Shown here: positions 1-64,000 of the stretch, in pieces | Layout of the letters: each line of letters starts with the position of its first letter | Position numbering within the stretch: position 1 is the stretch's first letter | From: an uncultured Candidatus Actinomarina sp. | GTDB lineage: Bacteria > Actinomycetota > Acidimicrobiia > Actinomarinales > Actinomarinaceae | Direction of reading: 5' to 3' | Length of the DNA stretch: 64,000 bases | Assembly: GCA_902613615.1 (NCBI GenBank) | Contig: CACMHQ010000003.1 | Span: 128,115 to 192,114 of the forward strand | Notes under the pieces: generated by a model | Told to the model about the DNA's origin: nothing | Seen by the model: the letters and a program-made list of their open reading frames with translations, nothing else | Databases searched by the model: none | Made by a program: the position numbers and the translations under genes

Positions 1-444
1 TCAAACCTTAAAGATTATGTATTAAACATTATTGGTACTGGACCAATGCTAAAGCAATTATCAGATGAAAATCAAATTTATCCCAATATACGTTTTTATG
101 GTGAAATGGATAATTCTAAAGTTATTGAAATAATTAAAAGTTCAAAAGCAGTTGTGACAAGTACAAAAATGTATGAGGGCCAACCAACAGTTTTATGCGA
201 AGCATCTGTAAACAAGGTTCCTTCTATTTTTCCAAACTTTGGCGGTATTAGTGAATTCTTTCCAGTAGATTATGATCTATCTTTTAAACAATTTGACTAT
301 GAAGACTTGACCCAAAAATTTGTTTATGCAAGTAAGAATGATTTATATGAATATGGATCAAAGAATTATGAATTTTTAAAATCTAAGTTAAATGATGATT
401 TTCTAATTAAAAGATTTAATCTACTTTTGGAAGAAAATGAATGA
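1..444 (+). CDS. Glycosyltransferase (GT-B/GT4-like), C-terminal fragment; the 5' end lies upstream of the window
   Basis: The frame is open from nt 1, with no stop before the first ATG at 46. It carries the GT-B C-terminal motif YEGQPTVLCEASVNKVPSI. Its stop overlaps the next gene's start by 8 nt. Confidence 0.6.
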   Translation, partial: SNLKDYVLNIIGTGPMLKQLSDENQIYPNIRFYGEMDNSKVIEIIKSSKAVVTSTKMYEGQPTVLCEASVNKVPSIFPNFGGISEFFPVDYDLSFKQFDYEDLTQKFVYASKNDLYEYGSKNYEFLKSKLNDDFLIKRFNLLLEENE

Positions 445-1126
445 CTTAGTATCAGTAATTATGAGTACATATAACTCCGAAGCCACAGTATCAGTTGCTA
501 TTGAAAGTATACTTGAACAGTCATATTCAAATTTAGAATTTCTTATTGTTGATGATGCATCAAATGACAACACTGTAAAGATTATTGAAGAATATTGCAA
601 AAACAGTAAAAATATAAGATTATTTAAAAATGATGTAAATGTTGGATTAACAAAAAACTTAAATTTTCTAATTAATCAATCTAAGGGTGAATTTATTGCG
701 AGACAGGATGATGATGATTACAGTCTCCCAGATAGATTAAATGTACAAGTGCAAACTATTAAAAAAAATAATTTAGATTTTTGCTCAACCAGAGCTTTAG
801 TAATTGATACGAATAAAAAGATACCAAATTTCTCAATGTACCTTCCAAAGAGGTTCGTATTAAAGTTTAAAAACCCTTTTGTACATGGAACTCTTTGTAT
901 TCAAAAAAAATCACTTTTAAATATAGGATGTTATGATGAAAAATTTTATTTTGCTCAAGATTATAAATTAATGAAAGAGATGGTGGATAATAACTATAAA
1001 TTTAAGTTTTTACATAAACCTTATTATTTTCTAAATATGAAAAATAATATATCTACAAAATATTTTGAAAGACAGCAATATTATGCTCAATGTGTAAAGA
1101 AAAGCATTATTCCAGAAGACAAATGA
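437..1126 (+). CDS. Family 2 glycosyltransferase (GT-A fold)
   Basis: The N-terminus VSVIMSTYNSEATVSVAIESILEQSYSNLEFLIVDDASNDNT is a classic GT2 signature. An acidic DDDD (DXD-type) motif is present. Confidence 0.8.
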   Translation: MNDLVSVIMSTYNSEATVSVAIESILEQSYSNLEFLIVDDASNDNTVKIIEEYCKNSKNIRLFKNDVNVGLTKNLNFLINQSKGEFIARQDDDDYSLPDRLNVQVQTIKKNNLDFCSTRALVIDTNKKIPNFSMYLPKRFVLKFKNPFVHGTLCIQKKSLLNIGCYDEKFYFAQDYKLMKEMVDNNYKFKFLHKPYYFLNMKNNISTKYFERQQYYAQCVKKSIIPEDK

Positions 1127-2043
1127 AAATCTATATTAACTCAATTAATGAAGACTGGATAATTGATCGATTAATTAAAGAATGGAATCAATTTAACTCT
1201 CCACAGCAAAAATATATATTTGGTAAAAAAGATCTAATCTGGATCATTGCCCCGTGGACATGGAAAAAAATTCCACGGTATTTTCTAAAATCAAAAAAAG
1301 TCTTATGCACCATTCACCATATAGATGAAGATAAGTTTGATCATGAACAAGAAAATGAATTCAAAGTAAGAGATAAATATGTTGATCATTATCACACAAT
1401 ATCAAATAAAACTTATCATCAACTCAAACAAATTACTAAAAAACCAATTACAGAAATTCCATGGTGGGTTAACCAAAATATTTGGTTTGATATAGGTGAT
1501 AAGCAATATATTTATGATAAATTTGGGTTACCTAAGGATAAGTATTTAATTGGCTCATTTCAAAGAGATACAGAGGGTTATGATTTAAAATCACCAAAGC
1601 TTTCTAAAGGTCCTGATAGGTTAATTGACAATATTATAGAAATACAATCTATAAAGAAAAATGTTCTTGTAATTCTTGCTGGAAGAAGAAGACAATATGT
1701 TATTGAAAAATTAAAAAACTACAATATTGAATTTAAATATTTCGAAATGTTAAATTTTTCAGAATTAAATGAACTCTATAATGTTTTAGACCTATATGTT
1801 GTTTCATCAAGATATGAAGGAGGACCACAATCAATAGTAGAATGTGCTGCATCGAGAACACCGATTGTGTCCACTGACGTTGGAATTGCAAGTCAAATTT
1901 TAAGTGAAGAATCAATATATAGCAATAATATTTTAGATGCTAAACCAAATTTAGATTATGCGGAAAAAATGATTACTAACCTAAAAATACCTAATGGTTT
2001 TTTAAAGTTTAATAAACTGTTAAAAGAAATAAATGAAAATTAG
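1123..2043 (+). CDS. Glycosyltransferase, GT-B fold (GT4-like)
   Basis: C-terminal motif SSRYEGGPQSIVECAASRTPIVSTDVG. I prefer the ATG at 1123 (MKIYINS...) because it forms an ATGA overlap with the upstream stop; the ORF track starts at 1090. Confidence 0.6.
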   Translation: MKIYINSINEDWIIDRLIKEWNQFNSPQQKYIFGKKDLIWIIAPWTWKKIPRYFLKSKKVLCTIHHIDEDKFDHEQENEFKVRDKYVDHYHTISNKTYHQLKQITKKPITEIPWWVNQNIWFDIGDKQYIYDKFGLPKDKYLIGSFQRDTEGYDLKSPKLSKGPDRLIDNIIEIQSIKKNVLVILAGRRRQYVIEKLKNYNIEFKYFEMLNFSELNELYNVLDLYVVSSRYEGGPQSIVECAASRTPIVSTDVGIASQILSEESIYSNNILDAKPNLDYAEKMITNLKIPNGFLKFNKLLKEINEN

Positions 2044-3082
2044 TATTGGAACAAAAATAAAAGATGGGCCCTGGGGTGGTGGAAATTTATTTGCAATTAA
2101 CCTAAAAAATTATTTAATTTCGAGGGATCATATTGTTGTTACCGACCTAAAGGATCCAGATATTGATATCATATTGATAACTGAACCAAGAAAAACTTCT
2201 GAATCTTCTTCTTATACTCATTTAGATGTCCAAAATTATTTAAATTATGTAAATCCAAATACTTTGGTCGCTCATCGCTTAAATGAATGTGATGAAAGAA
2301 AAAATACCAATTTTGTAAATAAATATTTAATTGAGGCAAATAAAATTTCTGACTACTCGATTTTTGTCAGTAGTTGGCTAAAAGATCTTTATGAAAACCA
2401 AGGAATTAATAAGTCAAATAATAATGTAATTATGGCCGGTGCTGATAAAAATATATTTAACAACCTAAACATCATGCCATGGAAAAAAGAAGAAAAGTTA
2501 CGAATTGTAACTCATCATTGGGGAGCTAATTGGAATAAAGGTTTTGATATATACCAATATCTTGACAATTTATTGTATGACTCTTTCTGGAATGAAAAGA
2601 TTGTTTTTACTTACATAGGAAATCTTCCTAAAAAATTTAAATTCAAAAATTCAAATTACATACCACCTTTATCTGGAAAAGAGCTTGCAAATGAGTTGAA
2701 GAAAAATAATCTTTATATTACAGGTTCTCTAAACGAACCATCAGGCAATCATCATATTGAAGCATCACAATGTGGTTTACCAGTAATGTTTATAAATAGT
2801 GGAGGAACTAATGAGTACTGTAGTGGATATGGACTAGAGTACACTAAAGAAAATTTTGAACTTAAGTTAAAAGAAGCAATGGATAATTATGAAGAATTAT
2901 TTATAAAGATGAAAGAGTATCCTTATAATTCAGATAAGATGTCAAAAGATTATCTAGATTTATTTGAAGATATGATTAATAATAAAGATTCTATTTTGGC
3001 AAACAGAATTACTAAAAATACTTCAAAACTATCAAAATTTATTTATCTTTTGAATAAAAAGATTACACAGTTTATTAACTAA
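2033..3082 (+). CDS. Glycosyltransferase, GT-B fold
   Basis: C-terminal GSLNEPSGNHHIEASQCGLPVMFINSGG resembles the GT1/GT4 nucleotide-sugar binding motif. It overlaps the upstream gene by 11 nt. Confidence 0.5.
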   Translation: MKISIGTKIKDGPWGGGNLFAINLKNYLISRDHIVVTDLKDPDIDIILITEPRKTSESSSYTHLDVQNYLNYVNPNTLVAHRLNECDERKNTNFVNKYLIEANKISDYSIFVSSWLKDLYENQGINKSNNNVIMAGADKNIFNNLNIMPWKKEEKLRIVTHHWGANWNKGFDIYQYLDNLLYDSFWNEKIVFTYIGNLPKKFKFKNSNYIPPLSGKELANELKKNNLYITGSLNEPSGNHHIEASQCGLPVMFINSGGTNEYCSGYGLEYTKENFELKLKEAMDNYEELFIKMKEYPYNSDKMSKDYLDLFEDMINNKDSILANRITKNTSKLSKFIYLLNKKITQFIN

Positions 3083-4190
3083 ATATAATTTTTTTAAGTT
3101 CTTCGTAAAATAATTGTGTATTAAAAGATTGATTAACTGTTTTTTTTGCTTTATTTGAAATTTTATATCTTTCTTGTTCATTATCCATAAGATAAGAAAT
3201 ATTTTCACACCAATTTTGTAAATTATTGTTTTCTAAAAACCAAATATTATTTTTATCTTTGAATTTTTCTTTATCCCAAAATCCTACGGTGTCAGTTATT
3301 AACACAGGTACTTTTAAAGACATAGACTGAAGGGCAACACTTTGTCCAGAGGGTTGATAGGAATTTTTTATAGGAATTATTGAAAGAGCTGCGTTTGAAT
3401 AGATTTCCTTAATTTCATGATCAGTCAATACAGATTTATTCCATTGACCTTCAACTAATTCGATATTCTTACTCTTAATCCTATCAAAAGGTATTTTTTC
3501 TGAAACAATTTTAAATTTCAAATTTGGAAGTTGTTCGGCTATTTGAAGAACAAGATCAAATTTTCGTCTCCCATCATTCCCTATGAATAAAACATAGTCA
3601 GAAACTTCTTTTTTATTTATGTTCCAGAAATTCACATCTGTACAAAAAGGTACATAGTGGAATTTATCTTTGTATTTGATATAAGACATCCTAGATTGGA
3701 GATATTCATTTTTACTTAGAAATATTAAATTATCAGAACAATTAAAAAATAGATTTATAAACATTCTCTGAAATAATTTATTTATTAATTTATCTTGATT
3801 TTTTCCAAGTAACCCCATGACAATAGTTGTTGTTTTGTTGTAAGAAAAAATTTTATTTTGAATAAGATATGGAAGAAGCGAAACACCAATTCTGTCAGTA
3901 GTGGCAATAATATAATCTGAATTTTTAAATTTTCTTTTGTTTTTTTTTGATAAAATACTTTCAAAAAAAAATGGTAAGTTTGATAACTTTCTTAATATTT
4001 TTGATAAAAAATAAAGAAGCTTATAAAAAAAAGCATTTGAAACATCTTTATCAAATTCCAAATAATCAGTATCTAAAAACTCATCTTTAAAATCAAAATA
4101 ACCATAAAAAAAATCTTTAGCACTTTGATTTTTAGATTCTAGCTTAATTGTTCTTCCAGAACCAAAAACATAAGTAATTTTAGGATTCAC
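3075..4190 (-). CDS. Glycosyltransferase, GT-B fold (GT4-like)
   Basis: C-terminal YQPSGQSVALQSMSLKVPVLITDTVGF motif. It is convergent with the 2033..3082 gene and overlaps it by 8 nt. Confidence 0.55.
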   Translation of the reverse strand: MNPKITYVFGSGRTIKLESKNQSAKDFFYGYFDFKDEFLDTDYLEFDKDVSNAFFYKLLYFLSKILRKLSNLPFFFESILSKKNKRKFKNSDYIIATTDRIGVSLLPYLIQNKIFSYNKTTTIVMGLLGKNQDKLINKLFQRMFINLFFNCSDNLIFLSKNEYLQSRMSYIKYKDKFHYVPFCTDVNFWNINKKEVSDYVLFIGNDGRRKFDLVLQIAEQLPNLKFKIVSEKIPFDRIKSKNIELVEGQWNKSVLTDHEIKEIYSNAALSIIPIKNSYQPSGQSVALQSMSLKVPVLITDTVGFWDKEKFKDKNNIWFLENNNLQNWCENISYLMDNEQERYKISNKAKKTVNQSFNTQLFYEELKKIIFS

Positions 4191-4252
4191 GTTTTATATA
4201 GTAGTTGGATAACTTGATTACGAAATAGAATTAATTAAACTTTCACTGTTGA

Positions 4253-5530
4253 ATGAAGAATATTAAAAAATCCAAATATACAAATACAATATTAAATGTA
4301 TTGTTCATTGGTTCTTTGTCACTTGTAATGGTATTTACAAGATCTTTCATGGGATTGTACTTCCTTGGATTTCGATTAGGCGAACTTGTCGTCGCATTTG
4401 GTTTGATATTAATTTTATTTAATTTATTCAGATTTAATTCAATAGAATTTAAAAAAACATATTACTTACTATTTAGTTTGATTATATCTTTCTTTATTTC
4501 CTTATTTGTTAATGATGGCAACATATTAGACACTTATACATATAAATCTTCATCGTATATATGGATGTTTGGATATTTCTGGATGGGTTATTTAATTTTC
4601 AAGAATTTAGAGATCAATAATATATTCTTGGCAGGCCTCATCCTAATACCTATTGTTATATATATTTTTAATTCTGGAAATTACCCAGATTTCTTCATAA
4701 ATTTTTTCAAAAGAAATTCTGATAAATTTCAATTTATCAAAGGTTCAGATGTTTTAATGGCTTTTATTTTTTGTACTTTTCTATTAAAGAAATATATAAA
4801 AAGCAAGACTTTCTATATGACTTACTTAAATTTAATGGGATCATTATTGCTACCACTCCTTCTTACTTTGAGTCGTGCATCGTTTTTTTCATGTACATTA
4901 TTTGTAATATTAGAAAATCTAAATAATTTTAAATGGATAAAAAATAATTTTAAAAAATATTTTTTGTTAATTTTAGGAATGTCAATTCTATTTATCTTAT
5001 CTTCAATTAGATTATCTGGTTTACCTGAGATTAATAGAAGTGAACCTGTTGAAGTTGTTCAAGAATCTGTGCAAGAAGTTGTTAAGAGAAAAAATACAAA
5101 TCAGTTTTTTGGATTATACATAAGTGACGGAAGACTGAAATCAAAAGATAATACTTTAGAATGGCGTTTCGATATATGGCAAGACTTAATTGAAGATCTA
5201 AATAAAAAAGGAAAGATAATATTTGGATTTGGTTTTAACGAAATTTTTGAAATTATGAAAGATCCAACAGCACCAGGAAGATTAGGGCGGGAAGGCTTAA
5301 ATGAACATGTACATAATCATTTGTTTACAATACTTGGAAGAATGGGGCTTATAGGGTTGTTCATATATTTTGTTTTCCAATTTAATTTATTAAAGAAAAT
5401 AAACTCCAGGGAGCTTTTTATTTTCTTTACACCTTTATTGCTTGTGTCATTAATGGATACAACTATGGAAAGTGTTCAATTTCCGCTTCTTTATTATGTT
5501 TTGATATCTATGAGTTATACAAGAAAATGA
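4253..5530 (+). CDS. O-antigen ligase/polymerase-like (Wzy_C-type) polytopic membrane protein
   Basis: It has about 10 predicted hydrophobic helices, an LTLSRASFFS motif, and a large loop with charged residues (RFDIWQD...) before the last helices. This layout is typical of the Wzy/WaaL family. Confidence 0.5.
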   Translation: MKNIKKSKYTNTILNVLFIGSLSLVMVFTRSFMGLYFLGFRLGELVVAFGLILILFNLFRFNSIEFKKTYYLLFSLIISFFISLFVNDGNILDTYTYKSSSYIWMFGYFWMGYLIFKNLEINNIFLAGLILIPIVIYIFNSGNYPDFFINFFKRNSDKFQFIKGSDVLMAFIFCTFLLKKYIKSKTFYMTYLNLMGSLLLPLLLTLSRASFFSCTLFVILENLNNFKWIKNNFKKYFLLILGMSILFILSSIRLSGLPEINRSEPVEVVQESVQEVVKRKNTNQFFGLYISDGRLKSKDNTLEWRFDIWQDLIEDLNKKGKIIFGFGFNEIFEIMKDPTAPGRLGREGLNEHVHNHLFTILGRMGLIGLFIYFVFQFNLLKKINSRELFIFFTPLLLVSLMDTTMESVQFPLLYYVLISMSYTRK

Positions 5531-5533
5531 ATC

Positions 5534-6466
5534 TTAGATATTAGACTTGTACCAGTCGTATGTTTTTACTAAACCATCATCTAGATTTACCCGACTCTTC
5601 CAACCCATTGAGTTAATCAATGATGAATCAAGCAATTTTCTTGGATTACCATCCGGCTTATTTAGATCATTATTGATCTCACCTTTAAAGCCGATAATTT
5701 CTTTAATTTTAATTGCAAGATTCATTATAGATATTTCTTCTCCAGTTCCAACATTTATAAGATCATCATTAACTTTTTTATCTAACAAAAATTCAATTGC
5801 ATATCCTAAATCATCAACATACATAAATTCTCTTAAAGGGCTACCAGTACCCCAAATTTCAAAAGATGAATCTTTATTTTCTTTTGCTAAATGCATTCTA
5901 TGAATTAAACCTGGTATCACATGACTATCAAGCTCTGTAAAATTATCGAAAGGACCATACATGTTAGTTGGCATTAAATTTATTACCTCATTTCCAAACT
6001 CATTTGAAACTTCTTTACCAAGCTCAATACCAATAATTTTTCCTAAGGCATAAGGAGAGTTGGTAGGTTCTAATTTTCCATCTAAGAACGAACTTTCTTT
6101 TATTGGATCAGGAGCATTTAAAGGATAAATACAACTGCTTCCCAAGTTTATAAGTTTTAAACCATTTATATCTTTTATAGATTCAATTAAATTTAAATTT
6201 ATTTTTAGATTTTTTATCAGAAAATCTGTTCGGTAGGTATTGTTCGCATAAATACCACCAACCTTTGCTGCGCAGTTAATTATAATATCTGGCTTTACAT
6301 CGTTAATCTTTTCCTCAATCTGATTTTTTTCTTCTAAATCTGTATCAGATCTCTGGGAAAGGAAAAGCTTCTCAACTTTTGAGGAATTTTTTAAAATTCT
6401 TGAGACAGAATTTCCAACCAGACCATTGGAACCAAAAACCAAGACTTTAGCGTTATTCATTATCAA
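5534..6466 (-). CDS. fcl: GDP-L-fucose synthase (GDP-4-keto-6-deoxymannose 3,5-epimerase/4-reductase)
   Basis: Rossmann motif VFGSNGLVGNSV. Fcl-typical blocks YANNTYRTDFLIKNLKINLNLIES, GSSCIYP, PYALGKI, PTNMYGPFDNF and HVIPGLIHRMHLAK are all present. Confidence 0.85.
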   Translation of the reverse strand: MIMNNAKVLVFGSNGLVGNSVSRILKNSSKVEKLFLSQRSDTDLEEKNQIEEKINDVKPDIIINCAAKVGGIYANNTYRTDFLIKNLKINLNLIESIKDINGLKLINLGSSCIYPLNAPDPIKESSFLDGKLEPTNSPYALGKIIGIELGKEVSNEFGNEVINLMPTNMYGPFDNFTELDSHVIPGLIHRMHLAKENKDSSFEIWGTGSPLREFMYVDDLGYAIEFLLDKKVNDDLINVGTGEEISIMNLAIKIKEIIGFKGEINNDLNKPDGNPRKLLDSSLINSMGWKSRVNLDDGLVKTYDWYKSNI

Positions 6467-6537
6467 ATTTATTCTATACAGCTTTATTAAATAAAATATC
6501 TATATAGTTAATCACTTTTCAATATAAAATACACTTA

Positions 6538-7413
6538 ATGAAACATGAGCTTCCACATTTAATAAATATTCCACCATTTATATTGCGGGCAAAAAATACA
6601 AATAACTTATTTTCGACCTTGTTAGTTCTAATACAGGGAAAATTATCAACATTTATAATTAATAATTTCAAAGGAAAATTTTTTTGTAATTTATTAAAAA
6701 TTACATTTCCAACATATGAAAAAATTTTATTTAAGGATAATAAATACTATAAAAATCTTAACAACCAAGAAATATGTTTTCCTAATAAACGAATACTTAG
6801 AATTTATTTAGATCCTCATAAACATTTTGATAGGTTATTTAATTCATATTGCTTAGATAAAGTAAATATCAATACAAATGATGTAATTATAGATTGTGGT
6901 GCAAATGTTGGTGAGCTAAATATTGCGCTTAAATTGAAAAATTTAAATGTAAATTATTATGCATTTGAACCGGATTATTCGAACTTTATTTGTCTATTAG
7001 AAAACAACAAGGAAAATGGGCATAATATTTTTGATTCTGGATTATCAAATAAGAATGGTACGAGTAATTTTTATTTAGATAATGATGGTGGAAATTCTTC
7101 ATTTTATGATTTTGGAACACAGGAATACACTAGTGTTAGTACTTTAAGGCTTGATGACATTACTCTTCCTAAAAATATTAAACTTTTCAAAGTTGAAGCT
7201 GAAGGGTTTGAACCAGAAGTTATTGAGGGGGCACAAGAAACTTTAAAACGAACTGAATATATATGTGTTGATTTTGGTAGTGAAAGAGGTATTGAGCAAG
7301 AAAATACAGTTATTGAAGTTAACAATATTTTGTTAAAAAATAATTTTGATTTGATTCAATTTAGTGACTACCGATACATAGGTTTATATAAAAATACAAA
7401 ATTAGATGAATAA
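6538..7413 (+). CDS. FkbM-family SAM-dependent methyltransferase
   Basis: VIIDCGANVGELN motif followed by YAFEPD and SNFYLD blocks, which is characteristic of FkbM methyltransferases. Confidence 0.65.
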   Translation: MKHELPHLINIPPFILRAKNTNNLFSTLLVLIQGKLSTFIINNFKGKFFCNLLKITFPTYEKILFKDNKYYKNLNNQEICFPNKRILRIYLDPHKHFDRLFNSYCLDKVNINTNDVIIDCGANVGELNIALKLKNLNVNYYAFEPDYSNFICLLENNKENGHNIFDSGLSNKNGTSNFYLDNDGGNSSFYDFGTQEYTSVSTLRLDDITLPKNIKLFKVEAEGFEPEVIEGAQETLKRTEYICVDFGSERGIEQENTVIEVNNILLKNNFDLIQFSDYRYIGLYKNTKLDE

Positions 7414-8524
7414 TAACTGGCTGTCGGATTTAAAAATAAATTTACCATTATTTTTAAAGGATCTAAGAAAACATAATGGATTTAAATTTTATCCTGTAAA
7501 AAAAGGATTAACAAAACATGGAGAAGATGTTGAACTTGGTATGAGTTGCTATGCTATAAAAATCTTCTATATTACAAATCAATGGACTAATCTAGAAAAA
7601 AAAGAACAAGTTGATTGGGTAAATTTTATTAACTCATTCCAATCAACAGATAAGAATTTCCCCCAAAATTCTTATATTGACCAAGCTTACTTAAAAGAAA
7701 TGAAAAAATTTTCACCAATTAAATTTTTAAAAGATTTTGTAAAACGTATTTTAAACAAATATGTTGATTCGAATTACACATTATTAGATGAGTTTCTTCA
7801 AAATTCTATAAAGGCTGAATCTAAGCAAGCCATTTCCTCTATCTATCAGGTTGGATATAAGAATAAAAAAATATACTCTGAATTTCCAAAAGATAAGAAA
7901 GAAATTAATGATTATCTTTCTAATTTAAACTGGGCATTTCCATGGGATGCGGGAGCACAATTTTCAAATCTTTGTTTTTTCGTTCAAACACAGATAACCA
8001 ATCAAAATGAAAAAGATGAAATCAAGAGTATTTTAGAAGAATTTATTCTTACAATTCATGATTCAAAAACAGGTGCCTATTTTGCTGGAGAACCAAATGA
8101 TGATAATGAAATTATCAATGGTGCTATGAAAGTCCTTACCGGATTTGACTGGTTAAATATATCAATACATTCACCTGAAAAACTGATTGATTTTTGCCTT
8201 AATTCGAAAATTCGACACGAAGGATGCGATATTGTTGACATTGTCTATGTTTTATTTAGATGTTACAAAAATACTAATTACAAAAAAAAAGAAATAGAAA
8301 ATTACTTCAAAAAAATATTAATAAATATAAAAGATAATTATTACCCTAATGGAGGCTTTTCATATTTTAGAAATAAATCTCAGACTCATTATTATGGTAC
8401 AAAAATTTCAAATGGATTAAATGAACCAGATCTACATGGAACATTACTTTTAGTTTGGGCAATAGCTTTAATATCAGATATAATCGAATTACCTACGAGC
8501 GATTGGAAAATAATTAAACCGTAA
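7406..8524 (+). CDS. Hypothetical soluble protein with possible alpha/alpha-toroid (prenyltransferase/terpene-cyclase-like) repeats
   Basis: No hydrophobic helices. Repeat-like blocks: TGAYFAGEPNDDNEIINGAMKVLTGF and YYPNGGFSYFRNKS...HGTLLLVWAIAL. It overlaps both neighbouring genes. Confidence 0.3.
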   Translation: MNNNWLSDLKINLPLFLKDLRKHNGFKFYPVKKGLTKHGEDVELGMSCYAIKIFYITNQWTNLEKKEQVDWVNFINSFQSTDKNFPQNSYIDQAYLKEMKKFSPIKFLKDFVKRILNKYVDSNYTLLDEFLQNSIKAESKQAISSIYQVGYKNKKIYSEFPKDKKEINDYLSNLNWAFPWDAGAQFSNLCFFVQTQITNQNEKDEIKSILEEFILTIHDSKTGAYFAGEPNDDNEIINGAMKVLTGFDWLNISIHSPEKLIDFCLNSKIRHEGCDIVDIVYVLFRCYKNTNYKKKEIENYFKKILINIKDNYYPNGGFSYFRNKSQTHYYGTKISNGLNEPDLHGTLLLVWAIALISDIIELPTSDWKIIKP

Positions 8525-9539
8525 GGCGACTTTTAATTTTTCTATTAATTGTTTTAAATTTTTTAATTAGACTACGGCCATTTTTAATTAAATCTAACTT
8601 AAATTTATAGTAAAAACTCACAAAAGGATTTTCATTACTTGTAAATTTTTCATTAGAACTAATTGAAACAGAGTTGATCTCATTTATCCAATAATTTAGA
8701 TGCAGCTTTTCAATATTGAGTTTATTAATATCTAAATTGTTTAAAAATTGTTCCAAAAGTTCGTAAGTAATGTCTTCGTAATCATTTACAAATAATATGG
8801 GGAGATCTTTTACAGATTTATAAGTTGTATGTTGTTTAGTAACGGGAATAGATCCAGAATAAAGTGATTCCCAAAGACGATGCGTATCAACTCCATTTCC
8901 CCAGGGACATAATACGAATGTAGCATCTTTTAATGATTGATGATACTTGTTATTATCGTTTCCTGGGAAATCATAAGTTACCCAATCATGATCAACAAAT
9001 ATTTTATACAAATTACTTCTTTCAACAAAATTTGTATTCACTTGAAAATTGATATACAAATTTATATCTTTTTTTAAATAATCATTTTTAACAACATTTT
9101 CTTGAAAATAATCTTCAGTTATATTTTTTTTATAGAACCTACTTGCCAAACCTAATGGAATTGGGATTAGCTGTTTATGATCAATTCCAACATTTACGGA
9201 ATACCATGTTGAAACACATCTTGGTTTTTTTCGAAATAATTTTTTTGTTATCAAACTGTCGGTTTGATTAGATATTATCTTGATGTTTTTTAAACTCTTT
9301 ACCTTCCTTAAATGATAAAAAAGAACATCAATGTAATCTGAATGACAAAAAATTATATCATTTTCACTTATGGTTAAATTTTTTAACCTATATGTTATGT
9401 ATTCAAAATCTTTGTTTTTTGATATATCAGTGACTATTTTATTTGGTTCTGATATATAATCTTCAGAAGATATCCTTTCAGCAAAAACAACATTTGAAAA
9501 CTTTGCTAATCCTGTACTCGTTATTTTGTTTGATTTCAT
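8514..9539 (-). CDS. Exostosin-like (GT47-like) glycosyltransferase
   Basis: C-terminal block FVLCPWGNGVDTHRLWESLYSGSIPV resembles the conserved exostosin-family motif (C.xG.g..s.R..eal..G.IPV). Confidence 0.45.
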   Translation of the reverse strand: MKSNKITSTGLAKFSNVVFAERISSEDYISEPNKIVTDISKNKDFEYITYRLKNLTISENDIIFCHSDYIDVLFYHLRKVKSLKNIKIISNQTDSLITKKLFRKKPRCVSTWYSVNVGIDHKQLIPIPLGLASRFYKKNITEDYFQENVVKNDYLKKDINLYINFQVNTNFVERSNLYKIFVDHDWVTYDFPGNDNNKYHQSLKDATFVLCPWGNGVDTHRLWESLYSGSIPVTKQHTTYKSVKDLPILFVNDYEDITYELLEQFLNNLDINKLNIEKLHLNYWINEINSVSISSNEKFTSNENPFVSFYYKFKLDLIKNGRSLIKKFKTINRKIKSRLTV

Positions 9540-10507
9540 TTTTCTTCTCTAGAAGGTTCTGAGTATGAAAAATTTGAGTTTAAAGATTGAAAAAAATTTT
9601 TGATATAAATGCGAGGATTCTCAATATTAAATATTTTCAAATTAAGAACCGATTTAAAAAAATATTTTAAGCTAGATCTTTTCCAAGTATGTGTAATGTG
9701 ATATCTATTCATTAATCTCAGAAAATTATTCTGGTAGATATTTGAATTTATTTCAGTTATCGCCCTTACTGTCCATGGTTTAAAACTACCTGAATAATGT
9801 ACCAACTTTGTATCCGATTCAATCTTTTTATATCCATCTTCAAGATAAATTTCATAATTAAGGCTCGACTTTAATTCTAAAAACTTTCCATCAAAATAAA
9901 TATTTAGAACATCTTGATCCCAAAAAGTAATCTTACTTTTATTTTCATTTAATATATCTATAAGTTTTTTTGACACATTCTGATTTTTCCACTTATTAAA
10001 GTCAATTATCATTACGCCTGCATTGAAGTAATTATCATTAATCAAATCTAGTTTGTTTATTTCTTCAATGTGAAACTTACCTTCTAGTCTCTTCGATATT
10101 GTTTTAACACAAACTATAAATTTAGAGTTTATTAATTTATTTTTTAATTCATAAAGTAATTGAACTGGGTTTGATATACAAATAACATCTGAATCAACAT
10201 ATATAAGGTGGTCAATATCTTCTTCTATATACTCTTCAAGGTGCAGTCTAAAATAAGTTGCAATTGAAATATGTCTATCGAATAAATTGGGATAGTCGAT
10301 ATCACCTTTTGAATTAAATTTTTTAATTATTATTTTATTTATCTTCTCTTCTTTTTTTATTTTCTGTAAATATTCTTCAAAACTTTCCGGGTTTTCATGG
10401 ATTATATAAATATTTATACTTTCATCAGTATTTTTTAAAAATGACATGATTGAAGTGATTGTTTGAAGATTATAATTTTGGTCAAGACAATATAATAGAT
10501 TTAACAT
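9536..10507 (-). CDS. Family 8 glycosyltransferase (LPS/lipooligosaccharide hexosyltransferase-like)
   Basis: GT8 blocks are present: LIYVDSDVICI (DXD), NAGVMIIDFNKW, WDQDVLNIYF and HYSGSFKPW. Confidence 0.75.
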   Translation of the reverse strand: MLNLLYCLDQNYNLQTITSIMSFLKNTDESINIYIIHENPESFEEYLQKIKKEEKINKIIIKKFNSKGDIDYPNLFDRHISIATYFRLHLEEYIEEDIDHLIYVDSDVICISNPVQLLYELKNKLINSKFIVCVKTISKRLEGKFHIEEINKLDLINDNYFNAGVMIIDFNKWKNQNVSKKLIDILNENKSKITFWDQDVLNIYFDGKFLELKSSLNYEIYLEDGYKKIESDTKLVHYSGSFKPWTVRAITEINSNIYQNNFLRLMNRYHITHTWKRSSLKYFFKSVLNLKIFNIENPRIYIKNFFQSLNSNFSYSEPSREEK

Positions 10508-10557
10508 TATTCTCGTTAATGTAGTTTAAATAAGTAAAAAGAATAACTAAATGATTT

Positions 10558-11562
10558 ATGATAAAAGTTAATATTTTTTTTGATACTGATTATTTTTTAA
10601 GCTCAAGAAAGCTTTTTTCTAAAAATGTATACATGTCCTCTTTATTCAATTCAATTTATAGGACAATTTACAATATGGGAAGACCCGTAAGTGACAACTT
10701 AATAAAATCAGGTCCACAAAAACTAATCAATAATGTAATTAAAATATCAAAATTAACTGATGCGTTTGTATTGAATAAACACATTTCTGAAAATTATTAT
10801 TTTATAAATTTTGATGAAAATAATTTTTTAACAATTGAAAAAATTTTACAAGACAAAAATTCTAAAGTTATCGTCGGTCCTCTTTACAATCAAAAAGATT
10901 TAAAAATATTAGCAAAGCTTAGTTTACAATATAATAATTTAAAAATCGTTGTTGCATCTTCATCAGCAAAAGAGGACTTAGAACAAATCACTGGACTGTC
11001 GGTAAGTAATCAAGTATCAATATTGCCTGTAGGTGTTTATAGTGAGAGTGAAATTTTTAATTTTCAAAACCAACGAAAACTTATTGATAACTATCAGTTT
11101 GATTGTCTTATTTACTTTAAAAACAGAGAATTGAAATCATTAAATGAAATAATTAATTTTTTAAAAAATAAAAATATTCGTTATAAAGTTTTAACGTATG
11201 GAGATTATAAAAATAAGCAGCTAGTTAAATACGCATTGAAATCTAAATTTGGGCTGATACTAGGAAGCACAGAAAGTCAAGGAATAGCAATCAATGAACT
11301 AATGGCAACAAATTTACCCCTCTTTGTAATTGATAAGAATATCAATAATTATGAAAATATAAAACTTTACGGAACAACAGTTCCATACTGGTCATCAGAA
11401 TGTGGAGAGAAAATTCTGGATTTAAACGATTTTAAAATGAATTTTCAAAGATTTTTAAAAAATTATGAATCAAACACTTACAAGCCAAATAATTTAATAA
11501 ATGAAAAATTAAGTTTTGAAAAATTTATTGAAAATATTCAACTCGAATTTCTTAAATTCTAA
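10558..11562 (+). CDS. Putative glycosyltransferase (GT-B-like C-terminal half)
   Basis: Only a weak motif, GSTESQGIAINELMATNLPLFV. It sits in a glycosyltransferase context. Confidence 0.3.
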   Translation: MIKVNIFFDTDYFLSSRKLFSKNVYMSSLFNSIYRTIYNMGRPVSDNLIKSGPQKLINNVIKISKLTDAFVLNKHISENYYFINFDENNFLTIEKILQDKNSKVIVGPLYNQKDLKILAKLSLQYNNLKIVVASSSAKEDLEQITGLSVSNQVSILPVGVYSESEIFNFQNQRKLIDNYQFDCLIYFKNRELKSLNEIINFLKNKNIRYKVLTYGDYKNKQLVKYALKSKFGLILGSTESQGIAINELMATNLPLFVIDKNINNYENIKLYGTTVPYWSSECGEKILDLNDFKMNFQRFLKNYESNTYKPNNLINEKLSFEKFIENIQLEFLKF

Positions 11563-12362
11563 AAATACTTTTTTTTAAGTTCTTTAAATAAATTAAAATA
11601 TTCAAACTTCGTATTATTTTTGAGTCCAAATGCATCATATCCAAATTGATCACTTGAAATCTTTTTAAGTTTATTTTTTATAAAAACTGGATGTTTATCA
11701 ATATCCATCTTGAAAACGTGTTTTTTATACCTTTCTTGTATCATTAAAAACCATGCATCAAAAGCTTCATCAGGGTTATCTCCTCCTCTATCACCATAGT
11801 TATTAAAGGTCCTAAACCATGCTCGAGCAAATCTGGCCCTATCATTTTTTATGATTTCTTTAGTTCTAAACATCGAATCATACTGCCAAATAGGAACTTT
11901 TATTTGAGGAACATTTTTGTATGTTAAAAGTTTTCCATCAAGAGTTGCCAGCATTTTATCTGTACCACCATTAAGTTTTATATCTGGAAATTTTTCTTTG
12001 TTTAGAAGCAAACACAGTTTTGTTTTTATTTGATATCTATCATGGGTGAAAAATTGATATTGTGGCAAAACAACACCTGGCTGATCATTATATTTTTTTA
12101 AATAGAATTTAATTTTCTCAATATCATCTTCATGTATAAAGTAATCAAGGTCCATTCTCATCACCCATTTAGAATCACATTTGTCAAAACCTCTCTGATA
12201 AACTTTATTAAAAATTCCCCAATCAAATTCAAGAGGCCAATCTTCACCTACAACAACAACATTATTGTCTGAGATATTGTTGTAACAATTAAGTGCTTCT
12301 TGCCAAGGATCATTTCTTTCATCAGGATTTGTCATTGTTGTAAAGACAGAAATAAAAGTCAT
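11559..12362 (-). CDS. Hypothetical protein, possibly a GT-A-like transferase
   Basis: Soluble, with an acidic DLDYFIHEDD block. I recognise no firm family signature. Confidence 0.25.
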   Translation of the reverse strand: MTFISVFTTMTNPDERNDPWQEALNCYNNISDNNVVVVGEDWPLEFDWGIFNKVYQRGFDKCDSKWVMRMDLDYFIHEDDIEKIKFYLKKYNDQPGVVLPQYQFFTHDRYQIKTKLCLLLNKEKFPDIKLNGGTDKMLATLDGKLLTYKNVPQIKVPIWQYDSMFRTKEIIKNDRARFARAWFRTFNNYGDRGGDNPDEAFDAWFLMIQERYKKHVFKMDIDKHPVFIKNKLKKISSDQFGYDAFGLKNNTKFEYFNLFKELKKKYF

Positions 12363-12430
12363 AAATAAATAATAGTTAAATAATGATTTTCAAAGCACTA
12401 CTATCTAAATTATCTGAAACATTTTAAATT

Positions 12431-13306
12431 ATGAAATTATTAAATTATTTAAAGCTAAAAATTATTAACTTATCAAACATACTCTTACCTTTTAAAAATT
12501 ATACAATTAGCTATTATTTTTCAAGATATGGAAACAATCTTCAACAAATTGCGAATGGGATTATATTTGCAAATAAAAACCAATTTAATTTTTATGTATC
12601 AAATCACAACAAAATTAATTCTTTCAAAATAATAAATAATGAAATTAATGATAAATTTTCATTATTTAAAAAAAAATATAGATTTTTTTATTTTGATAAT
12701 TCTTTTGATCTACCATCAAATTCAGTTTCAGTTTCTGAATTCTATGATGCAATGGAAGATGTTTTTAAAAATTCAATTAAAGCGAATATAAGCTTTTTAT
12801 CAAATAATATACCTAAAGAAAATGAATTAATTATTCATGTTAGAAGTGGAGATATTTTCACAAATTTTAAAAAAGATTATTATCAAAATCCTTTAATTTA
12901 TTATCTTGATATTATTAAAAAATTTGAATCGGTAATAGTTGTTACATCCGAAGAAAAAAATAATCCTGTAATTGAACATTTAGCAAACATAGAAAATGTC
13001 AAGATTCAATCTTCCTCATTAGAGAATGATTTTAACACTATTTTTAATGCAGTAAATCTCGCAACTTCTGGTGTAGGAACATTCCCCATAGCAGCAGCTC
13101 TCATGTCAGAAAATTTAAAAAATTTATACTATACCAACTTGTATCTTAAAGAACATTTGAATCCAAAAATGATTAAGAACTCAAAAATAAATCATTATGA
13201 ATTTCTTATTGAAGAAGATTATAAAAAACGATATTCAAAAAATTATGAATTAGAAAAATTAATTCTTAACAGTGGAATTAATATTCAAAAACCAAAAATG
13301 TTTTAA
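12431..13306 (+). CDS. Hypothetical protein with a fucosyltransferase-like HVRxGD motif
   Basis: LIIHVRSGDIF resembles motif I (H-[IV]-R-R-G-D-Y) of alpha-1,2 / alpha-1,6 fucosyltransferases. The rest of the protein is unrecognised. Confidence 0.3.
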   Translation: MKLLNYLKLKIINLSNILLPFKNYTISYYFSRYGNNLQQIANGIIFANKNQFNFYVSNHNKINSFKIINNEINDKFSLFKKKYRFFYFDNSFDLPSNSVSVSEFYDAMEDVFKNSIKANISFLSNNIPKENELIIHVRSGDIFTNFKKDYYQNPLIYYLDIIKKFESVIVVTSEEKNNPVIEHLANIENVKIQSSSLENDFNTIFNAVNLATSGVGTFPIAAALMSENLKNLYYTNLYLKEHLNPKMIKNSKINHYEFLIEEDYKKRYSKNYELEKLILNSGINIQKPKMF

Positions 13307-14046
13307 ACATACCAGTGGTTTAATTTTTTCATTTTAGCTATTTTTTCTTCACCCTGAATGTAATTAAAATGTACAATATAGGGATCTAAAATCTCATGAT
13401 AAGAATAAAAATGTGGACCATTAGGAAACTTATTTAATGGAAGAATGAAGTATTCAAACTCGTCTTTCTTTTTGTTTATATACGTTTGATCGTGGGTTAA
13501 ATAATTTTTAAATTCTTCATATGCTCCACTCTTTGGGTCAAAAAATTTTTTTGTTTTATCATTTGATGTGATAATCATAAAACCTGCACATAGGTTTGTA
13601 AGATTTGGTTTTGATGGTCTTTTGTCATTTTGAAAAATCATTTCATTCTTATTTATAAATTTTGAAATGTAATCTAGGAAATCTTTTTTTACTACTATAT
13701 CTCCATCAATATAAATTACATATTCAAATTGGTTCAAAGACTCAAAAATTACTTCAAATTTTTTAAGCATTACATCACCAAATGAATCATGTCGTTGTGG
13801 CATAATTTCATCTTGTTGAAGGATTTCTAATGGATCATTATCAAATAGAATTAAATTTGTATTTTTAGGAAAATTAAACTCACAAGATTCTTTATCCAAA
13901 CAAAAAACATTTAAATTGAAGTTAACATTATTAACTTCAATTGATTTTGACAAATTTTTCGTTATATCGTTGTAGCTCGAACTTGTAAAAGTCACTAAGC
14001 ATACATTTTTATATACTTCATTTATCGGGACAATATTTACTAACAT
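13303..14046 (-). CDS. Nucleotide-diphospho-sugar transferase-like protein (GT-A fold)
   Basis: VIYIDGDIVV (DXD) and HDQTYIN blocks. I chose the start at 14046 (MLVNIVP...) because it avoids a 38-nt overlap with the upstream gene; the ORF track starts at 14112. Confidence 0.4.
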   Translation of the reverse strand: MLVNIVPINEVYKNVCLVTFTSSSYNDITKNLSKSIEVNNVNFNLNVFCLDKESCEFNFPKNTNLILFDNDPLEILQQDEIMPQRHDSFGDVMLKKFEVIFESLNQFEYVIYIDGDIVVKKDFLDYISKFINKNEMIFQNDKRPSKPNLTNLCAGFMIITSNDKTKKFFDPKSGAYEEFKNYLTHDQTYINKKKDEFEYFILPLNKFPNGPHFYSYHEILDPYIVHFNYIQGEEKIAKMKKLNHWYV

Positions 14047-14074
14047 TTTTAAATATATTAATAAAAATTTATAG

Positions 14075-15262
14075 TTAATAGTTGAATTTAATTTCGAAAA
14101 AATATAACTCAAAAACTTCTAAAATTTTTGGGTTTGACCAAGACAAACAGCACTCAGGAATAACTGACAAAACAGATATTGAAACAAAAATAAACATTGA
14201 AAGTAAGTTTATTCTATTTTCAACTATGTTGTTTTTGATATGGAGATTATAAGAAATAGTGAAAAATGATAAATAAAAAATTATTACAAACCATCTTCCC
14301 CAGTCCCAACCAACAAGAAAAATTAAAATTAATAATAAAAATTCATAAGAATTTAAAAAATTGTTTTTAAAGTAAGTAACTGTAGTTCTTACATCTCCCT
14401 TGAATAATATGAAACAAATTGAAATAAAAAATAATGCAATAACGTAAGTCCAATAAAATGCAGTTCCAGAAAGAAATAGTCTTGCGGTAAGTGCAAGCCC
14501 TCTTTTTATCGACCAACCAATTGCATCTATTGCATGTGTATCGTGTATAGACAACAAAGCTATATCATCAATTGGAAGTTCGTTGAGTATCCTTTCACTT
14601 AGATTCTTATCACCTTTAAATAAAGCCATTAAAGAAAATAGAGCAATTGAAAGTCCAAGATATAGATTTTCAATTTTTATATTAAGAAATCTTTTTATTT
14701 CTGTTCTCTTTAAGTTGTAAAAATAAAAAGGACCAAAAATTAATAACATGCCTTCATGAATCAAACCTGTGAAAATTATTGTGAAGAAAAGAAAAATATA
14801 TTTAAATACATTTTGACCTTTTACTTTGTTGATTAATCCAAAATAAATTAAAAATAAATTAAGAAAAAAAATTTCTTTTCTATGAAAAACATTATTGTGA
14901 ATAGCTAAATTAAAAACACCAAACGAACTTATTGTAAGAAAAAATAGATGCCAATTTCCCAAACCCGTTCTAAAAATATTTAAAGTAATAAGAAATATAA
15001 ACAAAGAAAAGTTGTAAAAAACAATATTCTGTATGATACTATTAGCAGAATCACCACTCCCTAGAGTTAATATAATTTCTCCTAAGAGACCTCTCCTAAC
15101 AAATTGTCCCGGATAGTTTATTAAAAGTTCTGAGTATGACCAATGTCCCCAATCTAGTCCTTTTGATCCAATCGTCTTAGAATATAAAACATAAATCGTT
15201 GAAATTAAAATAACAAAATTTAAAACAAAAAAAATATTAAAAATTTTATTTTTATTTTTCAT
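14075..15262 (-). CDS. Polytopic membrane protein, paralogue of 36163..37449
   Basis: About 10 hydrophobic helices. It shares WSYSELLINYPGQFVRRGLLGEI / WTYNEWLVNYQGGLVKRGFTGEI and WDWGRWF / QDWGRWL blocks with the 36163..37449 product. Confidence 0.5.
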   Translation of the reverse strand: MKNKNKIFNIFFVLNFVILISTIYVLYSKTIGSKGLDWGHWSYSELLINYPGQFVRRGLLGEIILTLGSGDSANSIIQNIVFYNFSLFIFLITLNIFRTGLGNWHLFFLTISSFGVFNLAIHNNVFHRKEIFFLNLFLIYFGLINKVKGQNVFKYIFLFFTIIFTGLIHEGMLLIFGPFYFYNLKRTEIKRFLNIKIENLYLGLSIALFSLMALFKGDKNLSERILNELPIDDIALLSIHDTHAIDAIGWSIKRGLALTARLFLSGTAFYWTYVIALFFISICFILFKGDVRTTVTYFKNNFLNSYEFLLLILIFLVGWDWGRWFVIIFYLSFFTISYNLHIKNNIVENRINLLSMFIFVSISVLSVIPECCLSWSNPKILEVFELYFFEIKFNY

Positions 15263-15263
15263 T

Positions 15264-15959
15264 TTACCTCAATGTTGATTCATAAATGTTTTCTTTAGTT
15301 CCTTGAAAAAATATTGGTTTTTTTATCCAATGAATATTTAAATCGAGTTTATAAAACTGATAAGCTAATTCCCAATCAATTACTAAGTTAAATGGCAATA
15401 TTGAATCAACTATTTTTCTTGCAACCTCTTTTTTAATTATGTAGGCTTCGAGGCAGTTTGTAGCGGGATGACTTACTTTTATATTATTTATTGGAAAGAA
15501 TCTTTTATAACTAATTTTTTTATTTCTGAAATTTTCTCCCATACCGTTACCAATAAATAATGCATCCCATTTAATTGTGTTAGATAGTATTTTCTCTATC
15601 TGTGATAAGTAATCATCATTATATGGAATTGCATCATCTTCTAAAACTAATCCAAAATCTTTATTGGAATATCCTATTTTTCTTAATGCCTCAATATGTT
15701 TTATTGAGCATGAAATTTCAGGACTGGAAAGTACGTAATATTCATTAGCTTTTTTATTCCAGATCTTACTTTTTGTGTTAAAAAGATCTTCATCGTCTTT
15801 GTAATAATGGCCAATATTATTTTGATTAAGTTCTTCTTGATCAAATTCATTTATATATTCAAATTCAATATTTTTATCTTTAAGAAGGTTATCTAAATAA
15901 ATTTTTCTTTCAGTAAGTTTTGTATAGTGAACAATATAAATTTTTAGATTATTTTTCAT
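15264..15959 (-). CDS. Family 25 glycosyltransferase (LgtB/Lic2B-like, beta-1,4-galactosyltransferase type)
   Basis: The N-terminus IYIVHYTKLTERKIYLDNLL and the block SCSIKHIEALRKI...FGLVLEDDAIP match the GT25 pattern (IyvIsL...R; GC.lSH...w; lIlEDD). Confidence 0.6.
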   Translation of the reverse strand: MKNNLKIYIVHYTKLTERKIYLDNLLKDKNIEFEYINEFDQEELNQNNIGHYYKDDEDLFNTKSKIWNKKANEYYVLSSPEISCSIKHIEALRKIGYSNKDFGLVLEDDAIPYNDDYLSQIEKILSNTIKWDALFIGNGMGENFRNKKISYKRFFPINNIKVSHPATNCLEAYIIKKEVARKIVDSILPFNLVIDWELAYQFYKLDLNIHWIKKPIFFQGTKENIYESTLR

Positions 15960-16858
15960 TTTTCTATGGCGTCTGTTAAAAAATCTAAAATATTTTCTTG
16001 GAGTACATATTCAGGAAAAGTATTATTGTAAAAAATAGGTTGATCAAAATATTCCTGTAATTGCTTTTTAGAACTATTCACTTCCATAATTTTATCAATT
16101 AAATGATCATCGTTATCAAAGTCTTCATAGTATATAATTTTATCTTTATTGAAATCTTTTTTGACAAAATCACTTCCCCAGTAAATTGGAATACTATTTG
16201 TGTAAAGAGCATGTAAAATTTTTTCAGTAACATATCCGTGAGAATTACTATTTTCAAAAGCAATATTGAATTTGAAATATTTCATGAAGTTTAATTTATG
16301 TTTTTGATCTCCTCTTCCTTTAAGTGGATAGTAAGTATTGTTATATAACGATCCTCCGCAGTGCACTTTCTTAATATCATTCAATTTTGGAACAAATTCT
16401 AATCTTTTGCCAGTAGGTTTAGAGGCTACAAAAGAACAAAAAAGGTAATTCTCTAGAATATTTTTGTTTTTCTTTATTAAACTATCAGGATTTATTAGAT
16501 AAGACTGATCTCTTGTATAATCCTCTTCAACATTAAACCAGTTTATGAACAAGACCCAAAGTGGTAATCTATAATTTTTATCTCCTAAATTATTTTTGAA
16601 ACTTAATGAGAAATCAGTTTCTTCAAAATTTGGGTTAATATTTTCTCCGGTATAAAAAATTTTTTTTGTATATCCATTATCAAAATTTTTATGATTTTCA
16701 CTTTCTGAATAATCAGCGGAATGGAAGAGTACATCAGGTGTCGAATTGTTTATCTCTAAATCATATTTAAGTGAGAGTAAATTGAAAAAATAATTGTCAT
16801 GTTCCTTAAAGTTAGGCCAGAAATCTGTGAAGAAAATTTTAAGTTTTTTTTTGCTCAA
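15956..16858 (-). CDS. Family 10 glycosyltransferase (alpha-1,3/4-fucosyltransferase type)
   Basis: YFKFNIAFENSNSHGYVTEKILHALYTNSIPIYWG matches the GT10 signature (YKF.LAFENS...DYVTEK....A...G.IPIYWG). Confidence 0.8.
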   Translation of the reverse strand: MSKKKLKIFFTDFWPNFKEHDNYFFNLLSLKYDLEINNSTPDVLFHSADYSESENHKNFDNGYTKKIFYTGENINPNFEETDFSLSFKNNLGDKNYRLPLWVLFINWFNVEEDYTRDQSYLINPDSLIKKNKNILENYLFCSFVASKPTGKRLEFVPKLNDIKKVHCGGSLYNNTYYPLKGRGDQKHKLNFMKYFKFNIAFENSNSHGYVTEKILHALYTNSIPIYWGSDFVKKDFNKDKIIYYEDFDNDDHLIDKIMEVNSSKKQLQEYFDQPIFYNNTFPEYVLQENILDFLTDAIEK

Positions 16859-16944
16859 TGTATCAAATTTTATGCTTCAGGTAAGTATATAATTAAAATT
16901 ATTATGTGGCAGAACAAAACTTTGTTTTTAAGTAAAATTACCAA

Positions 16945-17976
16945 ATGAAAGCTTTTGTTACTGGTATTAACGGGCAAGATGGTTCATATTTAGCTGAACT
17001 CTTACTTGAAAAAGGTTATGAAGTTCATGGAACAGTTAGAAGATCATCTTCTATAAATACAAGCAAGATAGATCATTTAATTTCTGAACATCAGGGAGAA
17101 GATCTTTTCCTTTACTATTCTGACTTACTAGATTCATCCTCTCTGACTAATTTAATTTCTAAAATTATGCCTGATGAAGTCTACAACCTTGCCGCTCAGT
17201 CACATGTAGCTGTATCATTTCAAAATCCTGTATTTACAATGCAAACAAGCACACTTGGACCATTATCTATATTGGAATCAATAAGAAACACCAATAAAGA
17301 TATAAAATTTTATCAAGCTTCTTCATCTGAAATGTATGGAGGAGAATTGAAAGAAAGCCTAAGTGAAGATTCAAAATTTGACCCAAAAAGCCCCTATGCT
17401 GCATCAAAAGTATTTGCTTATGATATAACCAGAATTTATAGAGATTCTTATAATATGTTTGCAACAAATGGTGTCTTATTTAATCATGAATCTCCTAGAA
17501 GAGGAGAAACTTTTGTAACTAGAAAAATATCTAAAGCTGTTGGAAGAATTTATGTTGGAATACAAAACAAGTTAACCTTAGGCAATCTAAACGCTTCAAG
17601 AGATTGGGGTTTCGCAGGTGACTATGTTGAAGCAATGTGGAAAATACTTCAACATGATACACCGTCTGATTGGGTTATTGCCACAGGGGAAACATACACA
17701 GTTCAACAGTTTGTTGAAGAAGCTTTTTCATTAGTAGATTTAAATCATGAGGAGTATATTCAGACATCTGAAAAATATCTTCGCCCAAATGAGGTTGAGT
17801 ATTTGTTGGGAGATTCTACAAAAGCAAGAACAGAACTGAATTGGAAACCGAAAGTTTCTTTCTCAGAATTAGTAAAAATGATGGTTGATAACGATATAAA
17901 AGAAGCAGAAAAAGAATTGACATTGCTTGAAAATGGTTTGATTGTTCCAACTTGGGAAAATTATAAAAGTCCCTAA
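16945..17976 (+). CDS. gmd: GDP-mannose 4,6-dehydratase
   Basis: MKAFVTGINGQDGSYLAELLLEKGYEVHG, NLAAQSHVAVSF, YQASSSEMYG, SPYAASKVFAY, NGVLFNHESPRRGETFVTRKI and RDWGFAGDYVEAMW together form a full-length Gmd signature. Confidence 0.92.
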   Translation: MKAFVTGINGQDGSYLAELLLEKGYEVHGTVRRSSSINTSKIDHLISEHQGEDLFLYYSDLLDSSSLTNLISKIMPDEVYNLAAQSHVAVSFQNPVFTMQTSTLGPLSILESIRNTNKDIKFYQASSSEMYGGELKESLSEDSKFDPKSPYAASKVFAYDITRIYRDSYNMFATNGVLFNHESPRRGETFVTRKISKAVGRIYVGIQNKLTLGNLNASRDWGFAGDYVEAMWKILQHDTPSDWVIATGETYTVQQFVEEAFSLVDLNHEEYIQTSEKYLRPNEVEYLLGDSTKARTELNWKPKVSFSELVKMMVDNDIKEAEKELTLLENGLIVPTWENYKSP

Positions 17977-18003
17977 ATCTTTAAAAATTAAGATTGGAAA
18001 AAA

Positions 18004-18717
18004 ATGAATGAATTCTGGACTGAGGAACTTGAACCTGGTTATTATGATTTAAAATTTTCTAAAGGATTAAAATCAAAAAGAGGCGTTCAATCTTTTTGGC
18101 ATTTGGGAACATTTAAAAAAATGGCAGAATACCTAAAACCAGATATGAACCATCTTGATTATGCTTGTGGCCCAGGAACTTTTATTGGAATGTATACATT
18201 TGGAAACTCCTTTGGCGTGGATATTTCTGAAAACCAGATCGACTATGCAAAATTAAATTATGGAGATAAGGGAAAATTTGATACCTTAGAAAATTTTTTA
18301 AATTATAAAGAAAAAGATTCCTATGATCTCATAACAATAATGGGGCTTATTGAATTTATTAGCGATGAAGAGATATTAAGGCTAAATGAGGAGCTCCTAA
18401 AAATGGTAAGAAAAGGAGGAAAGCTTGTTTACACTACTCCAAATTTTCGCGGCTTGATGTTTTTTCTTGAAATTGCTTTAAATTTTTTTGGAAAAGTAAA
18501 TTATAGTGATGAACATGTAAATAAGTTTAACCGTAAAAAACTTAAAAATTTATTTTATGATTCAACTAAGTCTTACAAAATAAAAAATTTTATAAATGTT
18601 AGTTTATTCTTTTCAATATTTAGTCACTCAGTTGCTTTAAAAGTAGAGAATATTGTAGATAAATTATTTGGATCTAGATTTGGGTCGTTGATGTTAATTG
18701 AAATAAACAATGTTTAG
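18004..18717 (+). CDS. Class I SAM-dependent methyltransferase
   Basis: Motif I HLDYACGPGTF, followed by the post-I acidic residue (GVDISE) and motif II DLITIMGLIEFI. Confidence 0.7.
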   Translation: MNEFWTEELEPGYYDLKFSKGLKSKRGVQSFWHLGTFKKMAEYLKPDMNHLDYACGPGTFIGMYTFGNSFGVDISENQIDYAKLNYGDKGKFDTLENFLNYKEKDSYDLITIMGLIEFISDEEILRLNEELLKMVRKGGKLVYTTPNFRGLMFFLEIALNFFGKVNYSDEHVNKFNRKKLKNLFYDSTKSYKIKNFINVSLFFSIFSHSVALKVENIVDKLFGSRFGSLMLIEINNV

Positions 18718-18737
18718 AATATTTTAAAGGAACCAAA

Positions 18738-19523
18738 ATGAAAAAACTTCCAGTTTCATTAATATTGCCAACTTTTAATGAAAAAGAAAATTTAGAAATA
18801 ATTATTCCTGAAATTGTTGATTTGTTTGAAAATATAATTGAAACTAATTACGAGATCCTTGTTGTGGACGATTCTTCTAATGATGGTACTGATAGATTAG
18901 TTAATGAGTTATCAAACTATAATAAAAATATAGTATTCATCTCTAGGCAAAATTCACCGTCCCTACCATTATCAATTTTAAAAGGAATTACAGAAGCAAA
19001 ATATGAAAATGTTATGTGGATGGATGCAGATGGTTCGATGACAATTATTGCAATGAAAGAAATAATTTATAAATTTTTAGAAAATCCGAATTCTGTTGTT
19101 ATAGGCTCAAGGTTCAAAGATGGTGGTGGATATAAAGGAGTGACAGATGCAAGCAAGCAAAATATATTTAAAGCTGTATCGATTGTAAACAAATCTGAAG
19201 ACTCAGTTATTGGAATGTTGCTCTCAATATTTATTAACAAAATATTGTCTTTCTTGTTTAAAACAAATCTAACTGACTTAACAAGTGGATTTATTATTTT
19301 AAGAAGAAATTATATCAATGAAGATATTTTTAAAAATAGGGAATATGGAGAATATTTCATTTATTTAGTTAGTGATTTAATTTCTCAAGACCTGGATTTA
19401 ATTGAAGTAAGTTACATATGTGAGACAAGAAAAAAAGGCTATTCAAAAACAGCAAATAGTATTTTTCAAATCGTAAAAAGAGGTATACCATATTTCTATG
19501 CTGCATGGCGTGAAAGAAAATGA
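18738..19523 (+). CDS. GT2 polyprenol-phosphate glycosyltransferase (DPM1/ArnC-like)
   Basis: VSLILPTFNEKENLEIIIPEI...ILVVDDSSNDGT, MDADGS (DXD) and DLTSGF blocks match the DPM1/ArnC/GtrB type. Confidence 0.7.
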   Translation: MKKLPVSLILPTFNEKENLEIIIPEIVDLFENIIETNYEILVVDDSSNDGTDRLVNELSNYNKNIVFISRQNSPSLPLSILKGITEAKYENVMWMDADGSMTIIAMKEIIYKFLENPNSVVIGSRFKDGGGYKGVTDASKQNIFKAVSIVNKSEDSVIGMLLSIFINKILSFLFKTNLTDLTSGFIILRRNYINEDIFKNREYGEYFIYLVSDLISQDLDLIEVSYICETRKKGYSKTANSIFQIVKRGIPYFYAAWRERK

Positions 19524-19921
19524 ATCTTATGAAAATTCATGATAATGAAGGTAAGCTTTTAGCAATTATTGTTAAAAAGAATGAACAAACAGCGGGCAAA
19601 AATTTTTATACAGATGATTCAAGTGAATTACAATTAGCAACTTTTGAACTTTCTGAAGATGAAATAATTGATAGACACATACATGACGATCAAATCAGAA
19701 ATATTGTTAAAACATCGGAAGCAATAATTTTGCAGGAAGGCGTTCTTGTTTTTGATATTTATGATAATTACCTAAATCCAATTACTCAAGTGTCACTTGA
19801 GGCTGGAGATATAATACTTCTTTTAGATGGTGGACATGGAATAAAAGTTAATAAAAAAGCAAAGTTTATTGAAGTAAAGCAGGGCCCTTATGACGAGCAA
19901 AATGACAAAAGAAGATTCTAA
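19520..19921 (+). CDS. Small cupin-fold protein (WxcM/WbuC-like)
   Basis: 133 aa with DRHIHDD and GDIILLLDGGHG beta-barrel-type blocks. It sits between a GT2 and a DegT aminotransferase, as sugar ketoisomerase-type cupins often do. Confidence 0.35.
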   Translation: MNLMKIHDNEGKLLAIIVKKNEQTAGKNFYTDDSSELQLATFELSEDEIIDRHIHDDQIRNIVKTSEAIILQEGVLVFDIYDNYLNPITQVSLEAGDIILLLDGGHGIKVNKKAKFIEVKQGPYDEQNDKRRF

Positions 19922-21023
19922 ATTTATATCTGTTTTTGAACCAACTGTAACATTAAAAGACAAAGTTTCAGTTTTAAAGAGCTTAAATAAGAAAGATATT
20001 TCTGGTTCAAGCAGCACAATTCAAGAATTTGAGGATATAATTTCTCGTCAATTTGATAGAAAATATGCTGTATCAGTTTCAAATGGAAGCGTTGCTCTTG
20101 ACTTAGCTCTAAATGTTTTCAATTTTGATAAAAATGATGAAATAATTGTTCCAAGCTTTACAATAATCTCTTGTCTATCAGCAATTATTAGAAGTGGTGG
20201 CAAACCGATTTTTTGTGATGTCGATATTAATTCATGGAATATGACTCTTAATAATGTAAAAAAAGTTTTTAATAAAAATACAAAAGCAATACTTATGGTT
20301 CACACCTATGGTCTAACTTCAGAGGCATCTGAGATAAGACAATTTTCAAATGACAATGACTTAATTTTAATTGAAGATACAGCAGAAGCACATGGTCAAA
20401 CATACAACAATATCAAATGTGGTTCATTTGGAGATGTATCAACACTTAGCTTTTATGCAAATAAACATATTACTACCGGAGAAGGCGGTATGGTTTTAAC
20501 CGATGATGAAGAAATATATAAATCTTTAATACAGATGCGTAATCTAGACTTTAAGTCAAAAACACGATTTCAACATGATAATTTATATTGGAATTATAGA
20601 CTTGGCGGATTGCAAGCAGCACTTGGAATTTCACAATCAAAAAATTTGAAGAGAGTCATTGAGAACAAAATAAGACAAGGTTATATCTATGATGAATTTT
20701 TATCAGAAGTAAATCAAATTATTTTACCATTGAAAAATACAAATACATCAAAAAACCATTACTGGGTTTACGGGATTGTGTTAAAAGAAAAAAATAGGGA
20801 TGAATTACAAAATTATTTGCTGCATAACGGAATCCAAACAAGAAAATTCTTTTGGCCATTACATTTACAAAATGCTCTACCTGGCGAATTTAAAACAAAC
20901 GAGACTTTAAGTATTTCTGAAAATTTAGGATCCAATGGATTGTATTTACCAATTGGTGATCATTTAAATAAAAAAGACCAAGAGTTTATAGCTAATAAAA
21001 TAAAAAGTTTTTTTATTGAATAA
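19890..21023 (+). CDS. DegT/DnrJ/EryC1/StrS-family PLP-dependent sugar aminotransferase
   Basis: NGSVALDLAL, IIVPSFTIISC, IEDTAEAHG and the PLP-lysine block LSFYANKHITTGEGGMV. The true start may be the second ATG at 19902. Confidence 0.85.
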   Translation: MTSKMTKEDSKFISVFEPTVTLKDKVSVLKSLNKKDISGSSSTIQEFEDIISRQFDRKYAVSVSNGSVALDLALNVFNFDKNDEIIVPSFTIISCLSAIIRSGGKPIFCDVDINSWNMTLNNVKKVFNKNTKAILMVHTYGLTSEASEIRQFSNDNDLILIEDTAEAHGQTYNNIKCGSFGDVSTLSFYANKHITTGEGGMVLTDDEEIYKSLIQMRNLDFKSKTRFQHDNLYWNYRLGGLQAALGISQSKNLKRVIENKIRQGYIYDEFLSEVNQIILPLKNTNTSKNHYWVYGIVLKEKNRDELQNYLLHNGIQTRKFFWPLHLQNALPGEFKTNETLSISENLGSNGLYLPIGDHLNKKDQEFIANKIKSFFIE

Positions 21024-21027
21024 TTAA

Positions 21028-22728
21028 ATGGTTATTTCTAAAAGATATTTGATATTATTTCTCTCAAATTCTTTATTATTTTTATTACTTTTATTTTTGA
21101 ATGAGCAATTAATTGAATTTGTTACGTTAGGAGTAATTTTAAATATATTAGCTATCTATATTTTTGATAATTCTTCAACATATTACAACAATTTTAGAAA
21201 AAAAAGGAAATACCAGATATTGATATTTTTTTTGTTAGGTTTCTATCTTCTTATTTCACAGAATAATTTTCTTCATTATGAGATTATTTCAATAGATGTA
21301 CCTTCATATTTAGTTGCTTCACAACATGTAAGCTTTGAAAATTTACCATTTGAGTCTCAGTGGGAATCTAAAGGCCCTCTATTTATTTATTTATATAAAT
21401 TAATGCAAATTTTCTCAGGCAAAAGCTTGGTTCTTTTTAAAATCTTAAATGATTTTTTGTTATTCGTTATTGTCATATTTTTATATCTAACAGCATTAAA
21501 TATATCTAAAGATCATTTAATCTCGATTGGAAGTTCTTTATTTTTTATCTCGATCGTAAGTCATGAATGGTACGTTGGTGAATTATCTGAAATCTATTGT
21601 TTAATTTTTCTGTCTATTGTTACTTATATCTCTTCTTTAGAACAAAAGAAAAAAATTCATTATACAATCTCTATACTTCTACTTTCATTTTCAACCTTAA
21701 TTAACCAGTCAACAATTTTATTTTTGTTATCTTATCTGGTTTACTTTTTTTTATATATCGAAAAATATAATCTTAAATTGCTCTTTAGATTAATTTTTAT
21801 TTTTTCAATACCACATATATTTTTTTTAGTTTTATACATTATTAATGGAATAGTAGATATCTATCTTATTAACTACATTTTCCTAACTTTCGGTTACGTA
21901 CAAGAAGGTAGATTCGAATTTAACGAAGTTTTAATTTGGTTAAAAAGAATTTTTATTTTCAATAGTTTCTTGTTTTATTCTATATTTTTAATAACTTTTT
22001 CTGTTTTCATTAATATTTTTAAAACAATAAAAGAGCAAAACAAAAAAAATATTTTTATTATCTTTAATATTTTTGCATCAGTATTTATTTATATCATAGG
22101 TGGTCATAATTATGTTCACCATCTTTACTATTTTATTTTTTTTATATCACTTGGAGGAATCTTCTTATTAACTAAATTCAATAGATACACTTTTTTAGCA
22201 GTTGTTATTTTTGCAGCATCTCAAATTTTGGTTTCTACATTTTCTACTTCAATTTATAACTTGTCAAATACTGAAAAAATTCAGAACGAGTACCCTTTGT
22301 ACAGTCTTTCACAAGAAATCAAAATTAACAAAAAAGAATTTACAACTCTAGCTTTTGATCATTTGTTACTCCTGTTTTATTTAGACAAAGATAATGAGTC
22401 ATATATTATTCATCCATTTAATAACTTTGAAGAATACATTGTTGAACTATTAGTTAACTCTGGAAAACTTAAGTCTAATGAGTTATCTCATTTTAGCTAT
22501 TATGTAGAATCTGAACCAGATTTAATTGTCTGCAATCCAAGAGCTATAGTTTTAGGTGTACCCACAAAATTAGATGGAAGAGATTATTTCAATTGTGAAA
22601 TATCCGATTATAAGAAAAACTACATAAAAATCGACACGACTAAATTTAATGATGACCCAAATTTTCATTTTTACAACGATCCATACAGAGAAATAAGCCT
22701 TTTTATTAAAACTTCAGAAAAAAATTAA
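21028..22728 (+). CDS. GT-C fold membrane glycosyltransferase-like protein (ArnT/PMT_2-like); paralogue of 30796..32643
   Basis: More than 10 helices plus a C-terminal soluble domain. It aligns clearly with the 30796..32643 product (QNNFLHYEIISIDVPSY / QNNFLQYEILDHDISTF; EYPLYSLSQE / EYPLRNLSEQ; LLLLFYLDKDNESYIIHP / LLILFYLEQNNDIYIVHP). Confidence 0.55.
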   Translation: MVISKRYLILFLSNSLLFLLLLFLNEQLIEFVTLGVILNILAIYIFDNSSTYYNNFRKKRKYQILIFFLLGFYLLISQNNFLHYEIISIDVPSYLVASQHVSFENLPFESQWESKGPLFIYLYKLMQIFSGKSLVLFKILNDFLLFVIVIFLYLTALNISKDHLISIGSSLFFISIVSHEWYVGELSEIYCLIFLSIVTYISSLEQKKKIHYTISILLLSFSTLINQSTILFLLSYLVYFFLYIEKYNLKLLFRLIFIFSIPHIFFLVLYIINGIVDIYLINYIFLTFGYVQEGRFEFNEVLIWLKRIFIFNSFLFYSIFLITFSVFINIFKTIKEQNKKNIFIIFNIFASVFIYIIGGHNYVHHLYYFIFFISLGGIFLLTKFNRYTFLAVVIFAASQILVSTFSTSIYNLSNTEKIQNEYPLYSLSQEIKINKKEFTTLAFDHLLLLFYLDKDNESYIIHPFNNFEEYIVELLVNSGKLKSNELSHFSYYVESEPDLIVCNPRAIVLGVPTKLDGRDYFNCEISDYKKNYIKIDTTKFNDDPNFHFYNDPYREISLFIKTSEKN

Positions 22729-22740
22729 TATAATACTTTA

Positions 22741-23484
22741 ATGATTAATTTATTTATCTATTATTTAAAAAAATTCTTACCAAGAAAAGATAGAATATCA
22801 TCAAATTTTCAATATAGGCATTATTTGTTCAATGAATTAATAGAGAATATCGATACTAGTAATTTTGAAAATTTTAGGATTTTAGAGATTGGGCCAAGAG
22901 ATGGTGAAGATAGTCAAAGGCTTGCCTCACTAAACCCAAAAGATTTTTTTATAATTGATCTTCCAAACAGAACAAAAAATAATTTAGATTGGATTAAAAA
23001 TTTAAATATAACACCCGACTATCTAGAAGGTAATCTTATGTATTTTTCGGATGAAGATCTATCTAAAATAGGAAAATTTGATTTAATTTGGTTTACTGGA
23101 GTTTTATATCACAATCCGGAGCAATTAAGGTTTATAAAAAAACTTTATAATTTACTGAATGATAAGGGATATTTAGTACTAGAAAGCTCTACAGTAAGAT
23201 CATTTTCTTTAAGAAATAAAAATGTTGTACAAATTCATTATCCAAATACTTTTAGGGATACAGATACTATTACACATTTACCATCTAAAAAAGCTATAAA
23301 AAGTTGGTTGCGTATGTCAGGATTTTTTCAGATAATTGATTCAAAGTGTTTTAATTTTGAAAACTACAATATAAAAAATACAAGATACGCATGTATCGCT
23401 ATAAAAACAAAAGATTCAAAACCTAAAAAATATTATTCAAAGGTCGTTAATAACTCCAATTATGAGATTGGAGATTCTAATTGA
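22741..23484 (+). CDS. Class I SAM-dependent methyltransferase
   Basis: RILEIGPRDGEDS (motif I), FFIIDL, and FDLIWFTGVLYHNPEQ (motif II/III). Confidence 0.6.
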   Translation: MINLFIYYLKKFLPRKDRISSNFQYRHYLFNELIENIDTSNFENFRILEIGPRDGEDSQRLASLNPKDFFIIDLPNRTKNNLDWIKNLNITPDYLEGNLMYFSDEDLSKIGKFDLIWFTGVLYHNPEQLRFIKKLYNLLNDKGYLVLESSTVRSFSLRNKNVVQIHYPNTFRDTDTITHLPSKKAIKSWLRMSGFFQIIDSKCFNFENYNIKNTRYACIAIKTKDSKPKKYYSKVVNNSNYEIGDSN

Positions 23485-23494
23485 CAGATTTAAT

Positions 23495-23875
23495 TTAAAT
23501 TGATTCACTTTTATACAATATTAAAGATGATAAAAGTAAATATATAAGTAAATAAAGCCTTGAGTATCCATAAATCCTAAAAACAATATAGATAGTTGAT
23601 ATTGATATCAAATTAATCAAAAAATAAAAATTAAACTTAAGAAAGTGAAGTAAATAAATTTCAATAAATGGTCTAAAAAAATAAATTAAAAAAAGTGTAA
23701 GAAGGCTGACACTTATAGAGATAATAATATATAAAACAATTTCGTTATATTTATTCATTATTCTTATTGAATTTAAATCAATGAAAAGCTGGTATACATT
23801 GATGTTGTTACTCAATACTATTACTAAGTAATTTAAACTAAATAGCCCAATTAATCTTAATGAAATTTTTAACAT
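23495..23875 (-). CDS. Small hydrophobic membrane protein, function unknown
   Basis: 126 aa with about 4 hydrophobic segments. It fills the gap between flanking genes. No motif recognised. Confidence 0.3.
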   Translation of the reverse strand: MLKISLRLIGLFSLNYLVIVLSNNINVYQLFIDLNSIRIMNKYNEIVLYIIISISVSLLTLFLIYFFRPFIEIYLLHFLKFNFYFLINLISISTIYIVFRIYGYSRLYLLIYLLLSSLILYKSESI

Positions 23876-23949
23876 TAAAAAAATTATATAGGTTTTTACA
23901 AAATATTTATTTTAATTTTTGAAACAGTGATACTCTGATATCTAGCTTT

Positions 23950-25632
23950 ATGTTAGAACAATTAATCATACATTTTGGACATATAGTAAAATATTTTCTT
24001 TTTTACTTTTTCATATATCTGAATGGAAGAGCATTTGCGATACTTTTAAATAGATATATTGAAAAGAAAACAAAAGTTCCAGAAGTAAAATTTTTAGATA
24101 CTACAAAAACAATCATCTATCCACTTTTAGGCATTGCTTTAGTTGGAAATTTGTTAGTTATTTCAAATTTTTTCATTGCACTCAAAAGTCCAATTGTTTT
24201 CATTGTTTTAATATTGTTTTCGCTAATTAATTTAGTTGATTTAAATTTTAAAAATTTTGATATAAATATTTACAAAATTTTTTCTTATGTATTAATTCCA
24301 TCCATTTTTCTATTTTTTGTCTACAACGCCTCATGGCATTATGATGCTGGATTTTATCATTTAAATAATCAAAACTGGCTCAGAGAATCAAATCTAATTA
24401 TTGGTTTTGTGAATATATTTTGGGCGTTTGGAATGTCTTCAATTTATGAATATCTATCAGCTATATTATGGAATGGTAACAACTTTCAATTTCTGACATA
24501 TTTAAACATATTTTTTATTCACTTTTTTTATCAAATAATTACTGAAAACATAATCAAAAATAAAGAAAGCGTGTACAAAAATTCTTCAATTCTTATTTTA
24601 ATTTTTTCAATACTTGATAATTTTGGTCTAGATGGAGGAAGAAATGGATTTATTTATTTTCAAGGGTTACCAAAACAAGATATGTCAGTTGCTATAATTT
24701 TTTTCTTTGTAAGTAGATTTATATTTGTATCAATCATAAAAAAAAATATTACAATAATGGATTTATCAATTTCTTCTTTTTTAATTTTATTTTTAGTTCA
24801 AATAAAACTTAATGCAGTCCCAATCTTTTTACTTTATTTAATATTTTTATCTTTGATATTAAAAAACAAGATTTTAACTTTTTATGAAATACTAAAATCT
24901 TCTTCCATAGCTCTTGTTTTTGGATCCATTTGGGTACTTAAGTACTATCTAACAACAGGTTGTTTTATTTTCCCTGTAAATGCTACTTGTAAAAACAACT
25001 TTAGTTGGTATTTGTACGAATCAACCAAATCATATGAAAAAATAACTAGAGAAGCGAGTTATACAATTACGAAATTTGATAATAACTTTTTTGAGTGGTT
25101 TAGTTTTTTTTATTCATTCCAAATAAACAAAGTAGTCTTGCTTAATTTTTTATTTTCTCTTTTAGTGATATTTATCTTTTTACTATTGTTTACAAATAGA
25201 TTAAAAATCGATAGAACTGTGTTTTTAATTTTTTTGTTTTTCGTAATTTCAAACCTGCTTTACTTAATTTTTTATGGTCCAACACCTAGATATTCTGTGG
25301 GTATTCTTATTACAATTGTTGGATTCATTGGATTTTATATAAATAAATTAAAGTTTGAAATAAAAAATGTAATTTTCTATTTTCTTGTTTTTGTTTCTGC
25401 AGTTCTTTTAATTAGATTTAACTCATACCAAGCATTTCTTAAGAATGAGAAGACTCAATTGTTTGATTCAAGAGAAATAGCTGTTTATATTGAATCAAAT
25501 AATGATTTCGTTAGACCAGATATTGGAGATCAGTGTTGGATTAATTTAAAATGCACCATGTCAAATGACCTTATTAGTATCAACGATAGTGGCTTTTTCA
25601 AAATTGCATCCAGACAAGTCATTAACGATTAA
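23950..25632 (+). CDS. Large polytopic membrane protein, unknown family; paralogue of 25622..27256
   Basis: It shares these blocks with its convergent neighbour: HYDAGFYHLNNQNW, LDNFGLDGGRNGF, TTGCFIFPVNATCKNNFSWY, GPTPRY and GDQCWINLKCT. Confidence 0.5.
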   Translation: MLEQLIIHFGHIVKYFLFYFFIYLNGRAFAILLNRYIEKKTKVPEVKFLDTTKTIIYPLLGIALVGNLLVISNFFIALKSPIVFIVLILFSLINLVDLNFKNFDINIYKIFSYVLIPSIFLFFVYNASWHYDAGFYHLNNQNWLRESNLIIGFVNIFWAFGMSSIYEYLSAILWNGNNFQFLTYLNIFFIHFFYQIITENIIKNKESVYKNSSILILIFSILDNFGLDGGRNGFIYFQGLPKQDMSVAIIFFFVSRFIFVSIIKKNITIMDLSISSFLILFLVQIKLNAVPIFLLYLIFLSLILKNKILTFYEILKSSSIALVFGSIWVLKYYLTTGCFIFPVNATCKNNFSWYLYESTKSYEKITREASYTITKFDNNFFEWFSFFYSFQINKVVLLNFLFSLLVIFIFLLLFTNRLKIDRTVFLIFLFFVISNLLYLIFYGPTPRYSVGILITIVGFIGFYINKLKFEIKNVIFYFLVFVSAVLLIRFNSYQAFLKNEKTQLFDSREIAVYIESNNDFVRPDIGDQCWINLKCTMSNDLISINDSGFFKIASRQVIND

Positions 25633-27256
25633 TTTCTCTAATCAAAATTTTATAACCAGAAATATTTTTTGATTTAAGGTTAATGTTTTCTTTTGTACAT
25701 TCTAGATTTATCCAACACTGATCTCCATAAGACGGATTAACCCCCCAACCGTTACTTTTTTTATAATCAACAATCGGGACTTCCAAAACTTTATTACTAT
25801 TCAAACTGACTAATCCCGTAAAATAGGTTTCCAACCTTGGTGTGAAAACTAATGTACTAAAGAAAATAAAACTAAATAATAACCCAATATATTTATTTGA
25901 ATCGACAATGTTTAAATTTTGGACTTTAGAGCCAAGATAAAAAACTGAAAATATCATTAGCCCACTTGTGAATCTTGGTGCTGGAGATGTATATATATAA
26001 GTAAATGTAGACAAAACAATAAAAGATAAGAAAAGAGAATCTCCACCTTTTTTATTTTTAGTTGTAAACAAGAATTTGTATAAAAATAAAATAATTAAAA
26101 AACTTATCAAATAATTTTGATAGATATAGGCATATTTTCCATCTATAAAAAAATCTCTAAACCAGCTAAAAAAATTTTTTTCAATATTGTAGGCATTGTG
26201 AAAATCTCTTGTATCGATTATTAATTTATCTATATCCTTTGAATACCAACTAAAGTTTTTAAAACAAGTTATCTTAACCGGATAAAAAAAACATCCAGAT
26301 ATAGAAACATTTTTTAATAGCCATAATAATCCTATAAAAAGAGGAAAGATTGTAGATTTAAATAGTATCAAAAATTTCTGTTCTTTAATAAACCTAAATA
26401 AGATAAATAAATATAAGAATAAAATTATTACACCGTAAACTTTTAACTGAATCAAAAACAAAACAAAAAAATTAATTATTATGAAATCAGTCTTTGAGAT
26501 ATCTTTACTCTTTATTATGTAAAGACAAAAAATCGATGAAAGAAAAAAAATAATTGAAAAATTATTGTCTACTTTTCCTACACCTTGGATGTTTAAAAAT
26601 CCATTTCTTCCTCCGTTTAATCCAAAGTTGTCTAAAAAACCATAAAGAATAACAAATATTGCTCCATACTTGTAAAACCTTATTTCTGAAACAAAAATAA
26701 AATTGTACAAAAAAGCGAAAAATAGACTTAAAAAGGCTAAATTCAAAAAATGCAAATACATGAAGTTGTTTCCAATCCAAAAGCTTGAAAGAATATATTC
26801 ATTTAATGACGAAAATCCAAAAGGTGAATAGATATTGCTAAGTCCAAATATAATTTTTTCATTAACAATCCAGTTTTGATTATTTAAATGATAAAGTCCT
26901 GCATCGTAATGAAATCCAATATCGTATGATGAAAATCCCAATATGCCTGGAAGGAGAATATTTTGAATAATAATGTCTTTTTTTGCTTTAATGTAAAATT
27001 TTTTTTGAAAATTAAAAATTAAAAAAATTGAAACAAGAAATAAAACTATGTTATTTTGTAGTGGTATAAAAAAATTAAGGAAAAAAGACAAGTTACCAAT
27101 TATAAATATTGAAAATAAAACATAATAAAGCTCTTTTTTCAACCCAAAAAAACTTTTGTAATCTTTTTTTAAAACAAAGGTATTTAATAGTATGAAAAAA
27201 CCTCTGCCTATAAAATACAAAAAATTAAAAAATAATATATTTTGTAAAATTAACAT
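25622..27256 (-). CDS. Large polytopic membrane protein, unknown family; paralogue of 23950..25632
   Basis: Blocks HYDAGLYHLNNQNW, LDNFGLNGGRNGF, ISGCFFYPVKITCFKNFSWY, SPAPRF and GDQCWINLECT. Its 3' end overlaps the paralogue's 3' end by 11 nt. Confidence 0.5.
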   Translation of the reverse strand: MLILQNILFFNFLYFIGRGFFILLNTFVLKKDYKSFFGLKKELYYVLFSIFIIGNLSFFLNFFIPLQNNIVLFLVSIFLIFNFQKKFYIKAKKDIIIQNILLPGILGFSSYDIGFHYDAGLYHLNNQNWIVNEKIIFGLSNIYSPFGFSSLNEYILSSFWIGNNFMYLHFLNLAFLSLFFAFLYNFIFVSEIRFYKYGAIFVILYGFLDNFGLNGGRNGFLNIQGVGKVDNNFSIIFFLSSIFCLYIIKSKDISKTDFIIINFFVLFLIQLKVYGVIILFLYLFILFRFIKEQKFLILFKSTIFPLFIGLLWLLKNVSISGCFFYPVKITCFKNFSWYSKDIDKLIIDTRDFHNAYNIEKNFFSWFRDFFIDGKYAYIYQNYLISFLIILFLYKFLFTTKNKKGGDSLFLSFIVLSTFTYIYTSPAPRFTSGLMIFSVFYLGSKVQNLNIVDSNKYIGLLFSFIFFSTLVFTPRLETYFTGLVSLNSNKVLEVPIVDYKKSNGWGVNPSYGDQCWINLECTKENINLKSKNISGYKILIREINR

Positions 27257-27263
27257 TTAGAGA

Positions 27264-28112
27264 CTACAAACTGTCAATTCTCACCCAGTCTTTAGGTATG
27301 AAAGGTTCAAAATTTGAATTTTTGAACCAAGGGGACGGATATAGAACAACTTTACTATTCATCATAGACATAATGCTTGCAAGATAAGAAAAGCTGCTAT
27401 TTGCGATTATAAAATATCTGTAGTTTGCCATTTTTGAAAATGTATTAAAGGCATTTTCCGAACCATCATTCAAATATACGTTATTTGCATTTTCAAAAAT
27501 TTTATCATTATGAGGGATAGTATTTAAATCAGTAAATATATCATATTTTTCAATTTCAAAATTACTCTTTGTAAACTTTAAAGCTTCTAAATAATACTCA
27601 TCATTTATTTCTTCGGAGATATCCGTATAATCAGTTCTTCTTATATGAACCATAATATTTTCGTTTAATTCATTTTTTTCAATTTGATTTAAATTCTTAT
27701 TATTTTTACTTAAAGATTCTCTTATAAAGTTTTGATTATTAATTATATGATCTTCACTTTGCCAATATCCCGTAAATCGATTTATAAATGAAAAATCTTT
27801 TTTTAGATGCTGTCCCTCAAATATTTTGAATATAGGGTTGTATCGTGAATTGAAAAATCTATTAAATAATCGTATATAAAACAATTTCTTTATCATTTCA
27901 AATATTAAATAAGTGAGATAACTAATTGATTTAAAACCAAAAGATTCTATGTTCAACTCTAGATTTCTTTTTTTTTCAATTTCTTTGTTTTTTAATTGAT
28001 GAGGATTAATTCTTACTACAAAACCAGAATCTTGTAAGTATTTGGCGAAACTTATTTGAATAACTTGGTTTCCAAATCCGCCAAGTAAATCAACTATTGC
28101 TATTTTTTTCAT
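27264..28112 (-). CDS. Family 11 glycosyltransferase (alpha-1,2-fucosyltransferase type)
   Basis: GGFGNQVIQISFAKYL (GT11 N-terminal motif), VHIRRTDY (motif I) and FIIANSSFSYLASIM (NS[ST]FSWW-type motif). Confidence 0.8.
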   Translation of the reverse strand: MKKIAIVDLLGGFGNQVIQISFAKYLQDSGFVVRINPHQLKNKEIEKKRNLELNIESFGFKSISYLTYLIFEMIKKLFYIRLFNRFFNSRYNPIFKIFEGQHLKKDFSFINRFTGYWQSEDHIINNQNFIRESLSKNNKNLNQIEKNELNENIMVHIRRTDYTDISEEINDEYYLEALKFTKSNFEIEKYDIFTDLNTIPHNDKIFENANNVYLNDGSENAFNTFSKMANYRYFIIANSSFSYLASIMSMMNSKVVLYPSPWFKNSNFEPFIPKDWVRIDSL

Positions 28113-28130
28113 TCTTATTTTTAAGGATAA

Positions 28131-28385
28131 TCAATAAATCGTAATAGATTTATTTATATTTAATTGGTTTTTTTTAATAATCATTGCTAAATAAAACATG
28201 ATAAGAATTAAAAACATTCCCCATGAAAAAGCCAAGGAATCACTTATTAGATTAGCTATTTTGTCATCGACAGCTCTAAAATTTTCAATAAAAATATTTG
28301 GATCTTGAAAAAGTGAAATTATTTTTATAATCAAAACACCAAAAAATGATGTAAATAAAATGTTTATGTATTTATTTTTTAACAT
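28131..28385 (-). CDS. Small membrane protein, function unknown
   Basis: 84 aa with two hydrophobic helices, directly upstream of the GT11 gene on the same strand. Confidence 0.3.
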   Translation of the reverse strand: MLKNKYINILFTSFFGVLIIKIISLFQDPNIFIENFRAVDDKIANLISDSLAFSWGMFLILIMFYLAMIIKKNQLNINKSITIY

Positions 28386-28504
28386 TCCTCAACTTTTTAA
28401 ATTCACATTAATTTTACAGATATAATTCTGAAATAAAACTTAACCTTTAAGTCTTTTAAAAAAATATCAAATTAAACACATATCAGAATTATTGTTAGCT
28501 TGAG

Positions 28505-29296
28505 ATGGAAAATTATATCAGCGTTGCTATTCCAACATACAATTCGAGCAAATATCTAAAAGATTGCTTAAAGAGGTTTATAGGTTTAAATATTGTAAAT
28601 GAGATTATTATTCAAGATGACTGTTCCTCAGAAAAAGAAATAAAAAATATAAAAGATATATTAACAAATATAAACTCTGAAAAATTGAGCTTACATATAA
28701 ATTCAGAAAATAAAGGTGCGTTTTTTAACAAGATAGAAGCCATCTCAAATTGTACTAATGAATGGGTTTATCAAATAGATTCAGATAATATTCCTTCAAA
28801 AAATATTAAACATGATATAAATTACGTTTTGAAGACTAATGACCCTAATAACTTATACTACCCTTCAACTTTGTATCAATTTTATAATTACCCTAATTTC
28901 TCAAAATTTTTAAGCCTTTTTAGAAAAAAATACATTGTAAGACTATTTGATGAAGATACTTTATTAGATATTAATAAAATTAAAGAAACATTATTGAATG
29001 ATAAGAAAATCACAATAGATAAAAACATACTTTGGGTTTTAAATTGTGGAAATTTCATTCTTCATAAAGATAAATTTTTAGAAAGAACAAAAAAAATCGA
29101 TAAAGAAGCAGCTAACTTTTTATACGCGGATACAATTGCTTTTTCATATTACTGGATAAGTAACGGAGGTATTATTTTTCTTAAGTCAAATTTTTATCAT
29201 CACCACAGAAAAAGAAGCGATAGTTTGTCGATAAACGAAGGTGAAAATACACTGCTAACAATCGAATACTTTAAAAATAAAATTTTTAATAGCTAA
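28505..29296 (+). CDS. Family 2 glycosyltransferase
   Basis: ISVAIPTYNSSKYLKDCL...IIIQDDCSSE and QIDSDN (DXD) blocks. Confidence 0.7.
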   Translation: MENYISVAIPTYNSSKYLKDCLKRFIGLNIVNEIIIQDDCSSEKEIKNIKDILTNINSEKLSLHINSENKGAFFNKIEAISNCTNEWVYQIDSDNIPSKNIKHDINYVLKTNDPNNLYYPSTLYQFYNYPNFSKFLSLFRKKYIVRLFDEDTLLDINKIKETLLNDKKITIDKNILWVLNCGNFILHKDKFLERTKKIDKEAANFLYADTIAFSYYWISNGGIIFLKSNFYHHHRKRSDSLSINEGENTLLTIEYFKNKIFNS

Positions 29297-29297
29297 T

Positions 29298-30536
29298 TTA
29301 TTCGTTTAGGTAAGTAACTCTACAGTTATCATTTAAAATATTTTTTTCACATGCTGAAATCGTATCTGAAATATTTGCGAATGTTTCTTTTTCAAAAAAT
29401 GGGATTGTAATATCAAGAAATAAAGTAGTTACAATGATAATTTTTAAGATTAAAATCTTATTGTTTTTCATATTAGAAAACAATATAAAAACAATTAATG
29501 CAAATGAAAGTAATCCAAGTAATTTGTAGTTTTCTATAAATATTAATATTAAAAATCCTATAGTTAACAAGTCAGCTCTATTAGTAAAAATATTTGATGA
29601 TAAAAAATAAAATAAGCTTATAAGGATTATCACAGTGAAATGTTGGGAATAACGCATCCATTTTGTCTCACTTAAAAACCAGAACCATATATAAGGTAGA
29701 AATGTCGAGCCTAAAAGAAAAAAAGACAGATTGTTAAAAAAATAATTGATCTTATCTTGTCTTAATAAAATATAGATGAAATAAATAATTGGCACTATTC
29801 CAATTCTTATTATGTCGTAAATATTCCAAATACTTACTTCTGAATTATTTATTGAATCCCAAAAAGTGTAAATTATGTTTAAGTTTGCTCCAGAGCTAGG
29901 ATGCTGAGATATAAATACATACTGATCATTTATATAATTGACTATTGAGCCACCTTCATAATTTAATTGAATCAATAAAAACCAACTGAGTATAGGTAAA
30001 AGAAAATAACCGAAATCTTTAAGTATAGAAATTAATTTTTTTTCTTTGATAACTACAAAAATGTAAAATCCAATAAATGGTAAAAGTGTAAGTATTTTTC
30101 CATAAATTATTGAAAAGCTAATTAATATTATCGACAGCCTTCTTCTGTGATTAAATAGAAATAATGCATTTACAAACAAAATCATCGATGGTATTTCACC
30201 TATAGAATATAAACTTCCTTGCCACCAAGGAATTAATGAAATAATAAAGATATTTGCAATAGTGATAAACCGTATTCCTACTTTGTGAACTTTAAAAAAA
30301 TAAATTGATAAAAAAATCTGTAACAAGATAACCCAATAAAAATTTCCAATTCTTGATAATCTAAAGTTGTTTGATAATTCCCATAGAATTACACCACCTA
30401 CACTAGATAAAGGTCCTGACGTTAAATATGTTGAATACGACCCTCCAACAAAACTCCCAGCATTGAAGTCTAGAGTTGTAAAAAAGTTTGAATTTGATGC
30501 TAAAACTAAATACTCATCTATAAAACTTTCCAGCAT
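29298..30536 (-). CDS. Polytopic membrane protein (GT-C/polymerase-like), unknown family
   Basis: About 10 hydrophobic helices. The frame stays open about 135 nt upstream of the first ATG and encodes one more hydrophobic segment without a canonical start codon, so the start is uncertain. Confidence 0.45.
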   Translation of the reverse strand: MLESFIDEYLVLASNSNFFTTLDFNAGSFVGGSYSTYLTSGPLSSVGGVILWELSNNFRLSRIGNFYWVILLQIFLSIYFFKVHKVGIRFITIANIFIISLIPWWQGSLYSIGEIPSMILFVNALFLFNHRRRLSIILISFSIIYGKILTLLPFIGFYIFVVIKEKKLISILKDFGYFLLPILSWFLLIQLNYEGGSIVNYINDQYVFISQHPSSGANLNIIYTFWDSINNSEVSIWNIYDIIRIGIVPIIYFIYILLRQDKINYFFNNLSFFLLGSTFLPYIWFWFLSETKWMRYSQHFTVIILISLFYFLSSNIFTNRADLLTIGFLILIFIENYKLLGLLSFALIVFILFSNMKNNKILILKIIIVTTLFLDITIPFFEKETFANISDTISACEKNILNDNCRVTYLNE

Positions 30537-30795
30537 TGATGATTTTGTTCTTACATAATCAAACAGAAAAACATTACTTGTTAATAAAAAGAAAAATGCA
30601 AGTAAATTTTTAGTAGTATTATTATTTTCGATTGCATCAATTGAAATCTCAAAACCTTTAGAATTATTAATTTCTTACCTACATTCATTTAACAAACTAA
30701 GAATTATTAATCACAATATTAAATGAATTGAAAAATAATATATTAACTTTCATATATGCAAATACAAAATTGTTTATCATTGGGTAAGAACATAT

Positions 30796-32643
30796 ATGCA
30801 GACTTTAAATATTTTTTTTTCGAATAAAAATTCTCACAAATATTTTAATTTAATCTTTTTAGTTGGATTCTTTTTTTTATTAAATAATTTTGGTTTCAAT
30901 GAAACAAATCTTAAAAGCTCTTACTTATTATTGCTTGGTTTTTATCTATTTTGTACGTTTATAAAATATGGAAACTACCTTTTTTTCTCAATAAATATTG
31001 TTTTCTTTATCTATATGGGAATTTATAACCAGTATGATTTTTCTTTATTCTTTTTTCAGATTCTTTTTTTATCTCTCTACATCTCTGATAAAGAGCTACT
31101 ACCTTCAAGCTGGAAAATTTCAGAATTTGAATTAAATTGGATTTTTGAATTAGTACCTGTTGCAATTATATTTATATTTACTCTTTTATCCCAAAATAAC
31201 TTTTTACAATATGAAATCCTTGATCACGATATAAGCACTTTTTTATTAATTTCCCAGGAGTTTTTTGATGGTTTTCTTCCATATGAGAGACAATGGGACA
31301 ACAAACAACCATTATTTTATTTCTTAAATTACATAATTTTACTAATTACAAACAAAAATTTTTTACTATTTAAAGTAGTATTTGATATTTTTACGTTTCT
31401 AAATGCTTTAGTTATTTATTTTTTTGCTAATAGGAAATTAAGAAAAAGCTATCTTGTTTCGATTGTCTCATCTTTATTATATTTACTTATCTCAAGTCAA
31501 CCTTGGGCTAATGCAGAATACAGTGAAATTATGAGTTTGACTTTTCTATCTATTGGGTTCTATTTAAGTTTTAGTAAGAGAAGTAAGTACATTTTCTATC
31601 TCGTAGGATTTTTCTTTTCTCTTTCAACTTTAATCAATATTGGGAGTGGAATATTTCTTGTTGGATTTATATTTACGCTATATTTAAATTTTAAAAAAAA
31701 TTACATAGAAGCATTTTTTAAATTTTTTTTGGGCTTTGGTATTTCACACTTACTAGTGGCAATAATATATTCATTAAACGGATTATTTGAAGTATATTTA
31801 ACTACAATTTTCAAAATACCAATTTCTTATACAACAACTGATAGTTATTTTTTTTATGGTCTCAGAGTTTTTATAGAATCGATTTTTAAAACAAATATTT
31901 TTTTATGCCTTTTATTTCTTGTACCACTTTTCAACCTCTTAAATATATTTTTTAAATTAGCTTTAAACAGTTTTAAAGACAGTATCAATCTTTCTTTATT
32001 ATTATTTGTATTTTGTTCAGTACTATTTTTTTATTCAGGAAACAAAGGATATTATCATCATTTAATCTATCTTATTTTCTTTGTCTCAATTTCTTTGGCC
32101 TTGGTTTTCTCAAGTAATTTAAAAGTAGTTCTATTTACTAGTTTTTTAGTAGTTTTATTTACCCACTTTCCAAATTATGCAACAAATTCATATTCAAACT
32201 TATCAGAGTACAATCAAATTTACGAAGAATATCCTTTACGAAATCTTTCAGAACAACTATTGGAAGAAGTAAACAATAAGGATCTTTCTATTCTTGCATT
32301 AGATAATTTACTTATTCTTTTTTATCTTGAACAAAATAATGATATATACATAGTTCATCCTACAAATCACAATGAATATTTTATGATTGATAATTTTATC
32401 AATGGAAATATTATAAAAGCTAATTACATTGAACAGTCCCTGCAAAATAATATAGATTTAGTTATTTGTTCTACCAATAAAGAGGAGAATCTTTATTACG
32501 AGATAAACGATCAGAATTTTTTATGTACGGAAAGCTTCTTGATTACGGGGAGAGATCTTAATATAAGCCAAGATATTTTTGACAAAAGTGAATATTATTA
32601 CAATTCAAATAAAATAAGTAAGATTTTTAAAATGAACAAATAA
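30796..32643 (+). CDS. GT-C fold membrane glycosyltransferase-like protein; paralogue of 21028..22728
   Basis: See the 21028..22728 entry. The similarity is collinear across both the membrane domain and the C-terminal soluble domain. Confidence 0.55.
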   Translation: MQTLNIFFSNKNSHKYFNLIFLVGFFFLLNNFGFNETNLKSSYLLLLGFYLFCTFIKYGNYLFFSINIVFFIYMGIYNQYDFSLFFFQILFLSLYISDKELLPSSWKISEFELNWIFELVPVAIIFIFTLLSQNNFLQYEILDHDISTFLLISQEFFDGFLPYERQWDNKQPLFYFLNYIILLITNKNFLLFKVVFDIFTFLNALVIYFFANRKLRKSYLVSIVSSLLYLLISSQPWANAEYSEIMSLTFLSIGFYLSFSKRSKYIFYLVGFFFSLSTLINIGSGIFLVGFIFTLYLNFKKNYIEAFFKFFLGFGISHLLVAIIYSLNGLFEVYLTTIFKIPISYTTTDSYFFYGLRVFIESIFKTNIFLCLLFLVPLFNLLNIFFKLALNSFKDSINLSLLLFVFCSVLFFYSGNKGYYHHLIYLIFFVSISLALVFSSNLKVVLFTSFLVVLFTHFPNYATNSYSNLSEYNQIYEEYPLRNLSEQLLEEVNNKDLSILALDNLLILFYLEQNNDIYIVHPTNHNEYFMIDNFINGNIIKANYIEQSLQNNIDLVICSTNKEENLYYEINDQNFLCTESFLITGRDLNISQDIFDKSEYYYNSNKISKIFKMNK

Positions 32644-32776
32644 CTTCCTAAAAAAAACCAAAAAAAAGGAAAAATTTCATCGCAAAGAATATAAATTATT
32701 GATCATTAATGCAACCATTTAAAATTGATAAGTTATTTGATGTTTTTATCATAGTCTTGAAGTTTGGCAGAAATAA

Positions 32777-34102
32777 ATGTTAGATTTAAATAATATGGTC
32801 AACTCTGTAAAAACCTACTTATCACTAAATGTGATTACGATATTTCTTTCAATATTTTTTGGTTATTTCTTATTTAATAGTCAATTTGTAGAACCAGATT
32901 ATTATGTATGCACACGGATTGTTGAGCAGACCTTTCAATTATTTAATGAACCAATCAGTTTTAATTTTCCATACAGTTGTGATGAAAATGAATATTTTTT
33001 GGGCTTTAAGGATTTTAGTTTTATCATATTCAACGACCACTCTTATCAACAAAGGCCTCTTTATATACTTATAGTTTTTATATTTAATGAAATCTTCTCA
33101 CCGATATATAATTTTTTAGGATTTGATCAAAAACTAGGTATTTATAGTTCTATAATCTTTATTCACTCAATTATTCTAAACTTATCTTTGATTCTTATTT
33201 TAAAAATAGCAAACTTTAAACGATTGAAATATTACGATCTTTTCTTTATATCATTAATAAATTTTTTACAACCTATGGCAAAGTGGGGAATATTTGAACC
33301 ATCAGTTCAAATGTTAACCTTGTTACAAATTGTTTTGCCAATTTACCTTGTAAAAAATAGAAATATTTTAGATTTTAAAGTGTCTTTGTTTTACGGGTTA
33401 TTGTTTATGTACAACAGAGCATCGTTTGTTAGTTATGTTATATATGTATTCTTTTTGTATTTGAAAAATAAGAAATTTAATTTTTTAAATTTTCTAAAAA
33501 ATATAGTGATCTTTTTAATTCCTTTTAGCTTTTATAGGTTATTTTTTGTGATAAATAATTTAAAGACTTTTGATACAAATACTGAGACATATCAACAATT
33601 TTCTTGGATAGTTGATTACTTTACAGGCGGTAATAGAAAATATGGAGAATATTTCTGTCACAGAATACCAGGTTTTATTAAATGTTACCTAGAAGGCACA
33701 TTAGATCTTTTTAGTTATTTACTTATACCTTTACTAATTTCTCTATTGTGTCTGTACTTTTTATTTAAAAATAATAAAAATTTATTTTATCTAATTTTGA
33801 TTTCGACCTTTATCGTTTATTCATTTTGGTCACTAATTGGATGGTATCTTCTCAGATTCATTTATTACAGCATAGGAAATGCCATAACTGTATTATTGAT
33901 TCTTGGTTATTTTTATCTGAATTCTAATTTTTTTAGTAAATTTCTTTATTCGTTACCATTGATTATTTACTTCATATATTTAACAATGTGGAACAATCCT
34001 GACCCGTCCTCATACATAGATAACGATATATTGATAACATCCGTTATAACAATTTTGATATATGTTTTTTATAAATTTAAATTATTAAAAGAAAAGATAT
34101 AG
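32777..34102 (+). CDS. Polytopic membrane protein, unknown family
   Basis: 441 aa with more than 10 hydrophobic helices. No recognisable motif. Located in the glycan island. Confidence 0.45.
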   Translation: MLDLNNMVNSVKTYLSLNVITIFLSIFFGYFLFNSQFVEPDYYVCTRIVEQTFQLFNEPISFNFPYSCDENEYFLGFKDFSFIIFNDHSYQQRPLYILIVFIFNEIFSPIYNFLGFDQKLGIYSSIIFIHSIILNLSLILILKIANFKRLKYYDLFFISLINFLQPMAKWGIFEPSVQMLTLLQIVLPIYLVKNRNILDFKVSLFYGLLFMYNRASFVSYVIYVFFLYLKNKKFNFLNFLKNIVIFLIPFSFYRLFFVINNLKTFDTNTETYQQFSWIVDYFTGGNRKYGEYFCHRIPGFIKCYLEGTLDLFSYLLIPLLISLLCLYFLFKNNKNLFYLILISTFIVYSFWSLIGWYLLRFIYYSIGNAITVLLILGYFYLNSNFFSKFLYSLPLIIYFIYLTMWNNPDPSSYIDNDILITSVITILIYVFYKFKLLKEKI

Positions 34103-34418
34103 TAAATTTATTTAATCTCTATTACTTACATTTACAAAATAGAGACTTGAAAATAGAAAAAACATGAACATCAAAATGTTGATATAAGGTGTATTTTGTA
34201 TTCGTAAAACTTTGACAGGTTCAAATCCATCATTTAATAAATTGTTGAAAGATTTAATATCTATTGAATATACAACGAGACTGTTTTTTCAAAATTAATT
34301 TTTGAGTTACTTAAGTCATATTAAGTATTTTAATAATTTTTTTTCTCTCTTCTTAAGGTTAAGGTAAAGAACTTTTATATATAATTTAAATATTCAAATA
34401 TTAAATTAGTATTGTCAT

Positions 34419-36056
34419 GTGGTTAAAGTAAAAAAATCTCTTTTAGATAAATTCTTATTTATCGGTGTTTTATTTTCAACTTTATTTACATATTTATTAG
34501 GAGATATATTTTACAATTCTGTTAAAAGCCCTGATTTTTACAGATATTCAAAATATTTTAAATACTTCTTTGGAGATGTTAGTAGTGTTGAGCTTGAACA
34601 AGGCTTGATTTATTACTATTTAAACTCTCTAATTATTTCAACTCGCTATAAATCTTTAAACAATTTTTATTTTGAAGAAGTTATAAGCCAAAGTATTCAA
34701 TTTACAAACTTTAGTATTTACCTTGTAGCTTTGTGTGGAGTGTACAAACTTTTATCTATTAGAAATGTAGAAAAAAAACATATATATTTTATATTGATAA
34801 TTATAAATTTTTTCCCTCCTCTTTTAGCTCTGAGACTAATTTTTAAGCCGGAGATATTAATTTTGACCTTATTTATATGGTCCTTGGTAACACTTGAATT
34901 GAACAAACTTTCTCAAAATACTAAATATTTATTTTATTTTGTACTTATTTTTTCTCTTCTTTCATCAATAAAGGCTACAGGAACACTTATAGCTGGTCTA
35001 ACATTGCTTTTTTTATATTTTGATGTTTTTAAAAAAATAGATATTAAGTTTTTTATTTTATTATTTTTTATTTATTTGTCATTTCTCGCATTAATAAGCT
35101 ATGAAAATTTTTTAGCAAACGGCTTACTTTTTTTTGAACATAAAACAACTGAAAACTACCTATACAATGCCGAAAAAAGTTTTATATATAATTTCGATTT
35201 TCAATTATTTTTAGATCAACCTAAAAGACATAGTCAAAATGATTCATTAATCGGAATAGTGCTTTTAGAAACCTTTGATGATTATTTCACAATTTATTGG
35301 AATAACGATACAAGCTTATTTTTTCAAGACAGGATTAATATTTTGCATCCGTATTCTAGACAGTATTTTTCAGTTCTATTAACGATTACTTTTTATTTTT
35401 TAATATTTTATAAATCACTTAAATCAACACAGAATAGGAAATTTGTAATATCCCCGTTAATTGGATTAATTATTATGTTATTAATATCACTGTTTATTCA
35501 ATTTGACCCAAACACAGGTGATATGATGAAAAATTATTATTACTCATTTCTATTATTAATTTCGTTTATTTTTATTTTGATTGAACTTTTACCAAGTTTT
35601 AAAGATCCACTAAATTTACTTTTTTCTATCCTATTTGTATTTTCGAGTTTATTTCTAATAGGCTTTCCCAAAGTGCAAACTGAAAACTTTGAAATTAAAT
35701 ATACTCAAAACCTATCAACAGCATATTATTGTGAACTTTACACTAACGTTTCAAGTACTAAAAATAACTGTTACAAGCCTGAAATAGATTTTTGTGAATT
35801 TCACTTTTTAGAAAAAGAAAAAGTCTTACCCGTTAATGGTGAGCTAATTCAATCAAAAGTTGAAAATAAGATTGCATTACTAAAAAACACTAAACCCCAT
35901 TTAGGAACTTATGAAAGCTGCATTAAGGATTTAAACACAACATTGAGCTTGAATAAAAGCAATTACAAAATTCACAACACACCATATGTAAATATAATTT
36001 TTTATATTACATTTATTTTTTTAACAATTGATTTGTTCTTAAAGAAACAAAGTTAA
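34419..36056 (+). CDS. Polytopic membrane protein with a C-terminal Cys-containing soluble domain (GT-C-like)
   Basis: GTG start. About 12 helices, followed by a roughly 130-aa tail with 5 Cys and a final helix. The architecture resembles a GT-C enzyme, but no signature was recognised. Confidence 0.45.
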   Translation: MVKVKKSLLDKFLFIGVLFSTLFTYLLGDIFYNSVKSPDFYRYSKYFKYFFGDVSSVELEQGLIYYYLNSLIISTRYKSLNNFYFEEVISQSIQFTNFSIYLVALCGVYKLLSIRNVEKKHIYFILIIINFFPPLLALRLIFKPEILILTLFIWSLVTLELNKLSQNTKYLFYFVLIFSLLSSIKATGTLIAGLTLLFLYFDVFKKIDIKFFILLFFIYLSFLALISYENFLANGLLFFEHKTTENYLYNAEKSFIYNFDFQLFLDQPKRHSQNDSLIGIVLLETFDDYFTIYWNNDTSLFFQDRINILHPYSRQYFSVLLTITFYFLIFYKSLKSTQNRKFVISPLIGLIIMLLISLFIQFDPNTGDMMKNYYYSFLLLISFIFILIELLPSFKDPLNLLFSILFVFSSLFLIGFPKVQTENFEIKYTQNLSTAYYCELYTNVSSTKNNCYKPEIDFCEFHFLEKEKVLPVNGELIQSKVENKIALLKNTKPHLGTYESCIKDLNTTLSLNKSNYKIHNTPYVNIIFYITFIFLTIDLFLKKQS

Positions 36057-36162
36057 AATTATATTTCCTAATATTTAATATTTAATCTTGATTTTCTACA
36101 TTCAATTGTTTTCCTGTAATTATCATCTCACCAAGTAGTATTATCTGTACGCTAATTAATTA

Positions 36163-37449
36163 CTAAGGCAAAACAATTGGCGGATTGTATCCATAAAAAA
36201 TTATTATATATGGAGGCAGTGCAATGCTGTATATAAAATCAGTTAAGCCCAAAATGATTTCATTTAAAGATCTGACATCCAACACCTTCATATCTCTAAA
36301 TAAATGGGATGGTATGTTTACAAAAATATTTATAAAAACTGGAAATAAAAATAGAATGTTTAACTTTTTATTAATTACTTTTTGATTATTTGATAATAAG
36401 CTATTGATTAAGAAAGTAAGAAATATTAACAAAAGCCATCGACCCCAATCTTGAGCAATAAAGAATAATCCAAAATATGGAGAAATTAGTAGTAAATATT
36501 GTAAAAACTTATCTCTATCCATTTCAACTACAAAAAATAGAGATATAAAGAAAATCAAAAATACTAAGACCCAGTTTGAGAAATTATTGTAATAATTAAT
36601 ACCCTGAGCTATTTCACTAAATCCACGATTAATTGATTCAAAATCTCTATTTAGCCACTGTGGATAACCCCAGCAATCTTTTTCTGTTTGGAGAGTATTG
36701 TTATTATTAACAGTATTAATTGATGAACATAGTTTTTCAAAATTAGATACATATCTAAATACAGTCAGTAAAAGAATGTTTAGTGGAAGTAAGAAGAAAG
36801 CTGAAGCATATTTAAACTTCTGTATGTCAAAACCATCTTTTTCTTTAAGAACATAATAAAAAGTGAAAACAAGAAATATGTATATCCCATAGTTTAGAAT
36901 TAATAAAGCAGCAAGAATCGTAAACACTGTTAAGTTAACCTTTTTTCTTTTACCCAAATAAATAAAAAAGTTTAAATAAAATAAATCTCTTCTAGCAAAA
37001 AGGAAGTCAATATTTTGAACGAAATATAGTAAGCCAAAAGGGTTAAACAGTACAAATGCTCTGAATAAAATATGTTTGTCCTTTATTAAAAATAAAATAT
37101 TTAAAACAATGTGATAAAAAGATATTATTCCTATTGCAAAAATTACATATTTTGGGTTAATACCAAATTTATTTAATTGGAAGAGTATCTCACCTGTAAA
37201 ACCTCTTTTAACTAAGCCTCCTTGATAATTAACAAGCCATTCATTGTATGTCCATCCGTTAACAAATTTATAAAAAAAATCAGGTACGAATATGTATGAA
37301 AAGGATACTCCAACAGTTAAAGTTAAAAAAAACGCCAAATCTAGTTTAAAATATTCTTTATATTTTTTTGATAGTGAACTTAGTCCAATATGAATTAGAG
37401 TCAAAGCACCAACTAATTGTGACAACAAAAGTATGTTGGAGTTCTTCAT
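36163..37449 (-). CDS. Polytopic membrane protein, paralogue of 14075..15262
   Basis: It shares the WxYxExLxNYxGxxVxRGxxGEI and DWGRW blocks with the 14075..15262 product. This is the last gene before the att repeat array. Confidence 0.5.
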   Translation of the reverse strand: MKNSNILLLSQLVGALTLIHIGLSSLSKKYKEYFKLDLAFFLTLTVGVSFSYIFVPDFFYKFVNGWTYNEWLVNYQGGLVKRGFTGEILFQLNKFGINPKYVIFAIGIISFYHIVLNILFLIKDKHILFRAFVLFNPFGLLYFVQNIDFLFARRDLFYLNFFIYLGKRKKVNLTVFTILAALLILNYGIYIFLVFTFYYVLKEKDGFDIQKFKYASAFFLLPLNILLLTVFRYVSNFEKLCSSINTVNNNNTLQTEKDCWGYPQWLNRDFESINRGFSEIAQGINYYNNFSNWVLVFLIFFISLFFVVEMDRDKFLQYLLLISPYFGLFFIAQDWGRWLLLIFLTFLINSLLSNNQKVINKKLNILFLFPVFINIFVNIPSHLFRDMKVLDVRSLNEIILGLTDFIYSIALPPYIIIFYGYNPPIVLP

Positions 37450-37537
37450 TTTTTATTATTATACAATGCCATGTTAACTTTTATACAAAATGAGGGATTG
37501 AGTGGTTTTTTACAGTGTATATTCCTGAAAAACCCTT

Positions 37538-37585
37538 GTGGGCGCTACAGGATTTGAACCTGTGACTTCTTCCTTGTAAGGGAAG
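37538..37585 (-). repeat. att remnant 3: a 48-bp copy of the 3' half of tRNA-Val (anticodon stem to discriminator)
   Basis: GTGGGCGCTACAGGATTTGAACCTGTGACTTCTTCCTTGTAAGGGAAG is identical to 46711-46758. It is flanked by TCCTGAAAAACCCTTG on the left and AACGATTA on the right, and these flanks are shared with the other remnants but not with the tRNA. Confidence 0.9.
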
Positions 37586-37597
37586 AACGATTATATT

Positions 37598-39034
37598 TTA
37601 TTTGTCTTTTGATTGATTTAATTTGTAGGGATTAGGTGATGGTGGACACCCTGGAGGACATTTAGGCTGAACGGTTCTTGTTTGACCAGGAATAATTACA
37701 GATGTTCCAGCATCAACAAACGCAACAGACCATCCCCAGTTTTCTGGATCTTCTATAACTAGTTGCGTATTTGAATTAACACCAAAACCTTCATAATATT
37801 GATACATATATCCCATACCTTTTCGTTTATTGATAAAGCCTGCCTCTCGTTTGTCTCCATTATTCTCTGTAAAAATAAATTTTAAATTAACAGGAGACCC
37901 ATTGGTTACAACTACAAAGTCAACTTTTGAGTTATCAGAGAAAGGTAAATCAAGTGTTGTATTGCCATGTCCATGTTGGTTAAATATATAATTATCTGTT
38001 TGAAACCCAAGGTCTGTGGATAGTATTTCTTGTTTTGGATCCAGGCTAGCGTCTCTTTCGTCACCATAAAAGACTACATCCAGATACTCTCCTCCAAATG
38101 GATGTTCTTCTGGTCCGATATACCAACCCATCGAACTTGGAAGTCCTCTTCCCCTCGCCCAGTCGTTACCATAACTTGTACTCTCCCAACCTTCTTTTGG
38201 ATTTCTGTATAAATTTGAGAACTGTTCAACGATTTCTTCAGTAAAAATTGCTGGTGCCATTTCTTGTTCTTTACTTGTACCTCTTTTCTCCATAAGGGCA
38301 AATGCAATATGACTTGAGCCCTGCATGGTTCCAACCATCTCTTCTAGTGTTGGAACGTACATATATCCCAAAATGTCACCTTTTTTAACAACTTGACCAT
38401 TTTCTACTAGAATATAATCTCTAAAGAAGTTTTCATCTTCTTTAATAACATATCCTTCCATCTGATACAGAAAGCTCACAACATTACCATTGTTTTGTGC
38501 AAATTTTAATTTCAGTAAGTAAGCAGAATGCCACCAGGGAGGGTCTGAGTCTGAATGGTCCACAACGTTATAATATGACCCATTTCCTTGTGCCAGCTCA
38601 ATAATTCCATCTGCTACTGCGTATAGTGGTGGAAAATCCGATGGTTTTGTTGCCTCTCTCCATCTTGGATCTGTATTTGAAAAATAAACTTGCGCATCAT
38701 TATGTGGCCTTGGTGAGCGTTTACCTACATAAGGATGTCCTGCAATAATGTCTTCGAAATCAACAAAAAATCTATCACTTTTATTAGTTATAAACTCTTT
38801 TATGTCTGGGAGTGTTTGTATTGTCAATCCGCTGCTTTGACTCTGGTTCCCAGATTCTTGACTAGATGAGGAGTTAGATTGTTCATTAGAATCGGTCTCC
38901 TTGGATTCTTGAGAACTTTTTTCACTTACCTCTTCTTGTGATAATTCCTGATCTTGCTGAGACTGTGTAGAAGTAGATTCCGGTAAGCCTCCACAAAAAG
39001 AAATTAATAGAAAAAGAATTATAACTTTCTTCAT
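37598..39034 (-). CDS. Secreted lipoprotein with a Ser/Gln/Glu-rich linker, function unknown
   Basis: Signal plus lipobox-like MKKVIILFLLISFCGG, then about 60 aa of low-complexity S/Q/E linker, a globular domain, and a C-terminal CPPGCPPSP. A weak M23-like block (GDILGYMYVP...SSHIAFAL) lacks the catalytic His/Asp set. Confidence 0.6.
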   Translation of the reverse strand: MKKVIILFLLISFCGGLPESTSTQSQQDQELSQEEVSEKSSQESKETDSNEQSNSSSSQESGNQSQSSGLTIQTLPDIKEFITNKSDRFFVDFEDIIAGHPYVGKRSPRPHNDAQVYFSNTDPRWREATKPSDFPPLYAVADGIIELAQGNGSYYNVVDHSDSDPPWWHSAYLLKLKFAQNNGNVVSFLYQMEGYVIKEDENFFRDYILVENGQVVKKGDILGYMYVPTLEEMVGTMQGSSHIAFALMEKRGTSKEQEMAPAIFTEEIVEQFSNLYRNPKEGWESTSYGNDWARGRGLPSSMGWYIGPEEHPFGGEYLDVVFYGDERDASLDPKQEILSTDLGFQTDNYIFNQHGHGNTTLDLPFSDNSKVDFVVVTNGSPVNLKFIFTENNGDKREAGFINKRKGMGYMYQYYEGFGVNSNTQLVIEDPENWGWSVAFVDAGTSVIIPGQTRTVQPKCPPGCPPSPNPYKLNQSKDK

Positions 39035-39098
39035 ATAATTTTATTTTATTGAAAATGTAATTGAATTGCAGGGGTCAAGTGAGTAATTTACCCAGCAA

Positions 39099-39878
39099 TT
39101 AATTATTTTTACAATACTCGCTACTGCTGCCATCATTCCCAGAGGGTGGTAAATTTCTAACTATTTCTTCGTCATTAGGAGTTAACCAATCAAACCAACA
39201 AACTGCATGTTTGGCAATTTCATATCCAAACGATTTTACTAATTCTGAAGTTTTGCTTGCCTCATTTTCTTTTCTATAGTCATATATACCAAAATCTACG
39301 AATACATTATTTAGTATTCCAACTTCGGTAGCTATCACTTCACCTTTTAAAAACTCTACATTTTCTAGATTTGTTGTTCTTGTTTCCCCTTCTTTTGGAG
39401 CGGGAAGATTATCTGCAATTTCTTGTAATTTTGGAGATAATACTAGTAAGTGGTCAAGCCTAAATTTCACATTACAAGCTGTATTAAATTCAAACATATA
39501 CTGAACTTGTCCTTCAACAACATATCTACTACCAAGTACTAAAAAACTATCAATTGGGATCTTCACTGTAATCTTGTTGTTGTTATCACCTAAGCCATCA
39601 AATCTAAATCCACCGTGTGGTTTAAAATAATTAGCTCTGATTTGTCCTGGATATAAAATTGAAGTAACCAAATTTAGATCAACAGGAGTATCAAACAATA
39701 ACTTTTCGGGGCAATCATTATTTATTGACTGTGTATCAGTCGTAGATATAGTTGTCGTATCTTCGTCTCTTGTGGTTGTTGAAGTTGTAGATGTAGCTGT
39801 CGTTATTAACGGTTCAATTGTTTGATCGGACCCACCACAAAATGAAAAAAACATAATTACAACAGCTATTTTTTTCAT
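39099..39878 (-). CDS. Secreted lipoprotein with a Thr/Ser-rich linker, function unknown
   Basis: MKKIAVVIMFFSFCGG carries the same SFCGG lipobox context as its neighbour. It is followed by a T/S-rich linker and then a globular domain. Confidence 0.6.
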   Translation of the reverse strand: MKKIAVVIMFFSFCGGSDQTIEPLITTATSTTSTTTRDEDTTTISTTDTQSINNDCPEKLLFDTPVDLNLVTSILYPGQIRANYFKPHGGFRFDGLGDNNNKITVKIPIDSFLVLGSRYVVEGQVQYMFEFNTACNVKFRLDHLLVLSPKLQEIADNLPAPKEGETRTTNLENVEFLKGEVIATEVGILNNVFVDFGIYDYRKENEASKTSELVKSFGYEIAKHAVCWFDWLTPNDEEIVRNLPPSGNDGSSSEYCKNN

Positions 39879-39898
39879 AGTGTCATTTTATTAAAAAT

Positions 39899-39917
39899 GT
39901 TCGGTTTTTGTTCGGTT
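39899..39917 (+). repeat. GTTCGGTTTTTGTTCGGTT motif (lipoprotein island, att-proximal arm)
   Basis: A variant of the GTGCGG repeat, ending 38 bp before att remnant 2. Confidence 0.45.
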
Positions 39918-39955
39918 GAGCTACATATATATGTAAAGATTTCTGAAAAACCGTT

Positions 39956-40003
39956 GTGGGCGCTACAGGATTTGAACCTGTGACTTCTTCCTTGTAAGGA
40001 AAG
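39956..40003 (-). repeat. att remnant 2: a 48-bp copy of the tRNA-Val 3' half (1 mismatch)
   Basis: Same 48-mer as 46711-46758 with G>A at 40001. Flanks are TTCTGAAAAACCGTTG (left) and AACCATTA (right). Confidence 0.9.
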
Positions 40004-40118
40004 AACCATTAAATACTAGGTAGTATCACAAAGTATCAATTTATAAAGTCAATGAACTTAACCTCTTTTAAAAAGATATCAGAAGTTATCAGACAGTATC
40101 TACAGTTATAGAAAAAAT

Positions 40119-40139
40119 GTGCGGTTTTTGTGCGGTTTT
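40119..40139 (+). repeat. GTGCGGTTTTTGTGCGGTTTT motif (mini-island, att-distal arm)
   Basis: An exact 21-mer is also present at 40683-40703, and a variant GTTCGGTTTTTGTTCGGTT at 39899-39917. It has the same 11-bp internal periodicity and the same distance from the att core (~116 bp) as the GTGGGGG motif of the 6-kb element (~119 bp). Confidence 0.5.
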
Positions 40140-40149
40140 ATGTTGTTCT

Positions 40150-40653
40150 TTAGTATTTAAAAATTTTCTCAAAATTATTATGTATCCATAGCCTATACGA
40201 AGATCCCACATCCATAATTTGATCAGATAACGATTCTTTTAAAATTTTATCTAAAAAAAACACGGGTAGGAAAATATAAAAAAACCAAAATGGTATTCCC
40301 ATCATAAAGTAAATCATTGATACAGTTTTAGAAAAACTTCCAATTAACACAAGTACTAATATCCAAAAAAAATAAAAAAAGTACCCATTCCAATCATATT
40401 CTCGCTCCAGTTTCCAATCTCTGTAGAGCTCATATAGAGGAACAAGAATTGTAATTGGTAACAGTAAACTAAGTCTATCTAACCTACTCTCGTTTGGGTC
40501 CATTTCATATAAAGTATCTCTAGAGATAATTTCTTGAAGTTCTGCTTCAAGTTTTTTTTCTTTGTCAGTTAAGGGGGTTTGTTCCTTTTTTTGCTGAAGT
40601 TTGTAAATATTGCGAACAGCTTTATCGTGCTGGTGTTTATTGATCTTTTTCAT
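40150..40653 (-). CDS. Membrane protein with a charged N-terminal coiled region; sole ORF of the mini-island
   Basis: 167 aa. The N-terminus is K/E-rich (KLQQKKEQTPLTDKEKKLEAELQE), followed by 3 hydrophobic helices. No motif recognised. Confidence 0.5.
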   Translation of the reverse strand: MKKINKHQHDKAVRNIYKLQQKKEQTPLTDKEKKLEAELQEIISRDTLYEMDPNESRLDRLSLLLPITILVPLYELYRDWKLEREYDWNGYFFYFFWILVLVLIGSFSKTVSMIYFMMGIPFWFFYIFLPVFFLDKILKESLSDQIMDVGSSYRLWIHNNFEKIFKY

Positions 40654-40682
40654 ATCAAAATTTTACAAAAATTAACATAGAT

Positions 40683-40703
40683 GTGCGGTTTTTGTGCGGT
40701 TTT
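40683..40703 (+). repeat. GTGCGGTTTTTGTGCGGTTTT motif (mini-island, att-proximal arm)
   Basis: Second exact copy, ending 36 bp before att remnant 1. Confidence 0.5.
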
Positions 40704-40739
40704 TTGTATTTTAGTAGGGTAGATTTCTGAAAAACCCTT

Positions 40740-40787
40740 GTGGGCGCTACAGGATTTGAACCTGTGACTTCTTCCTTGTAAGGTAAG
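40740..40787 (-). repeat. att remnant 1 (distal att site of the 6-kb element): a 48-bp copy of the tRNA-Val 3' half (1 mismatch)
   Basis: Same 48-mer with G>T at 40784. Flanks are TTCTGAAAAACCCTTG (left) and AACCATTA (right). Confidence 0.9.
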
Positions 40788-40794
40788 AACCATT

Positions 40795-41075
40795 ATATAT
40801 GGGGGTATATGGTTACCTCTGAAAACTTGTACTCCACTTGTGGAAACCCTATCTGAAAACCTACGAATACCAATGACAACCCCCCATTATTATGAAGTTG
40901 CAGGAGTGGGGGAAAAGTGGGGGTGCAATATCTATGACCCTCAGGTGTCAATGTCGGGGGGTGCTATATATATTATGTAAGGCGCTCGGAAATTACTGGT
41001 AAATCTGTACTACCTATTGCATATGTCAATTTAGTGGGGGCGTATATGTATATGTAACCCCTCAGTAAATGTGCG
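40795..41075. repeat. G-tract/TATAT iteron-like array in the ORF-free arm of the element
   Basis: Five G5-6 (or C6) tracts lie within about 250 bp: 40801-40805, 40880-40885 (C-run), 40906-40923, 40956-40961 and 41034-40. Most are followed by TATAT-type sequence. CCCTCAG and TCTGAAAAC are also repeated here. Confidence 0.5.
40906..40923 (+). repeat. Putative arm-type integrase site GTGGGGGAAAAGTGGGGG (distal arm)
   Basis: An exact 18-mer is also present at 46635-46652 in the same orientation. It has an internal 11-bp direct repeat of GTGGGGG. Confidence 0.55.
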
Positions 41076-41728
41076 GAACATTATTCTTAAGTTAGAAAAG
41101 AAAGGTGGTGTTTAATGGCGTGTCCAGAATGCGGATGTGAAGATTAAAGTAGGGCGCATTAATAATCGCTAACTGTTGAATTAGTACGATAGGGTTAAGG
41201 TACTAATGAGACGCGAAATGACCTTTGTCATTTCATCTTACACACTAAATAGCTAGGTAAAACAAGCTAAACATCCATTACAACTGACAGATTAGATTTT
41301 AAATTCGTCTCAAAAGTCGTTTAAGCAAGTCGTTTTTAATACTGAACACAGGACAAATACAGTAGTGGACAAATGACAATTCAGTAAGTTTTGTATGCGG
41401 TAACCTACGACTAACTCTGAAATATCGTATCAGATTGCCCTCCGCTAGTGGAACATAAATCACTACATCAAATGACAAGATAGGGGCATATCAAATCAGA
41501 ACATTAAAAAACTTCTACAAATTTGGGCAGAAAAAAAATCAGTAAAGGTATTTGGGGTGGAAAGCCTATAAACACTAGAAAAAACCACCCGCCCTACGCT
41601 TTTTTACCTAAGTTTCAGCAAGTTATAGAACAATATATGCAATTATTCTTCTTCTTCTGCAACATACTTAAGTTGTTTGGAAACAAGCTCAAGAACTTCC
41701 AATGGTTCTTTGGGATAATTGTTATTCA

Positions 41729-41914
41729 TTATTCTTCTTCCCTAAGAGTATTGGCTTTTACTTTACTGATGTCAGATACGACCTTGATTAAAGACTGATT
41801 AAGTTCTTCATCTTGATAAGGTTTATTATCTTCATTCACTTGTTGCTGAGCATTTAAGACAGTCTCAAACATCTTCGTGAATACAGTATTAATTCGTTCT
41901 TTTCGTTCACTCAT
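41729..41914 (-). CDS. Small acidic hypothetical protein (61 aa)
   Basis: The ATG at 41914 overlaps the stop of the upstream gene by 8 nt (ATGAGTGA), which suggests translational coupling. The ORF track's longer version (to 42034) would overlap 128 nt of the upstream CDS. Confidence 0.35.
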   Translation of the reverse strand: MSERKERINTVFTKMFETVLNAQQQVNEDNKPYQDEELNQSLIKVVSDISKVKANTLREEE

Positions 41915-42497
41915 ATGGGTAATCCTTTCCCAATTCTTTCTTACATATCTCAACTTTTTGTTCGTGGGAATAAGCGTCAAGGTCAATGTCTTTTCCTTTC
42001 GCATACTCTTGGTCAAACCAAACTTCAATAGCAAAGAATTGATTGCTTTTAATATCTTCTTCTGTTTGTTTTTCAGGCAAGAACCTAGTCTCTAGGTCAA
42101 GTTCCATATCATCAATCATATGGTCAGGGACAATCTCAGGCTTACTTGAATTGAGTTGAAAGTTATGAGGGTCATATCTTTCTAACATCCACTTAGCTGA
42201 AGATACATTCCTGTTATTGATTGCGTCATCATTGATTATCTCTATGAGTTGACCTTTGTACTTACTCATTGCTCTGTTTGTTTGATAGTAGAAATTAATA
42301 AACACCTGCTCTTCATCTTCCATTCCAAGCAATGTCCAACGCCTAAATGTTTTAGGACTAATTCCAACACGCATACAAGCGTCAGGTAATGGAGCTCCCT
42401 GTTCCAAGAACTCGCAAAGCTTATCCAAATCTACTTCATTAATCTTTGATGGACGCCCTATTGCTAGGGCTCCATCTTGTCTTTTATCTTTTTTCAA
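41907..42497 (-). CDS. Small-terminase-like / HTH DNA-binding protein
   Basis: The N-terminus GRPSKINEVDLDKLCEFLEQGAPLPDACMRVGISPKTFRRW and the later block SSAKWMLERYDPHNF follow the pattern seen in phage small terminase subunits (GRP.K...G.s...a....gis..T...W ... a.W.LER..P..f). Confidence 0.45.
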   Translation of the reverse strand: MKKDKRQDGALAIGRPSKINEVDLDKLCEFLEQGAPLPDACMRVGISPKTFRRWTLLGMEDEEQVFINFYYQTNRAMSKYKGQLIEIINDDAINNRNVSSAKWMLERYDPHNFQLNSSKPEIVPDHMIDDMELDLETRFLPEKQTEEDIKSNQFFAIEVWFDQEYAKGKDIDLDAYSHEQKVEICKKELGKDYPYE

Positions 42498-43678
42498 AAT
42501 AGTTCCACCTCTTCTTGTTTATATTCAGGCGGTTCTTCTTCAGGTAGGTACTTAGCAAATGCGTCCAACATATCGTTGAAGTCATAGCCTCGTTTATTAT
42601 CAGTACCAATTCGCATTTGTTTTGGATATATTTCATATCTCTTTAATCCATTAGCTACTTGGTTCTGATTAATACCATTACCTTTGTTCCAATTAACGAA
42701 ACGATTTTCCAAGAAGTCATTGACCTTAACTGCAAGGTCGTTAGAAAAGATTTTGTCTGTTGTTTGTTCACGCATAATTGTTCTGCACAACATTAACAAT
42801 TCAATCTGCCAACTTTGGTCATTGTCTATATAGTTCTTAGAAGTTATTTCATTAATGGCGTTCAATGTATCAAGAGCCCAATCTAAATTACCCATAGTTG
42901 CAATGGTTAAAAGCGGTGCGCCAATATCTATTGCTCTAGAGTTTGTGTTGGTAACCCTAAGTATTCTGATACATTTTACATAGTCCTCTATTGTCCAAAA
43001 TGGATTGTTCTCTTCATCAACTTCATCTTTAAATTGATTGAGTTGTAAGGTAACTCCATATTCAAACTGTTCTGATATTTCAGGTAGGTCTAAATTAAAC
43101 ATCTCTATTTCTTGAACTGTTGCTCTTTGTAACCCAATAGGAAAACTTCTTTTTCTTAAAGCGTCACTAATGGCGTCTTGTCCAATACCACAAATAACTT
43201 TGGGGCAGTAAACATTAAACCACTTGGGAGTAAATGACGCTCCAACAAGCTTTGGAACTTTAGCTCCACGCTTACTGAAACCTACATTTAAAACACCCAT
43301 AAGCTCAGGTCTATTTTCAACATCTAATTTATCAATCTCATCAAACATCATTGTTCCCTCATTGCTATCAATAATTCTGTAGATAGCATTGGTAGGCATA
43401 GTCATATCCAATGGATTGAATACAAGTTCTTTAAGGACATCTAACAAAGTAGATTTTCCACATTCAGGCTCAGGGCTATAGATGTGGATGTACCCACTAA
43501 AGTTGAACTGCTTATAAAAGTATGTGGACACCACATAATTGGCTAACAATATAGCCTCGTTGTCACTCTGAAAGCAGATGAAAGTTTTAAGTAGTCTGAC
43601 AACAGTATCAAAAATATTTTGAAACTCCGCATTATCTTTGACTACACTTTCCAAAGCGTCTTCGTATGTAGTGTCCAT
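42494..43678 (-). CDS. P-loop NTPase, putative replication (primase-associated / SF3-helicase-like) protein
   Basis: Walker A-like PEPECGKSTLL and Walker B MMFDEIDKL, followed by LMGVLNVGFSKRG. The start at 43678 (MDTTYEDA) gives a TAATG junction with the upstream ORF; the ORF track starts at 43705. Confidence 0.5.
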   Translation of the reverse strand: MDTTYEDALESVVKDNAEFQNIFDTVVRLLKTFICFQSDNEAILLANYVVSTYFYKQFNFSGYIHIYSPEPECGKSTLLDVLKELVFNPLDMTMPTNAIYRIIDSNEGTMMFDEIDKLDVENRPELMGVLNVGFSKRGAKVPKLVGASFTPKWFNVYCPKVICGIGQDAISDALRKRSFPIGLQRATVQEIEMFNLDLPEISEQFEYGVTLQLNQFKDEVDEENNPFWTIEDYVKCIRILRVTNTNSRAIDIGAPLLTIATMGNLDWALDTLNAINEITSKNYIDNDQSWQIELLMLCRTIMREQTTDKIFSNDLAVKVNDFLENRFVNWNKGNGINQNQVANGLKRYEIYPKQMRIGTDNKRGYDFNDMLDAFAKYLPEEEPPEYKQEEVELF

Positions 43679-43872
43679 TATCCATACCTCGCATAATCTC
43701 GCCATTCCATACGACCTGTAACTGATATAACTTTTTTACGATTACATTCACAAGAACTAGTGCAGTAGTGAAGTTCACAGGTGCATAGTTCCCAAGCGTT
43801 ACAAGTGTTACAGTAAACATAAGTTCCCTCTGTATGTCGTGGCGGTATGTTATACTTCAATTGGAACCTCAT
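43678..43872 (-). CDS. Small Cys-rich (zinc-finger-like) protein
   Basis: YCNTCNAWELCTCELHYCTSSCEC has 8 Cys in 24 residues. It is translationally coupled to the P-loop gene. The start is uncertain (43872 or 43911). Confidence 0.35.
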   Translation of the reverse strand: MRFQLKYNIPPRHTEGTYVYCNTCNAWELCTCELHYCTSSCECNRKKVISVTGRMEWRDYARYG

Positions 43873-44161
43873 TATCAGGGGTTTTTCTAGGAAAATTACT
43901 AACCATACCAAAGGTCTTTCCTAGTTGATGTTCTTCTAACCAAACTTTGAACCAACATTCAAATGTTTTTACTCTTCCAAATAACTTAAAGAATGTCGGT
44001 AAGTTCCCTGCAGTCCTCTTTTCTCTGAGCGTACTTTCAGGAACATTCCACTTATCTGACACCTGCTTTAGTGTCAAACAAGCACAATCACGAACTATAT
44101 GTTTACAGTTCTGATGATGTTGAAGATAATCGTTATTCATCTTCCTCTTGGTAGTTCTCAA
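43850..44161 (-). CDS. Excisionase/AlpA-like (MerR-type HTH) DNA-binding protein
   Basis: LTLKQVSDKWNVPESTLREKRTAGNLPTFFKLFGRVKTF fits the HTH_17/excisionase pattern (lt..e.a..l.vs..Tl.....G.lP....g+...f). Confidence 0.5.
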   Translation of the reverse strand: MRTTKRKMNNDYLQHHQNCKHIVRDCACLTLKQVSDKWNVPESTLREKRTAGNLPTFFKLFGRVKTFECWFKVWLEEHQLGKTFGMVSNFPRKTPDNEVPIEV

Positions 44162-44420
44162 AGAAATCTTTCCACTCAGTTAACCCCAAATAAATATTGT
44201 GAAGAGTTGATTTATTCGGATGTTGAGCGCCTCTGAATATCCTTGAGATAGTAGCCTCGCCAAGTCCTATAGAGTAACCAAGTCTTGATTGAGTTAAGCC
44301 AAAGTTCTCTTTAAGATACTCAAACTCTTCAACCAAATCTGCAATGGTTAGCTCGGGTAGAACCCACATCATAGGCATATAGTTTTCAGATAACTGAACT
44401 TCTCTTGTCTTAAGAGCCAT
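44133..44420 (-). CDS. XRE-family HTH transcriptional regulator (cI/Cro-like)
   Basis: GLTQSRLGYSIGLGEATISRIFRG is a canonical HTH_3 motif. It is the first gene of the leftward operon and faces a divergent intergenic region. Confidence 0.65.
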   Translation of the reverse strand: MALKTREVQLSENYMPMMWVLPELTIADLVEEFEYLKENFGLTQSRLGYSIGLGEATISRIFRGAQHPNKSTLHNIYLGLTEWKDFFENYQEEDE

Positions 44421-44464
44421 TCTTACCTAGCTTTCTGACTGCTATTGCTAATAAATAGATGGTT

Positions 44465-44535
44465 TTGTCTTATCAGCAGTCTTTTACTAAGACAACCACT
44501 ATATGTAGTATATCACATCAAATCGTATTGTCTTG
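44465..44535. promoter_or_regulatory. Putative operator set in the divergent control region of the element
   Basis: Inverted repeat TTGTCTTA (44465-72) / TAAGACAA (44488-95), plus a third half-site TTGTCTTG (44528-35). All lie between the divergently transcribed XRE gene and the 262-aa ORF. Confidence 0.4.
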
Positions 44536-44581
44536 CTGAAAACACTTGATTACGACAAAAGATGTGTTAATCTATGATTAG

Positions 44582-45370
44582 ATGAAAGTTAATAAAATTG
44601 TTACCAATACTGATGGGCAATGTACTGTTGCTGAAGTCATCTTTGAACCTAGAGATAAAATAGGAAATGAAACTGTTGATGACTTTCTTCAATACTCTGT
44701 AACTCTTGAGCTCAACCAAGCCACAAAGATTGTAAGTTACAAAGCTCATTCAAGTGGTGTTGTTGCTAGTGGTATTAACTACATTCCAAAAGATGTAACA
44801 AAATTTAGTCCTACCCAACTCTTTAATGCAGGGTGGTCTTACATTATGAAAGCTAAAGGGTTTGAAAGTTGGCAACCTCAAATGATTGAAGAACTTGAAA
44901 CCTACATCAAAGAGGCAACCAAGAACAAGAAATCATTTTCAATGAAAGGCGATACGAACAAAGCTATCTTCGTTGCAACCTACCTTTATTATTTAAATGC
45001 CATACCTACTGCTATTGAAAGTAGGCACGAAGAAATGTGCAACAAACTCAATATGTCTAGTGGTCAGTTGTCTAAAAATCTAAGTAGAGTTTCTGTTCCT
45101 ATTGAAGATATGCAGAAATTTTCTAAGAAGAACAAAGTCAATGTATTCACTTCCCTTGACAAGATGACTGTTACTGACAAAGATGTTTACTTAATGAAAC
45201 ATTCTGACAGAAATATTTTAGGTGGTTACATAACTCAGTACGCACAACAGTTAGTTGAAAAACAATTGTCACATAAATATCAAGAAATTGGAATGGATTA
45301 CACAGTTGCTTTAGACCCTAACTACCTTATGGCAGTTGTTGGGGATAGTAGGAAAGTAGATAAGAAGTGA
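44582..45370 (+). CDS. Hypothetical protein (262 aa), co-transcribed with the integrase
   Basis: A long ORF whose composition matches the rest of the element. Its stop overlaps the integrase GTG start. No motif recognised. Confidence 0.5.
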   Translation: MKVNKIVTNTDGQCTVAEVIFEPRDKIGNETVDDFLQYSVTLELNQATKIVSYKAHSSGVVASGINYIPKDVTKFSPTQLFNAGWSYIMKAKGFESWQPQMIEELETYIKEATKNKKSFSMKGDTNKAIFVATYLYYLNAIPTAIESRHEEMCNKLNMSSGQLSKNLSRVSVPIEDMQKFSKKNKVNVFTSLDKMTVTDKDVYLMKHSDRNILGGYITQYAQQLVEKQLSHKYQEIGMDYTVALDPNYLMAVVGDSRKVDKK

Positions 45371-46467
45371 AACCTATCAAGTGCTCTTCCTCAAAGTGTT
45401 CTAAGAAATGTAAGTATGTAGTTCGCTACAAAGATAGAGCAGGAAAGGTTAAAGAAAAACATTTCCATAGCTACAAGTTAGCTAATCAGTTTGTTACTGA
45501 AGAGACTATCAGACAGGAAACAGGATTACTTTCTTCTGAACAGTCACAGAAAATGACCTTGAATGAATTTATTACTACAGTTCCTTTGACTAAAGGTAAT
45601 GAAACAACTCAAGCAGTTACACAACAGTTATACGACAAACATATCAAAGATACATTAGGTAGTTACAAGCTCAGAGATATATCAAGATTAGATTGTCAAA
45701 AGTTTATGGATGAAGACCTTGCGGGTTACTCGCCAACAAGTAAGCAAAAGATTAAAAGAATTCTTGATACTGCTTTTAAATATGCGTCTAGTGATGGCTT
45801 TATTGTTAGGAACCCTGCTGAAAATGTAATCATTGAGGGCGAAATGAGGGAAAGGGAACCTCAACCATTAACTCCAACACAACTAACTGAATTTATTTCT
45901 TTATGGGATGAAGATGAATACTTATCTGAATATTCAAATGTCGTAGTTGCTTTGGCTTACACAGGTATGCGACCACAAGAAATGGGAGCTTTGACTTGGG
46001 ATGATGTTGACTTAACTGAACGAACCTTAGATTTAAATAAAGTAATTAAGAAAGACCCTAAGGGTAGTCAGTTTGATAGTCCATTAATGAAATCTAAATC
46101 TGCAAGTAGGGTGTTAGCTATTGATGATGAACTACTAGCTAGGTTACGCTTTAGAAAATCAACGAACCCTAATGACAAGTATGTATTCTCTAGTTCTCTT
46201 GGACATCAAATAAATCTAAATAACTTTAGAGGAAGATACTTCAAGAAAGCAGTACTGTTGACTGACTTACCTATTGAAAGACCATACGATTTACGCCATA
46301 CATTTAGCGCATTGATGTGGTCTAGAAATGTACCTTTAGGAAAATTATCAAGAATGATGGGTCACAGTAGTGTCAATGTCACTCAACAATGGTATGGCAA
46401 TTGGTATCGTGAGGCAGACTTTTCAGGTATTGAAACACTAGAACAATGGAAAGAACAACAAGCCTAA
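45367..46467 (+). CDS. int: Tyrosine recombinase (phage-type integrase) with an N-terminal arm-binding (AP2-like) domain
   Basis: The C-terminal catalytic region YDLRHTFSALMW...MGHSSVNVTQQWYGNWY carries the R..H-x-x-R..H..Y pattern. The N-terminus YVVRYKDRAGKVKEKHFHSYKLANQF resembles an arm-type DNA-binding domain. GTG start. The gene lies 240 bp from the tRNA. Confidence 0.85.
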   Translation: MKPIKCSSSKCSKKCKYVVRYKDRAGKVKEKHFHSYKLANQFVTEETIRQETGLLSSEQSQKMTLNEFITTVPLTKGNETTQAVTQQLYDKHIKDTLGSYKLRDISRLDCQKFMDEDLAGYSPTSKQKIKRILDTAFKYASSDGFIVRNPAENVIIEGEMREREPQPLTPTQLTEFISLWDEDEYLSEYSNVVVALAYTGMRPQEMGALTWDDVDLTERTLDLNKVIKKDPKGSQFDSPLMKSKSASRVLAIDDELLARLRFRKSTNPNDKYVFSSSLGHQINLNNFRGRYFKKAVLLTDLPIERPYDLRHTFSALMWSRNVPLGKLSRMMGHSSVNVTQQWYGNWYREADFSGIETLEQWKEQQA

Positions 46468-46634
46468 CTTTTACCTAACCTTTGTCTGACCTCTTACGAA
46501 TAATTAATGTTTAGTTTGTAACACTTGTTTAACCCTGTGTAGATATGCACCTACAAAAATGTCTTTATAGCGATATACAGTTAAGACTTTTGTCTTCGTA
46601 AATGACAACATTAAGACATAATTCTTTCAAAAAA

Positions 46635-46652
46635 GTGGGGGAAAAGTGGGGG
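46635..46652 (+). repeat. Putative arm-type integrase site GTGGGGGAAAAGTGGGGG (tRNA-proximal arm)
   Basis: An exact copy of 40906-40923, located 58 bp from the att core in the tRNA. Confidence 0.55.
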
Positions 46653-46708
46653 AAACGACAAATTTATTATTATATGACAAGAACATTCGGTTAAAAGCCT
46701 ACAAACAT

Positions 46709-46785
46709 TGGTGGGCGCTACAGGATTTGAACCTGTGACTTCTTCCTTGTAAGGGAAGCGCTCTGCCGGACTGAGCTAAGCGCCC
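46709..46785 (-). tRNA. tRNA-Val (anticodon UAC), CCA encoded
   Basis: The minus-strand sequence GGGCGCTTAGCTCAGTCCGGCAGAGCGCTTCCCTTACAAGGAAGAAGTCACAGGTTCAAATCCTGTAGCGCCCACCA folds by hand into a full cloverleaf: 7-bp acceptor, GCTC/GAGC D stem, CTTCC/GGAAG anticodon stem with loop CTTACAA, and ACAGG/CCTGT T stem with TTCAAAT loop. Confidence 0.93.
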
Positions 46786-46885
46786 TGAGTAAAATAATAT
46801 TAACAAGATTTTTGAGTATTGAACATTAAATTATCTAATTTAAGGTGATGATTTTTATGTGACTTGGTGTTTATAATCTTATTTA

Positions 46886-47566
46886 ATGACATCACTAACA
46901 GTTATTGTTCCAGTATTTAACGAAGAACAAACAGTGCAGGAATCTTTATCAAGATTAGATTCTGTTGATATAGTCTCAAAAATATTAATTGTTGACGACT
47001 GCTCAACAGATAATTCAAATAGATTAATTCAGGAGTTTATTCAAGATAAGAAAAAATATTTATTATTAAAAACTCTTAATAACTCTGGTAAAGGTAAAGC
47101 AATAGAAACAGCACAAAAGTATATAGAAACAGACTACCTTGCAATTCATGACGCAGACCTAGAGTATTTTCCAGAAGACTTTTATAGTATGTATGAAAAA
47201 ATAGATAATAATAATTTAGTTCTTGGTTCAAGATTTATTGGGAGCTTAACAAGAAACAACCTTTATAGTCGTACTCTATTTGCAAATTATTTCTTGTCTA
47301 AATTATTCTCTTTAATTTATAGAAACAAAGTTACTGATGTTGCCTCCTGTTATAAAATGATGCCAAAAGATTTTTTTAAAAAAATTAAAATTGAAAGTTC
47401 TGGGTTTGAGTTTGAAATTGAAGTATTAGCAAAATATTTAAACGATAATACTAAAATTACAGAGGTACCTATTCATTACAATGGAAGATCCTATGCGGAG
47501 GGAAAGAAGATAAAACCTATCGATGGTCTCAAATATATATATTGGATGTTGAAGTGTAAAGAATGA
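46886..47566 (+). CDS. GT2 polyprenol-phosphate glycosyltransferase (DPM1-like)
   Basis: LTVIVPVFNEEQTVQESL...ILIVDDCSTDNS, HDADLEY (DXD) and TDVASCYKM blocks. Confidence 0.7.
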   Translation: MTSLTVIVPVFNEEQTVQESLSRLDSVDIVSKILIVDDCSTDNSNRLIQEFIQDKKKYLLLKTLNNSGKGKAIETAQKYIETDYLAIHDADLEYFPEDFYSMYEKIDNNNLVLGSRFIGSLTRNNLYSRTLFANYFLSKLFSLIYRNKVTDVASCYKMMPKDFFKKIKIESSGFEFEIEVLAKYLNDNTKITEVPIHYNGRSYAEGKKIKPIDGLKYIYWMLKCKE

Positions 47567-48279
47567 AAAATTTAGTAGTTATTCCAACATACAACGAAGC
47601 AGATAATATTTTATTACTTCTTTCTGAAGTTCTTTTATTAGATGTAGATGTCCTGGTTGTAGATGACAATTCTCCAGATGGCACACAAAAATTAATTTTG
47701 GAACATGATTTATTTGGTAAAAGGATCTTTATTTTACAAAGAGAAACTAAATTGGGGCTAGGTTCTGCATATAGAGAAGGTTTTCAATGGGGAATAGAAA
47801 ATAAATACCATAATATGATTCAAATGGATGCAGATTTTTCTCATCAAGTATCTGATTTAAAAAAATTAATTGATGAAAAAAAAGATAGTGATGTTGTTAT
47901 TGGAAGTAGATATATAAAAAGTGGAAAGATTGACGGTTGGAGCAATAATCGTTATCTCTTATCTCTTTTTGCAAATAAATATTCTAGATTTTTAACGTTT
48001 AGTAAAATTCATGATATGACAAGTGGATTTAGAATATATACATTGAATGCACTAAATCAAATTGATTTCAAGTCAACAAAAAGCAATGGTTATGCCTTTC
48101 AAATTGAAATGACAGTTTTATCTCTAATTGCAAAATTAAATATTGTTGAAATTCCAATAACTTTTAATGAGAGAAGAGAAGGCAGTTCTAAGATGAGTTT
48201 GGGTATTGTTGTTGAAGCTTTTCCTAAAGTTATTTTATTGTGTATTAAGAGGATTGTTAGTTTCTTAACTACAACCTAA
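47563..48279 (+). CDS. Polyprenol/dolichol-phosphate mannosyltransferase-like GT2 (Ppm1/DPM1 type)
   Basis: LVVIPTYNEADNILLL...VLVVDDNSPDGT, QMDADFSH, VVIGSRY, DMTSGFR, and the typical NGYAFQIEM block. Confidence 0.8.
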   Translation: MKNLVVIPTYNEADNILLLLSEVLLLDVDVLVVDDNSPDGTQKLILEHDLFGKRIFILQRETKLGLGSAYREGFQWGIENKYHNMIQMDADFSHQVSDLKKLIDEKKDSDVVIGSRYIKSGKIDGWSNNRYLLSLFANKYSRFLTFSKIHDMTSGFRIYTLNALNQIDFKSTKSNGYAFQIEMTVLSLIAKLNIVEIPITFNERREGSSKMSLGIVVEAFPKVILLCIKRIVSFLTTT

Positions 48280-51200
48280 AGAGTTTCCACAGTTTAAACA
48301 TTTGTAACAAGACCCATTTCTTATGGTTATGTGACCACAATCAGGGCAAGCAGGTGCATCCCCCATCATGTCGCCAAGTACCTCTTGTACTGTTGTGACA
48401 GAATTTGAAGTAGTCTGTGTTTCTTCCAAAGGTTCTATCTCTTTAAGTTTTGTAACAAACTGTACTTCTTTTGCTTCATTTGAAACTTCTGTTTCTTTTG
48501 AACTGCTTGGAGATTCAGTTTCCTTTACCTCTACCACTGGTTCAGATACTTCCTCATTTGGTGCTGAAGAAGTTTCTTGAGCTGGTGCTGGAGAAGATTC
48601 TTGAGCTGGAGCTGGAGAAGATTCTTCAGGTGGATTCTGTACAATATCAGTTCTGTTTAAATATTCTAAACCTAGGGCTCTAAAGACATAATCAACAATA
48701 GAGTTACTCATTTTTATATTTTCATGTCCTTCAACCATTCCACGTGGTTCAAATGTTTGAAAAGTGAAGGTATCCACAAATTCTTCTAATGGAACACCAT
48801 ATTGAAGACCTTTAGATACAGCGATAGCAAAACATCCAAGGACTCCTTTAAGTGTTGCACCTTCTTTTGCAATGTCTATGAACACTTCACCAAGTGTTCC
48901 GTCTGGATATTCTCCAGTTCTAAGATATACTTTATGGCCTGCAATTCTTGCTTCTTGAGTCCACCCTTCTCTTCTTTCAGGTAACAAGAATCTTGGTCTT
49001 GTTGTGCCAGCATAAGCTCTTGTAGGGCTTGTTCCTGCAGGATAATTCCCATGCATTAACATTGATTCACTTTCGATGATTTCTGAGACTTGAGGATCAG
49101 TTTCTTCTGATTCACCATCGTCTGAAGAGGCAGACAATGGCTGAGATGCTTTAGATCCATCTCTATAAATTGCTATTGCTTTAATACCAAGACCTGCAGA
49201 TTCGAAATAGCAGTTTTCTATATCTTCTATTGTTGCTTCGTTGGGCATATTTACAGTTTTTGAAATTGCACCAGAAATAAATGGCTGTGCTGCGGCCATC
49301 ATTCTAACGTGACCCATGTAGTGAATAAATCTCTCACCATCATTTCCACATTTGTTAGCACAATCAAATACACTAAGATCCTCATCTTTTAGATGTGGAG
49401 CTCCCTCGATTGTTTGAGTTCCACAAATAAATTTGTTTGCTTCTGATATTTCAGTCTTTGTAAATCCTAGTTTTTCTAAAAGATTGAAATCAAAAGATGT
49501 ATATTCTTCTTCTTGGATATCAAGTCTTTGCATTGTTTCTTCACCAACAACAAATACATTAAATGCATGTTGTATTTCAAATGCACCTGGTAAAGAATTT
49601 TCAATATTTTCAATGTCTTGATCATTCAAACCTTTATCTTTAAGTGTTTCTTTATTAACAAATGGAGCACCATCTAGTGACATTGATCCAATGACATATT
49701 GAATTATTTCCTCACTTTGTTGATCAGTGTAACCGAGTGCGTTCAATGCTGGACCAATTGACTGGTTTGCTATCTTCATATAACCACCACCAGCTAGTTT
49801 CTTAAATTTCATTAAAGCAAAGTCTGGTTCTACACCTGTGGTATCACAATCCATGAGCAAACCAATTGTTCCAGTTGGAGCTAATACGGTAGCTTGTGCA
49901 TTTCTATATCCATGTTTCTCACCAAGTTCAAGGGCTCCATCCCATGACTCTTGTGCACCTTTGAGTAAATCATCGGGACACAAGTCTTGATCTATTGGTA
50001 GTAAATCATGACTGATTCCAACATAATCACTAGAATCATAAGCTGCTTTTCTGTGGTTGCCCATAACACGAAGCATATTGTCTTTGTTTTCTGAATATTT
50101 TGGAAATGGTCCTACTATGCTTGCCATTTCTGCTGAGGCTTTATATGCTTCACCAGTTAACATTGCTGTTAAAGCACCTGCAATAGCTCTACCTAATTCT
50201 GAGTCATACGCAATACCTTTTCTCATCAATAGGGATCCAAGGTTTGCATATCCCAAACCAAGTGTTCTGTAGTCATAAGATCCTTGAGCAATTTCTTTTG
50301 AAGGAAACTGGGCCATTTCAACGGATATTTCAAGGACTACAGTCCAGATTCTTAGTGCATGCTTATATGATGCAACATCAAATACCTGGTTATCATCATC
50401 ATAAAATTTAACTAAGTTCAAACTTGCTAAGTTACAGGCAGTATTGTCTAAAAATAAGTATTCAGAGCATGGATTTGATGCTCTAATTTGTCCACCTGCT
50501 GGGGAAGTGTGCCACTCATTAATGGTTGTGTTGAATTGAACACCAGGATCTGCACATCTCCAAGCAGCATCTGCTATTTTATTCCATAATTCTCTTGCTT
50601 TTACAGTTTTCATTGTTGAACCATCTGTTCTTGCTGTAAGTTCCCAATCTCCATCTGTCTCGAGTGCTTTTATGAATTCATTTGGTACTCTTACAGAGTT
50701 ATTTGAGTTTTGACCAGAAACAGTAGCATATGCTTCGCCGTTGTAGTCTGATGGATACCCAGCATTGATTAGCGCTCTCGCCTTATCTTCTTCAATAGCT
50801 TTCCACTCAATAAAATCTTCAATATCTGGATGGTCAAGATCAAGAATAACCATTTTTGCAGCTCTTCTTGTTGTTCCACCTGATTTAATTGCACCAGCAG
50901 CTCTGTCTCCTATTTTTAGGAATGACATCACACCTGAGGAAACACCACCACCAGAAAGTTTTTCTCCCTCACCTCTTAGGTTTGAAAAGTTTGTACCTGT
51001 ACCAGATCCAAACTTAAATAATCTTGCCTCTTTTACCCAAAGATCCATAATTCCACCCTCGTTGACAAGATCATCATCAATAGATTGAATGAAACAAGCA
51101 TGCGGCTGTGGTCTTGAGTAAGAGTCTTCCCCTGGCGTTAATTCACCTGTACTTGGATCAACATACCAAAATCCTTGTGGTTTCCCAGTTAATCCATATT

Positions 51201-51657
51201 TGTAATTTAGACCTGTGTTAAACCACTGTGGACTGTTTGGAGCTGCCATCTGGGTTGCAAGCATATACTTTAATTCATCTTCAAAAGCCTGAGCATCTTC
51301 TGTTGATGCAAAATATCCAGTCCCTTCACCCCAGTGTCTCCATGTCTCTGCAAGTCGGTTGAATACCTGCTTTGATGATGTTTCAGGACCTAGAACTACA
51401 TCACCATTATCATCTTTGAGTTCATTTCCGTTTTCATCTGTCTGAGGAACACCAGCTTTTCTAAAATATTTTGAAACCATTATGTCAGTAGCAACTTGAG
51501 ACCAGGTTGAAGGGATCTCAACATCATTCATTTCGAAAACCACTGAACCATCTGGGTTAGTAATCTTTGAACTTCTCTTTTCCCAGACTATGTCTTTGTA
51601 AGGATCACCAGGTGAGGTATATTTCCTATTTATCTTGAGCCCTGTATTTTTTGCCAC
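48265..51657 (-). CDS. nrdJ: Class II (adenosylcobalamin-dependent) ribonucleotide reductase with a low-complexity spacer and a C-terminal zinc ribbon
   Basis: Active-site blocks SNPCSEYLFLDNTACNLASLNL and TVLAPTGTIGLLMDCDTTGVEPDF. The C-terminus is CPDCGHITIRNGSCYKCLNCG. GTG start with AAGGAG 5 nt upstream. Confidence 0.9.
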   Translation of the reverse strand: MAKNTGLKINRKYTSPGDPYKDIVWEKRSSKITNPDGSVVFEMNDVEIPSTWSQVATDIMVSKYFRKAGVPQTDENGNELKDDNGDVVLGPETSSKQVFNRLAETWRHWGEGTGYFASTEDAQAFEDELKYMLATQMAAPNSPQWFNTGLNYKYGLTGKPQGFWYVDPSTGELTPGEDSYSRPQPHACFIQSIDDDLVNEGGIMDLWVKEARLFKFGSGTGTNFSNLRGEGEKLSGGGVSSGVMSFLKIGDRAAGAIKSGGTTRRAAKMVILDLDHPDIEDFIEWKAIEEDKARALINAGYPSDYNGEAYATVSGQNSNNSVRVPNEFIKALETDGDWELTARTDGSTMKTVKARELWNKIADAAWRCADPGVQFNTTINEWHTSPAGGQIRASNPCSEYLFLDNTACNLASLNLVKFYDDDNQVFDVASYKHALRIWTVVLEISVEMAQFPSKEIAQGSYDYRTLGLGYANLGSLLMRKGIAYDSELGRAIAGALTAMLTGEAYKASAEMASIVGPFPKYSENKDNMLRVMGNHRKAAYDSSDYVGISHDLLPIDQDLCPDDLLKGAQESWDGALELGEKHGYRNAQATVLAPTGTIGLLMDCDTTGVEPDFALMKFKKLAGGGYMKIANQSIGPALNALGYTDQQSEEIIQYVIGSMSLDGAPFVNKETLKDKGLNDQDIENIENSLPGAFEIQHAFNVFVVGEETMQRLDIQEEEYTSFDFNLLEKLGFTKTEISEANKFICGTQTIEGAPHLKDEDLSVFDCANKCGNDGERFIHYMGHVRMMAAAQPFISGAISKTVNMPNEATIEDIENCYFESAGLGIKAIAIYRDGSKASQPLSASSDDGESEETDPQVSEIIESESMLMHGNYPAGTSPTRAYAGTTRPRFLLPERREGWTQEARIAGHKVYLRTGEYPDGTLGEVFIDIAKEGATLKGVLGCFAIAVSKGLQYGVPLEEFVDTFTFQTFEPRGMVEGHENIKMSNSIVDYVFRALGLEYLNRTDIVQNPPEESSPAPAQESSPAPAQETSSAPNEEVSEPVVEVKETESPSSSKETEVSNEAKEVQFVTKLKEIEPLEETQTTSNSVTTVQEVLGDMMGDAPACPDCGHITIRNGSCYKCLNCGNSLGCS
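48576..48623 (-). repeat. In-frame 24-bp tandem repeat inside nrdJ (ESSPAPAQ x2, plus a degenerate third unit)
   Basis: CTTGAGCTGGTGCTGGAGAAGATT / CTTGAGCTGGAGCTGGAGAAGATT are adjacent (1 mismatch). The protein reads PPEESSPAPAQESSPAPAQETSSAPNEE. Confidence 0.85.
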
Positions 51658-51672
51658 AATATCTCCTTTTTA

Positions 51673-51719
51673 TAACTAAATGTAGTATATGCCACTGTTT
51701 TTGACACTAAATATAGTGT
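51673..51719 (-). promoter_or_regulatory. Tandem NrdR boxes upstream of nrdJ
   Basis: ACACTAAATATAGTGT (51704-51719) and TAACTAAATGTAGTAT (51673-51688) both fit the 16-bp NrdR-box palindrome (acaCwAtATaTwGtgt). Their centres are 31 bp apart, which is the characteristic tandem spacing. Confidence 0.65.
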
Positions 51720-51783
51720 TTTTTAATTATATACAAATCGCTTTAGTTTTCAAGCATATCTAGGTAAAATTTTCGCGAGGATA

Positions 51784-52527
51784 ATGTTACAAACCCAACT
51801 TAGATACATCCAGACAGTTCTTACTTTTGGAATTTTTATAACAATTTTTTTAAACAATGAAAATCTAATTATCTCTTGTTTCGTTGGTTTAATTTTAGCT
51901 TGGCAATTAGAGCTACTTGCATGTGAGTTACGGACAACCAGTAATGAATTTATACTAATTCTTCTATTACTCATCACCTCTTTTTCTCCTGTTGCGACAA
52001 TATTTTTTGAAATTAGCGAAATAAAGAATATGATCTTTTTGATTTCGATCCTGATAGGCATTTTTTATCTTACTTTTAAAGATATAAGTATTTCTACATT
52101 CGGAAATGCTTATTTAGTGACATTTATTTCTTTTTTTCTAGTTTCTTTTTTTGTTTCAAAAACGTTCAGTGAAAATTTAGATTTTCTAACTTTTTTGTTT
52201 CTAATACTTTTTTTTATAAAAACTTTGGCAACTTTTTTCAATATACAATTTAGCAATTATCAATATTTCTTTAATTTTTTTGCATCGTTTTTTGTTGTTT
52301 CAACAGTTAGTTTGTTCTCTGGCTTCACCATTCAGTATGTTTTGATTGCAGCAGGATTAATATCAATTTTTACAGTGATAATGAATTTTCTCTTTCAGAG
52401 AAACAGAAGAGAATATAAATATTTTTCAACACTCACGACCCAAATCTATCTTTATGATTATTTAGTTTCTTTTTTATTTGCTTTGTATTTTGTAGATGTA
52501 TTAAATCTCATTAATGGATTATTCTAG
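51784..52527 (+). CDS. Polytopic membrane protein, function unknown
   Basis: 247 aa with about 7 hydrophobic helices, divergent from nrdJ. No motif recognised. Confidence 0.4.
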   Translation: MLQTQLRYIQTVLTFGIFITIFLNNENLIISCFVGLILAWQLELLACELRTTSNEFILILLLLITSFSPVATIFFEISEIKNMIFLISILIGIFYLTFKDISISTFGNAYLVTFISFFLVSFFVSKTFSENLDFLTFLFLILFFIKTLATFFNIQFSNYQYFFNFFASFFVVSTVSLFSGFTIQYVLIAAGLISIFTVIMNFLFQRNRREYKYFSTLTTQIYLYDYLVSFLFALYFVDVLNLINGLF

Positions 52528-52532
52528 AATCT

Positions 52533-53354
52533 GTGGTTAAAGACTTAGTAGCAAACTCTCCATTTATTGATATCGGGTTCACACAATCTGGTGCAAAATT
52601 AAACAATTCACAATCAGAAGCTATTTTTGATTACTACAAGTTAGAGTCAAACACTCTTGAATTTCAAATTGATAGAGATTTTACCGACTATCGAATTACA
52701 CCCTACTTTTCTGAAGACCAAATCAAGGACTTGAAAATAGAGTATTTTCAACTTGATTCTCTTAGTTACTTTCAGATTTCTCAATTCTTAAACCAAAACA
52801 CTTTTAACTCCATTGAAATTGTCAAAAGTGATATATCTGTATACCTTGAGCTTCCTGAAAGTTATGAAATATACCTAAGTACTCTATCTAAAAAAAATAG
52901 ACATGAGCTAAAGAGAAAAAAAAGGATATTTAATGATAAATTTGGAGATATCTCTTTTGAAAAAAGTAAAAATAGTGATATTTTTGATGAATTTGTAAGA
53001 TTACACAAGAAGTCCACAGGTGTAAAAGGGAAGTATATGACTGAAACAGTTGAGGATTTCTATAGATCACTAATCGAACAAGAAAATTGGTATATATATT
53101 ATATAAACTATAAAGATTCTATGATTTCCTCAGCTTTTGTATACGAGTCAGAAATCGTAGATTATCTTTATAACTCATGCAGAGATCATTCTTTAGAAGA
53201 ATTTAATACGGGGACTTATTTAAATGATCAATTATTGCAAAACAGTATCAAAAATAAAAAAAAATATTTTGATTATTTAAAGGGTGAGGAAAAATATAAA
53301 TTTAATTTTGGTGGTCAAGTACATCAATTATATGATCTAAAAATTAAAGTATGA
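52533..53354 (+). CDS. GNAT/FemAB-type (CelD-like) acyltransferase-like protein
   Basis: GTG start. LSKKNRHELKRKKR followed by a C-terminal NSCRD...EFNTGTYLNDQLL block, as in CelD/BcsL-like GNAT proteins. The stop overlaps the mshA start. Confidence 0.4.
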   Translation: MVKDLVANSPFIDIGFTQSGAKLNNSQSEAIFDYYKLESNTLEFQIDRDFTDYRITPYFSEDQIKDLKIEYFQLDSLSYFQISQFLNQNTFNSIEIVKSDISVYLELPESYEIYLSTLSKKNRHELKRKKRIFNDKFGDISFEKSKNSDIFDEFVRLHKKSTGVKGKYMTETVEDFYRSLIEQENWYIYYINYKDSMISSAFVYESEIVDYLYNSCRDHSLEEFNTGTYLNDQLLQNSIKNKKKYFDYLKGEEKYKFNFGGQVHQLYDLKIKV

Positions 53355-54484
53355 ATATTCTTCAGCTTGCATTTCACACCTCTCCTTTTAATGAAGTAGG
53401 AAAGAACGATGGCGGAGGTATGAGTATTTATGTTCAACAAATTTCAAGACATTTATCTTATAACCACAATGTAACTGTTGTAACAGGTGAAAAAGCAGAA
53501 AGCTTCAAAGATAACAATCTTGAATTTATTTCATTAAACATATTTGAACCTGAACTTAATGTCGAAGACAAAGAAGTGTACTTACAAGAATTTAAAAATA
53601 AACTTGAAGAATCTTTAGACCTAAAAAGCTTTGATATAATTCATGCACACTATTGGTTGTCAGGTCTTGTTGCAAAAGAGATTTCAAATCAATTAAAAAT
53701 ACCTTTTATTTTTACATCACATAGTTTGGGGGTTTTTCTAGATGGTTACAACAAAGAACGAGTGGATTGTGAAAAAATTGTTATGACCTCATCCAATTTA
53801 GTTACTGCTTCTTCAGTTTTTGAAACTATGTTAATTACTGATACATACAAAGTTGATGAGAATAAAATTAGAAAAATTACTCCAGGAGTTGATAGAGAAT
53901 TATTTTCTCCTGACTTATCTGTAAAAAAAGAAAATATCTTTTTATCAATCGGCAGAATACAAGAACAAAAAAGACAACTTGAAACTTTAGAATTTTTAAA
54001 TAATTTTAAAAAAATTGAAAATGATTTTAAATGTATTTTTATTGGGGGACCTAGCGGGAAGTACGGAAATGAATATTTAGATAATCTTAAACAAACAGTA
54101 GAAGATTTTAATTTAGATAAACATGTTAAGTTCTTGGATAGTCTTCCTCAAACAAAAATTATAGAACTACTAAATAAATCAAAATTATTGATTCACACTT
54201 CACAATTTGAAACTTTTGGGCTTGTTGCGATTGAGGCAAACACAATGGGGGTACCTGTTCTTACAACTAATAATGGATCGTTAATGGAAATTATTGAAAA
54301 CAATAAGAATGGTTATTTATCAGAGAAATTAATAGATGGAAATGTAAATAATTTTGTTAAAAACTTAATAAATGATGAAAAAAAATTTAAAGAAGTTATG
54401 AATTACTGTTTTGAAAAATCAAAAAAATATAGTTGGATAAAAACTACAGATAATTTAGATAGTTTTTATCGTTCTTTAATCTAA
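53351..54484 (+). CDS. mshA: GT4 glycosyltransferase, MshA-type (D-inositol-3-phosphate glycosyltransferase-like)
   Basis: The N-terminus LAFHTSPFNEVGKNDGGGMSIYVQQISRHL matches the MshA signature (HTSPL..PG..D.GGMNVYV). AHYWLSG and the C-terminal SQFETFGLVAIEANTMGVPV (E-x7-E) are also present. Confidence 0.65.
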   Translation: MNILQLAFHTSPFNEVGKNDGGGMSIYVQQISRHLSYNHNVTVVTGEKAESFKDNNLEFISLNIFEPELNVEDKEVYLQEFKNKLEESLDLKSFDIIHAHYWLSGLVAKEISNQLKIPFIFTSHSLGVFLDGYNKERVDCEKIVMTSSNLVTASSVFETMLITDTYKVDENKIRKITPGVDRELFSPDLSVKKENIFLSIGRIQEQKRQLETLEFLNNFKKIENDFKCIFIGGPSGKYGNEYLDNLKQTVEDFNLDKHVKFLDSLPQTKIIELLNKSKLLIHTSQFETFGLVAIEANTMGVPVLTTNNGSLMEIIENNKNGYLSEKLIDGNVNNFVKNLINDEKKFKEVMNYCFEKSKKYSWIKTTDNLDSFYRSLI

Positions 54485-55693
54485 TGAATTTAGAAAGGTT
54501 TTGATAGCTTGTTGATACTCATCTGGATCAGCATTCCACGCAGTCACATGTCCTACATTTTCATATCTTTTGTATGTGTATTTGTAACTCCTGTTTGAAG
54601 CAATAAAATCAGACATTGAAACTGGAACCCATTCATCATCGTCACCATGAAACAACAAAGCAGGAATTTGTGAATCAATTAAGTCATATCTAAAGTCCAT
54701 TGAATCAAAATCTACGCCGTATCTTATTTCAGTAAACAACTTAAAGTAACTAAATAATGTGGAGGGAACCCATGGAAAGCGTGACTCACCATTAATTTCT
54801 ACACTTTCCCAAAAACTTATCACTGGAGCTTCATAAATTAAACCTGATACTTTACTTTGATTGTCCGCATTACCTAGCCATGAAGAACAAGGACCTCCTC
54901 CGCCACTAATACAAAATAAAACAATATTATCAGTTAACGTCCGAGCCTTTTCGATAGCAGAATCAAGATCTTTCCATTCTGTTACACCGTATTGAAAAAT
55001 TCCCGAAGGGTCTTTGGGTAGCCCCCTATCATTTCTGTATGAAATAATCATCGATCTGTATCCATACTCAGCAAACTCTCTACTACGTACCATAGCAAAG
55101 ACTTCTCTTTTGTAATCACCTCTAAATCCATGGACAAAAATTACAATTCCATTATCTCCATTACTTGTTAAGTACGCTGGGAAATCTCCAAGTTCAGATT
55201 TGTATGTTACAGTTTCAAAATCTAAGTCAGAAACTGATTTTGGAGTGTACACACCTTCTGATACTTGCCCTGACCAACTGTTTGAACCTAAAATTTTATA
55301 TTTATTTATATCTTCATCTTTTACAATTAGTGCAGTGTCTCTTATAAGATCTCCCTTAACCAAAGTTCCATTAATTTGTAGAAGTTTTCTGGTAACTAAA
55401 TTTTCATTGACTGATAAAATCTCGCCTACAACTGCATCTCCATTTTGACCAATAATTCCATACAACCCATTTTCATAAAGATAGCCCCATTGTTCTTCTT
55501 CAATATTAAAGGTTATACTTGAAGAATTTACAGAATCAATTTTTACTCTATCTTCTGCAGTCCCAACATTTCCTGAGTCAGTAAATTCTGGATTTAAACC
55601 TACACTGTATATTATCCCTGAAAAGTACCACCCTGCACCAAACATCAAAACAATAAAAATGGAAAATATAAAATAAAGTAACTTTTTCATCAA
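54476..55693 (-). CDS. Membrane-anchored alpha/beta hydrolase
   Basis: An N-terminal TM helix, a roughly 170-aa beta-rich spacer, then IFVHGFRGD, an FCISGGGG nucleophile-elbow-like block, and HGDDDEWVP...GH. Confidence 0.55.
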   Translation of the reverse strand: MMKKLLYFIFSIFIVLMFGAGWYFSGIIYSVGLNPEFTDSGNVGTAEDRVKIDSVNSSSITFNIEEEQWGYLYENGLYGIIGQNGDAVVGEILSVNENLVTRKLLQINGTLVKGDLIRDTALIVKDEDINKYKILGSNSWSGQVSEGVYTPKSVSDLDFETVTYKSELGDFPAYLTSNGDNGIVIFVHGFRGDYKREVFAMVRSREFAEYGYRSMIISYRNDRGLPKDPSGIFQYGVTEWKDLDSAIEKARTLTDNIVLFCISGGGGPCSSWLGNADNQSKVSGLIYEAPVISFWESVEINGESRFPWVPSTLFSYFKLFTEIRYGVDFDSMDFRYDLIDSQIPALLFHGDDDEWVPVSMSDFIASNRSYKYTYKRYENVGHVTAWNADPDEYQQAIKTFLNSLD

Positions 55694-56670
55694 GATAGAT
55701 TTTTTGTAAAAAACTGAACTAATTTAATAGAAAACTCTTTCGGATAATCATAAAGTACTCTGGTGTGTCCAAGTTCCTGATAACGATTAATTTCTAATTC
55801 AATTCCAATTTCATTTGCTGATTTAATTAGATCATCTGTGTGGTGTGAAAGTACTCGATCATTATCCATACCATTAAATATTAGAATAGGCTGTTTATTA
55901 CTTGATTTTAAAGAATCTTCTGGATTGTTGGCCAATAAATCAACCCCCTCAAAAATCAAAACATAATGATAGAGAGGCGTCCAAAGCAATTCTGGAAATC
56001 CTTGATAAATTAATTCTTCTCTGACTAAAGTTTCAAAATCAAATGGTGCATCTAAGACAGCCAATGCAGAAAAATTATTAGATTTTGCAGGAGTTAACAA
56101 ACCTACCAACGCACCTAATGAAGATCCATAAATTCCAATATTGTTTGGAGATATACCTTTTTCATTTATGATCCAATTTAAAGATGCAACAACGTCATCA
56201 GATTCTTTTTGTCCAGCTGAATGAAATCCATCCTCACATGAACTATCTCCATGATCTCTAAAGTCCACAGCAAGAACATTAAAACCATTTTTATTTAGCA
56301 TTCCTGCAGCAAGTAACATGTCAGGAGAGTGCTTACTGCTACCCAATCCATGTAAGACTAATATAGTTGGGCCGTTATTATTCTGAGCGTCTATCCACCA
56401 AGAATCTAGGGTAATATTTTCATCTGGAATTTCAATACTTACAATGTCATAATCATTTACAAAATATTCAGAAGGATCCCATAGAACATTTTTATCAGAA
56501 AGAGAAAAGTTATCTGGTTTATTATTTTGATCTACTTCGGGTACTGCACATTCAACTAAAGCAGCTTGACTATATACACTGTAACCAGCAAAGAAATATC
56601 CTCCGACAAGTACAAGTAACAATATGACTATTAGCGCTTTTTTCATTGTTGATATTATTTCAGAATACAC
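55690..56670 (-). CDS. Membrane-anchored alpha/beta hydrolase
   Basis: An N-terminal TM helix, LVLHGLGSSKHS, GIYGSSLGALVG (G-x-S-x-G), NGMDNDRV and ELGH. It overlaps its paralogue-like neighbour by 4 nt. Confidence 0.6.
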   Translation of the reverse strand: MYSEIISTMKKALIVILLLVLVGGYFFAGYSVYSQAALVECAVPEVDQNNKPDNFSLSDKNVLWDPSEYFVNDYDIVSIEIPDENITLDSWWIDAQNNNGPTILVLHGLGSSKHSPDMLLAAGMLNKNGFNVLAVDFRDHGDSSCEDGFHSAGQKESDDVVASLNWIINEKGISPNNIGIYGSSLGALVGLLTPAKSNNFSALAVLDAPFDFETLVREELIYQGFPELLWTPLYHYVLIFEGVDLLANNPEDSLKSSNKQPILIFNGMDNDRVLSHHTDDLIKSANEIGIELEINRYQELGHTRVLYDYPKEFSIKLVQFFTKNLS

Positions 56671-56737
56671 TACTTGATGAATCTTCGTAAAATATATAAG
56701 TATTAATTAAGTTCAATAGGTTACTTATAATTAAATA

Positions 56738-57541
56738 ATGAAAAAAATCATATCGTTTGCATCTGATTTTGGTTTATCAGATGGTTCCGTTGGTGTTGTA
56801 AAAGGTGTAATCAATAGAATTGATTCAGAGTTAAAAATCAATGACATTTCTCATGGTATTCCAGCACAAAATATAAAGTATGGAAGTTTGTTATTGATGA
56901 GGGCTATTCAGTACATTCCACAGGGTGTTCTTTTAGCGGTTGTTGATCCAGGCGTGGGGACGGAAAGAAAACCTGTTGCTATTGAAACTGATTGGGGAGT
57001 GATGATAGGACCTGATAATGGATTACTAAATCTTGCATGCGCAACTGTTGGGGGAGCAAAAAGAGCCTATCTCCTTGAAAATGAAAATTGGATTATCCCC
57101 AGTGATGGGAACACCTTTCATGCTAGAGATGTATTTTCTCCTTTTGCAGCTGGGATTGCCTCAGGTCAACTTGATATCAAAGATTGTGGTGAGGAAGTTG
57201 ATCTTATGAATCTTCAACAATACTTGATTCCATTAACAGAAAAGAAAGATGATGAAGTAAAGGGTGAGGTTTTATGGGTGGATCATTACGGTAATTGTCA
57301 GACTAACATTTCACCCGATGAATTAACTGATCTTGGAAAAAGTATTGGAGATGTCTTAAGTGTTATTATTCAAAATCAAGAAATTAAAATGACCTGGTCT
57401 GAAACATATCAAAGTGATGGAGTAAATCAAGTAGGATTAATTACTGATTCGTGGGGTATGATTTCAATTTTTGCAAAAAACAATAATGCCTCAAAAATAA
57501 TAAGTGTTGTTGATGGCGAAAAAATAGATATCAAGAAATAA
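56738..57541 (+). CDS. SAM hydrolase / SAM hydroxide adenosyltransferase family protein (DUF62)
   Basis: FASDFGLSDGSVGVVKGV, VVDPGVGTERKPVAIE, GPDNGLL, TFHARDVFSPFAAGIASG and DHYGNCQTNI blocks. Confidence 0.8.
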   Translation: MKKIISFASDFGLSDGSVGVVKGVINRIDSELKINDISHGIPAQNIKYGSLLLMRAIQYIPQGVLLAVVDPGVGTERKPVAIETDWGVMIGPDNGLLNLACATVGGAKRAYLLENENWIIPSDGNTFHARDVFSPFAAGIASGQLDIKDCGEEVDLMNLQQYLIPLTEKKDDEVKGEVLWVDHYGNCQTNISPDELTDLGKSIGDVLSVIIQNQEIKMTWSETYQSDGVNQVGLITDSWGMISIFAKNNNASKIISVVDGEKIDIKK

Positions 57542-57601
57542 TATTTAAAACAATTGCACCTGAGACAAAAATAATTACAGCTAACAAAACTATAAATATT
57601 A

Positions 57602-57892
57602 ATGTCCAAGGTCTCATTTGACTATATTAGAGATATGCCCACTTTACGTATTGTTGTTACTGAAAATTGTGAATTATGTGACAAAGGTTTAAAAAGTCTT
57701 GGTTATTTAAATAGCTTTTTTACTATTCAAAAAGTTGATGTTGATGATGGTTACGAAGAATTTTTATTGAGAGTACCCGTGGTTTTATATGGTAAAAAAG
57801 TTTTAGATGAGGGAATCTTAAGTCAATTTAATATTGTGAAAAATTTTCTAAAATACAATATTCTTAAAATCTTATTCAATATAGATATTTAA
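57602..57892 (+). CDS. Glutaredoxin-like (DUF836/thioredoxin-fold) protein
   Basis: 96 aa with CELC (CxxC) near the N-terminus of a short beta-alpha-beta unit, and a later VPVVLYGKKVL block. Confidence 0.5.
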   Translation: MSKVSFDYIRDMPTLRIVVTENCELCDKGLKSLGYLNSFFTIQKVDVDDGYEEFLLRVPVVLYGKKVLDEGILSQFNIVKNFLKYNILKILFNIDI

Positions 57893-57896
57893 AAAA

Positions 57897-58799
57897 CTAT
57901 ATATCTATTGGCTTTGATTTATCAGTGTTTTCTACTTTATCTTCTAAAAATGAAATAATTTCATCTGCAACATCAATATCTGTTGCAGTTTCGATTCCTT
58001 CTAATCCGGGGGAGGAATTTACTTCGAGCACTAAAGGACCTCTGTTTGATTGAATTAGATCAACTCCTGCAACATCTAGTTTAAGAATCTTCGCCGCTTT
58101 TACTGCACTATCTTCCTCTTCAGGAGATATATCATAATTTTCAACTCTTCCTCCTAAGTGTACATTTGATCTAAATTCTCCAGGTTTTGCAATTCGTTTC
58201 ATTGAGGCAACTACTCTATCTCCTACAACGATTGCTCTTATATCTTCACCTTTAGACTCACTGATAAACTCCTGAACAAGAATGTTTGCATCGATTTTTT
58301 TCATTGTCTCAATCACACTTATTGCAGCATCCATTGTTTCAGTTAAGACAACACCTCTTCCTTGAGTTCCCTCAAGTAACTTAATAACAAATGGTGGTTC
58401 CCCTACACTTTTTAAAACAGCTTCAACATCTCTTGAAAAATGAACATAACCGGTTATTGGCATCTCTACACCTGTATTTCCAATTAGCTGTAAAGCTCTT
58501 AATTTATCCCTAGATCTACTAATTCCTGCTGATGAGTTGGCTGAAACAGAACCCATTAATTCAAACTGTCTTACAACGGCCGCACCATAAAATGTCCATG
58601 TTGCAGCAATTCTTGGTATTACAGAATCATAATTTAGTTCACGACCAGCAGAGAATATTCTTGGTTTTGCTTTTGCAATATTCATGTAACATCTTAAATA
58701 ACTTACAACTTCAGTATCATGACCTCTCTTAATTGCCGTATCGTAAAGGCGTTTTGTTGAATATAGTCTTATGTCTTGTGATAAGATTCCTATCTTCAT
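57897..58799 (-). CDS. rimK: RimK-family ATP-grasp alpha-L-glutamate ligase
   Basis: MKIGILS...STKRL, RIAATWTFYGAAVVRQFE, PFVIKLLEGTQGRGVVL, VQEFI..SKGEDIRAIVVG, GEFRSNVHLGG, AGVDLI...GPLVLEVNSSPGLEGIE. Confidence 0.9.
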   Translation of the reverse strand: MKIGILSQDIRLYSTKRLYDTAIKRGHDTEVVSYLRCYMNIAKAKPRIFSAGRELNYDSVIPRIAATWTFYGAAVVRQFELMGSVSANSSAGISRSRDKLRALQLIGNTGVEMPITGYVHFSRDVEAVLKSVGEPPFVIKLLEGTQGRGVVLTETMDAAISVIETMKKIDANILVQEFISESKGEDIRAIVVGDRVVASMKRIAKPGEFRSNVHLGGRVENYDISPEEEDSAVKAAKILKLDVAGVDLIQSNRGPLVLEVNSSPGLEGIETATDIDVADEIISFLEDKVENTDKSKPIDI

Positions 58800-59242
58800 T
58801 TTTTACTTCCTTTAGGTTTTGTCATAAAGCTAATTGATGGATTTACCATCCATCTTCTTCCCAAAGCTTTTCTTCCAATTAACATTGTGTAATCCATGGG
58901 GCCTCTGTCAGTAAGAGTCAACTCAATATTTTTGGTAATTCCATCCATTAAGATATCAGTTTTTATATACGGTCTTTTTTCAACATCTCCGTTGGAACTT
59001 CTTATTCTCTTAAATCCTGCGAGGGGAGCGGAAGTTTTTCTAACAGTGTTGTTTCTTTTTTTTACTGTAAATTTTACGTACTTTACATCTTTTCTCGTAA
59101 CAAATTTTATATCAGCGGCATCTATTGTTGCTAAATTTGCTCCAGTATCAATTTTTGCAATTACACTTTTTATTTTTAAATTAGGTAAAGCAACTTGTTC
59201 TTTCCAGCCAACAACTTTTTTCTCTCGTTTCTTTTTCGCCAT
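58796..59242 (-). CDS. RimK-associated retropepsin-like protease (DUF785 / putative ATP-dependent zinc protease family)
   Basis: The AKIDTGANLATIDA aspartic-protease-like motif is present. It lies immediately upstream of rimK with a 4-nt overlap, which is the conserved gene pair. Confidence 0.7.
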   Translation of the reverse strand: MAKKKREKKVVGWKEQVALPNLKIKSVIAKIDTGANLATIDAADIKFVTRKDVKYVKFTVKKRNNTVRKTSAPLAGFKRIRSSNGDVEKRPYIKTDILMDGITKNIELTLTDRGPMDYTMLIGRKALGRRWMVNPSISFMTKPKGSKK

Positions 59243-59370
59243 AATTTATAAAACAACGTAAAAGAGAACAATGCTAAAAACGACTAAAAATATATGAATA
59301 TATATTGCAGGTAACATAAAAAAATAATAGTTTGAATCTTATAACAATCAACTTGATTTTTTTTGATTAT

Positions 59371-60321
59371 TTAACCAGTTGGCTCAATAGCTTCTGTAGT
59401 GATTGCCTCATCTGTTTCTAGAAGTCCACAGTCTTCGAGTACTTCGTCAGTGTTTCCTCCACCAAATACAACTCTCTCAAAAACCACAACCGCGTAAATC
59501 TCATCTTCAGTAAGTTTTCCTGCAAATCCAGGCATTCCGCCGATTGATACTTTATTCTCTGCTCCATACGCGGGTCCAATTTCAGCCTGCCAACCTGCAG
59601 ATCCTAGTTCAATCCACAATGCATGATCACTACAAGTTGGAAAAGTGGTATAAAGTTCTCCACCAGTAAATGCAGGACCTACCCCTCCACCACCATTTAC
59701 TCCATGACAACCAGCACATGCTGCAGCACCAGAATAAACTTGTTGTCCAAGGGCGATATAATTTATTGAGCTTGCAGATCCAACACCTTTTCCTTCAAAC
59801 GCTGATCCATCACAGTTCACAGTTAATTGGGTTTTTCGATCAACATCTAAAATTCCGTTCTCCCCACATTCTTGTGTGGATGATGTATTGACTATCCCAA
59901 TAACAATAAAGAGGGGAATAAGTACAAAACTAAAATTTAGCCATCTTGGCAAAGATGTTTCAGCATTTACTTTTATATCCAATGTCTTATTTGCGAACGA
60001 TACTTTTTGTATAACTTTTTTAATATTTGTTTGAGAAGATACTACTGGTGAACTTTCATTTTCATCTTTTACAATTTCTGCTGACTCTTCTTTGGGTTCT
60101 TCTATATCGGCTATGTCTTCAACAGGTGCCGCCGGTTCTTCAGCGGGCGGTGCTTCTTCAGCAGGTTTTTCAACAGATGCTACACTTTCACCTCCAGCCC
60201 ATGATTGTAAAACTTCATCTACAGTTCTTTCAGAAGCTTCAGCTCTAGCTTCAGCAGATCGTTGCACCAACGACTCGGGTGCATTTAATAATTCAGCAAC
60301 TTTACTTAAGAGTTCACTCAT
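59371..60321 (-). CDS. Membrane-anchored monoheme c-type cytochrome (N-terminal cytoplasmic module, TM helix, cytochrome c domain)
   Basis: Heme motif CAGCHGVNGGGG and the distal GGMPGF methionine block. One TM helix (FSFVLIPLFIVIGIV). The first 62 aa are identical to the upstream paralogue. Confidence 0.75.
   Translation of the reverse strand: MSELLSKVAELLNAPESLVQRSAEARAEASERTVDEVLQSWAGGESVASVEKPAEEAPPAEEPAAPVEDIADIEEPKEESAEIVKDENESSPVVSSQTNIKKVIQKVSFANKTLDIKVNAETSLPRWLNFSFVLIPLFIVIGIVNTSSTQECGENGILDVDRKTQLTVNCDGSAFEGKGVGSASSINYIALGQQVYSGAAACAGCHGVNGGGGVGPAFTGGELYTTFPTCSDHALWIELGSAGWQAEIGPAYGAENKVSIGGMPGFAGKLTEDEIYAVVVFERVVFGGGNTDEVLEDCGLLETDEAITTEAIEPTG
60135..60321 (-). repeat. 187-bp direct repeat, copy A (5' module of the cytochrome c gene)
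   Basis: Base-for-base identical to 60949-61135 by manual alignment (offset 814 bp). Confidence 0.9.
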
Positions 60322-61135
60322 TTGTACTTCCTAAAGATAATAAATAAGTTATTAAATAATCTAAATCTTGATTACTCAGGAAATTTACTGATGGATGAGG
60401 TATATCTTCCTTTACAGAAGATGGATCAATTAAATATTCTTTTAGCCAATCTGCATCGTTTGTTGGTTCTCTTGTTCCAAGAGTTGATAAATCAGGAGCT
60501 AACCTCAAAAGGCCTGTATTTTGAATAAGGTTTTTATTAGCAAATCTATTTTTTAATATTTTTCCATTTTGTGAATCGGGTATGAGAATTCTTACATTCT
60601 GTGTATGACAGGACTGACAATTTAATTGGTTATAGACAATTGCTCCTTCTAATATTTCTTCACTTACCCGAACAGAATTGTTTAATGATTGTAAGACCAC
60701 CTCTTCACTTTGTTGTTTTGGTATTGAGAAAGCAAATAGGTATGTAAATATAACTACTCCAATCACACCAGCAATAAAACCTAGAGAGCTTTCTTTCTTT
60801 ATTTCAATGTTTTCTTCTTCAATTAAAACTTCTGTAGACATTTCAGAAATAGTTTCTTCAACTACAATTGATAAATCTTCTGTTGATTCCTCTTCTTCAT
60901 CTTTTTCCTCATCCGATGTTGTTACAGGTTCGTCTGTAGGTGGCACTTGTTCTTCAGCGGGCGGTGCTTCTTCAGCAGGTTTTTCAACAGATGCTACACT
61001 TTCACCTCCAGCCCATGATTGTAAAACTTCATCTACAGTTCTTTCAGAAGCTTCAGCTCTAGCTTCAGCAGATCGTTGCACCAACGACTCGGGTGCATTT
61101 AATAATTCAGCAACTTTACTTAAGAGTTCACTCAT
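60314..61135 (-). CDS. Membrane-anchored monoheme c-type cytochrome
   Basis: Heme motif CQSCH, one TM helix (GFIAGVIGVVIFTYLFAF), and the same 62-aa N-terminal module. It has an ATGA overlap with the upstream membrane-protein gene. Confidence 0.7.
   Translation of the reverse strand: MSELLSKVAELLNAPESLVQRSAEARAEASERTVDEVLQSWAGGESVASVEKPAEEAPPAEEQVPPTDEPVTTSDEEKDEEEESTEDLSIVVEETISEMSTEVLIEEENIEIKKESSLGFIAGVIGVVIFTYLFAFSIPKQQSEEVVLQSLNNSVRVSEEILEGAIVYNQLNCQSCHTQNVRILIPDSQNGKILKNRFANKNLIQNTGLLRLAPDLSTLGTREPTNDADWLKEYLIDPSSVKEDIPHPSVNFLSNQDLDYLITYLLSLGSTNE
60949..61135 (-). repeat. 187-bp direct repeat, copy B
   Basis: Identical to 60135-60321. Confidence 0.9.
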
Positions 61136-62535
61136 ACTGGAAGCTCCTCTTCAGTAAGTTCAATTGTTTCTGCTTCTGTAATTTCTCCATTTACTACAGC
61201 CTTGACGACTGAAATGAAAAACAACAGAAATGGCAGAAGTAATGTCAAAGATAAAAACATATTTAGCGTTAAAGGAGTACTGATTAGTGACCACAATAAA
61301 CCGAACCCTTCACCATAGATTGTTGGGTTTCCTGCATTGGCACCAGCATTCCATGAGTAACCAGAAATAATTCCGATTAAAGCATTAGAAAATAAGGTTA
61401 AAGACACCACAAGTTTTAATAGAAAACTAGTTAAAGATTCAAGCCTTGAAAATTTGACTTCTCTTCCAAAGATTTTTGGAATCAGATAATAAACAAATGA
61501 GATGGTAATTAATATTGCACTGAAAACATAACCATATCTAATTGCTATCTCAAAATTTGTAAGACTCAATATCGGAATGATATTTGAGAGCGAGGAAACG
61601 ATTTGAAAGATATTTGTTATTACAAATATTCCAAACGAGAAACTTATAAGACTATAAACTACTTTATTTTCGTCAATTCTCGTTGAAACCGTTCTGAAGA
61701 AATTTACAGCTATAGCAAGCAGTGGGAGAGACAAACTTATAGACAAGTAAAGAGATATATTTTCTATCCAATTTGGCAATACAGAACCAAAGTAGAATTT
61801 AAAATTTGACCAAGGAATAAGAAACAAGAATCCCCAAAATCCAATAGACCCCAATGTTTTACTGTACAACGTAGCATTTATACCTTTTGTAATCATGAAA
61901 TGAAGTAATGATAGAAATACGAACGAATATCCGACATATATATGTGTTGAAACATACATTGAATTAATGAAAAAATTATCGCTAAATACGACAAAATCAG
62001 CTCTATAAATTAGAAGTGATATCAAATAAAAAATACTTGCACCAAAAAGATACTGACTACTAACAAACAGAGAAGCTTCTTTTTTGGCCAATATATTTAA
62101 AATAATGAGTCCAACAAAGGCGAAAAATATTAAGATTTTAAAAATTAATGTATAACTAGTATTCCCAAAGAACAAAAAACTATTAGGAAATAATACTCCT
62201 AATAATAGATCGAGTGACTCCAATCCAATAACTCCCAATGAAGTTAGAAAAAAAATTGGGAATATTATTAATTTTCTTCCAAGTGTTTTTGGTAATAAGT
62301 AAACAGTCAAAAACACAATTAAAAATGAAAGCATCAAATTGTAAGTTATATGGTTATTTAGTTTTTCTAAATATCCACTATTGAGAAAACTATTTTGAGG
62401 GAGTATGGCTGCAAAAATGAAATAAGCTTCTTTTGTCAATGCAATAGTTCCTAAAAGAAGCAAAAAAAGTGGAGTTAAAACAATAAAAAATTTTGAAAAC
62501 GCTTGTTCATTTTTTGGAAAAATTTTTATTCTCAT
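61132..62535 (-). CDS. Polytopic membrane protein (467 aa), first gene of the cytochrome c operon, function unknown
   Basis: About 12 hydrophobic helices. It is translationally coupled (ATGA) to the first cytochrome c gene. With only 3 His residues, it is not a heme-copper oxidase subunit I. Confidence 0.5.
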   Translation of the reverse strand: MRIKIFPKNEQAFSKFFIVLTPLFLLLLGTIALTKEAYFIFAAILPQNSFLNSGYLEKLNNHITYNLMLSFLIVFLTVYLLPKTLGRKLIIFPIFFLTSLGVIGLESLDLLLGVLFPNSFLFFGNTSYTLIFKILIFFAFVGLIILNILAKKEASLFVSSQYLFGASIFYLISLLIYRADFVVFSDNFFINSMYVSTHIYVGYSFVFLSLLHFMITKGINATLYSKTLGSIGFWGFLFLIPWSNFKFYFGSVLPNWIENISLYLSISLSLPLLAIAVNFFRTVSTRIDENKVVYSLISFSFGIFVITNIFQIVSSLSNIIPILSLTNFEIAIRYGYVFSAILITISFVYYLIPKIFGREVKFSRLESLTSFLLKLVVSLTLFSNALIGIISGYSWNAGANAGNPTIYGEGFGLLWSLISTPLTLNMFLSLTLLLPFLLFFISVVKAVVNGEITEAETIELTEEELPV

Positions 62536-62704
62536 TAATTTAAAAAGTAAGTACTCAATTTGACTTTACTATTAAACCATAGAAATTACTCCAATAAAAT
62601 TAGTAATTTTTTGAAAAAGTTGGGTTATAAAATTTATAATATCTAGGTAATCCTTGATAGAATAGATATTGAAGGTTTTGAGTAAATAACGTGTTGAGGG
62701 AAAC

Positions 62705-63298
62705 TTGTTAAATTTTATATTTATTAACCGATACAAAATCGGAGTTGCTTTAATTTTTGCTGGAGTAGGTGGCATAACAATTGGAGTAATTATCGCACAT
62801 TTCGCTGGATTTCCAGAAGGCGAAGTAATCGATTATTTTAATTGGATGCCTAGGGGATGGCTAATGCAAACCATCGGGCAACTCATTGCTTTTGGTGCAG
62901 GTCAATTTCTATTGATCGGAATGGCAATGCTTGCATGGCAAGATTCTGAATTAACTTGGGCTAGAGCAACATATCTTGCATTTCTCAGTTGGATACAATT
63001 TGCACTTATATTTGGTGTATTGCCTTCTGAGTGGTTAAACCTTTCTCAAGGACCTCTTGAATGGACAAATCAAAGAGAGTTTATTAACTTTCCTCCAATT
63101 TTATTTTTAGGTAACGAAATAGGAATGAGCCTCGGAGCTCTGAAAGACATTATTCAACTTGGTATATCAGGTGGAGCATTAGTGACAGCTTTTGTAGTAG
63201 GGTATCTAATTCAAGATATCAACGAAGCAAAAGAAAGAGGAAAAACTAGAGTTTCTGATTATGGAAAACAAGTCGTGAAGGTAGGTGCTGATGGCTAA
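62705..63298 (+). CDS. Membrane protein (197 aa), function unknown, upstream of the ferredoxin and cytochrome b genes
   Basis: TTG start in the ORF track. Four or five hydrophobic helices and no Cys, so it is not a Rieske protein. It overlaps the next gene. Confidence 0.4.
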   Translation: MLNFIFINRYKIGVALIFAGVGGITIGVIIAHFAGFPEGEVIDYFNWMPRGWLMQTIGQLIAFGAGQFLLIGMAMLAWQDSELTWARATYLAFLSWIQFALIFGVLPSEWLNLSQGPLEWTNQREFINFPPILFLGNEIGMSLGALKDIIQLGISGGALVTAFVVGYLIQDINEAKERGKTRVSDYGKQVVKVGADG

Positions 63299-63740
63299 AT
63301 CAGAAGTACTTATTGAAATGCCTGAATTTGAAAAAAAATACAATTTAGCCATGGTAGACGCGGAAAAGGTTTCTTCAAGGGTAAGGCCAAAACAGTTTTT
63401 ACATATTGATGAGGCAGAGTGCATTTTATGTGAAGGGTGTGTAGATATCTGTCCATGGAAGTGCATACATTACTTATCAACAGACGCTATAGAAGACTCT
63501 ATAAATGTAGAAGCTCCTAACATGGAAGATAATGAAACGGGATTCTTTGTTGTAGATGAAGAAGCTTGTACAAGATGTGCATTATGTGTTGATAGGTGCC
63601 CAACAGGGGTTATATCGCTTGGTAAGTTTGCTGGATCTTTAGCAGATGCTGCAATAAAGAATGGTGTTTATGAATCTCCTTGGGATGAAGACTCTGGAGA
63701 GAGAAGTGACCGTCATGGCTATATATATGGAAGACTTTAA
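63291..63740 (+). CDS. 2x[4Fe-4S] dicluster ferredoxin-domain protein
   Basis: Two cluster motifs, CILCEGCVDICP and CTRCALCVDRCP. I prefer the ATG at 63291 (MAKSEV...) to the GTG at 63285. The stop overlaps the cytochrome b start (TAATG). Confidence 0.75.
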   Translation: MAKSEVLIEMPEFEKKYNLAMVDAEKVSSRVRPKQFLHIDEAECILCEGCVDICPWKCIHYLSTDAIEDSINVEAPNMEDNETGFFVVDEEACTRCALCVDRCPTGVISLGKFAGSLADAAIKNGVYESPWDEDSGERSDRHGYIYGRL

Positions 63741-64000
63741 TGAAAAACGAAAAAATTAGATTTAAAGATAGATTAAAAGACATAAGTTCTGGTCTTGGTG
63801 ATTCGCTTAAAGAAAGCACGCTTTGGGGAAGTATTTTTAGACCTGGTTCTCCATTTAGGAAAGGCTATTCCGATAGCCCAAGAAACAGATCTTATGTTGT
63901 TATGAACAATGTTTTATATCACCTTCACCCAGTAAAAGTAAAAAGACATGGCGTGAGGTTATCATACACCCTTTGTCTTGGAGGATTAAGTTTCTTTACT
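63740..64000 (+). CDS. Cytochrome b (bc-complex type), N-terminal fragment truncated by the window end
   Basis: This ORF is not in the ORF track because it has no stop inside the window. My translation is MKNEKIRFKDRL...VLYHLHPVKVKRHGVRLSYTLCLGGLSFFT. The HLHP.kV......l.yT.clGG.sf block is the typical lead-in to helix A of cytochrome b. Confidence 0.5.
   Translation, partial: MKNEKIRFKDRLKDISSGLGDSLKESTLWGSIFRPGSPFRKGYSDSPRNRSYVVMNNVLYHLHPVKVKRHGVRLSYTLCLGGLSFFT

Follow-up and report, generated by a model that had tools for sequence, protein, structure and literature searches.

What builds the variable genomic island of the tiny marine actinobacterium Candidatus Actinomarina? Flexible genomic island 1 of 'Ca. 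Actinomarinales' is known to hold gene cassettes among tRNA direct repeats, for which intergeneric transfer is supported by evidence (Lopez-Perez et al. 2020, PMC7771536), and tRNA-Val is known as a phage att site, used by a prophage and a phage fragment (Mizuno et al. 2013, PMC3861242; PMC7771536). The 2020 paper (PMC7771536) states that identifiable mobile elements are absent, and the mechanism of integration is still described as unidentified in a 2026 preprint that covers 84 complete genomes. These cassettes represent the same phenomenon, in the same organism group, as the array described here; no integrase, autonomous small element or att-site anatomy was reported for them (PMC7771536, PMC3861242).

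We analysed a window of 64 kb, the whole stretch of DNA considered here, in which tRNA-Val(tac) is the sole ARAGORN tRNA call. The 48-mer at 46711-46758, comprising the 3' part of this tRNA and serving as recombination core, recurs in three directly oriented remnants, with 0 mismatches in remnant 3 and 1 each in remnants 1 and 2; none was found in 100 dinucleotide shuffles. An earlier note, made from sequence alone, had described these remnants as tRNA 3'-half copies with element-borne arms rather than host flanks, and both claims held. All three share the right flank AAC[C/G]ATTA, the start of a P' arm, and the left flank TTCTGAAAAACC[C/G]TTG (the outermost has CCTGAAAAACCCTTG), the end of a P arm; in an alignment of the four copies both flanks are missing beside the tRNA-Val gene itself. 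The intact tRNA does bear the TTCTGAAAAACCCTTG flank in most other Actinomarina genomes, because there the innermost unit is a cassette and not an E1-type element. The locus is likely a site-specific accretion array within the envelope-glycosylation flexible island of Ca. Actinomarina. Its features are collected in Table 1, with the segments named E1 to E4 outward from the tRNA.

Table 1. Features of the tRNA-Val array, in window positions.
Feature	Coordinates	Strand	Evidence or details
Intact tRNA-Val(UAC), attB	46709-46785	-	ARAGORN; Rfam tRNA 73.8 bits; sequence
E1 P arm, integrase stop codon to core	46468-46710	+	L038 joins same arm via core to E1 P' arm
E1 tyrosine integrase, 366 aa	45367-46467	+	Pfam Phage_integrase 5e-19, Phage_int_SAM_3; PHROG 1 integrase 1.5e-50
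262-aa protein, function unassigned	44582-45370	+	End overlaps integrase start
Small HTH (Xre-like) regulator, weak matches	44133-44420	-	Pfam HTH_3 1.4e-4, below curated cut-off; PHROG transcriptional regulator
Excisionase-like small protein, weak match	43850-44161	-	PHROG 66 excisionase/transcriptional regulator, E = 0.0044
DUF3631 protein, 403 aa, candidate replication-module protein	42494-43705	-	Pfam DUF3631 2.5e-17
Terminase-small-subunit-like protein, 196 aa	41907-42497	-	PHROG 4102 terminase small subunit 6e-17; Pfam Sf6_terminase 8e-4
E1 P' arm and non-coding region	40788-41906	+	Arm-site search
Remnant 1, core copy with GGTAAG, E1 distal junction	40740-40787	+	Repeat search and alignment
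E2, complete integrase-less cassette	40004-40739	-	nhmmer P' arm 7.7e-38, P arm 3.7e-15
E2 P arm	40654-40739		TGTGCGG at 40682 and 40693
E2 membrane-protein gene, 167 aa	40150-40653	-	
E2 P' arm	40004-40140		TGTGCGG at 40118 and 40129
Remnant 2, core copy with GGAAAG	39956-40003	+	Repeat search; Rfam search
E3, decayed two-gene cassette	37586-39955	-	nhmmer; arm-site search
E3 lipoprotein-like protein, 259 aa	39099-39878		
E3 secreted protein, 478 aa	37598-39034		
Remnant 3, exact core copy	37538-37585	+	Repeat search
E4, probable older cassette	36163-37537	-	nhmmer P arm 9.1e-9

The single core mismatch always falls at position 45 of the 48-mer (GGGAAG in intact tRNAs, GGAAAG or GGTAAG in remnants), and among 60 copies from other loci the base there co-segregates with the type of right-hand (P') arm. 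Since position 45 travels with that arm, we read the last 4 nt of the core as element-borne mimicry and place strand exchange to the left of position 45. Remnant 2 together with the first 18 nt of the E2 P' arm scores as a partial tRNA in Rfam, and the tRNA-Val gene encodes CCA once the E1 P arm is joined. Of 25 genome loci with a remnant plus arm, 24 belong to Ca. Actinomarina/OCS155 or, in one case, to an unclassified Actinomycetota; the remaining one comes from a MAG labelled Flavobacteriaceae.

The innermost segment, E1 (40788-46710, 5.9 kb), is likely an intact autonomous element, probably active, with integrase, Xis-like, HTH, DUF3631 and TerS-like genes. Its integrase has an N-terminal three-strand-plus-helix domain (beta3-alpha in the predicted AlphaFold structure), a SAM-like core-binding domain and a catalytic domain, as judged from the model and the family alignment. 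The whole model matches Tn1549 Int and full-length lambda Int (Foldseek). Invariant Cys/Cys/His residues mark the N-domain throughout the family; to our knowledge no arm-binding domain with such residues has been described. In relatives of E1, which measure about 6.2-7.3 kb, a gene for a 256-280-aa protein occupies the place of the 262-aa gene, the DUF3631 protein is kept (L037, L040, L076), and cargo is inserted past about +290. E1 resembles a phage satellite or PICI-like tycheposon, a label that rests on the TerS-like PHROG hit and gene order; dependence on a helper phage is inferred.

E1 exists also as an excised circle. Metagenome contig L038 contains the attP junction, with P arm, core and P' arm in succession after an integrase 100% identical to that of E1. 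Two circularly permuted 6369-bp contigs with 127-nt terminal overlaps (L040, L041) carry an integrase 78% identical to that of E1, and further terminally overlapping contigs have a single tRNA-Val core (L050, L076, L086). The circular relatives in metagenomes measure 6.2-7.2 kb.

In every element of this integrase family, a doublet of a short repeat unit, with 11-bp spacing, stands at fixed distances on either side of the tRNA core. The unit occurs five times in one orientation in the integrase-bearing elements (n=7), at about +116/+127, +243 to +248, and -76/-65 or -57/-46, and is absent from the rest of the 4-7 kb in six of them; L072 has one extra at +2467. In E1 it is GTGGGGG, at 46635 and 46646 (P1/P2, 76 and 65 nt from the core), 40906 and 40917 (P'1/P'2, +119 and +130) and 41034 (P'3, +247). 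Integrase-less cassettes have it exactly four times in 10 of 12 cases, at +116/127 and -57/-46 within 1 nt, while the two exceptions (L011, L034) have extra internal copies. The unit varies between units and between integrase lineages, yet is identical between the two arms in 20/20 units (100,000 permutations averaged 1.5 matches, with 9 at most). Elsewhere in the window, the doublet search found only two unrelated period-12 repeats, where shuffles give 0.22.

Such fixed-position, matched sites are likely to be lambda/L5-type arm sites bound by the integrase N-domain, though binding is inferred and there is no biochemical evidence. Residues of the integrase N-terminus track the unit, with WRD..GKQK accompanying TGTGGGTC and WYD..GKE[KR] accompanying GCGGGTC, the latter in two separate lineages. 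This covariation is confounded by phylogeny.

Dozens of units from other genomes conserve about 135 nt of P' arm and 60 nt of P arm, and the cargo of cassettes directly abuts the doublets. Past its first ~30 nt, the cassette P' arm backbone is unlike that of every sampled autonomous element, except for one cassette P' subtype common to L072, L077 and L081. E2 is likely such a non-autonomous cassette, with one gene wrapped in a full four-site attP. E3 is likely a unit of the same kind that has lost its P' arm, now cut down to ~12 nt; its P arm is intact, with TGTTCGG at 39898 and 39909. E4 encodes a 428-aa polytopic membrane protein without a Pfam hit and has a degenerate P arm (37451-37537) with a degenerate doublet, TGAGGGATTGAGTGG, at 37491-37505; no left boundary was found for it. 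Beyond E4, arm HMM and doublet searches found no element footprints in the remaining 36 kb of the window.

The earlier note had inferred that successive integrations pushed older islands outward, and had taken a fixed arrangement without occupancy polymorphism in all relatives as its refutation. The accretion reading is supported. In SAG contig L093, E3 (same 478-aa protein, same TGTTCGG P arm) adjoins an intact tRNA-Val, and we therefore take this contig to show the state preceding the arrival of E2 and E1; the identical 478-aa protein recurs in L093-L097, and the outer neighbours of E3 differ among genomes. Occupancy polymorphism is present: beside an identical flanking glycosyltransferase, L003 and L007 hold a cassette for a 464-aa ScoMcrA_N/NOV_C protein in place of E1, and L008 a mini-cassette of ~415 nt. 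The note had also proposed a search for circular attP junctions of each segment; one was found for E1, and no circular or self-joined junction for any integrase-less cassette. Its hint that DNA further left had entered likewise was supported only for the next gene, E4. It had missed that two of the three islands lack an integrase, and that E2 retains a complete attP.

Cassettes are shared between species, with homology bounded by cassette ends. One of 740 nt shows 94-100% identity among three GTDB species representatives and a fourth SAG; its rank in the array differs among genomes, and homology begins and ends at cores. A continuum runs from a full element with GNAT cargo (L076) through integrase plus cargo only (L077) to cargo-only cassettes. 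The integrase family was encoded at none of the 25 genome loci examined, which fits action in trans by transient elements.

We propose that the 3' part of tRNA-Val(UAC) serves as attB for one family of lambda-type (arm-binding) tyrosine integrases. The attP would consist of a P arm of ~60-80 bp with a tandem arm-site pair, a core in which ~44 bp match the tRNA 3' part exactly and 4 further bases mimic it, and a P' arm of ~135-250 bp with a second pair, joined by a fifth site in autonomous elements. Integration would restore the tRNA and leave a core copy at the far end, so that each newcomer displaces its predecessors outward; for this array we infer arrival in the order E4, E3, E2, E1. Cassettes would be minimal attP-plus-one-gene units. 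Most likely, cognate integrases encoded by transient autonomous elements excise and integrate them in trans, or they leave together with a neighbour, and in this way they would pass between species. The E1 integrase may not act on its neighbours, because its GTGGGGG differs from TGTGCGG (E2) and TGTTCGG (E3). E3 is found in several contexts although it has no P' arm, so recombination not needing arm sites also shuffles units. We consider this explanation as a whole likely, with the binding of doublets, movement in trans and helper-phage dependence of E1 being its inferred parts; the repeats, gene content, attP and circular forms, occupancy polymorphism, matched sites at fixed positions and cassette-bounded homology between species are directly shown.

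Among the alternatives, the one that survives best makes E1 a small integrative plasmid-like element or defective prophage remnant that spreads without a helper (e.g., by vesicles or transformation). E1 has no capsid or capsid-remodelling genes, the TerS assignment stands on PHROG alone because the Pfam hit falls below cut-off, no family members were found in IMG/VR, and the DUF3631 module would let the circle replicate autonomously. Against this, E1 shares with PICI-like satellites the order integrase, regulators, replication-like gene, TerS-like gene, the narrow size range of the family is also theirs, and the TerS-like gene is kept in relatives with integrases only 44% identical. We judge this alternative possible but less likely than not.

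It remains possible that the integrase-less units are inert deletion remnants of autonomous elements, which would move only by RecA-type homologous recombination through cores and arms, including Campbell-type insertion of circles. In favor are the identical E3 gene found without a P' arm beside varied outer neighbors and in another species, the near-identical 66-250 bp at every junction, the lack of an integrase in most arrays, and the visible series from full element to cargo only. Random decay, however, would not be expected to leave exactly four sites within 1 nt in 10/12 cassettes, arm-site sequences matched in 20/20 units though differing between units, or cargo precisely abutting the doublets. 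Cassettes also have their own P' arm backbone, suggesting propagation as cassettes, and the invariable linkage of the position-45 base to the P' arm is what exchange at one set point would produce.

It is unlikely that the doublets bind a factor other than the integrase, such as the 256-280-aa protein, an excisionase/directionality factor, or a replication initiator (the repeats being iterons). In favor, the 262-aa gene, which has no assigned function, runs into the integrase start and is kept throughout the family, tandem 11-bp repeats are also typical of iterons, and the isolated integrase N-domain had no significant Foldseek match (Tn916 Int N-domain ranked 14, E = 3.8). But the sites keep set distances on both sides of the core and are essentially confined to these positions within the elements, with none near the DUF3631 gene; cassettes without a replication gene keep them; and integrase residues track their sequence. 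The count and layout of two sites, core and three sites are those of lambda attP, the two pairs are like those required in mycobacteriophage L5 attP, and the integrase has the extra N-terminal beta3-alpha domain of arm-binding integrases.

An assembly artefact from the repeated 48-90-bp sequence is all but excluded: many metagenome contigs do end exactly at tRNA-Val, so assemblers struggle there, but the junctions recur on independent SAG and metagenome contigs of other samples (remnant 3-E3 in L093-L096, E3 P arm-core in L093, E1 arms in L037 and L038) and many SAG assemblies have multi-unit arrays.

Returning to the accretion reading with integrase-bound arm sites, several known systems are related. 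In phage lambda and mycobacteriophage L5, attP arm-type sites are bound by the integrase N-terminal domain. The attP described here (~245-330 bp) is like that of lambda in having its core between directly repeated putative arm sites, two on one side and three on the other (P1, P2, P'1-3), and like that of L5 in its adjacent pairs about one helical turn apart, resembling P1/P2 and P4/P5; the integrases share an extra N-terminal beta-sheet-plus-helix domain. It differs in the unusual diversity of arm-site sequence within one integrase family sharing one attB.

Tycheposons of Prochlorococcus (Hackl et al., bioRxiv 10.1101/2020.12.28.424599; reportedly later published in Cell) are tyrosine-recombinase elements at island tRNAs, with partial tRNAs between them. 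Like the E1 array they occupy a streamlined marine host, and older elements are displaced into the island as new ones integrate; terS and replication genes are found in PICI-like variants, and elements are rare and transient relative to islands. The host phylum differs, and as far as we found the tycheposon description has no integrase-less single-gene cassettes retaining a complete matched-arm attP. The likeness to island-building in other streamlined marine bacteria, drawn by the earlier note, is apt as mechanism, while membership in the tycheposon family is not established.

CIMEs (cis-mobilizable elements) and site-specific accretion are known from Streptococcus ICEs (PMC5704250; ICEberg 2.0, PMC6323972). 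CIMEs, as the cassettes here, are att-flanked, lack recombination genes, share an attB with a related autonomous element that stands in tandem with them, and may undergo composite excision. They are generally treated as ICE decay products mobilised by conjugation, whereas the Actinomarina cassettes are small (~0.4-3.4 kb), mostly single-gene and numerous, have no conjugation genes, and keep a cassette-specific backbone and a precisely spaced four-site attP. In function the cassettes recall those of integrons: single, mostly co-oriented, promoter-proximal genes, each with only a recombination site, arrayed at one attachment site with, on our reading, integrase supplied in trans. Unlike integrons, the array has no IntI-type integrase beside it and no attC hairpin; recombination uses a double-stranded, lambda-type attP built on a tRNA core, and the integrase is on separate mobile elements.

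The repeats and cassettes have been known since 2020; we found no earlier description of the E1 family, of its circular forms, or of the arm-site doublets and the four-site attP of the cassettes. The array points to the hitherto unidentified machinery behind the variable genomic island of Ca. Actinomarina.

A single tRNA gene was found in the window by ARAGORN, tRNA-Val(tac), whose 48-nt 3′ part forms the core that recurs in direct orientation as three remnants; a match to this 48-mer arose in none of 100 shuffles. Aligning the four copies with their flanks showed (T/C)CTGAAAAACC(C/G)TTG to the left and AAC(C/G)ATTA to the right of all three remnants, and neither flank at the window's own tRNA. 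Both the repeats and the remnant-only flanks had been claimed in an earlier note made from the sequence alone, and both held. The sole variable base of the 48-mer is at position 45. All intact tRNAs read GGGAAG there, and among ~60 copies at other loci the remnant base goes with the type of the right-hand arm. Because base 45 segregates with arm type, the true attB/attP identity is taken as ~44 nt, with strand exchange left of position 45.

Features of the tRNA-Val array, with positions counted within the window
Feature	Position	Description
tRNA-Val(tac)	46709-46785 (-)	sole tRNA
Core 48-mer	46711-46758	3′ part of the intact tRNA
Remnant 1	from 40740	core copy, 1 mismatch
Remnant 2	from 39956	core copy, 1 mismatch; tRNA-model match 39965-40021 (-)
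Remnant 3	from 37538	core copy, 0 mismatches; tRNA-model match 37547-37602 (-)
E1	40788-46710	innermost element, 5923 bp, 35.9% G+C; ~1.1 kb devoid of long ORFs
E1 gene		tyrosine integrase, adjoins tRNA
E1 gene		262-aa unknown protein; its end overlaps the integrase start
E1 gene		small HTH protein (weak or PHROG-only match)
E1 gene		excisionase-like protein (weak or PHROG-only match)
E1 gene		DUF3631 protein
E1 gene		terminase-small-subunit-like protein (weak or PHROG-only match)
E2	40004-40739	cassette, single 167-aa membrane-protein gene; no integrase
E3	37586-39955	cassette, 478-aa and 259-aa secreted or lipoprotein-like genes; no integrase
E4	36163-37537	probable older cassette

E1 is autonomous and cargo-less, and probably recent and active. 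E2 can be described as a complete four-site cassette, its sites being read as integrase-binding without binding data; exact-protein lookup returned no record for its cargo protein. E3 has lost its P′ arm (the element-borne att flank right of the core) and is probably now immobile by itself. E4 keeps only a degenerate P arm (the corresponding left flank), matched by a P-arm HMM at E = 9e-9. The earlier note had hinted that DNA further left entered in the same way; this held for E4 only, and no further cores, arms or arm-type repeat doublets were found beyond it in the left 36 kb of the window. The units would have arrived in the order E4, E3, E2, E1. The arm-site type of E1 differs from those of E2 and E3, so the E1 integrase may not be their cognate enzyme.

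The tRNA likeness of the remnants extends into the cassette arm. With the Rfam tRNA model, remnant 2 together with the first 18 nt of its P′ arm scores 32.4 bits over positions 10-63, above the gathering score, and remnant 3 scores 26.4 bits. The cassette-arm start AACCATTAAATACTAGG resembles a degenerate D-arm region, as if an ancestral attP might have copied more of a tRNA. No RNA families other than tRNA or partial tRNA were found by Rfam in the array or window. When the E1 P arm is attached, the tRNA gene encodes the 3′ CCA (..GCGCCCACCA; window 46709-46712), whereas with a cassette P arm attached its end reads ..GCGCCCACAAGGG, with no encoded CCA (contig L003, 1705-1710); the innermost element therefore alters the tRNA 3′ trailer.

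We scanned one genome per bacterial species and found the remnant with its right flank at 25 loci. Twenty-four are from Candidatus Actinomarina/OCS155 or, in one case, an unclassified Actinomycetota; the other (L033, PATA01000003.1), in a MAG labelled Flavobacteriaceae, has a cassette-type arm next to a remnant that matches the Actinomarina tRNA-Val exactly, and is probably there through a binning error or contamination. Left of the array in the window the G+C content is 25%, and the genes encode glycosyltransferases as well as polytopic membrane proteins that have no Pfam match; two GT2 glycosyltransferase genes lie right of the tRNA. The locus is fGI1, the flexible island of Ca. Actinomarinales that serves envelope glycosylation. 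López-Pérez et al. (PMC7771536) reported five tRNAs per island and described insertions of small gene cassettes at tRNAs of fGI1, recognizable by direct repeats of the tRNA; their paper calls identifiable mobile elements absent and never uses the word "integrase". In a phage fragment, Mizuno et al. (PMC3861242) had identified a 43-bp att site that matches the Actinomarina tRNA-Val exactly, and in a 2026 preprint on 84 complete genomes the integration mechanism was still to be identified (bioRxiv 10.64898/2026.04.03.716425).

Right of the two glycosyltransferases lies a class II ribonucleotide reductase gene (window 48265-51657) with a G+C content of 36-39%, above that of its neighbors. Among contigs with the identical glycosyltransferase, it is replaced in L006 by S6, Ddl and Mur ligase genes and in L010 by a 94-aa gene and a SNO/GATase gene, and it appears as fragments in L005 and L008, so polymorphism extends to the right flank. 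Further right, two copies of a 21-nt period-12 repeat (AGCTTCAGCTCTAGCTTCAGC) with no relation to the array lie 814 bp apart (60235-60255 and 61049-61069).

Sequences either side of ~30 cores were aligned, and a common arm plan was found. In cassettes the P′ arm right of a remnant spans ~135 nt (AACSATTAAATACTAG..GTATCAGAGAGTATCA..GATATCAGARGTTATCAGAGAGTATC..) with a tandem doublet at its end, and the P arm left of the next core spans ~60 nt: a doublet, ~25 nt, then GATTTCTGAAAAACCCTT. The doublet is a 7-9-nt G-rich repeat unit present twice, 11 bp apart. E1 follows this plan with the unit GTGGGGG, its arms being otherwise unrelated to cassette arms. We counted units in seven whole integrase-bearing elements whose integrases are 42-100% identical (E1, L040, L050, L076, L072, L077, L086). 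All have five copies in a single orientation, at +116/+127 and +243 to +248 on one side of the core, and at -76/-65 (E1-like clade) or -57/-46 (second clade, clade-B) on the other; the unit is found nowhere else within 4-7 kb in six of the seven, L072 having one extra copy at +2467. Exactly four copies are present in 10 of 12 integrase-less cassettes, within 1 nt of +116/127 and -57/-46, the +245 site missing from every one; the two exceptions (L011, L034) have additional internal copies.

The repeat unit matches between the two arms of one array unit in 20 of 20 cases, against a mean of 1.5 and a maximum of 9 under random pairing (100,000 permutations), and neighboring array units differ in it, with at least 12 types. 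The 64-kb window holds five doublets in the array and two unrelated period-12 repeats, compared with 0.22 in shuffles. That the doublets might be promoters or terminators received no support, consensus scans for these falling at or below shuffle expectation. The lambda attP consists of two sites, the core and three sites, and the attP of mycobacteriophage L5 requires two adjacent site pairs. From this likeness of layout we read the doublets as putative arm-type integrase-binding sites and the cassettes as bearing a minimal but complete attP; both readings are by analogy, with no binding data.

Other features of the arms and cassettes were observed. Between core and doublet, cassette P′ arms (window 40004-40116 and those of L007-L035) carry three to four TATCAGAGAGTATC-like repeats, at about +20 and +73 to +100, which could be binding sites for an excisionase or host bending factor; in their place E1-type arms carry TATATGGGGGTATATGG and two copies of TCTGAAAAC. 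Some clade-B loci (L078-L082, L087) have a core extended by five more tRNA bases (CGCTC), after which the sequence differs by contig, and in L078-L082 1.1 kb separates the integrase from the core downstream of it, against the usual ~210-250 nt; either a variant type of element or a phage whose tRNA match is longer might account for this. In L011 a third, internal doublet (GGTGTC, +1078/+1089; 2703-4452) appears as if two cassettes had fused after core loss, and a homolog of the E3 259-aa protein matches there in two pieces ~2 kb apart (1-2625). L014, with its cassette-type arm and lacking an integrase within 7.9 kb, was considered as a prophage, an idea that gained no support from its non-diagnostic PHROG matches.

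The E1 integrase scores for Pfam Phage_integrase (5.3e-19), and Foldseek with its whole structure finds Tn1549 Int (7e-16) and lambda Int (2e-11), the latter matched at full length. R202, K242, R310, H311, H333 and Y343 are invariant among 22 family members, meeting the catalytic criterion (Arg, Lys, Arg, His, Tyr nucleophile) for heterobivalent tyrosine recombinases of the lambda/Tn916 type; arm-type sites on both arms, also expected of that group, are met by repeat layout, in the absence of binding data. An integrase of this group would also have a separate N-terminal domain for arm DNA, a three-stranded sheet against a helix. The AlphaFold model has an extra N-terminal domain (strands 3-5, 17-22 and 28-33, then helix 36-52; pLDDT ~80-90). 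In isolation this domain had no significant Foldseek match, the Tn916 Int N-domain ranking 14th at E = 3.8, and its profile search of PDB sequences found nothing significant and was uninformative. The repeat unit goes with the integrase N-terminus: ..RYRVRWRDKAGKQK.. is found with TGTGGGTC; GCGGGTC is paired with ..RYRVRWYDKAGKEK.., nearly identical to ..RYRVRWRDKAGKQK.., and independently with ..RYRVRWYDKQGKER..; and GTGGGGG is paired with KYVVRYKDRAGKVK of E1.

Cys6, Cys11 and His32 of the N-domain (window 45367-45560) are invariant in 22 of 22 members (alignment A2), with a third Cys at a clade-specific position. This pattern looks like a small metal-binding motif, an inference resting on sequence only; to our knowledge no such Cys/His motif occurs in other arm-binding domains.

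In public metagenomes, relatives of the E1 integrase form about two dozen sequence clusters (42-100% identity), typically on ~6-kb contigs. One contig with an identical integrase (L038) continues into the E1 P arm, a core of the GGTAAG variant and the E1 P′ arm, the attP junction that an excised circle or tandem copy would have. Two 6369-bp contigs with a 78%-identical integrase (L040, L041) have 127-nt terminal overlaps and are mutually circularly permuted, and such 6369-bp contigs were obtained from many samples; L050, L076 and L086 are terminally redundant too, with one tRNA-Val core each. Tara samples were a source of circular contigs. Occupancy of the tRNA varies. Among contigs with the identical flanking glycosyltransferase, most of which end exactly at the tRNA, L003 and L007 have a 464-aa ScoMcrA_N/NOV_C gene beside it and L008 a ~415-nt mini-cassette. 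The exact E3 478-aa protein is present in several SAG assemblies; in L093, whose upstream genome flank differs, E3 with the same P arm adjoins the intact tRNA-Val, the state expected before arrival of E2 and E1. The outer neighbor of E3 differs between the window, L093 and L094/L095. The earlier note had proposed successive integrations at the tRNA that pushed older islands outward, to be checked by circular attP junctions and by occupancy polymorphism: the junction was found for E1, polymorphism was met both by the other units beside the identical flank and by E3 at the tRNA in L093, and the accretion interpretation is supported.

One 740-nt cassette, whose gene encodes 204 aa, recurs at 94-100% identity in L094 and in L016, L017 and L027, which represent three different GTDB species. 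Its rank in the array differs between loci and its homology is bounded by the flanking cores, beyond which identity is at random level. As a separate observation, a P arm of a different E1-like element lies left of the distal E1 core in L037 (1-356), and its doublet, GTAGGGG, is the type that accompanies the 83%-identical integrase of L046, so a tandem of two autonomous elements is possible.

Some elements carry cargo. The circular clade-B element L076 has the E1 backbone and, between its P′ arm and terS-like gene, an additional gene for a GNAT acetyltransferase; L050 has ~2.2-2.5 kb more than E1 at that place, and L077 is an integrated 3.9-kb element with only the integrase and a GSDH-like cargo gene. 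Deletion from the cargo to the P-arm doublet would turn an element into the cassette form. The arm ends of clade-B elements are of cassette type, and one P′ subtype is shared with L072, L077 and L081; most cassettes have a P′ backbone of their own regardless of doublet type or cargo. This, with the sharing of the 740-nt cassette across species, suggests that cassettes propagate as cassettes and do not arise anew on every occasion. None of the 25 genome loci encodes an integrase of the E1 family, so site-specific cassette movement needs an integrase in trans, from a transient element or phage. Mobilization in trans is inferred; no cassette circle was seen, nor any composite circle with two cores among contigs with terminal overlaps. 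As an alternative, the repeated cores and arms certainly leave room for homologous recombination, which probably explains the spread of the arm-less E3.

E1 has the gene set expected of PICI-like satellites (integrase, regulator, replication module and terS-like gene in <15 kb, without structural genes), leaning on weak or PHROG-only HTH, Xis and TerS matches. Its dependence on a helper phage is an inference only. No relatives were found in IMG/VR by the E1 integrase, the DUF3631 protein, the integrase family alignment or the cassette arm pattern, so encapsidation is without support. A tblastn search of GenBank phages with the integrase gave only ≤28% identity, to Streptococcus and Mycobacterium phage integrases, and identified no Actinomarina helper phage. 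VEIME satellites (PMC9618062) were rejected as a counterpart, neither Actinomarina nor tRNA att sites appearing in the main text.

The array meets the description of tycheposons (Hackl et al.) in site-specific integration at island tRNAs, partial-tRNA repeats and tandem arrays, a likeness in described behavior without sequence comparison. Like CIMEs, E2 and 11 other cassettes have att sites of a related autonomous element at both ends and lack integrase and transfer genes; tandem site-specific accretion at the attachment site is also described for CIMEs and ICEs. Integron cassettes differ: no attC imperfect palindrome is present, the units being bounded instead by tRNA 3′-part direct repeats and lambda-type arms, and most Actinomarina arrays have no integrase within or beside them, in contrast to the adjacent IntI and attI of integrons.

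Tandem tRNA accretion is of a known kind, and was reported descriptively for fGI1 itself (PMC7771536). Three things appear to be new: the family of integrase-bearing elements in Actinomarina; the conserved attP plan of five or four sites, in which a single attB is used with many matched types of arm site; and cassettes of one gene with only an attP, which behave as discrete units and pass from species to species. In a bolder reading, which taken as one joint claim is slightly more likely to fail than to hold, lambda-type recombination would sustain an integron-like economy of cassettes that supplies the hypervariable island: integrases of transient 6-kb satellite-like elements would insert and excise single genes in trans and pass them between species, each gene enclosed in a minimal four-site attP (the tRNA-Val core and two arm-site pairs), and arm-site sequence and N-domain specificity would diversify together into at least a dozen matched types. 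This joint diversification might even reflect an arms race in which cassettes exploit autonomous elements.

Few free-living marine bacteria are as small or as abundant as Ca. Actinomarina, whose single order-wide flexible island turns over fast despite the reported lack of mobile elements. The locus offers a candidate mechanism, comprising an integrase family, small autonomous carriers that also occur as circles, a defined attP plan and one-gene attP-only cassettes. With it, the means by which streamlined genomes gain island genes when no mobile elements reside in them can be tested directly. A single attB with so many arm-site variants would also suit study of how arm-binding specificity evolves in tyrosine integrases.

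What the first reader, a model, noticed from the sequence alone, without database searches (positions are those of the whole stretch)
40740..46758. 6-kb integrase/regulator/replication/small-terminase-like element without structural genes: candidate phage satellite
Seen in sequence:
- The segment between att cores is visibly less AT-rich than its surroundings.
- A rightward unit encodes a 262-aa unknown protein plus a tyrosine integrase next to the tRNA.
- A divergent leftward operon encodes, in order, an XRE HTH, an excisionase-like HTH, a Cys-rich mini-protein, a P-loop Walker A/B protein, an HTH protein with a small-terminase-like pattern, and a 61-aa acidic protein. Most of these are translationally coupled.
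- A ~0.9-kb ORF-free, repeat-rich arm follows.
- There are no capsid, portal, large terminase, tail or lysis genes.

Established knowledge: PICI-type satellites, and the small virion-encapsidated integrative elements and tycheposons of marine bacteria, have this int / regulatory switch / replication / packaging-redirection layout and a similar size.

Inference: this is a helper-phage-dependent satellite in a group where, as far as I know, no such elements or their helpers have been characterised. It is the strongest candidate for a new system in this window.
Basis: partly seen in the sequence, partly recalled or inferred. Interest (0 to 1): 0.8.

Follow-up and report, generated by a model that had tools for sequence, protein, structure and literature searches.

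The report
Small phage-satellite-like element in Actinomarina
A 6-kb mobile element sits in a tRNA-Val gene of the tiny marine bacterium Candidatus Actinomarina; it can integrate, copy itself and probably ride in another phage's capsid, and it is a candidate builder of the tRNA-linked gene cassettes in a group reported to lack mobile elements.

Summary
A 5.97-kb segment (40740-46754) is bounded by a perfect 44-bp repeat of the 3' half of tRNA-Val(TAC). It encodes a tyrosine integrase, a 262-aa unknown protein, XRE and excisionase-like HTH proteins, a Cys-rich peptide, a DUF3631 P-loop protein, a small-terminase (TerS) homologue and two tiny ORFs. It has no structural or lysis genes. The host is Candidatus Actinomarina.

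The locus is a tandem array: one autonomous element plus two integrase-less cassettes.

Relatives in marine metagenomes keep the same gene order. All seven testable genes are under purifying selection. Relatives assemble as roughly 5.9-6.3-kb circles or head-to-tail repeats with attP junctions, including in <0.2-um Delaware Bay viromes.

Tandem 11-bp-spaced arm motifs sit at fixed distances from the core. The same pattern marks integrase-less cassettes across Actinomarina genomes.

Best reading (about 0.6): a helper-dependent, concatemer-packaged satellite, resembling VEIMEs, PICI-like tycheposons and PICMIs. No helper phage is identified and capsid packaging is not shown. This is a new member of a known kind.

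The parts
46709..46785 (-). tRNA-Val(TAC). Its 3' half (46711-46754) is the attR core.
   Evidence: ARAGORN. Rfam tRNA 73.8 bits. Perfect 44-nt repeat with 40740-40783.
46635..46652 (.). Integrase-proximal (P') arm: tandem GTGGGGG x2, 11 nt apart, 58 and 69 nt from the core end. Candidate arm-type integrase-binding sites.
   Evidence: All 5 GTGGGGG in the window lie in the element's two arms, against 0.74 expected. The positions +58/+69 are the same in L330, L099, L101 and L097.
45367..46467 (+). Tyrosine integrase, 366 aa, with an N-terminal Cys cluster.
   Evidence: PF00589 5e-19 and PF14659 5e-8. phrog_1 1.5e-50. Family alignment keeps R202, R310-H311, H333 and Y343.
44582..45370 (+). 262-aa protein of unknown function; its stop overlaps the integrase start by 4 nt. 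Possible HTH around residues 145-170. It sits where SaPI stl and PICMI iolg sit.
   Evidence: No Pfam, PHROG, NCBIfam or PADLOC family. AlphaFold2 pLDDT 66.9, with no meaningful fold match. Conserved in the family, dN/dS 0.27.
44421..44581 (.). Divergent regulatory region holding two inverted-repeat candidate operators: TTGTCTTA-N15-TAAGACAA at 44465-44495 and an imperfect second copy, TTGTCTTG-N15-TACGACAA, at 44528-44558.
   Evidence: 4 of the 13 TTGTCTTR sites in the window fall within 131 bp here. A palindrome pair is seen at the same place in L097, L013, L100, L014 and L008.
44133..44420 (-). XRE-type HTH regulator, 95 aa; first gene of the leftward operon.
   Evidence: HTH_3 1.4e-4, HTH_31 2.5e-4. 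phrog_8 3e-4. dN/dS 0.09.
43850..44161 (-). Excisionase/AlpA-like HTH protein (103 aa as the longest ORF; 96 aa as called in relatives).
   Evidence: HTH_17 0.018 and phrog_66 'excisionase and transcriptional regulator' 0.004, both weak. Conserved position in all family loci.
43678..43872 (-). Cys-rich small protein (about 64 aa from M14). Its stop abuts the start of the 394-aa form of the next gene.
   Evidence: The Cys pattern is conserved in L097, L099, L330, L103, L115 and L119. The rival 62-aa frame has a stop in L099 and L330.
42494..43705 (-). P-loop NTPase with a C-terminal DUF3631 domain (403 or 394 aa). Candidate replication initiator or helicase; it has no primase domain of its own.
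   Evidence: PF12307 2.5e-17. Invariant Walker A G83-K84 and Walker B D122-E123. Distant homologues are fused to Toprim or primase domains, and one is named 'putative DNA primase/helicase'.
41907..42497 (-). Small terminase subunit (TerS) homologue, 196 aa. Its start overlaps the stop of the DUF3631 gene.
   Evidence: phrog_4102 6e-17. 71 of 71 relatives hit phrog_4102. PDB sequence hits are only Sf6 gp1. AlphaFold2 pLDDT 85.7. Foldseek top hits: Sf6 TerS at prob 0.99 and BFVD putative TerS at 2.4e-4. A distant homologue lies next to TerL.
41729..41914 (-). 61-aa acidic protein, translationally coupled to TerS; function unknown.
   Evidence: ORF. 85% identical in L120, where TerS is only 40% identical.
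41643..41729 (-). 28-aa ORF (MNNNYPKEPLEVLELVSKQLKYVAEEEE) that overlaps the stop of the 61-aa gene.
   Evidence: A similar peptide can be read in L099 (sequence).
40784..41642 (.). Non-coding distal (P) arm. It carries GTGGGGG at 40906, 40917 and 41034, which are -181, -170 and -298 from the core end on the reverse strand, plus G5-TATAT repeats. Cargo is inserted near 41492 in close relatives.
   Evidence: L008 and L009 carry a 1.2-kb lipoprotein gene inserted at the point equivalent to 41492.
40740..40783 (.). attL core: the displaced copy of the tRNA-Val 3' half.
40000..40739 (.). Island B, an integrase-less mini-element holding a 167-aa membrane protein (40150-40653, minus strand). The same tandem motif TGTGCGGTTTT x2 is present in both arms (40670-40701 and 40106-40137).
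   Evidence: Matched motifs at +37 and -183 relative to the flanking cores. The arm type matches the circular L117 element and the first cassette in L337 and L343.
39956..39999 (.). Third copy of the tRNA-Val core.
   Evidence: Rfam partial tRNA 32.4 bits.
37582..39955 (.). Island C, an integrase-less cassette with two predicted lipoproteins (259 aa and 478 aa). It has a P'-type tandem motif (39886-39917) and no distal-arm motif.
   Evidence: The same lipoprotein genes sit beside tRNA-Val in other Actinomarina genomes at 88-97% amino-acid identity.
37538..37581 (.). Fourth and outermost copy of the tRNA-Val core.

Best explanation
The segment is an intact, autonomous integrative element of Candidatus Actinomarina that most likely lives as a phage satellite. 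The proposed life cycle follows; each step is marked as shown or inferred.

1. **Integration (shown).** A tyrosine integrase recombines a 44-bp core shared by the element and the 3' half of tRNA-Val(TAC). The tRNA is rebuilt, and earlier insertions are pushed outward into a tandem array.
2. **Integrase and excisionase binding (architecture shown, binding inferred).** The integrase, probably with the excisionase-like HTH protein, is inferred to bind tandem heptamers spaced 11 bp apart. These sit at fixed distances on both sides of the core, at +58/+69 and at -170/-181/-298.
3. **Regulatory switch (inferred).** A divergent promoter region with two inverted-repeat candidate operators is read by the XRE protein, the 262-aa protein or both. 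It keeps the leftward operon silent until a signal arrives, probably helper-phage infection.
4. **Replication (circles and repeats shown in assemblies of relatives; mechanism inferred).** The excised circle is replicated by the DUF3631 P-loop protein together with host or helper priming functions, yielding circles and head-to-tail concatemers of about 6 kb.
5. **Packaging (inferred).** The element's own TerS directs a helper phage's large terminase to element DNA. Because there are no capsid-resizing genes, several copies would fill one helper capsid by the headful, as in VEIMEs and PICMIs.
6. **Cargo and cassettes (structure shown, origin and trans-mobilisation inferred).** Cargo is carried in the two arms. 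Integrase-less cassettes that keep both arms are left behind, or are moved in trans by a matching integrase. This would build the tRNA-linked flexible islands of Actinomarina.
For: **Boundaries and target.** tRNA-Val and a perfect 44-bp repeat bound the element. Four core copies occur in the window, against 0 expected.

**Gene content.** Integrase, DUF3631 P-loop protein and TerS are identified, with no structural or lysis genes.

**TerS assignment.**
- phrog_4102 at 6e-17 for the query, and 71 of 71 relatives hit the same family.
- The only PDB sequence hits are Sf6 gp1.
- The AlphaFold2 model has pLDDT 85.7. Its best fold matches are Sf6 TerS and phage TerS proteins.
- A distant homologue lies directly upstream of a TerL gene.

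**Replication protein.** Distant DUF3631 homologues are fused to Toprim or primase domains. Walker A and B motifs are invariant.

**A conserved family.** 29 metagenome loci at 33-98% TerS identity keep the order int-262aa | XRE-Xis-(Cys)-DUF3631-TerS wherever the contig reaches those genes. dN/dS is 0.09-0.42 for the seven genes between the window and L097.

**Recent mobility.**
- Copies 98.9-99.9% identical at the DNA level occur in more than 12 samples.
- L008 has the element at tRNA-Val with different flanking genes.
- 19 Actinomarina ribonucleotide reductase (RNR) loci and 68 tRNA-Val core loci lack the element.

**Circles and concatemers in relatives.**
- L101 (6013 bp, 18-nt end overlap) is a circular permutation of L013 (5995 bp).
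- L117 (127-nt overlap) is a permutation of L115.
- L109 wraps past one unit length.
- L099 joins the TerS arm to the integrase end through an attP.
- L106 and L107 are 12.5 kb with a 123-nt overlap.
- L330 holds two head-to-tail units 99.68% identical with a 5865-bp period.

**Virome origin.** L101, L104, L106, L107 and L115 come from Delaware Bay viromes, prepared from <0.2-um filtrate by FeCl3 flocculation (PMC8546989).

**Arm-site grammar.** Motif positions are conserved while motif sequences differ between subfamilies.

**Defence cargo in a larger variant.** L106 carries a PDC-S18 protein at 3e-74 and a type III restriction-enzyme-like protein at 5e-20.
Against: - No helper phage was identified.
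- No relative of the TerS, DUF3631 protein or integrase above about 30% identity was found in IMG/VR or in GenBank phages.
- The exact attP junction of this window's own element was not found in viral or JGI metagenome contigs. Only an ambiguous contig end in L009 hints at it.
- The virome preparations report no DNase step. Actinomarina cells are extremely small, and vesicles would also be collected, so presence in a virome does not prove encapsidation.
- Circular and tandem contigs can also arise from episomes, from integrated tandem arrays or from assembler behaviour.
- The TerS fold is an HTH plus helical hairpin, and some distant homologues are not next to a TerL.
- The DUF3631 protein lacks a primase domain, and no origin was located.
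Confidence: 0.6

Rival explanations
1. It is an integrative, self-replicating element that does not depend on a phage: an integrative plasmid or cargo-shuttle, like cargo-type tycheposons. It would excise, replicate as a 6-kb circle and spread through vesicles, transformation or generalised transduction. The TerS-like protein would then serve as a DNA-binding replication, partition or regulatory factor rather than in packaging.
For: - Integration, circular forms and a replication-type P-loop protein are all supported, and none of them needs a phage.
- No helper was found, and the family is absent from IMG/VR as scanned.
- An FeCl3-flocculated <0.2-um fraction also collects vesicles and free DNA.
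- The TerS-like protein also gives weak hits to resolvase and transposase HTH families.
- Tycheposons were reported in vesicles as well as in capsids (10.1101/2020.12.28.424599).
Against: - In every family locus long enough to show both genes, the TerS gene is intact and lies directly downstream of the DUF3631 gene. Its dN/dS is 0.14-0.23.
- Its matches are specifically to TerS families, not to generic HTH proteins: 71 of 71 relatives hit phrog_4102.
- Fold matches are to Sf6 TerS and phage TerS proteins.
- A distant homologue sits in the canonical TerS-TerL arrangement.
- To my knowledge, no role other than packaging has been established for this family.
Confidence: 0.27
2. It is a defective prophage remnant or a plain genomic island that happens to keep an integrase and a few phage-derived genes and is no longer mobile.
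For: It has no structural genes, lies beside a tRNA and sits inside a hypervariable island region.
Against: - The compact gene set and a unit size of about 5.9-6.3 kb are conserved across relatives down to 30-45% amino-acid identity.
- All genes are under purifying selection.
- Both arms and the core are intact, with matched motifs.
- Near-identical copies occur in different genomic backgrounds and in many samples.
- Excised or concatemeric forms of relatives have been assembled.
Confidence: 0.03
3. It is a very small temperate virus in its own right, and one of the unassigned proteins (262 aa, 61 aa or 28 aa) is an unrecognised capsid component.
For: Three to four proteins have no assignable function. 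Relatives occur in virome fractions.
Against: - A TerS implies a terminase-packaged, tailed-phage-type capsid. That needs TerL, portal and major capsid proteins, none of which can be encoded in the remaining roughly 1 kb of unassigned coding sequence.
- The 262-aa model shows no capsid-like fold.
Confidence: 0.02

Closest known systems
VEIMEs (virion-encapsidated integrative mobile elements; Eppley et al. 2022, PMC9618062)
   Same: Both are small marine integrative elements with a tyrosine integrase, an excisionase or AlpA-type regulator and a primase- or helicase-type replication gene. Some VEIME modules carry a TerS. VEIMEs are found integrated in oligotrophic bacterioplankton and as concatemers in virus particles. 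Here, relatives assemble as circles or tandem repeats, including in viromes.
   Different: VEIMEs are defined by direct detection as concatemers in long reads from purified virions, which was not done here. The hosts named in the paper's main text are mainly Pelagibacter, other Alphaproteobacteria, Prochlorococcus and Verrucomicrobia, and Actinomarina is not mentioned there. The paper's supplementary tables were not available. Sequence membership could not be tested.
PICI-like tycheposons of Prochlorococcus (Hackl et al., 10.1101/2020.12.28.424599)
   Same: Both use a tyrosine recombinase that targets tRNA genes and leaves partial-tRNA repeats. Both have xis, replication genes and terS, form tandem accumulation that builds genomic islands, leave many degenerate or integrase-less fragments beside tRNAs, and occur in viral fractions.
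   Different: The host phylum differs. The replication protein here is a DUF3631 P-loop protein. Tycheposons are described as PICI-sized (10-20 kb), whereas this element is 6 kb. Tycheposons are defined as one gene-sharing group with a distinct integrase clade, and this could not be tested. The best integrase matches found in genome and viral collections were no more than 30% identical and were not from cyanobacteria.
PICMIs of Vibrionaceae (Barcia-Cruz et al. 2024, PMC10803314)
   Same: Both are about 6 kb with a minimal gene set, have a gene that overlaps int by 4 nt, lack capsid-remodelling genes and replicate to circular or concatemeric forms. PICMIs are packaged as concatemers.
   Different: PICMIs integrate next to fis rather than in a tRNA. 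Their core genes are int, alpA and prim. They have no terS.
Classical PICIs / SaPIs
   Same: The topology matches: int plus an adjacent gene transcribed one way, and a divergent operon of regulator, xis, replication gene and terS. Neither encodes structural genes.
   Different: This element is about half the size or less. It has no recognisable capsid-size redirection or packaging-interference genes. The replication gene lacks a primase domain. Helper induction is untested.
CIMEs (cis-mobilisable elements derived from ICEs in streptococci); comparison from my own knowledge
   Same: Integrase-less units bounded by att sites lie in tandem with an autonomous element. In principle they could be moved by that element's recombinase.
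   Different: The parent elements here are satellite-like rather than conjugative. In 15 of 25 units examined, the cassettes keep the same arm motifs at fixed positions in both arms.

Membership tests
Phage satellite (general) | Lacks capsid, portal, tail, large terminase and lysis genes | tested here: met
   No such matches for any ORF in Pfam, PHROGs, NCBIfam or PADLOC.
Phage satellite (general) | Encodes a function that redirects helper packaging (TerS, capsid-size factor, cos or pac site) | tested here: met
   TerS homologue supported by profile, solved-structure sequence, predicted fold and context of a distant homologue. No pac or cos site was identified.
Phage satellite (general) | Excision, replication and packaging are induced by, and depend on, a helper phage | not testable with these tools
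   No helper was found. Testing this needs experiments or particle sequencing.
VEIME | Detected as head-to-tail concatemers inside virus particles | tested here: inconclusive
   Relatives assemble as circles or permuted contigs from <0.2-um FeCl3 viromes (L101, L104, L106, L115). One 13-kb scaffold holds two tandem units (L330). These are short-read assemblies with no DNase step reported, and none is this exact element.
VEIME | Encodes an integrase and is found integrated in a cellular genome | tested here: met
   Integrated at tRNA-Val in an Actinomarina chromosome. L103 is integrated at tRNA-Ile.
PICI | int, regulatory switch, pri-rep, terS or another packaging gene, in the characteristic order | tested here: met
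   The order int-262aa | XRE-Xis-Cys-DUF3631-TerS is conserved in the family. The replication gene has a P-loop and DUF3631 domain but no primase domain.
PICI | Size of roughly 10-20 kb, about one third of the helper genome | tested here: not met
   Unit length is 5.97 kb here and 5.87-6.33 kb in relatives. One variant is 12.4 kb with defence cargo.
Tycheposon | Site-specific recombinase targeting a tRNA, flanked by a full and a partial tRNA, often in tandem arrays | tested here: met
Tycheposon | Belongs to the tycheposon gene-sharing group and integrase clade | not tested
   No tycheposon sequences were available.
PICMI | Integrates next to fis; core genes are int, alpA and prim; no terS | tested here: not met
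   The target is a tRNA, terS is present, and there is no primase domain.
Tyrosine recombinase with arm-type sites (lambda-Int-like heterobivalent integrase) | Catalytic R...HxxR...H/W...Y set, plus repeated arm sites flanking the core in attP | tested here: met
   R202, R310-H311, H333 and Y343 are invariant; a Tyr occupies the first His position of the HxxR motif. Tandem motifs sit at fixed positions in both arms across the family. Binding itself was not tested.

The most novel reading that the evidence does not exclude
The autonomous integrase-DUF3631-TerS elements and the many integrase-less cassettes at Actinomarina tRNA genes may form a two-tier mobilisation system.

- Each cassette keeps a complete recombination site: the core plus the same tandem arm motif at about +36 to +44 (start of the repeat after the core end) and at about -183.
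- A cassette would be excised, inserted, and perhaps co-packaged into helper capsids in trans by a full-length element with the matching integrase.
- This would be an integron-like cassette economy driven by phage satellites.
- It would be the main mechanism that builds and reshuffles the flexible genomic islands, including the envelope-glycosylation island, of a streamlined marine bacterium reported to have no identifiable mobile elements.
Probability: 0.3. Interest if true: 0.8.

Novelty: new member of a known kind. Interest (0 to 1): 0.6.

Why it matters
**The open question.** Candidatus Actinomarina is among the smallest and most abundant bacteria of the surface ocean.
- One published genome survey reports no identifiable mobile elements. 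It does describe gene cassettes marked by direct repeats of tRNA fragments (PMC7771536).
- A recent study of 84 complete genomes says that the integration mechanism behind the tRNA-bounded hypervariable region still has to be identified (10.64898/2026.04.03.716425).

**What this locus supplies.**
- It provides an intact candidate agent: an integrase, its attP grammar, a replication gene and a packaging gene.
- The same arm-site signature marks integrase-less cassettes across the genus.
- This makes the question testable by junction-read mapping, particle sequencing and in-vitro recombination.

**Wider reach.**
- It extends small marine satellites to a new host lineage within Actinomycetota.
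- One variant carries anti-phage defence cargo, which fits the idea that satellites shape phage resistance in the ocean.

Tried and rejected
**Searches that found nothing.**
- Single-protein scans for the TerS-like and DUF3631 proteins in IMG/VR found no relative. The same was true for the DUF3631 protein in GTDB species representatives.
- A TerS alignment found nothing in IMG/VR and only one distant archaeal locus in genomes.
- An integrase-alignment scan of genomes and IMG/VR returned only matches of 30% identity or less.
- An exact 71-nt attP junction pattern for this element gave 0 hits in IMG/VR and in JGI metagenome contigs. The 40-nt tRNA-Val core gave 0 hits in IMG/VR.
- BLAST against GenBank phages found no DNA match. 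The TerS protein gave three weak hits and the DUF3631 protein gave one.

**Analyses that were uninformative.**
- The structure model of the 262-aa protein is of moderate quality (pLDDT 66.9) and has no meaningful fold match, with TM-scores of 0.19 or less. Its function stays open.
- A DUF3631 profile found no solved relative in the PDB.
- Promoter and terminator scans found no more sites than in shuffled sequence, and in fact fewer promoter-like sites.
- Supplementary tables of the VEIME paper were not held, so membership and host lists could not be checked.

**Readings considered and rejected.**
- The mycobacterial EPIP satellites: they are 11 kb, use a serine integrase and carry capsid and tape-measure genes.
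- P4-like, cf-PICI and PLE membership, rejected on gene content.
- The gene-caller's 62-aa ORF at 43632-43820, rejected because its frame has a stop in relatives.

**An ambiguous lead.** The contig ends of L009 look like an attP junction of this exact element. Only 11 nt follow the core, and the last 3 of them differ from the expected sequence.

Full report
**1. What is in the window**

tRNA-Val(TAC) lies at 46709-46785 on the minus strand. Its 3' half is repeated as a perfect 44-nt copy: 46711-46754 equals 40740-40783. The two copies bracket 5.97 kb.

A 30-mer from this core occurs four times in the window, at 37540, 39958, 40742 and 46713. It occurs zero times in 100 shuffles. The locus is therefore a tandem array of three units, not a single island:
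- Unit B, 40000-40739, holds one 167-aa membrane protein.
- Unit C, 37582-39955, holds two predicted lipoproteins.

Unit A is 35.9% GC. The window as a whole is 28.8%, and the region to the left is 25.3%.

**2. The host**

The neighbouring class II ribonucleotide reductase (RNR) is 96% identical to those of Candidatus Actinomarina single-cell genomes. The 42-nt core occurs almost only in Actinomarina assemblies.

**3. Genes of unit A**

| Gene | Coordinates | Evidence |
|---|---|---|
| Integrase | 45367-46467 (+) | PF00589 5e-19; phrog_1 1.5e-50 |
| 262-aa protein | 44582-45370 (+) | Stop overlaps the integrase start by 4 nt. No family match. AlphaFold2 pLDDT 66.9 with no meaningful fold match |
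| XRE | 44133-44420 (-) | Weak HTH_3 match |
| Excisionase-like HTH | 43850-44161 (-) | Weak HTH_17 and phrog_66 matches |
| Cys-rich peptide | 43678-43872 (-) | Cysteines conserved across the family. The gene-callers' rival frame has a stop in relatives |
| P-loop / DUF3631 protein | 42494-43705 (-) | PF12307 2.5e-17. Walker A and B invariant. Distant homologues fused to Toprim or primase domains |
| TerS-like protein | 41907-42497 (-) | See section 4 |
| 61-aa acidic ORF | 41729-41914 (-) | No family match |

Several gene junctions in the leftward operon overlap by a few bases. Nothing matches capsid, portal, large terminase, tail or lysis families.

**4. Is the 196-aa protein a small terminase?**

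Several lines of evidence agree.
- It matches phrog_4102 'terminase small subunit' at 6e-17 and Pfam Sf6_terminase at 8e-4.
- An exhaustive search found 484 relatives at E of 0.001 or better. They are mostly 130-200 aa and match over residues 13-115. All 71 that I aligned hit phrog_4102.
- The only sequence hits among solved structures are Sf6 gp1 TerS, aligned across the whole DNA-binding and oligomerisation region.
- An AlphaFold2 model (pLDDT 85.7) has Sf6 TerS as its top PDB match, at probability 0.99 and E of 0.08. TM-scores are low, as expected for a monomer made of extended helices. It finds phage TerS proteins in BFVD, the best at 2.4e-4.
- A distant homologue in an archaeal provirus-like locus is immediately followed by a large terminase.

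One caveat: other distant homologues, in hot-spring contigs, are not next to a terminase.

**5. A conserved, living family**

*Close copies.* The exact DUF3631 protein, or near-identical DNA (98.9-99.9%), occurs in more than a dozen public samples. In L008 the 99.3%-identical element sits at tRNA-Val, but the neighbouring genes differ and the flanks do not align at the DNA level. That indicates recent horizontal movement.

*More distant relatives.* A TerS-alignment scan of JGI and Tara contigs returned 29 family loci at 33-98% TerS identity. Every one long enough keeps the order int-262aa | XRE-Xis-(Cys)-DUF3631-TerS. GC is 32-38% throughout.

*Selection.* Between the window and L097, dN/dS is 0.09-0.42 for the seven genes that could be measured.

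*Module exchange.* Identity varies sharply by gene. Against L097, the DUF3631 protein is 94% identical and the 262-aa protein 57%. In L120 the 61-aa protein is 85% identical while TerS is 40%.

*Targets.* The family uses at least tRNA-Val and tRNA-Ile(GAT).

**6. Circular or concatemeric forms**

Several relatives assemble in ways that join the two ends of the element.
- L101 (6013 bp, 18-nt terminal overlap) and L013 (5995 bp) come from independent projects and are circular permutations of each other.
- L117 (127-nt overlap) and L115 are likewise permutations of each other.
- L109 runs past one unit length.
- L099 joins the TerS arm to the integrase end through a core that carries a tRNA-Ile fragment.
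- L106 and L107 are 12,520 bp with a 123-nt overlap.
- L330 is a 13-kb scaffold with two head-to-tail units, 99.68% identical with a 5865-bp period, followed by a third, window-like unit.

L101, L104, L106, L107 and L115 carry identifiers of the Delaware Bay viromes. Those were made from <0.2-um filtrate by FeCl3 flocculation (PMC8546989).

*Limits.*
- These are relatives, not this exact element.
- They are short-read assemblies.
- No DNase step is reported.
- Actinomarina cells are very small, and vesicles would also be collected.
- For the window's own element, the exact attP junction was not found. Only the end of L009 hints at it.

**7. The recombination site has a grammar**

All five GTGGGGG heptamers in the window lie in the two arms of unit A, against 0.74 expected. 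Read in the tRNA sense, a tandem pair 11 nt apart starts at +58 and +69 after the core end. Further copies lie at -181, -170 and -298.

The same positions hold in L330, L099, L101 and L097. In other subfamilies the integrase-proximal tandem repeat is still present but its sequence is different: CCCCCTGATAT, CCCCCCGATAT or AAAACGCACAT.

This is the layout of arm-type sites for a heterobivalent integrase. Actual binding is inferred, not shown.

The divergent promoter region holds two TTGTCTT-N15-AAGACAA-type palindromes, the second imperfect in the window. A palindrome pair is seen at the same place in five relatives.

**8. The neighbouring cassettes and the rest of the genus**

Unit B carries the same tandem motif, AACCGCACA read in the tRNA sense, at +37 after its core and at -183 before the next core. 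It is therefore a miniature element with both arms and no integrase. Unit C keeps only the integrase-proximal arm.

I examined 81 distinct sites that hold the exact core in GTDB species representatives.
- 42 sites have an exact 6-mer repeated in tandem, starting about 34-44 nt downstream. In 40 of these the spacing is exactly 11 nt. A control region 300 nt further on shows this in 5 of 76 sites.
- At least about 20 different motif sequences are used.

Of 25 units bounded by two cores, 15 have the same motif in both arms at these fixed positions.

None of the 68 core loci or the 19 RNR loci contains the integrase, the DUF3631 protein or TerS. The lipoprotein genes of unit C recur beside tRNA-Val in other genomes at 88-97% identity.

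The tRNA-repeat cassettes described for Actinomarinales (PMC7771536) therefore bear the scars of this element family. Whether they are decay products or are moved in trans remains open.

**9. Cargo**

Close relatives L008 and L009 carry a 394- to 396-aa lipoprotein gene inserted in the distal arm, flanked by a 470-bp duplication. The 12.4-kb variant L106 carries a PADLOC PDC-S18 protein at 3e-74 and a type III restriction-enzyme-like helicase-nuclease at 5e-20.

**10. Interpretation**

*Shown:*
- an intact, recently mobile, site-specific integrative element;
- a conserved family under purifying selection;
- attP-joined circular or tandem forms of relatives;
- a genuine TerS homologue as a core gene;
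- no structural genes.

*Inferred:*
- helper-phage dependence;
- headful packaging of concatemers;
- the roles of the XRE, 262-aa, Cys-rich and acidic proteins;
- replication by the DUF3631 protein.

I put the satellite reading at about 0.6. A phage-independent integrative replicon stands at about 0.27. A dead remnant or a self-sufficient mini-virus together stand at about 0.05.

**11. Comparison with known systems**

In how it works, the element is closest to VEIMEs (PMC9618062), PICI-like tycheposons (10.1101/2020.12.28.424599) and PICMIs (PMC10803314).

| System | Points of difference or untested membership |
|---|---|
| PICMI | Different target; this element has a terS; no primase domain |
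| Classical PICI | This element is about half the size or less |
| VEIME | Membership needs particle data |
| Tycheposon | Membership needs their sequence sets |

My literature searches found no description of integrase-bearing elements or satellites in Actinomarina. I rate it a new member of a known kind. Its added value is that it gives a concrete mechanism to test for island building in Actinomarina.

Noticed in passing
window 37538-40739: Two further copies of the tRNA-Val core delimit two integrase-less cassettes to the left of the reported element. One holds a 167-aa membrane protein. The other holds two predicted lipoproteins of 259 and 478 aa.
   Followed up: yes
L331-L398 (tRNA-Val loci of Actinomarina species representatives): About half of 81 core sites are followed by a tandem 6-mer at exactly 11-nt spacing, starting about 34-44 nt downstream. 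At least 20 different motif sequences are used. 15 of 25 core-bounded cassettes carry the same motif again at about -183 from the next core. None of these loci encodes an integrase of this family.
   Followed up: yes
window 41643-41729 (-): A 28-aa ORF overlaps the stop of the 61-aa gene. A similar peptide (ELLELVSKQLKY...EEEE) can be read in L099.
   Followed up: partly
L106 / L107 (Delaware Bay virome contigs, 12,520 bp, 123-nt terminal overlap): A double-sized family member carries defence-type cargo: a PDC-S18 protein (3e-74) between the core and the integrase, and a 902-aa type III restriction-enzyme-like helicase with a TnsA-like nuclease domain in the other arm.
   Followed up: partly
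L008 8110-9343 and L009 5274-6513: Copies about 99% identical to the window element carry a 1.2-kb insertion at the point equivalent to window 41492. It encodes a low-complexity lipoprotein and is flanked by a 470-bp direct duplication that includes the 3' end of TerS and a second copy of the 61-aa gene.
   Followed up: partly
L330 (13,053-bp ENA scaffold): Two head-to-tail units that target tRNA-Ile are 99.68% identical. They are followed by a third unit whose TerS region is 88% identical at the DNA level to the window's tRNA-Val element. This could be a real mixed tandem array or an assembly that walked through variants.
   Followed up: partly
window 45367-45420 (integrase N-terminus) and alignment A3: The integrase starts with a Cys cluster (CSSSKCSKKCKY). 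C6 and C11 are invariant in the family, which suggests a small metal-binding arm-recognition domain.
   Followed up: no
L120 3102-3284 compared with window 41729-41914: The 61-aa acidic protein is 85% identical in a relative whose TerS is only 40% identical and whose DUF3631 protein is 31% identical. It appears to move as its own module or to be under a different constraint.
   Followed up: no
window 43632-43820 (-): Automatic gene calls in related contigs pick a 62-aa ORF in a different frame from the Cys-rich gene. That frame has an internal stop in L099 and L330, so it is probably a miscall.
   Followed up: yes
window 1-37000: A very AT-rich stretch (25% GC) lies left of the array. The five largest ORFs nearest the array (29298-37449) have no Pfam match. 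Two family-2 glycosyltransferases flank the tRNA at 46886-48279. This fits the envelope-glycosylation flexible island described for Actinomarinales.
   Followed up: no
L335, L375, L380, L390, L397: Contigs carrying the exact Actinomarina tRNA-Val core are binned into Flavobacteriales, Flammeovirgaceae, Bacteroidia and Gammaproteobacteria MAGs. They are probably mis-binned Actinomarina island fragments.
   Followed up: no
window 48265-48700 (3' end of the ribonucleotide reductase gene): The class II ribonucleotide reductase has a low-complexity Ser/Pro/Ala/Glu-rich repeat before a C-terminal Cys-rich tail. L008 has a different repeat at the same place.
   Followed up: no

Follow-up and report, generated by a model that had tools for sequence, protein, structure and literature searches.

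Two adjacent cytochrome c genes of Candidatus Actinomarina share a 5′ module homogenised by gene conversion

Two adjacent monohaem cytochrome c genes of Candidatus Actinomarina, a marine lineage of the Acidimicrobiia, start with the same stretch of DNA, and comparison with related genomes indicates that recurrent gene conversion keeps the two 5′ ends alike. The explanation that we favour, with a probability of about 0.7 for the whole, is that of a converted shared module with a predicted docking or tethering role at the cytoplasmic end of both cytochromes, which would be held by a CcoN homologue serving as a redox-inactive scaffold. Few actinobacteria of the surface ocean are as abundant as Actinomarina, the genomes of which are among the smallest of free-living organisms; the genome is so small that the genes retained in it are likely to matter to the organism.

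Results

The window, i.e., the entire stretch of 64,000 nucleotides that was analysed, carries an operon of the ccoN-ccoO-ccoP type that is adjacent to, and divergent from, a Rieske/cytochrome b operon. The first of the three genes on the minus strand (61132..62535) codes for a CcoN (haem-copper oxidase subunit I) homologue of 467 amino acids, with matches to Pfam COX1 (E 1.5e-10) and TIGR ccoN (E 1.8e-10); its stop codon overlaps the start of a gene (60314..61135, minus strand) for a CcoO-like monohaem cytochrome c of the FixO family (273 aa; CQSCH motif at 60605-60619), which is followed by the gene (59371..60321, minus strand) for a CcoP-like monohaem class I cytochrome c (316 aa; CAGCH at 59704-59718). 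The divergent Rieske/cytochrome b operon, on the plus strand, begins with a gene for a 197-aa membrane protein of no known family (62705..63298), whose location is kept among relatives, and continues with a gene for a ferredoxin subunit of 151 aa with two [4Fe-4S] motifs and matches to Pfam Fer4 families (63285..63740), found in all the related clusters examined, and with the start of a cytochrome b gene (63740..64000), N-terminal and b6-type by its translation, which runs past the end of the window. In three relatives (L001, L002 and L056), the genes 3′ of the one for the N-terminal part of cytochrome b encode the cytochrome b C-terminal subunit, the Rieske protein, a dihaem cytochrome c and a small membrane subunit, in this order. 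The whole cluster is covered by metatranscriptome unitigs.

Canonical CcoN proteins have six conserved His residues as ligands of haem b, haem b3 and CuB. Alignment of the Actinomarina homologue to Pseudomonas stutzeri CcoN (3mk7_A) revealed that the CuB His-His pair and the two His residues of helix 10 are replaced; the protein has only three His in 467 residues, and none of them is invariant in 38 orthologues. With its haem and copper ligands lost, the CcoN homologue is probably a redox-inactive scaffold that holds the two cytochromes, so that the cluster would form no oxidase and, to judge from these replacements, is probably not a working cbb3 enzyme. A search of the literature returned nothing relevant on cytochromes of Actinomarina or the Acidimicrobiia, on CcoN homologues devoid of ligands, or on the module described below. 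That a ligand-less homologue of the cbb3-type subunit I is both conserved and transcribed raises the question of the role of the cluster in the respiratory chain.

The two cytochromes have a common layout: a disordered acidic linker joins an N-terminal three-helix module of 46 residues to a single membrane helix, which is followed by one c-type haem domain. An earlier, preliminary description of this DNA had assigned to each protein an acidic linker, one transmembrane helix and one CxxCH motif (CQSCH versus CAGCH), and had considered the two proteins to be unrelated downstream of the module; we find the same architecture, and past the module no similarity between the two proteins was detected by BLASTP. 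The CcoO-like protein matches Pfam FixO with an E value of 8e-7 and a score of 29.2 bits, slightly below the cut-off of 29.6 (a relative, P0379, scores 59.9 bits), and it also matches the NCBIfam ccoO models and the CcoO chains in the PDB, the latter at E values of 0.004-0.07. The CcoP-like protein matches Pfam Cytochrom_C (E 1.6e-7) and Cytochrome_CBB3 (E 1.9e-6), and a weak FixP_N match was found for a relative (P0278); as its CxxCH motif (CAGCH) and its Cytochrome_CBB3 domain are each present only once, it is not classed as a dihaem CcoP. The linker of the CcoO-like protein (60782..60997, minus strand) is predicted to be disordered and has 26 Asp and Glu but four Lys and Arg residues; the first 49 nt of the region coding for it lie inside the conversion tract (see below). 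The linker of the CcoP-like protein (59941..60183, minus strand) has 18 acidic (Asp, Glu) and nine basic (Lys, Arg) residues. A hydropathy scan placed a single transmembrane helix in each protein, GFIAGVIGVVIFTYLFAFSI in the CcoO-like (60722..60781, minus strand) and LNFSFVLIPLFIVIGIVNTS in the CcoP-like protein (59881..59940, minus strand). In the full-length AlphaFold2 model of the CcoO-like protein, residues 45-113 have pLDDT values below 50 and residues 117-152 are predicted to be helical; as a whole this model is poor (pLDDT 48), and nothing was taken from it beyond the module, the linker and the membrane helix.

These affinities bear on the proposal, made in the preliminary description, that a dihaem cytochrome (QcrC) had been split into two monohaem proteins serving the bc complex. 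The two genes do adjoin the Rieske/cytochrome b operon, a CcoN homologue devoid of redox ligands means that the cytochromes feed no oxidase active site there, and electrons from the bc complex might still pass through them. Nevertheless, we consider this origin very improbable, and the proposal is not upheld: one protein is homologous to CcoO (FixO) and the other to monohaem CcoP-type domains, their genes follow that of the CcoN homologue in the order ccoN-ccoO-ccoP, and in two high-GC relatives (L057 and L058) CcoN and CcoO are fused in one protein. Moreover, in relatives in which synteny is retained, a dihaem cytochrome c (CGNCH and CARCH motifs) has a gene of its own. In L056 this gene is the next one after the Rieske gene, and in two relatives that are 96-97% identical (L003 and L004) it is present but cut by the edge of the locus; it is known from relatives, and the window's own copy would lie past position 64000.

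The stretch shared by the two cytochrome genes is 187 nt long and 100% identical, base for base, between 60949..61135 and 60135..60321 (both on the minus strand). The former is the 5′ end of the CcoO-like gene, from the start codon through codon 62, and the latter the same part of the CcoP-like gene, as the preliminary description had it. Identity starts at the A of the ATG and stops within codon 63, ending on both sides; a repeat search scores the same pair as 198 nt with 98% identity. The two copies are direct repeats 814 bp apart, and the genes upstream of both end within the first eight nucleotides, ATGAGTGA. The module had been described as GC-rich, and its GC content is indeed 44%, against 29% for the window; however, the excess is confined to codon positions 1 and 2, and thus reflects the amino acid composition. 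GC-biased conversion and a foreign origin, both considered as sources of the high GC content, were ruled out by the GC content at third positions (about 0.19), which matches that of the remainder of both genes.

Identical repeats that exceed the k-mer size do mislead assemblers, and at ten of the related contigs (L010, L011, L024, L037, L040, L043, L044, L048, L051 and L052) the sequence ends at the module. We nevertheless regard it as extremely improbable that the genome has a single copy of the module, duplicated by the assembler or by a misjoining of contigs. In each of four independent metagenome runs, the Logan unitigs set the 187 nt apart as a unitig whose depth is roughly double that of the adjoining sequence (18.5 versus 10-11, 33 versus 18, 159 versus 87-93 and 191 versus 83), unique unitigs join and exit it on both sides, as two copies predict, and its depth is doubled in RNA runs too. 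Both copies are also present in about 30 independent single-cell and long-read assemblies, among them long-read or approximately 1-Mb contigs of five relatives (L009, L016, L025, L027 and L041). The artefact that we did observe runs the opposite way: in three assemblies (L046, L047 and L049), the repeat collapsed and the CcoO-like gene was lost with it, and the piece missing from L049 turned up on a different contig (L038) of its bin. Identity in short-read assemblies is, by itself, compatible with rare heterogeneity between the two copies within the population.

Hereafter, the module of the CcoO-like gene is referred to as the O copy and that of the CcoP-like gene as the P copy. Over the first 135 nt, O and P diverge by at most 1% in 24 of the 34 genomes that have both genes, and in 23 of the 34 the module is closer to its own paralogue than to any orthologue; between genomes, the median divergence of the module is 26% at the DNA level. 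Copies that are identical within a genome, with orthologues about 26% apart, show that the identity of O and P is concerted evolution by ongoing gene conversion, one of the two explanations offered in the preliminary description. Pairs of closely related genomes capture single events. The bodies of the two genes differ between L023 and L002 by 1 in 300 and 3 in 300 positions, yet in L023 the P module is identical to the O module of the same genome, and 14 of 132 positions separate it from the P module of L002; by this comparison, the event is a conversion from O to P. An event in the other direction, from P to O, is likewise read from the alignment of L020 with L028, and L027 and L028 provide a further case. 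The converted tracts start at the start codon and are 155-247 nt long. The pattern recurs in L053, a relative with a GC content of 68%, where 196 of 200 nt agree between the 5′ ends of the two genes.

The other explanation offered before, a very recent duplication of the 5′ module at the level of the strain and with no ongoing conversion, would account for 187 nt at 100% identity. We give it next to no credence, as every Actinomarina locus that has both genes shows the arrangement of two modules, as do L045 and the 68% GC relative, the modules of different genomes are about 26% apart and those of the same genome mostly identical, and close pairs of genomes differ in whether the copies are homogenised. 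The question raised in the preliminary description, whether relatives have the same two genes, is thereby answered: the arrangement is kept across Actinomarina, and the modules are homogenised in most genomes.

In nine genomes, O and P differ at 11-24% of the sites, and nearly all of these differences are synonymous: in unconverted pairs, 11-19 of the 44 codons differ synonymously and only 1-6 non-synonymously. Judged by these codons, the constraint on the module is on the protein and not on the DNA. Selection at the nucleotide level, e.g., on a shared mRNA structure or translation signal, could in principle maintain identity instead of conversion, and both copies do span a start codon and the early coding region, with the upstream genes ending inside the octamer given above. 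That synonymous sites are free to change in the nine genomes, and that the DNA diverges by about 26% between genomes while the module protein is nearly invariant, makes this very improbable. Recurrent intrachromosomal events of gene conversion thus homogenise the two 5′ modules in either direction, with tracts stopping where homology stops, upstream in the preceding gene and downstream in the variable linker, and purifying selection on the module renders each event harmless. When the copies have drifted by more than about 10-20% at synonymous sites, conversion lapses and changes specific to each paralogue are fixed.

The conserved core of the module has 46 residues, encoded at 60998..61135 in the CcoO-like gene and, identically, at 60184..60321 in the CcoP-like gene (both on the minus strand). 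AlphaFold2 predicts three helices (residues 3-11, 16-30 and 34-41), with a pLDDT of 91.7 for the module alone, a confident fold from the structure prediction that the preliminary description had called for, and of 76-81 for the core residues in the full-length CcoO-like model. The core is nearly invariant among orthologues, whereas the haem domains of the same lineages are only 55-60% identical. A profile search found the module in 426 protein clusters, with one to seven copies per protein; it is borne by Cytochrom_B_C and FixO proteins, by cytochromes c and by a small membrane subunit, so that at least four different membrane subunits of the cluster bear it across the Acidimicrobiia. In every locus, the cytochrome b C-terminal subunit has a third, diverged module at its N-terminus. 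Lineages differ in how many modules they have and in which subunits carry them, and the cluster always displays several.

Scans of Pfam and NCBIfam gave no family above the curated threshold for the module, sequence and profile searches of the PDB gave chance-level matches only (uL10, SDR and TyrRS, all with E values of 0.04 or above), and a Foldseek search of the PDB with the module model gave nothing below E = 4, designed helical repeats being the best match. The labels returned by the cluster look-up were only 'Actinomycetota bacterium' and 'mono/diheme cytochrome c family protein', and a further protein search with the module profile returned short fragments only, with no added taxonomic reach. 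A helix-turn-helix identity was considered and rejected, the matches being summed from sub-threshold hits per domain, in multi-copy proteins only, and the module being net acidic; these matches may leave room for some other activity of the module, despite its net charge. The module thus represents an undescribed small domain family, apparently specific to this respiratory cluster and tied to respiratory membrane proteins of the Acidimicrobiia.

Topology rules place the module in the cytoplasm, given the outward orientation of c-type haem domains and the single membrane helix that separates it from them. Because the number and the carriers of the module vary and several are always displayed, a multivalent cytoplasmic docking or tethering domain is its most likely function, as suggested by architecture and distribution; by binding to a single shared partner, or to other modules, it would help to assemble or organise the complex. 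The preliminary description had spoken of a cytoplasmic helical docking or assembly module, of which the helical fold, now predicted, and the occurrence on subunits of one cluster stand, docking itself being our reading of these features. The conserved gene neighbourhood further suggests that the CcoN-like, CcoO-like, cytochrome c and Rieske/cytochrome b proteins could form one complex.

Alternatively, the module could be an aid to topology or biogenesis and not a docking site of the mature complex, a fast-folding domain that holds the acidic tail in the cytoplasm or is recognised by an insertion or assembly factor. Every carrier has the module N-terminal to a membrane helix that needs insertion with the N-terminus inside, the strongly acidic linkers oppose the positive-inside rule, and CcoO has no module when fused behind CcoN (L057 and L058) and has one when encoded by a separate gene (the window, L045 and L053). 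One folded domain would suffice for such a role, yet as many as seven copies occur on one subunit in relatives, and near invariance of the module where haem domains are 55-60% identical points to a specific binding surface; an aid to topology is therefore unlikely, if worth keeping in mind. We would go beyond docking as such only tentatively, and with as much reserve, to the suggestion that the module is the signature of an undescribed supercomplex of the Acidimicrobiia, in which a Rieske/cytochrome b complex is combined with a dead cbb3-type scaffold bearing two cytochromes, and the modules, on flexible acidic arms, recruit or link. The arms would recruit a common soluble partner, such as the ferredoxin of the cluster with its two [4Fe-4S] centres, or else link complexes to each other, and gene conversion would keep them interchangeable.

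Discussion

The tufA and tufB genes of Salmonella are a familiar example of concerted evolution. Interlocus gene conversion between paralogues in prokaryotic operons has also been described for the duplicated mtrA of methanogens (PMC4632066) and for RF1 and RF2 (PMC4530459). The Actinomarina modules resemble these three systems in that paralogues are closer within a genome than orthologues are between genomes, in their mosaic structure, with tracts that end where homology ends, and in the repeated, independent events. However, only a 5′ module of about 160-250 nt, coding for a domain, is converted here, in genes that are otherwise unrelated, 814 bp apart and part of a streamlined genome of about 1 Mb, and the converted unit is a portable domain that is present on other subunits too. 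Domain-limited gene conversion is thus at work in a streamlined genome, in which closely related cells capture single events both ways.

With the cbb3 oxidase CcoNOP (C-family; PDB 3mk7, 5djq), the cluster shares the N-O-P gene order, homology to CcoN, CcoO and CcoP-type proteins, and single-pass CcoO and CcoP subunits with an outward-facing haem c domain. It differs in that the CcoN homologue is devoid of the CuB His-His pair, of the haem ligands of helix 10 and of any conserved His, the CcoP-like protein has one haem, not two, and both cytochromes carry a long cytoplasmic extension, formed by module and linker, unlike those of known cbb3 oxidases.

The bcc complex of actinobacteria has a dihaem cytochrome, QcrC, and, in the relatives of the Actinomarina studied here, a dihaem cytochrome c is likewise encoded with the Rieske protein and cytochrome b. 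Supercomplexes of bc1 and cbb3 are known from proteobacteria (PMC7876108, PMC10556555), and the presence of Rieske/cytochrome b genes beside a cbb3-like set is reminiscent of these and of bcc, the likeness being at the level of genes. In contrast to both, cytochrome b is split, as in the arrangement of b6 and subunit IV, and the operon also encodes two small membrane proteins and a ferredoxin with two [4Fe-4S] motifs; unlike its counterpart in bc1-cbb3, the cbb3-like partner has no catalytic centre.

For the module itself, an analogy is offered by the 2-oxoacid dehydrogenases, in which the peripheral-subunit-binding domain of E2 is a small helical binding domain on flexible linkers rich in Ala, Pro and Glu. 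Both are helical, of about 35-45 residues, set in low-complexity linkers and variable in copy number, a likeness by analogy only, as the two match neither in sequence nor in fold, and the module is carried by respiratory membrane subunits. Lastly, the repeat has a practical side, in that it makes assemblers drop or duplicate the CcoO-like gene, which can skew comparisons of gene content in this group.

The repeat opens two adjacent, otherwise unrelated cytochrome genes

On the minus strand of the window, nucleotides 60135-60321 match 60949-61135 at all 187 positions, and both flanks diverge immediately, as judged by direct sequence comparison; a repeat search of the window scored the same pair as 198 nt at 98%. 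The copies are direct repeats, 814 bp apart. Copy 1 supplies the ATG and first 62 codons of a 273-aa protein with the haem motif CQSCH (60314-61135, minus strand), and copy 2 those of a 316-aa protein with the motif CAGCH (59371-60321, minus strand). Past the common N-terminus, hereafter the module, the two proteins have the same layout of acidic linker, single hydrophobic helix and single CxxCH motif, and BLASTP found no similarity between them there. The preliminary description had claimed base-for-base identity, with start codon and 62 codons, at the head of proteins that are unrelated downstream but built alike (linker, TM helix and CxxCH), and BLASTP and hydropathy-type features agree with it. 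Within its first 8 nt (ATGAGTGA; 61128-61135 and 60314-60321) the module carries TGA in both other frames, so that it ends any preceding ORF and restarts translation; the first TGA closes the CcoN-like gene (see below), and the second closes the CcoO-like gene, which codes for the 273-aa protein.

Perfect repeats invite the suspicion, voiced earlier, that a single copy was duplicated during assembly. We therefore placed Logan unitigs from four independent marine metagenome runs on the repeat region. The 187-nt repeat comes out as a separate unitig, with roughly double the depth of the unique unitigs entering and leaving it (18.5 versus 10-11; 33 versus 18; 159 versus 87-93; 191 versus 83), as a graph should look when each genome has two copies. 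Both copies are also present on long contigs of relatives, including long-read MAGs and contigs of about 1 Mb (loci L009, L016, L025, L027 and L041). Thus, the repeat is real, with two copies per genome, and assembly duplication is rejected. The assembly error that we did observe is the reverse of the one feared: short-read contigs often break at the module, and in three public assemblies (L046, L047 and L049) the CcoN-like gene is joined straight to the module and cytochrome c body, the CcoO-like gene having been dropped through collapse across the repeat. The piece missing from L049 turns up elsewhere in its bin, on the 1-kb contig L038; in L013, the CcoO-like gene appears twice. Such repeat-driven loss or doubling can mislead comparisons of gene content within this group.

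A ccoN-ccoO-ccoP-like operon whose CcoN homologue lacks the metal ligands

Homologues of the 273-aa protein are found in Candidatus Actinomarina and other marine Acidimicrobiia. It belongs with the CcoO/FixO family, scoring just under the FixO cut-off (29.2 against 29.6 bits), and the relative P0379 reaches 59.9 bits. The 316-aa protein has one CcoP-type class I haem domain, by domain matches, with a weak FixP_N match in the relative P0278. Upstream lies a 467-aa haem-copper oxidase subunit I nearest CcoN (61132-62535, minus strand; COX1, E 1.5e-10; TIGR ccoN, 1.8e-10; PDB 3mk7_A, 1.6e-10). These assignments make the operon ccoN-ccoO-ccoP-like. L056:10782-11018, between the CcoO-like and cytochrome c genes, holds a 78-aa cysteine-rich ORF without the module. 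One Actinomarina clade has this insertion, a spacer of about 220 nt that recurs in L012, L015, L016, L021, L022, L025, L027 and L028, and its cytochrome c gene starts with GTG.

A haem-copper oxidase requires six conserved histidines. The CcoN homologue has three His in total; when it is aligned with P. stutzeri CcoN, other residues stand in place of the CuB His-His pair and of both helix-10 His, no His is invariant among 38 Actinomarina orthologues, and high-GC relatives show the same loss. The protein therefore cannot bind haem b, haem b3 or CuB in the usual way and, to judge from its residues, is not an oxidase subunit. It is nevertheless kept across the Acidimicrobiia despite this ligand loss. 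Seawater metatranscriptome unitigs at 95-99% identity span the whole cluster, which fits its expression, contig depth being a poor measure and DNA carry-over possible.

A second operon diverges from this one. Read from L001, L002 and L056, its order is: a 197-aa membrane protein, a 2x[4Fe-4S] ferredoxin, the N-terminal and C-terminal parts of cytochrome b, Rieske, a 474-aa dihaem cytochrome c (CGNCH and CARCH; L056:3405-4829, minus strand) and a 122-aa membrane protein (L056:3044-3412, minus strand). L003 and L004, the window's 96-97% relatives, likewise show the dihaem gene's first haem motif. Since the bc-type complex owns a dihaem cytochrome encoded after Rieske, the earlier proposal that a dihaem QcrC was split into the two monohaem proteins is not supported.

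The module is a portable domain

Structure prediction, a check suggested in the preliminary description, was run on the module alone, with an alignment of 37 diverse copies, and gave three helices (residues 3-11, 16-30 and 34-41; pLDDT 91.7); in the model predicted for the full-length protein, some 70 disordered residues separate it from the membrane helix. Positions P15, R21, S22, A23, A25, A27, G31, L38 and W41 are near-invariant. No match was found among Pfam and NCBIfam families, PDB sequences or PDB folds, and when 1.8 billion representative proteins were searched with a profile, 426 clusters had the module. Proteins carry one to seven copies, separated by Ala/Pro/Glu-rich linkers. Up to five modules stand on CcoP-like cytochromes c and likewise on the cytochrome b C-terminal subunit; the other carriers are CcoO-like proteins and the small membrane subunit whose gene follows that of the dihaem cytochrome. 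An example of the last, P0241 from a high-GC relative, has seven modules and a C-terminal domain matching the 122-aa Actinomarina membrane protein (E 5e-28).

A third, diverged module, 33-42% identical and without helix 1, opens the cytochrome b C-terminal subunit in every Actinomarina locus, with decapeptide repeats after it, and lies outside the conversion described below. At L001:729-1610 (minus strand), just past the window end, and in P0144 and P0210, this module (MVDIPEHLLLKTAEARAKALGISVEQALAEM...) starts the subunit and is followed by a variable number of EVKETPAPAA decapeptide repeats, and then by the membrane part.

The module is also richer in GC than its surroundings, as noted earlier (44% versus 29% for the window). 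The surplus is confined to codon positions 1 and 2 (0.53-0.58 versus 0.38-0.42) and thus reflects an Ala/Glu/Arg/Gly-rich protein sequence. Foreign DNA and GC-biased conversion were rejected as its source, third-position GC (about 0.19) being that of the rest of both genes.

The two copies evolve in concert by gene conversion

Both genes were taken from 34 genomes, and the modules were compared over the first 135 nt. Within a genome, the CcoO-like and cytochrome c copies differ by at most 1% in 24 of the 34, with exact common 5' prefixes of 155-247 nt; the median difference between genomes is 26%. In 23 of the 34, a module is closest to its paralogue in the same genome. In the unconverted pairs, found in nine or ten genomes, the copies differ by 11-24%, with 11-19 synonymous and 1-6 non-synonymous codons out of 44. 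As the differences are almost all synonymous, the DNA can drift freely, strong purifying selection acts on the protein, and identity requires conversion. One clade (L019, L022, L026 and L029) has fixed paralogue-specific residues in common; there, conversion has evidently lapsed.

Single events can be seen. The gene bodies of L023 and L002 differ at 1/300 and 3/300 positions, and the L023 cytochrome c gene carries a CcoO-type module with no difference to its own paralogue and 14/132 to its L002 orthologue: an O-to-P conversion. Comparison of L020 with L028 shows conversion in the opposite direction. In the distant L053 (68% GC), the same two genes share 196 of 200 5' bases, so the arrangement is old and homogenisation recurrent. 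Of the two explanations first offered for the perfect identity, ongoing conversion therefore stands and a very recent duplication does not. The process is one in which direct repeats 814 bp apart are converted repeatedly in both directions, with tracts ending where homology ends and strong constraint on the protein.

This evolutionary part is solid and ordinary in kind: interlocus conversion between paralogous segments is familiar from prokaryotes (PMC4632066, PMC4530459). The process is the same here, but what is converted is a portable, undescribed domain on otherwise unrelated neighbouring genes. Also new are that, in Acidimicrobiia, the module is the mark of a cluster-specific respiratory set of subunits, and that its cbb3-like partner has lost the catalytic centre; a literature search found no paper on the module as a converted domain, on a module-marked respiratory set or on a ligand-less cbb3-like partner. 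The surprising elements are the module family and the ligand-less CcoN, whose roles are putative.

Possible function of the module

Domains with c-type haem mature outside the membrane, and subunit IV-type proteins have their N-terminus on the cytoplasmic side. With the haem domains outside, one membrane helix between and a subunit IV-type N-terminus inside, the module is probably cytoplasmic. Its number and carrier subunit differ among lineages, yet the cluster always displays several near-invariant copies, for which reason we favour a role in multivalent docking or tethering, either to a common partner or to other modules. The chief alternative is that the module aids topology or biogenesis. 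It draws some support from two relatives of 61-67% GC in which CcoO is fused behind CcoN (661-753 aa; L057:7009-8994 and L058:6737-8998) and lacks the module, while separate CcoO genes carry it (the window, L045 and L053). A purely topological role, however, sits poorly with up to seven copies per protein and with the extreme conservation of the module sequence. The cytochrome c gene of the two fusion-bearing relatives has three modules.

Other observations

Positions 1-36000 of the window have 24-26% GC, against 32-37% for 36000-64000, and hold, besides a Wzy_C (O-antigen ligase-like) gene, numerous large ORFs without a Pfam match; this part may be a variable cell-envelope glycosylation island. 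Two contigs labelled as Gammaproteobacteria MAGs, L021 (JBJKYB010000001.1) and L042 (CBFIBF010000028.1), carry an Actinomarina-type locus and are therefore probably mis-binned. The cytochrome c ORF of L021 reaches a stop after 77 aa, perhaps because of a frameshift in the long-read assembly.
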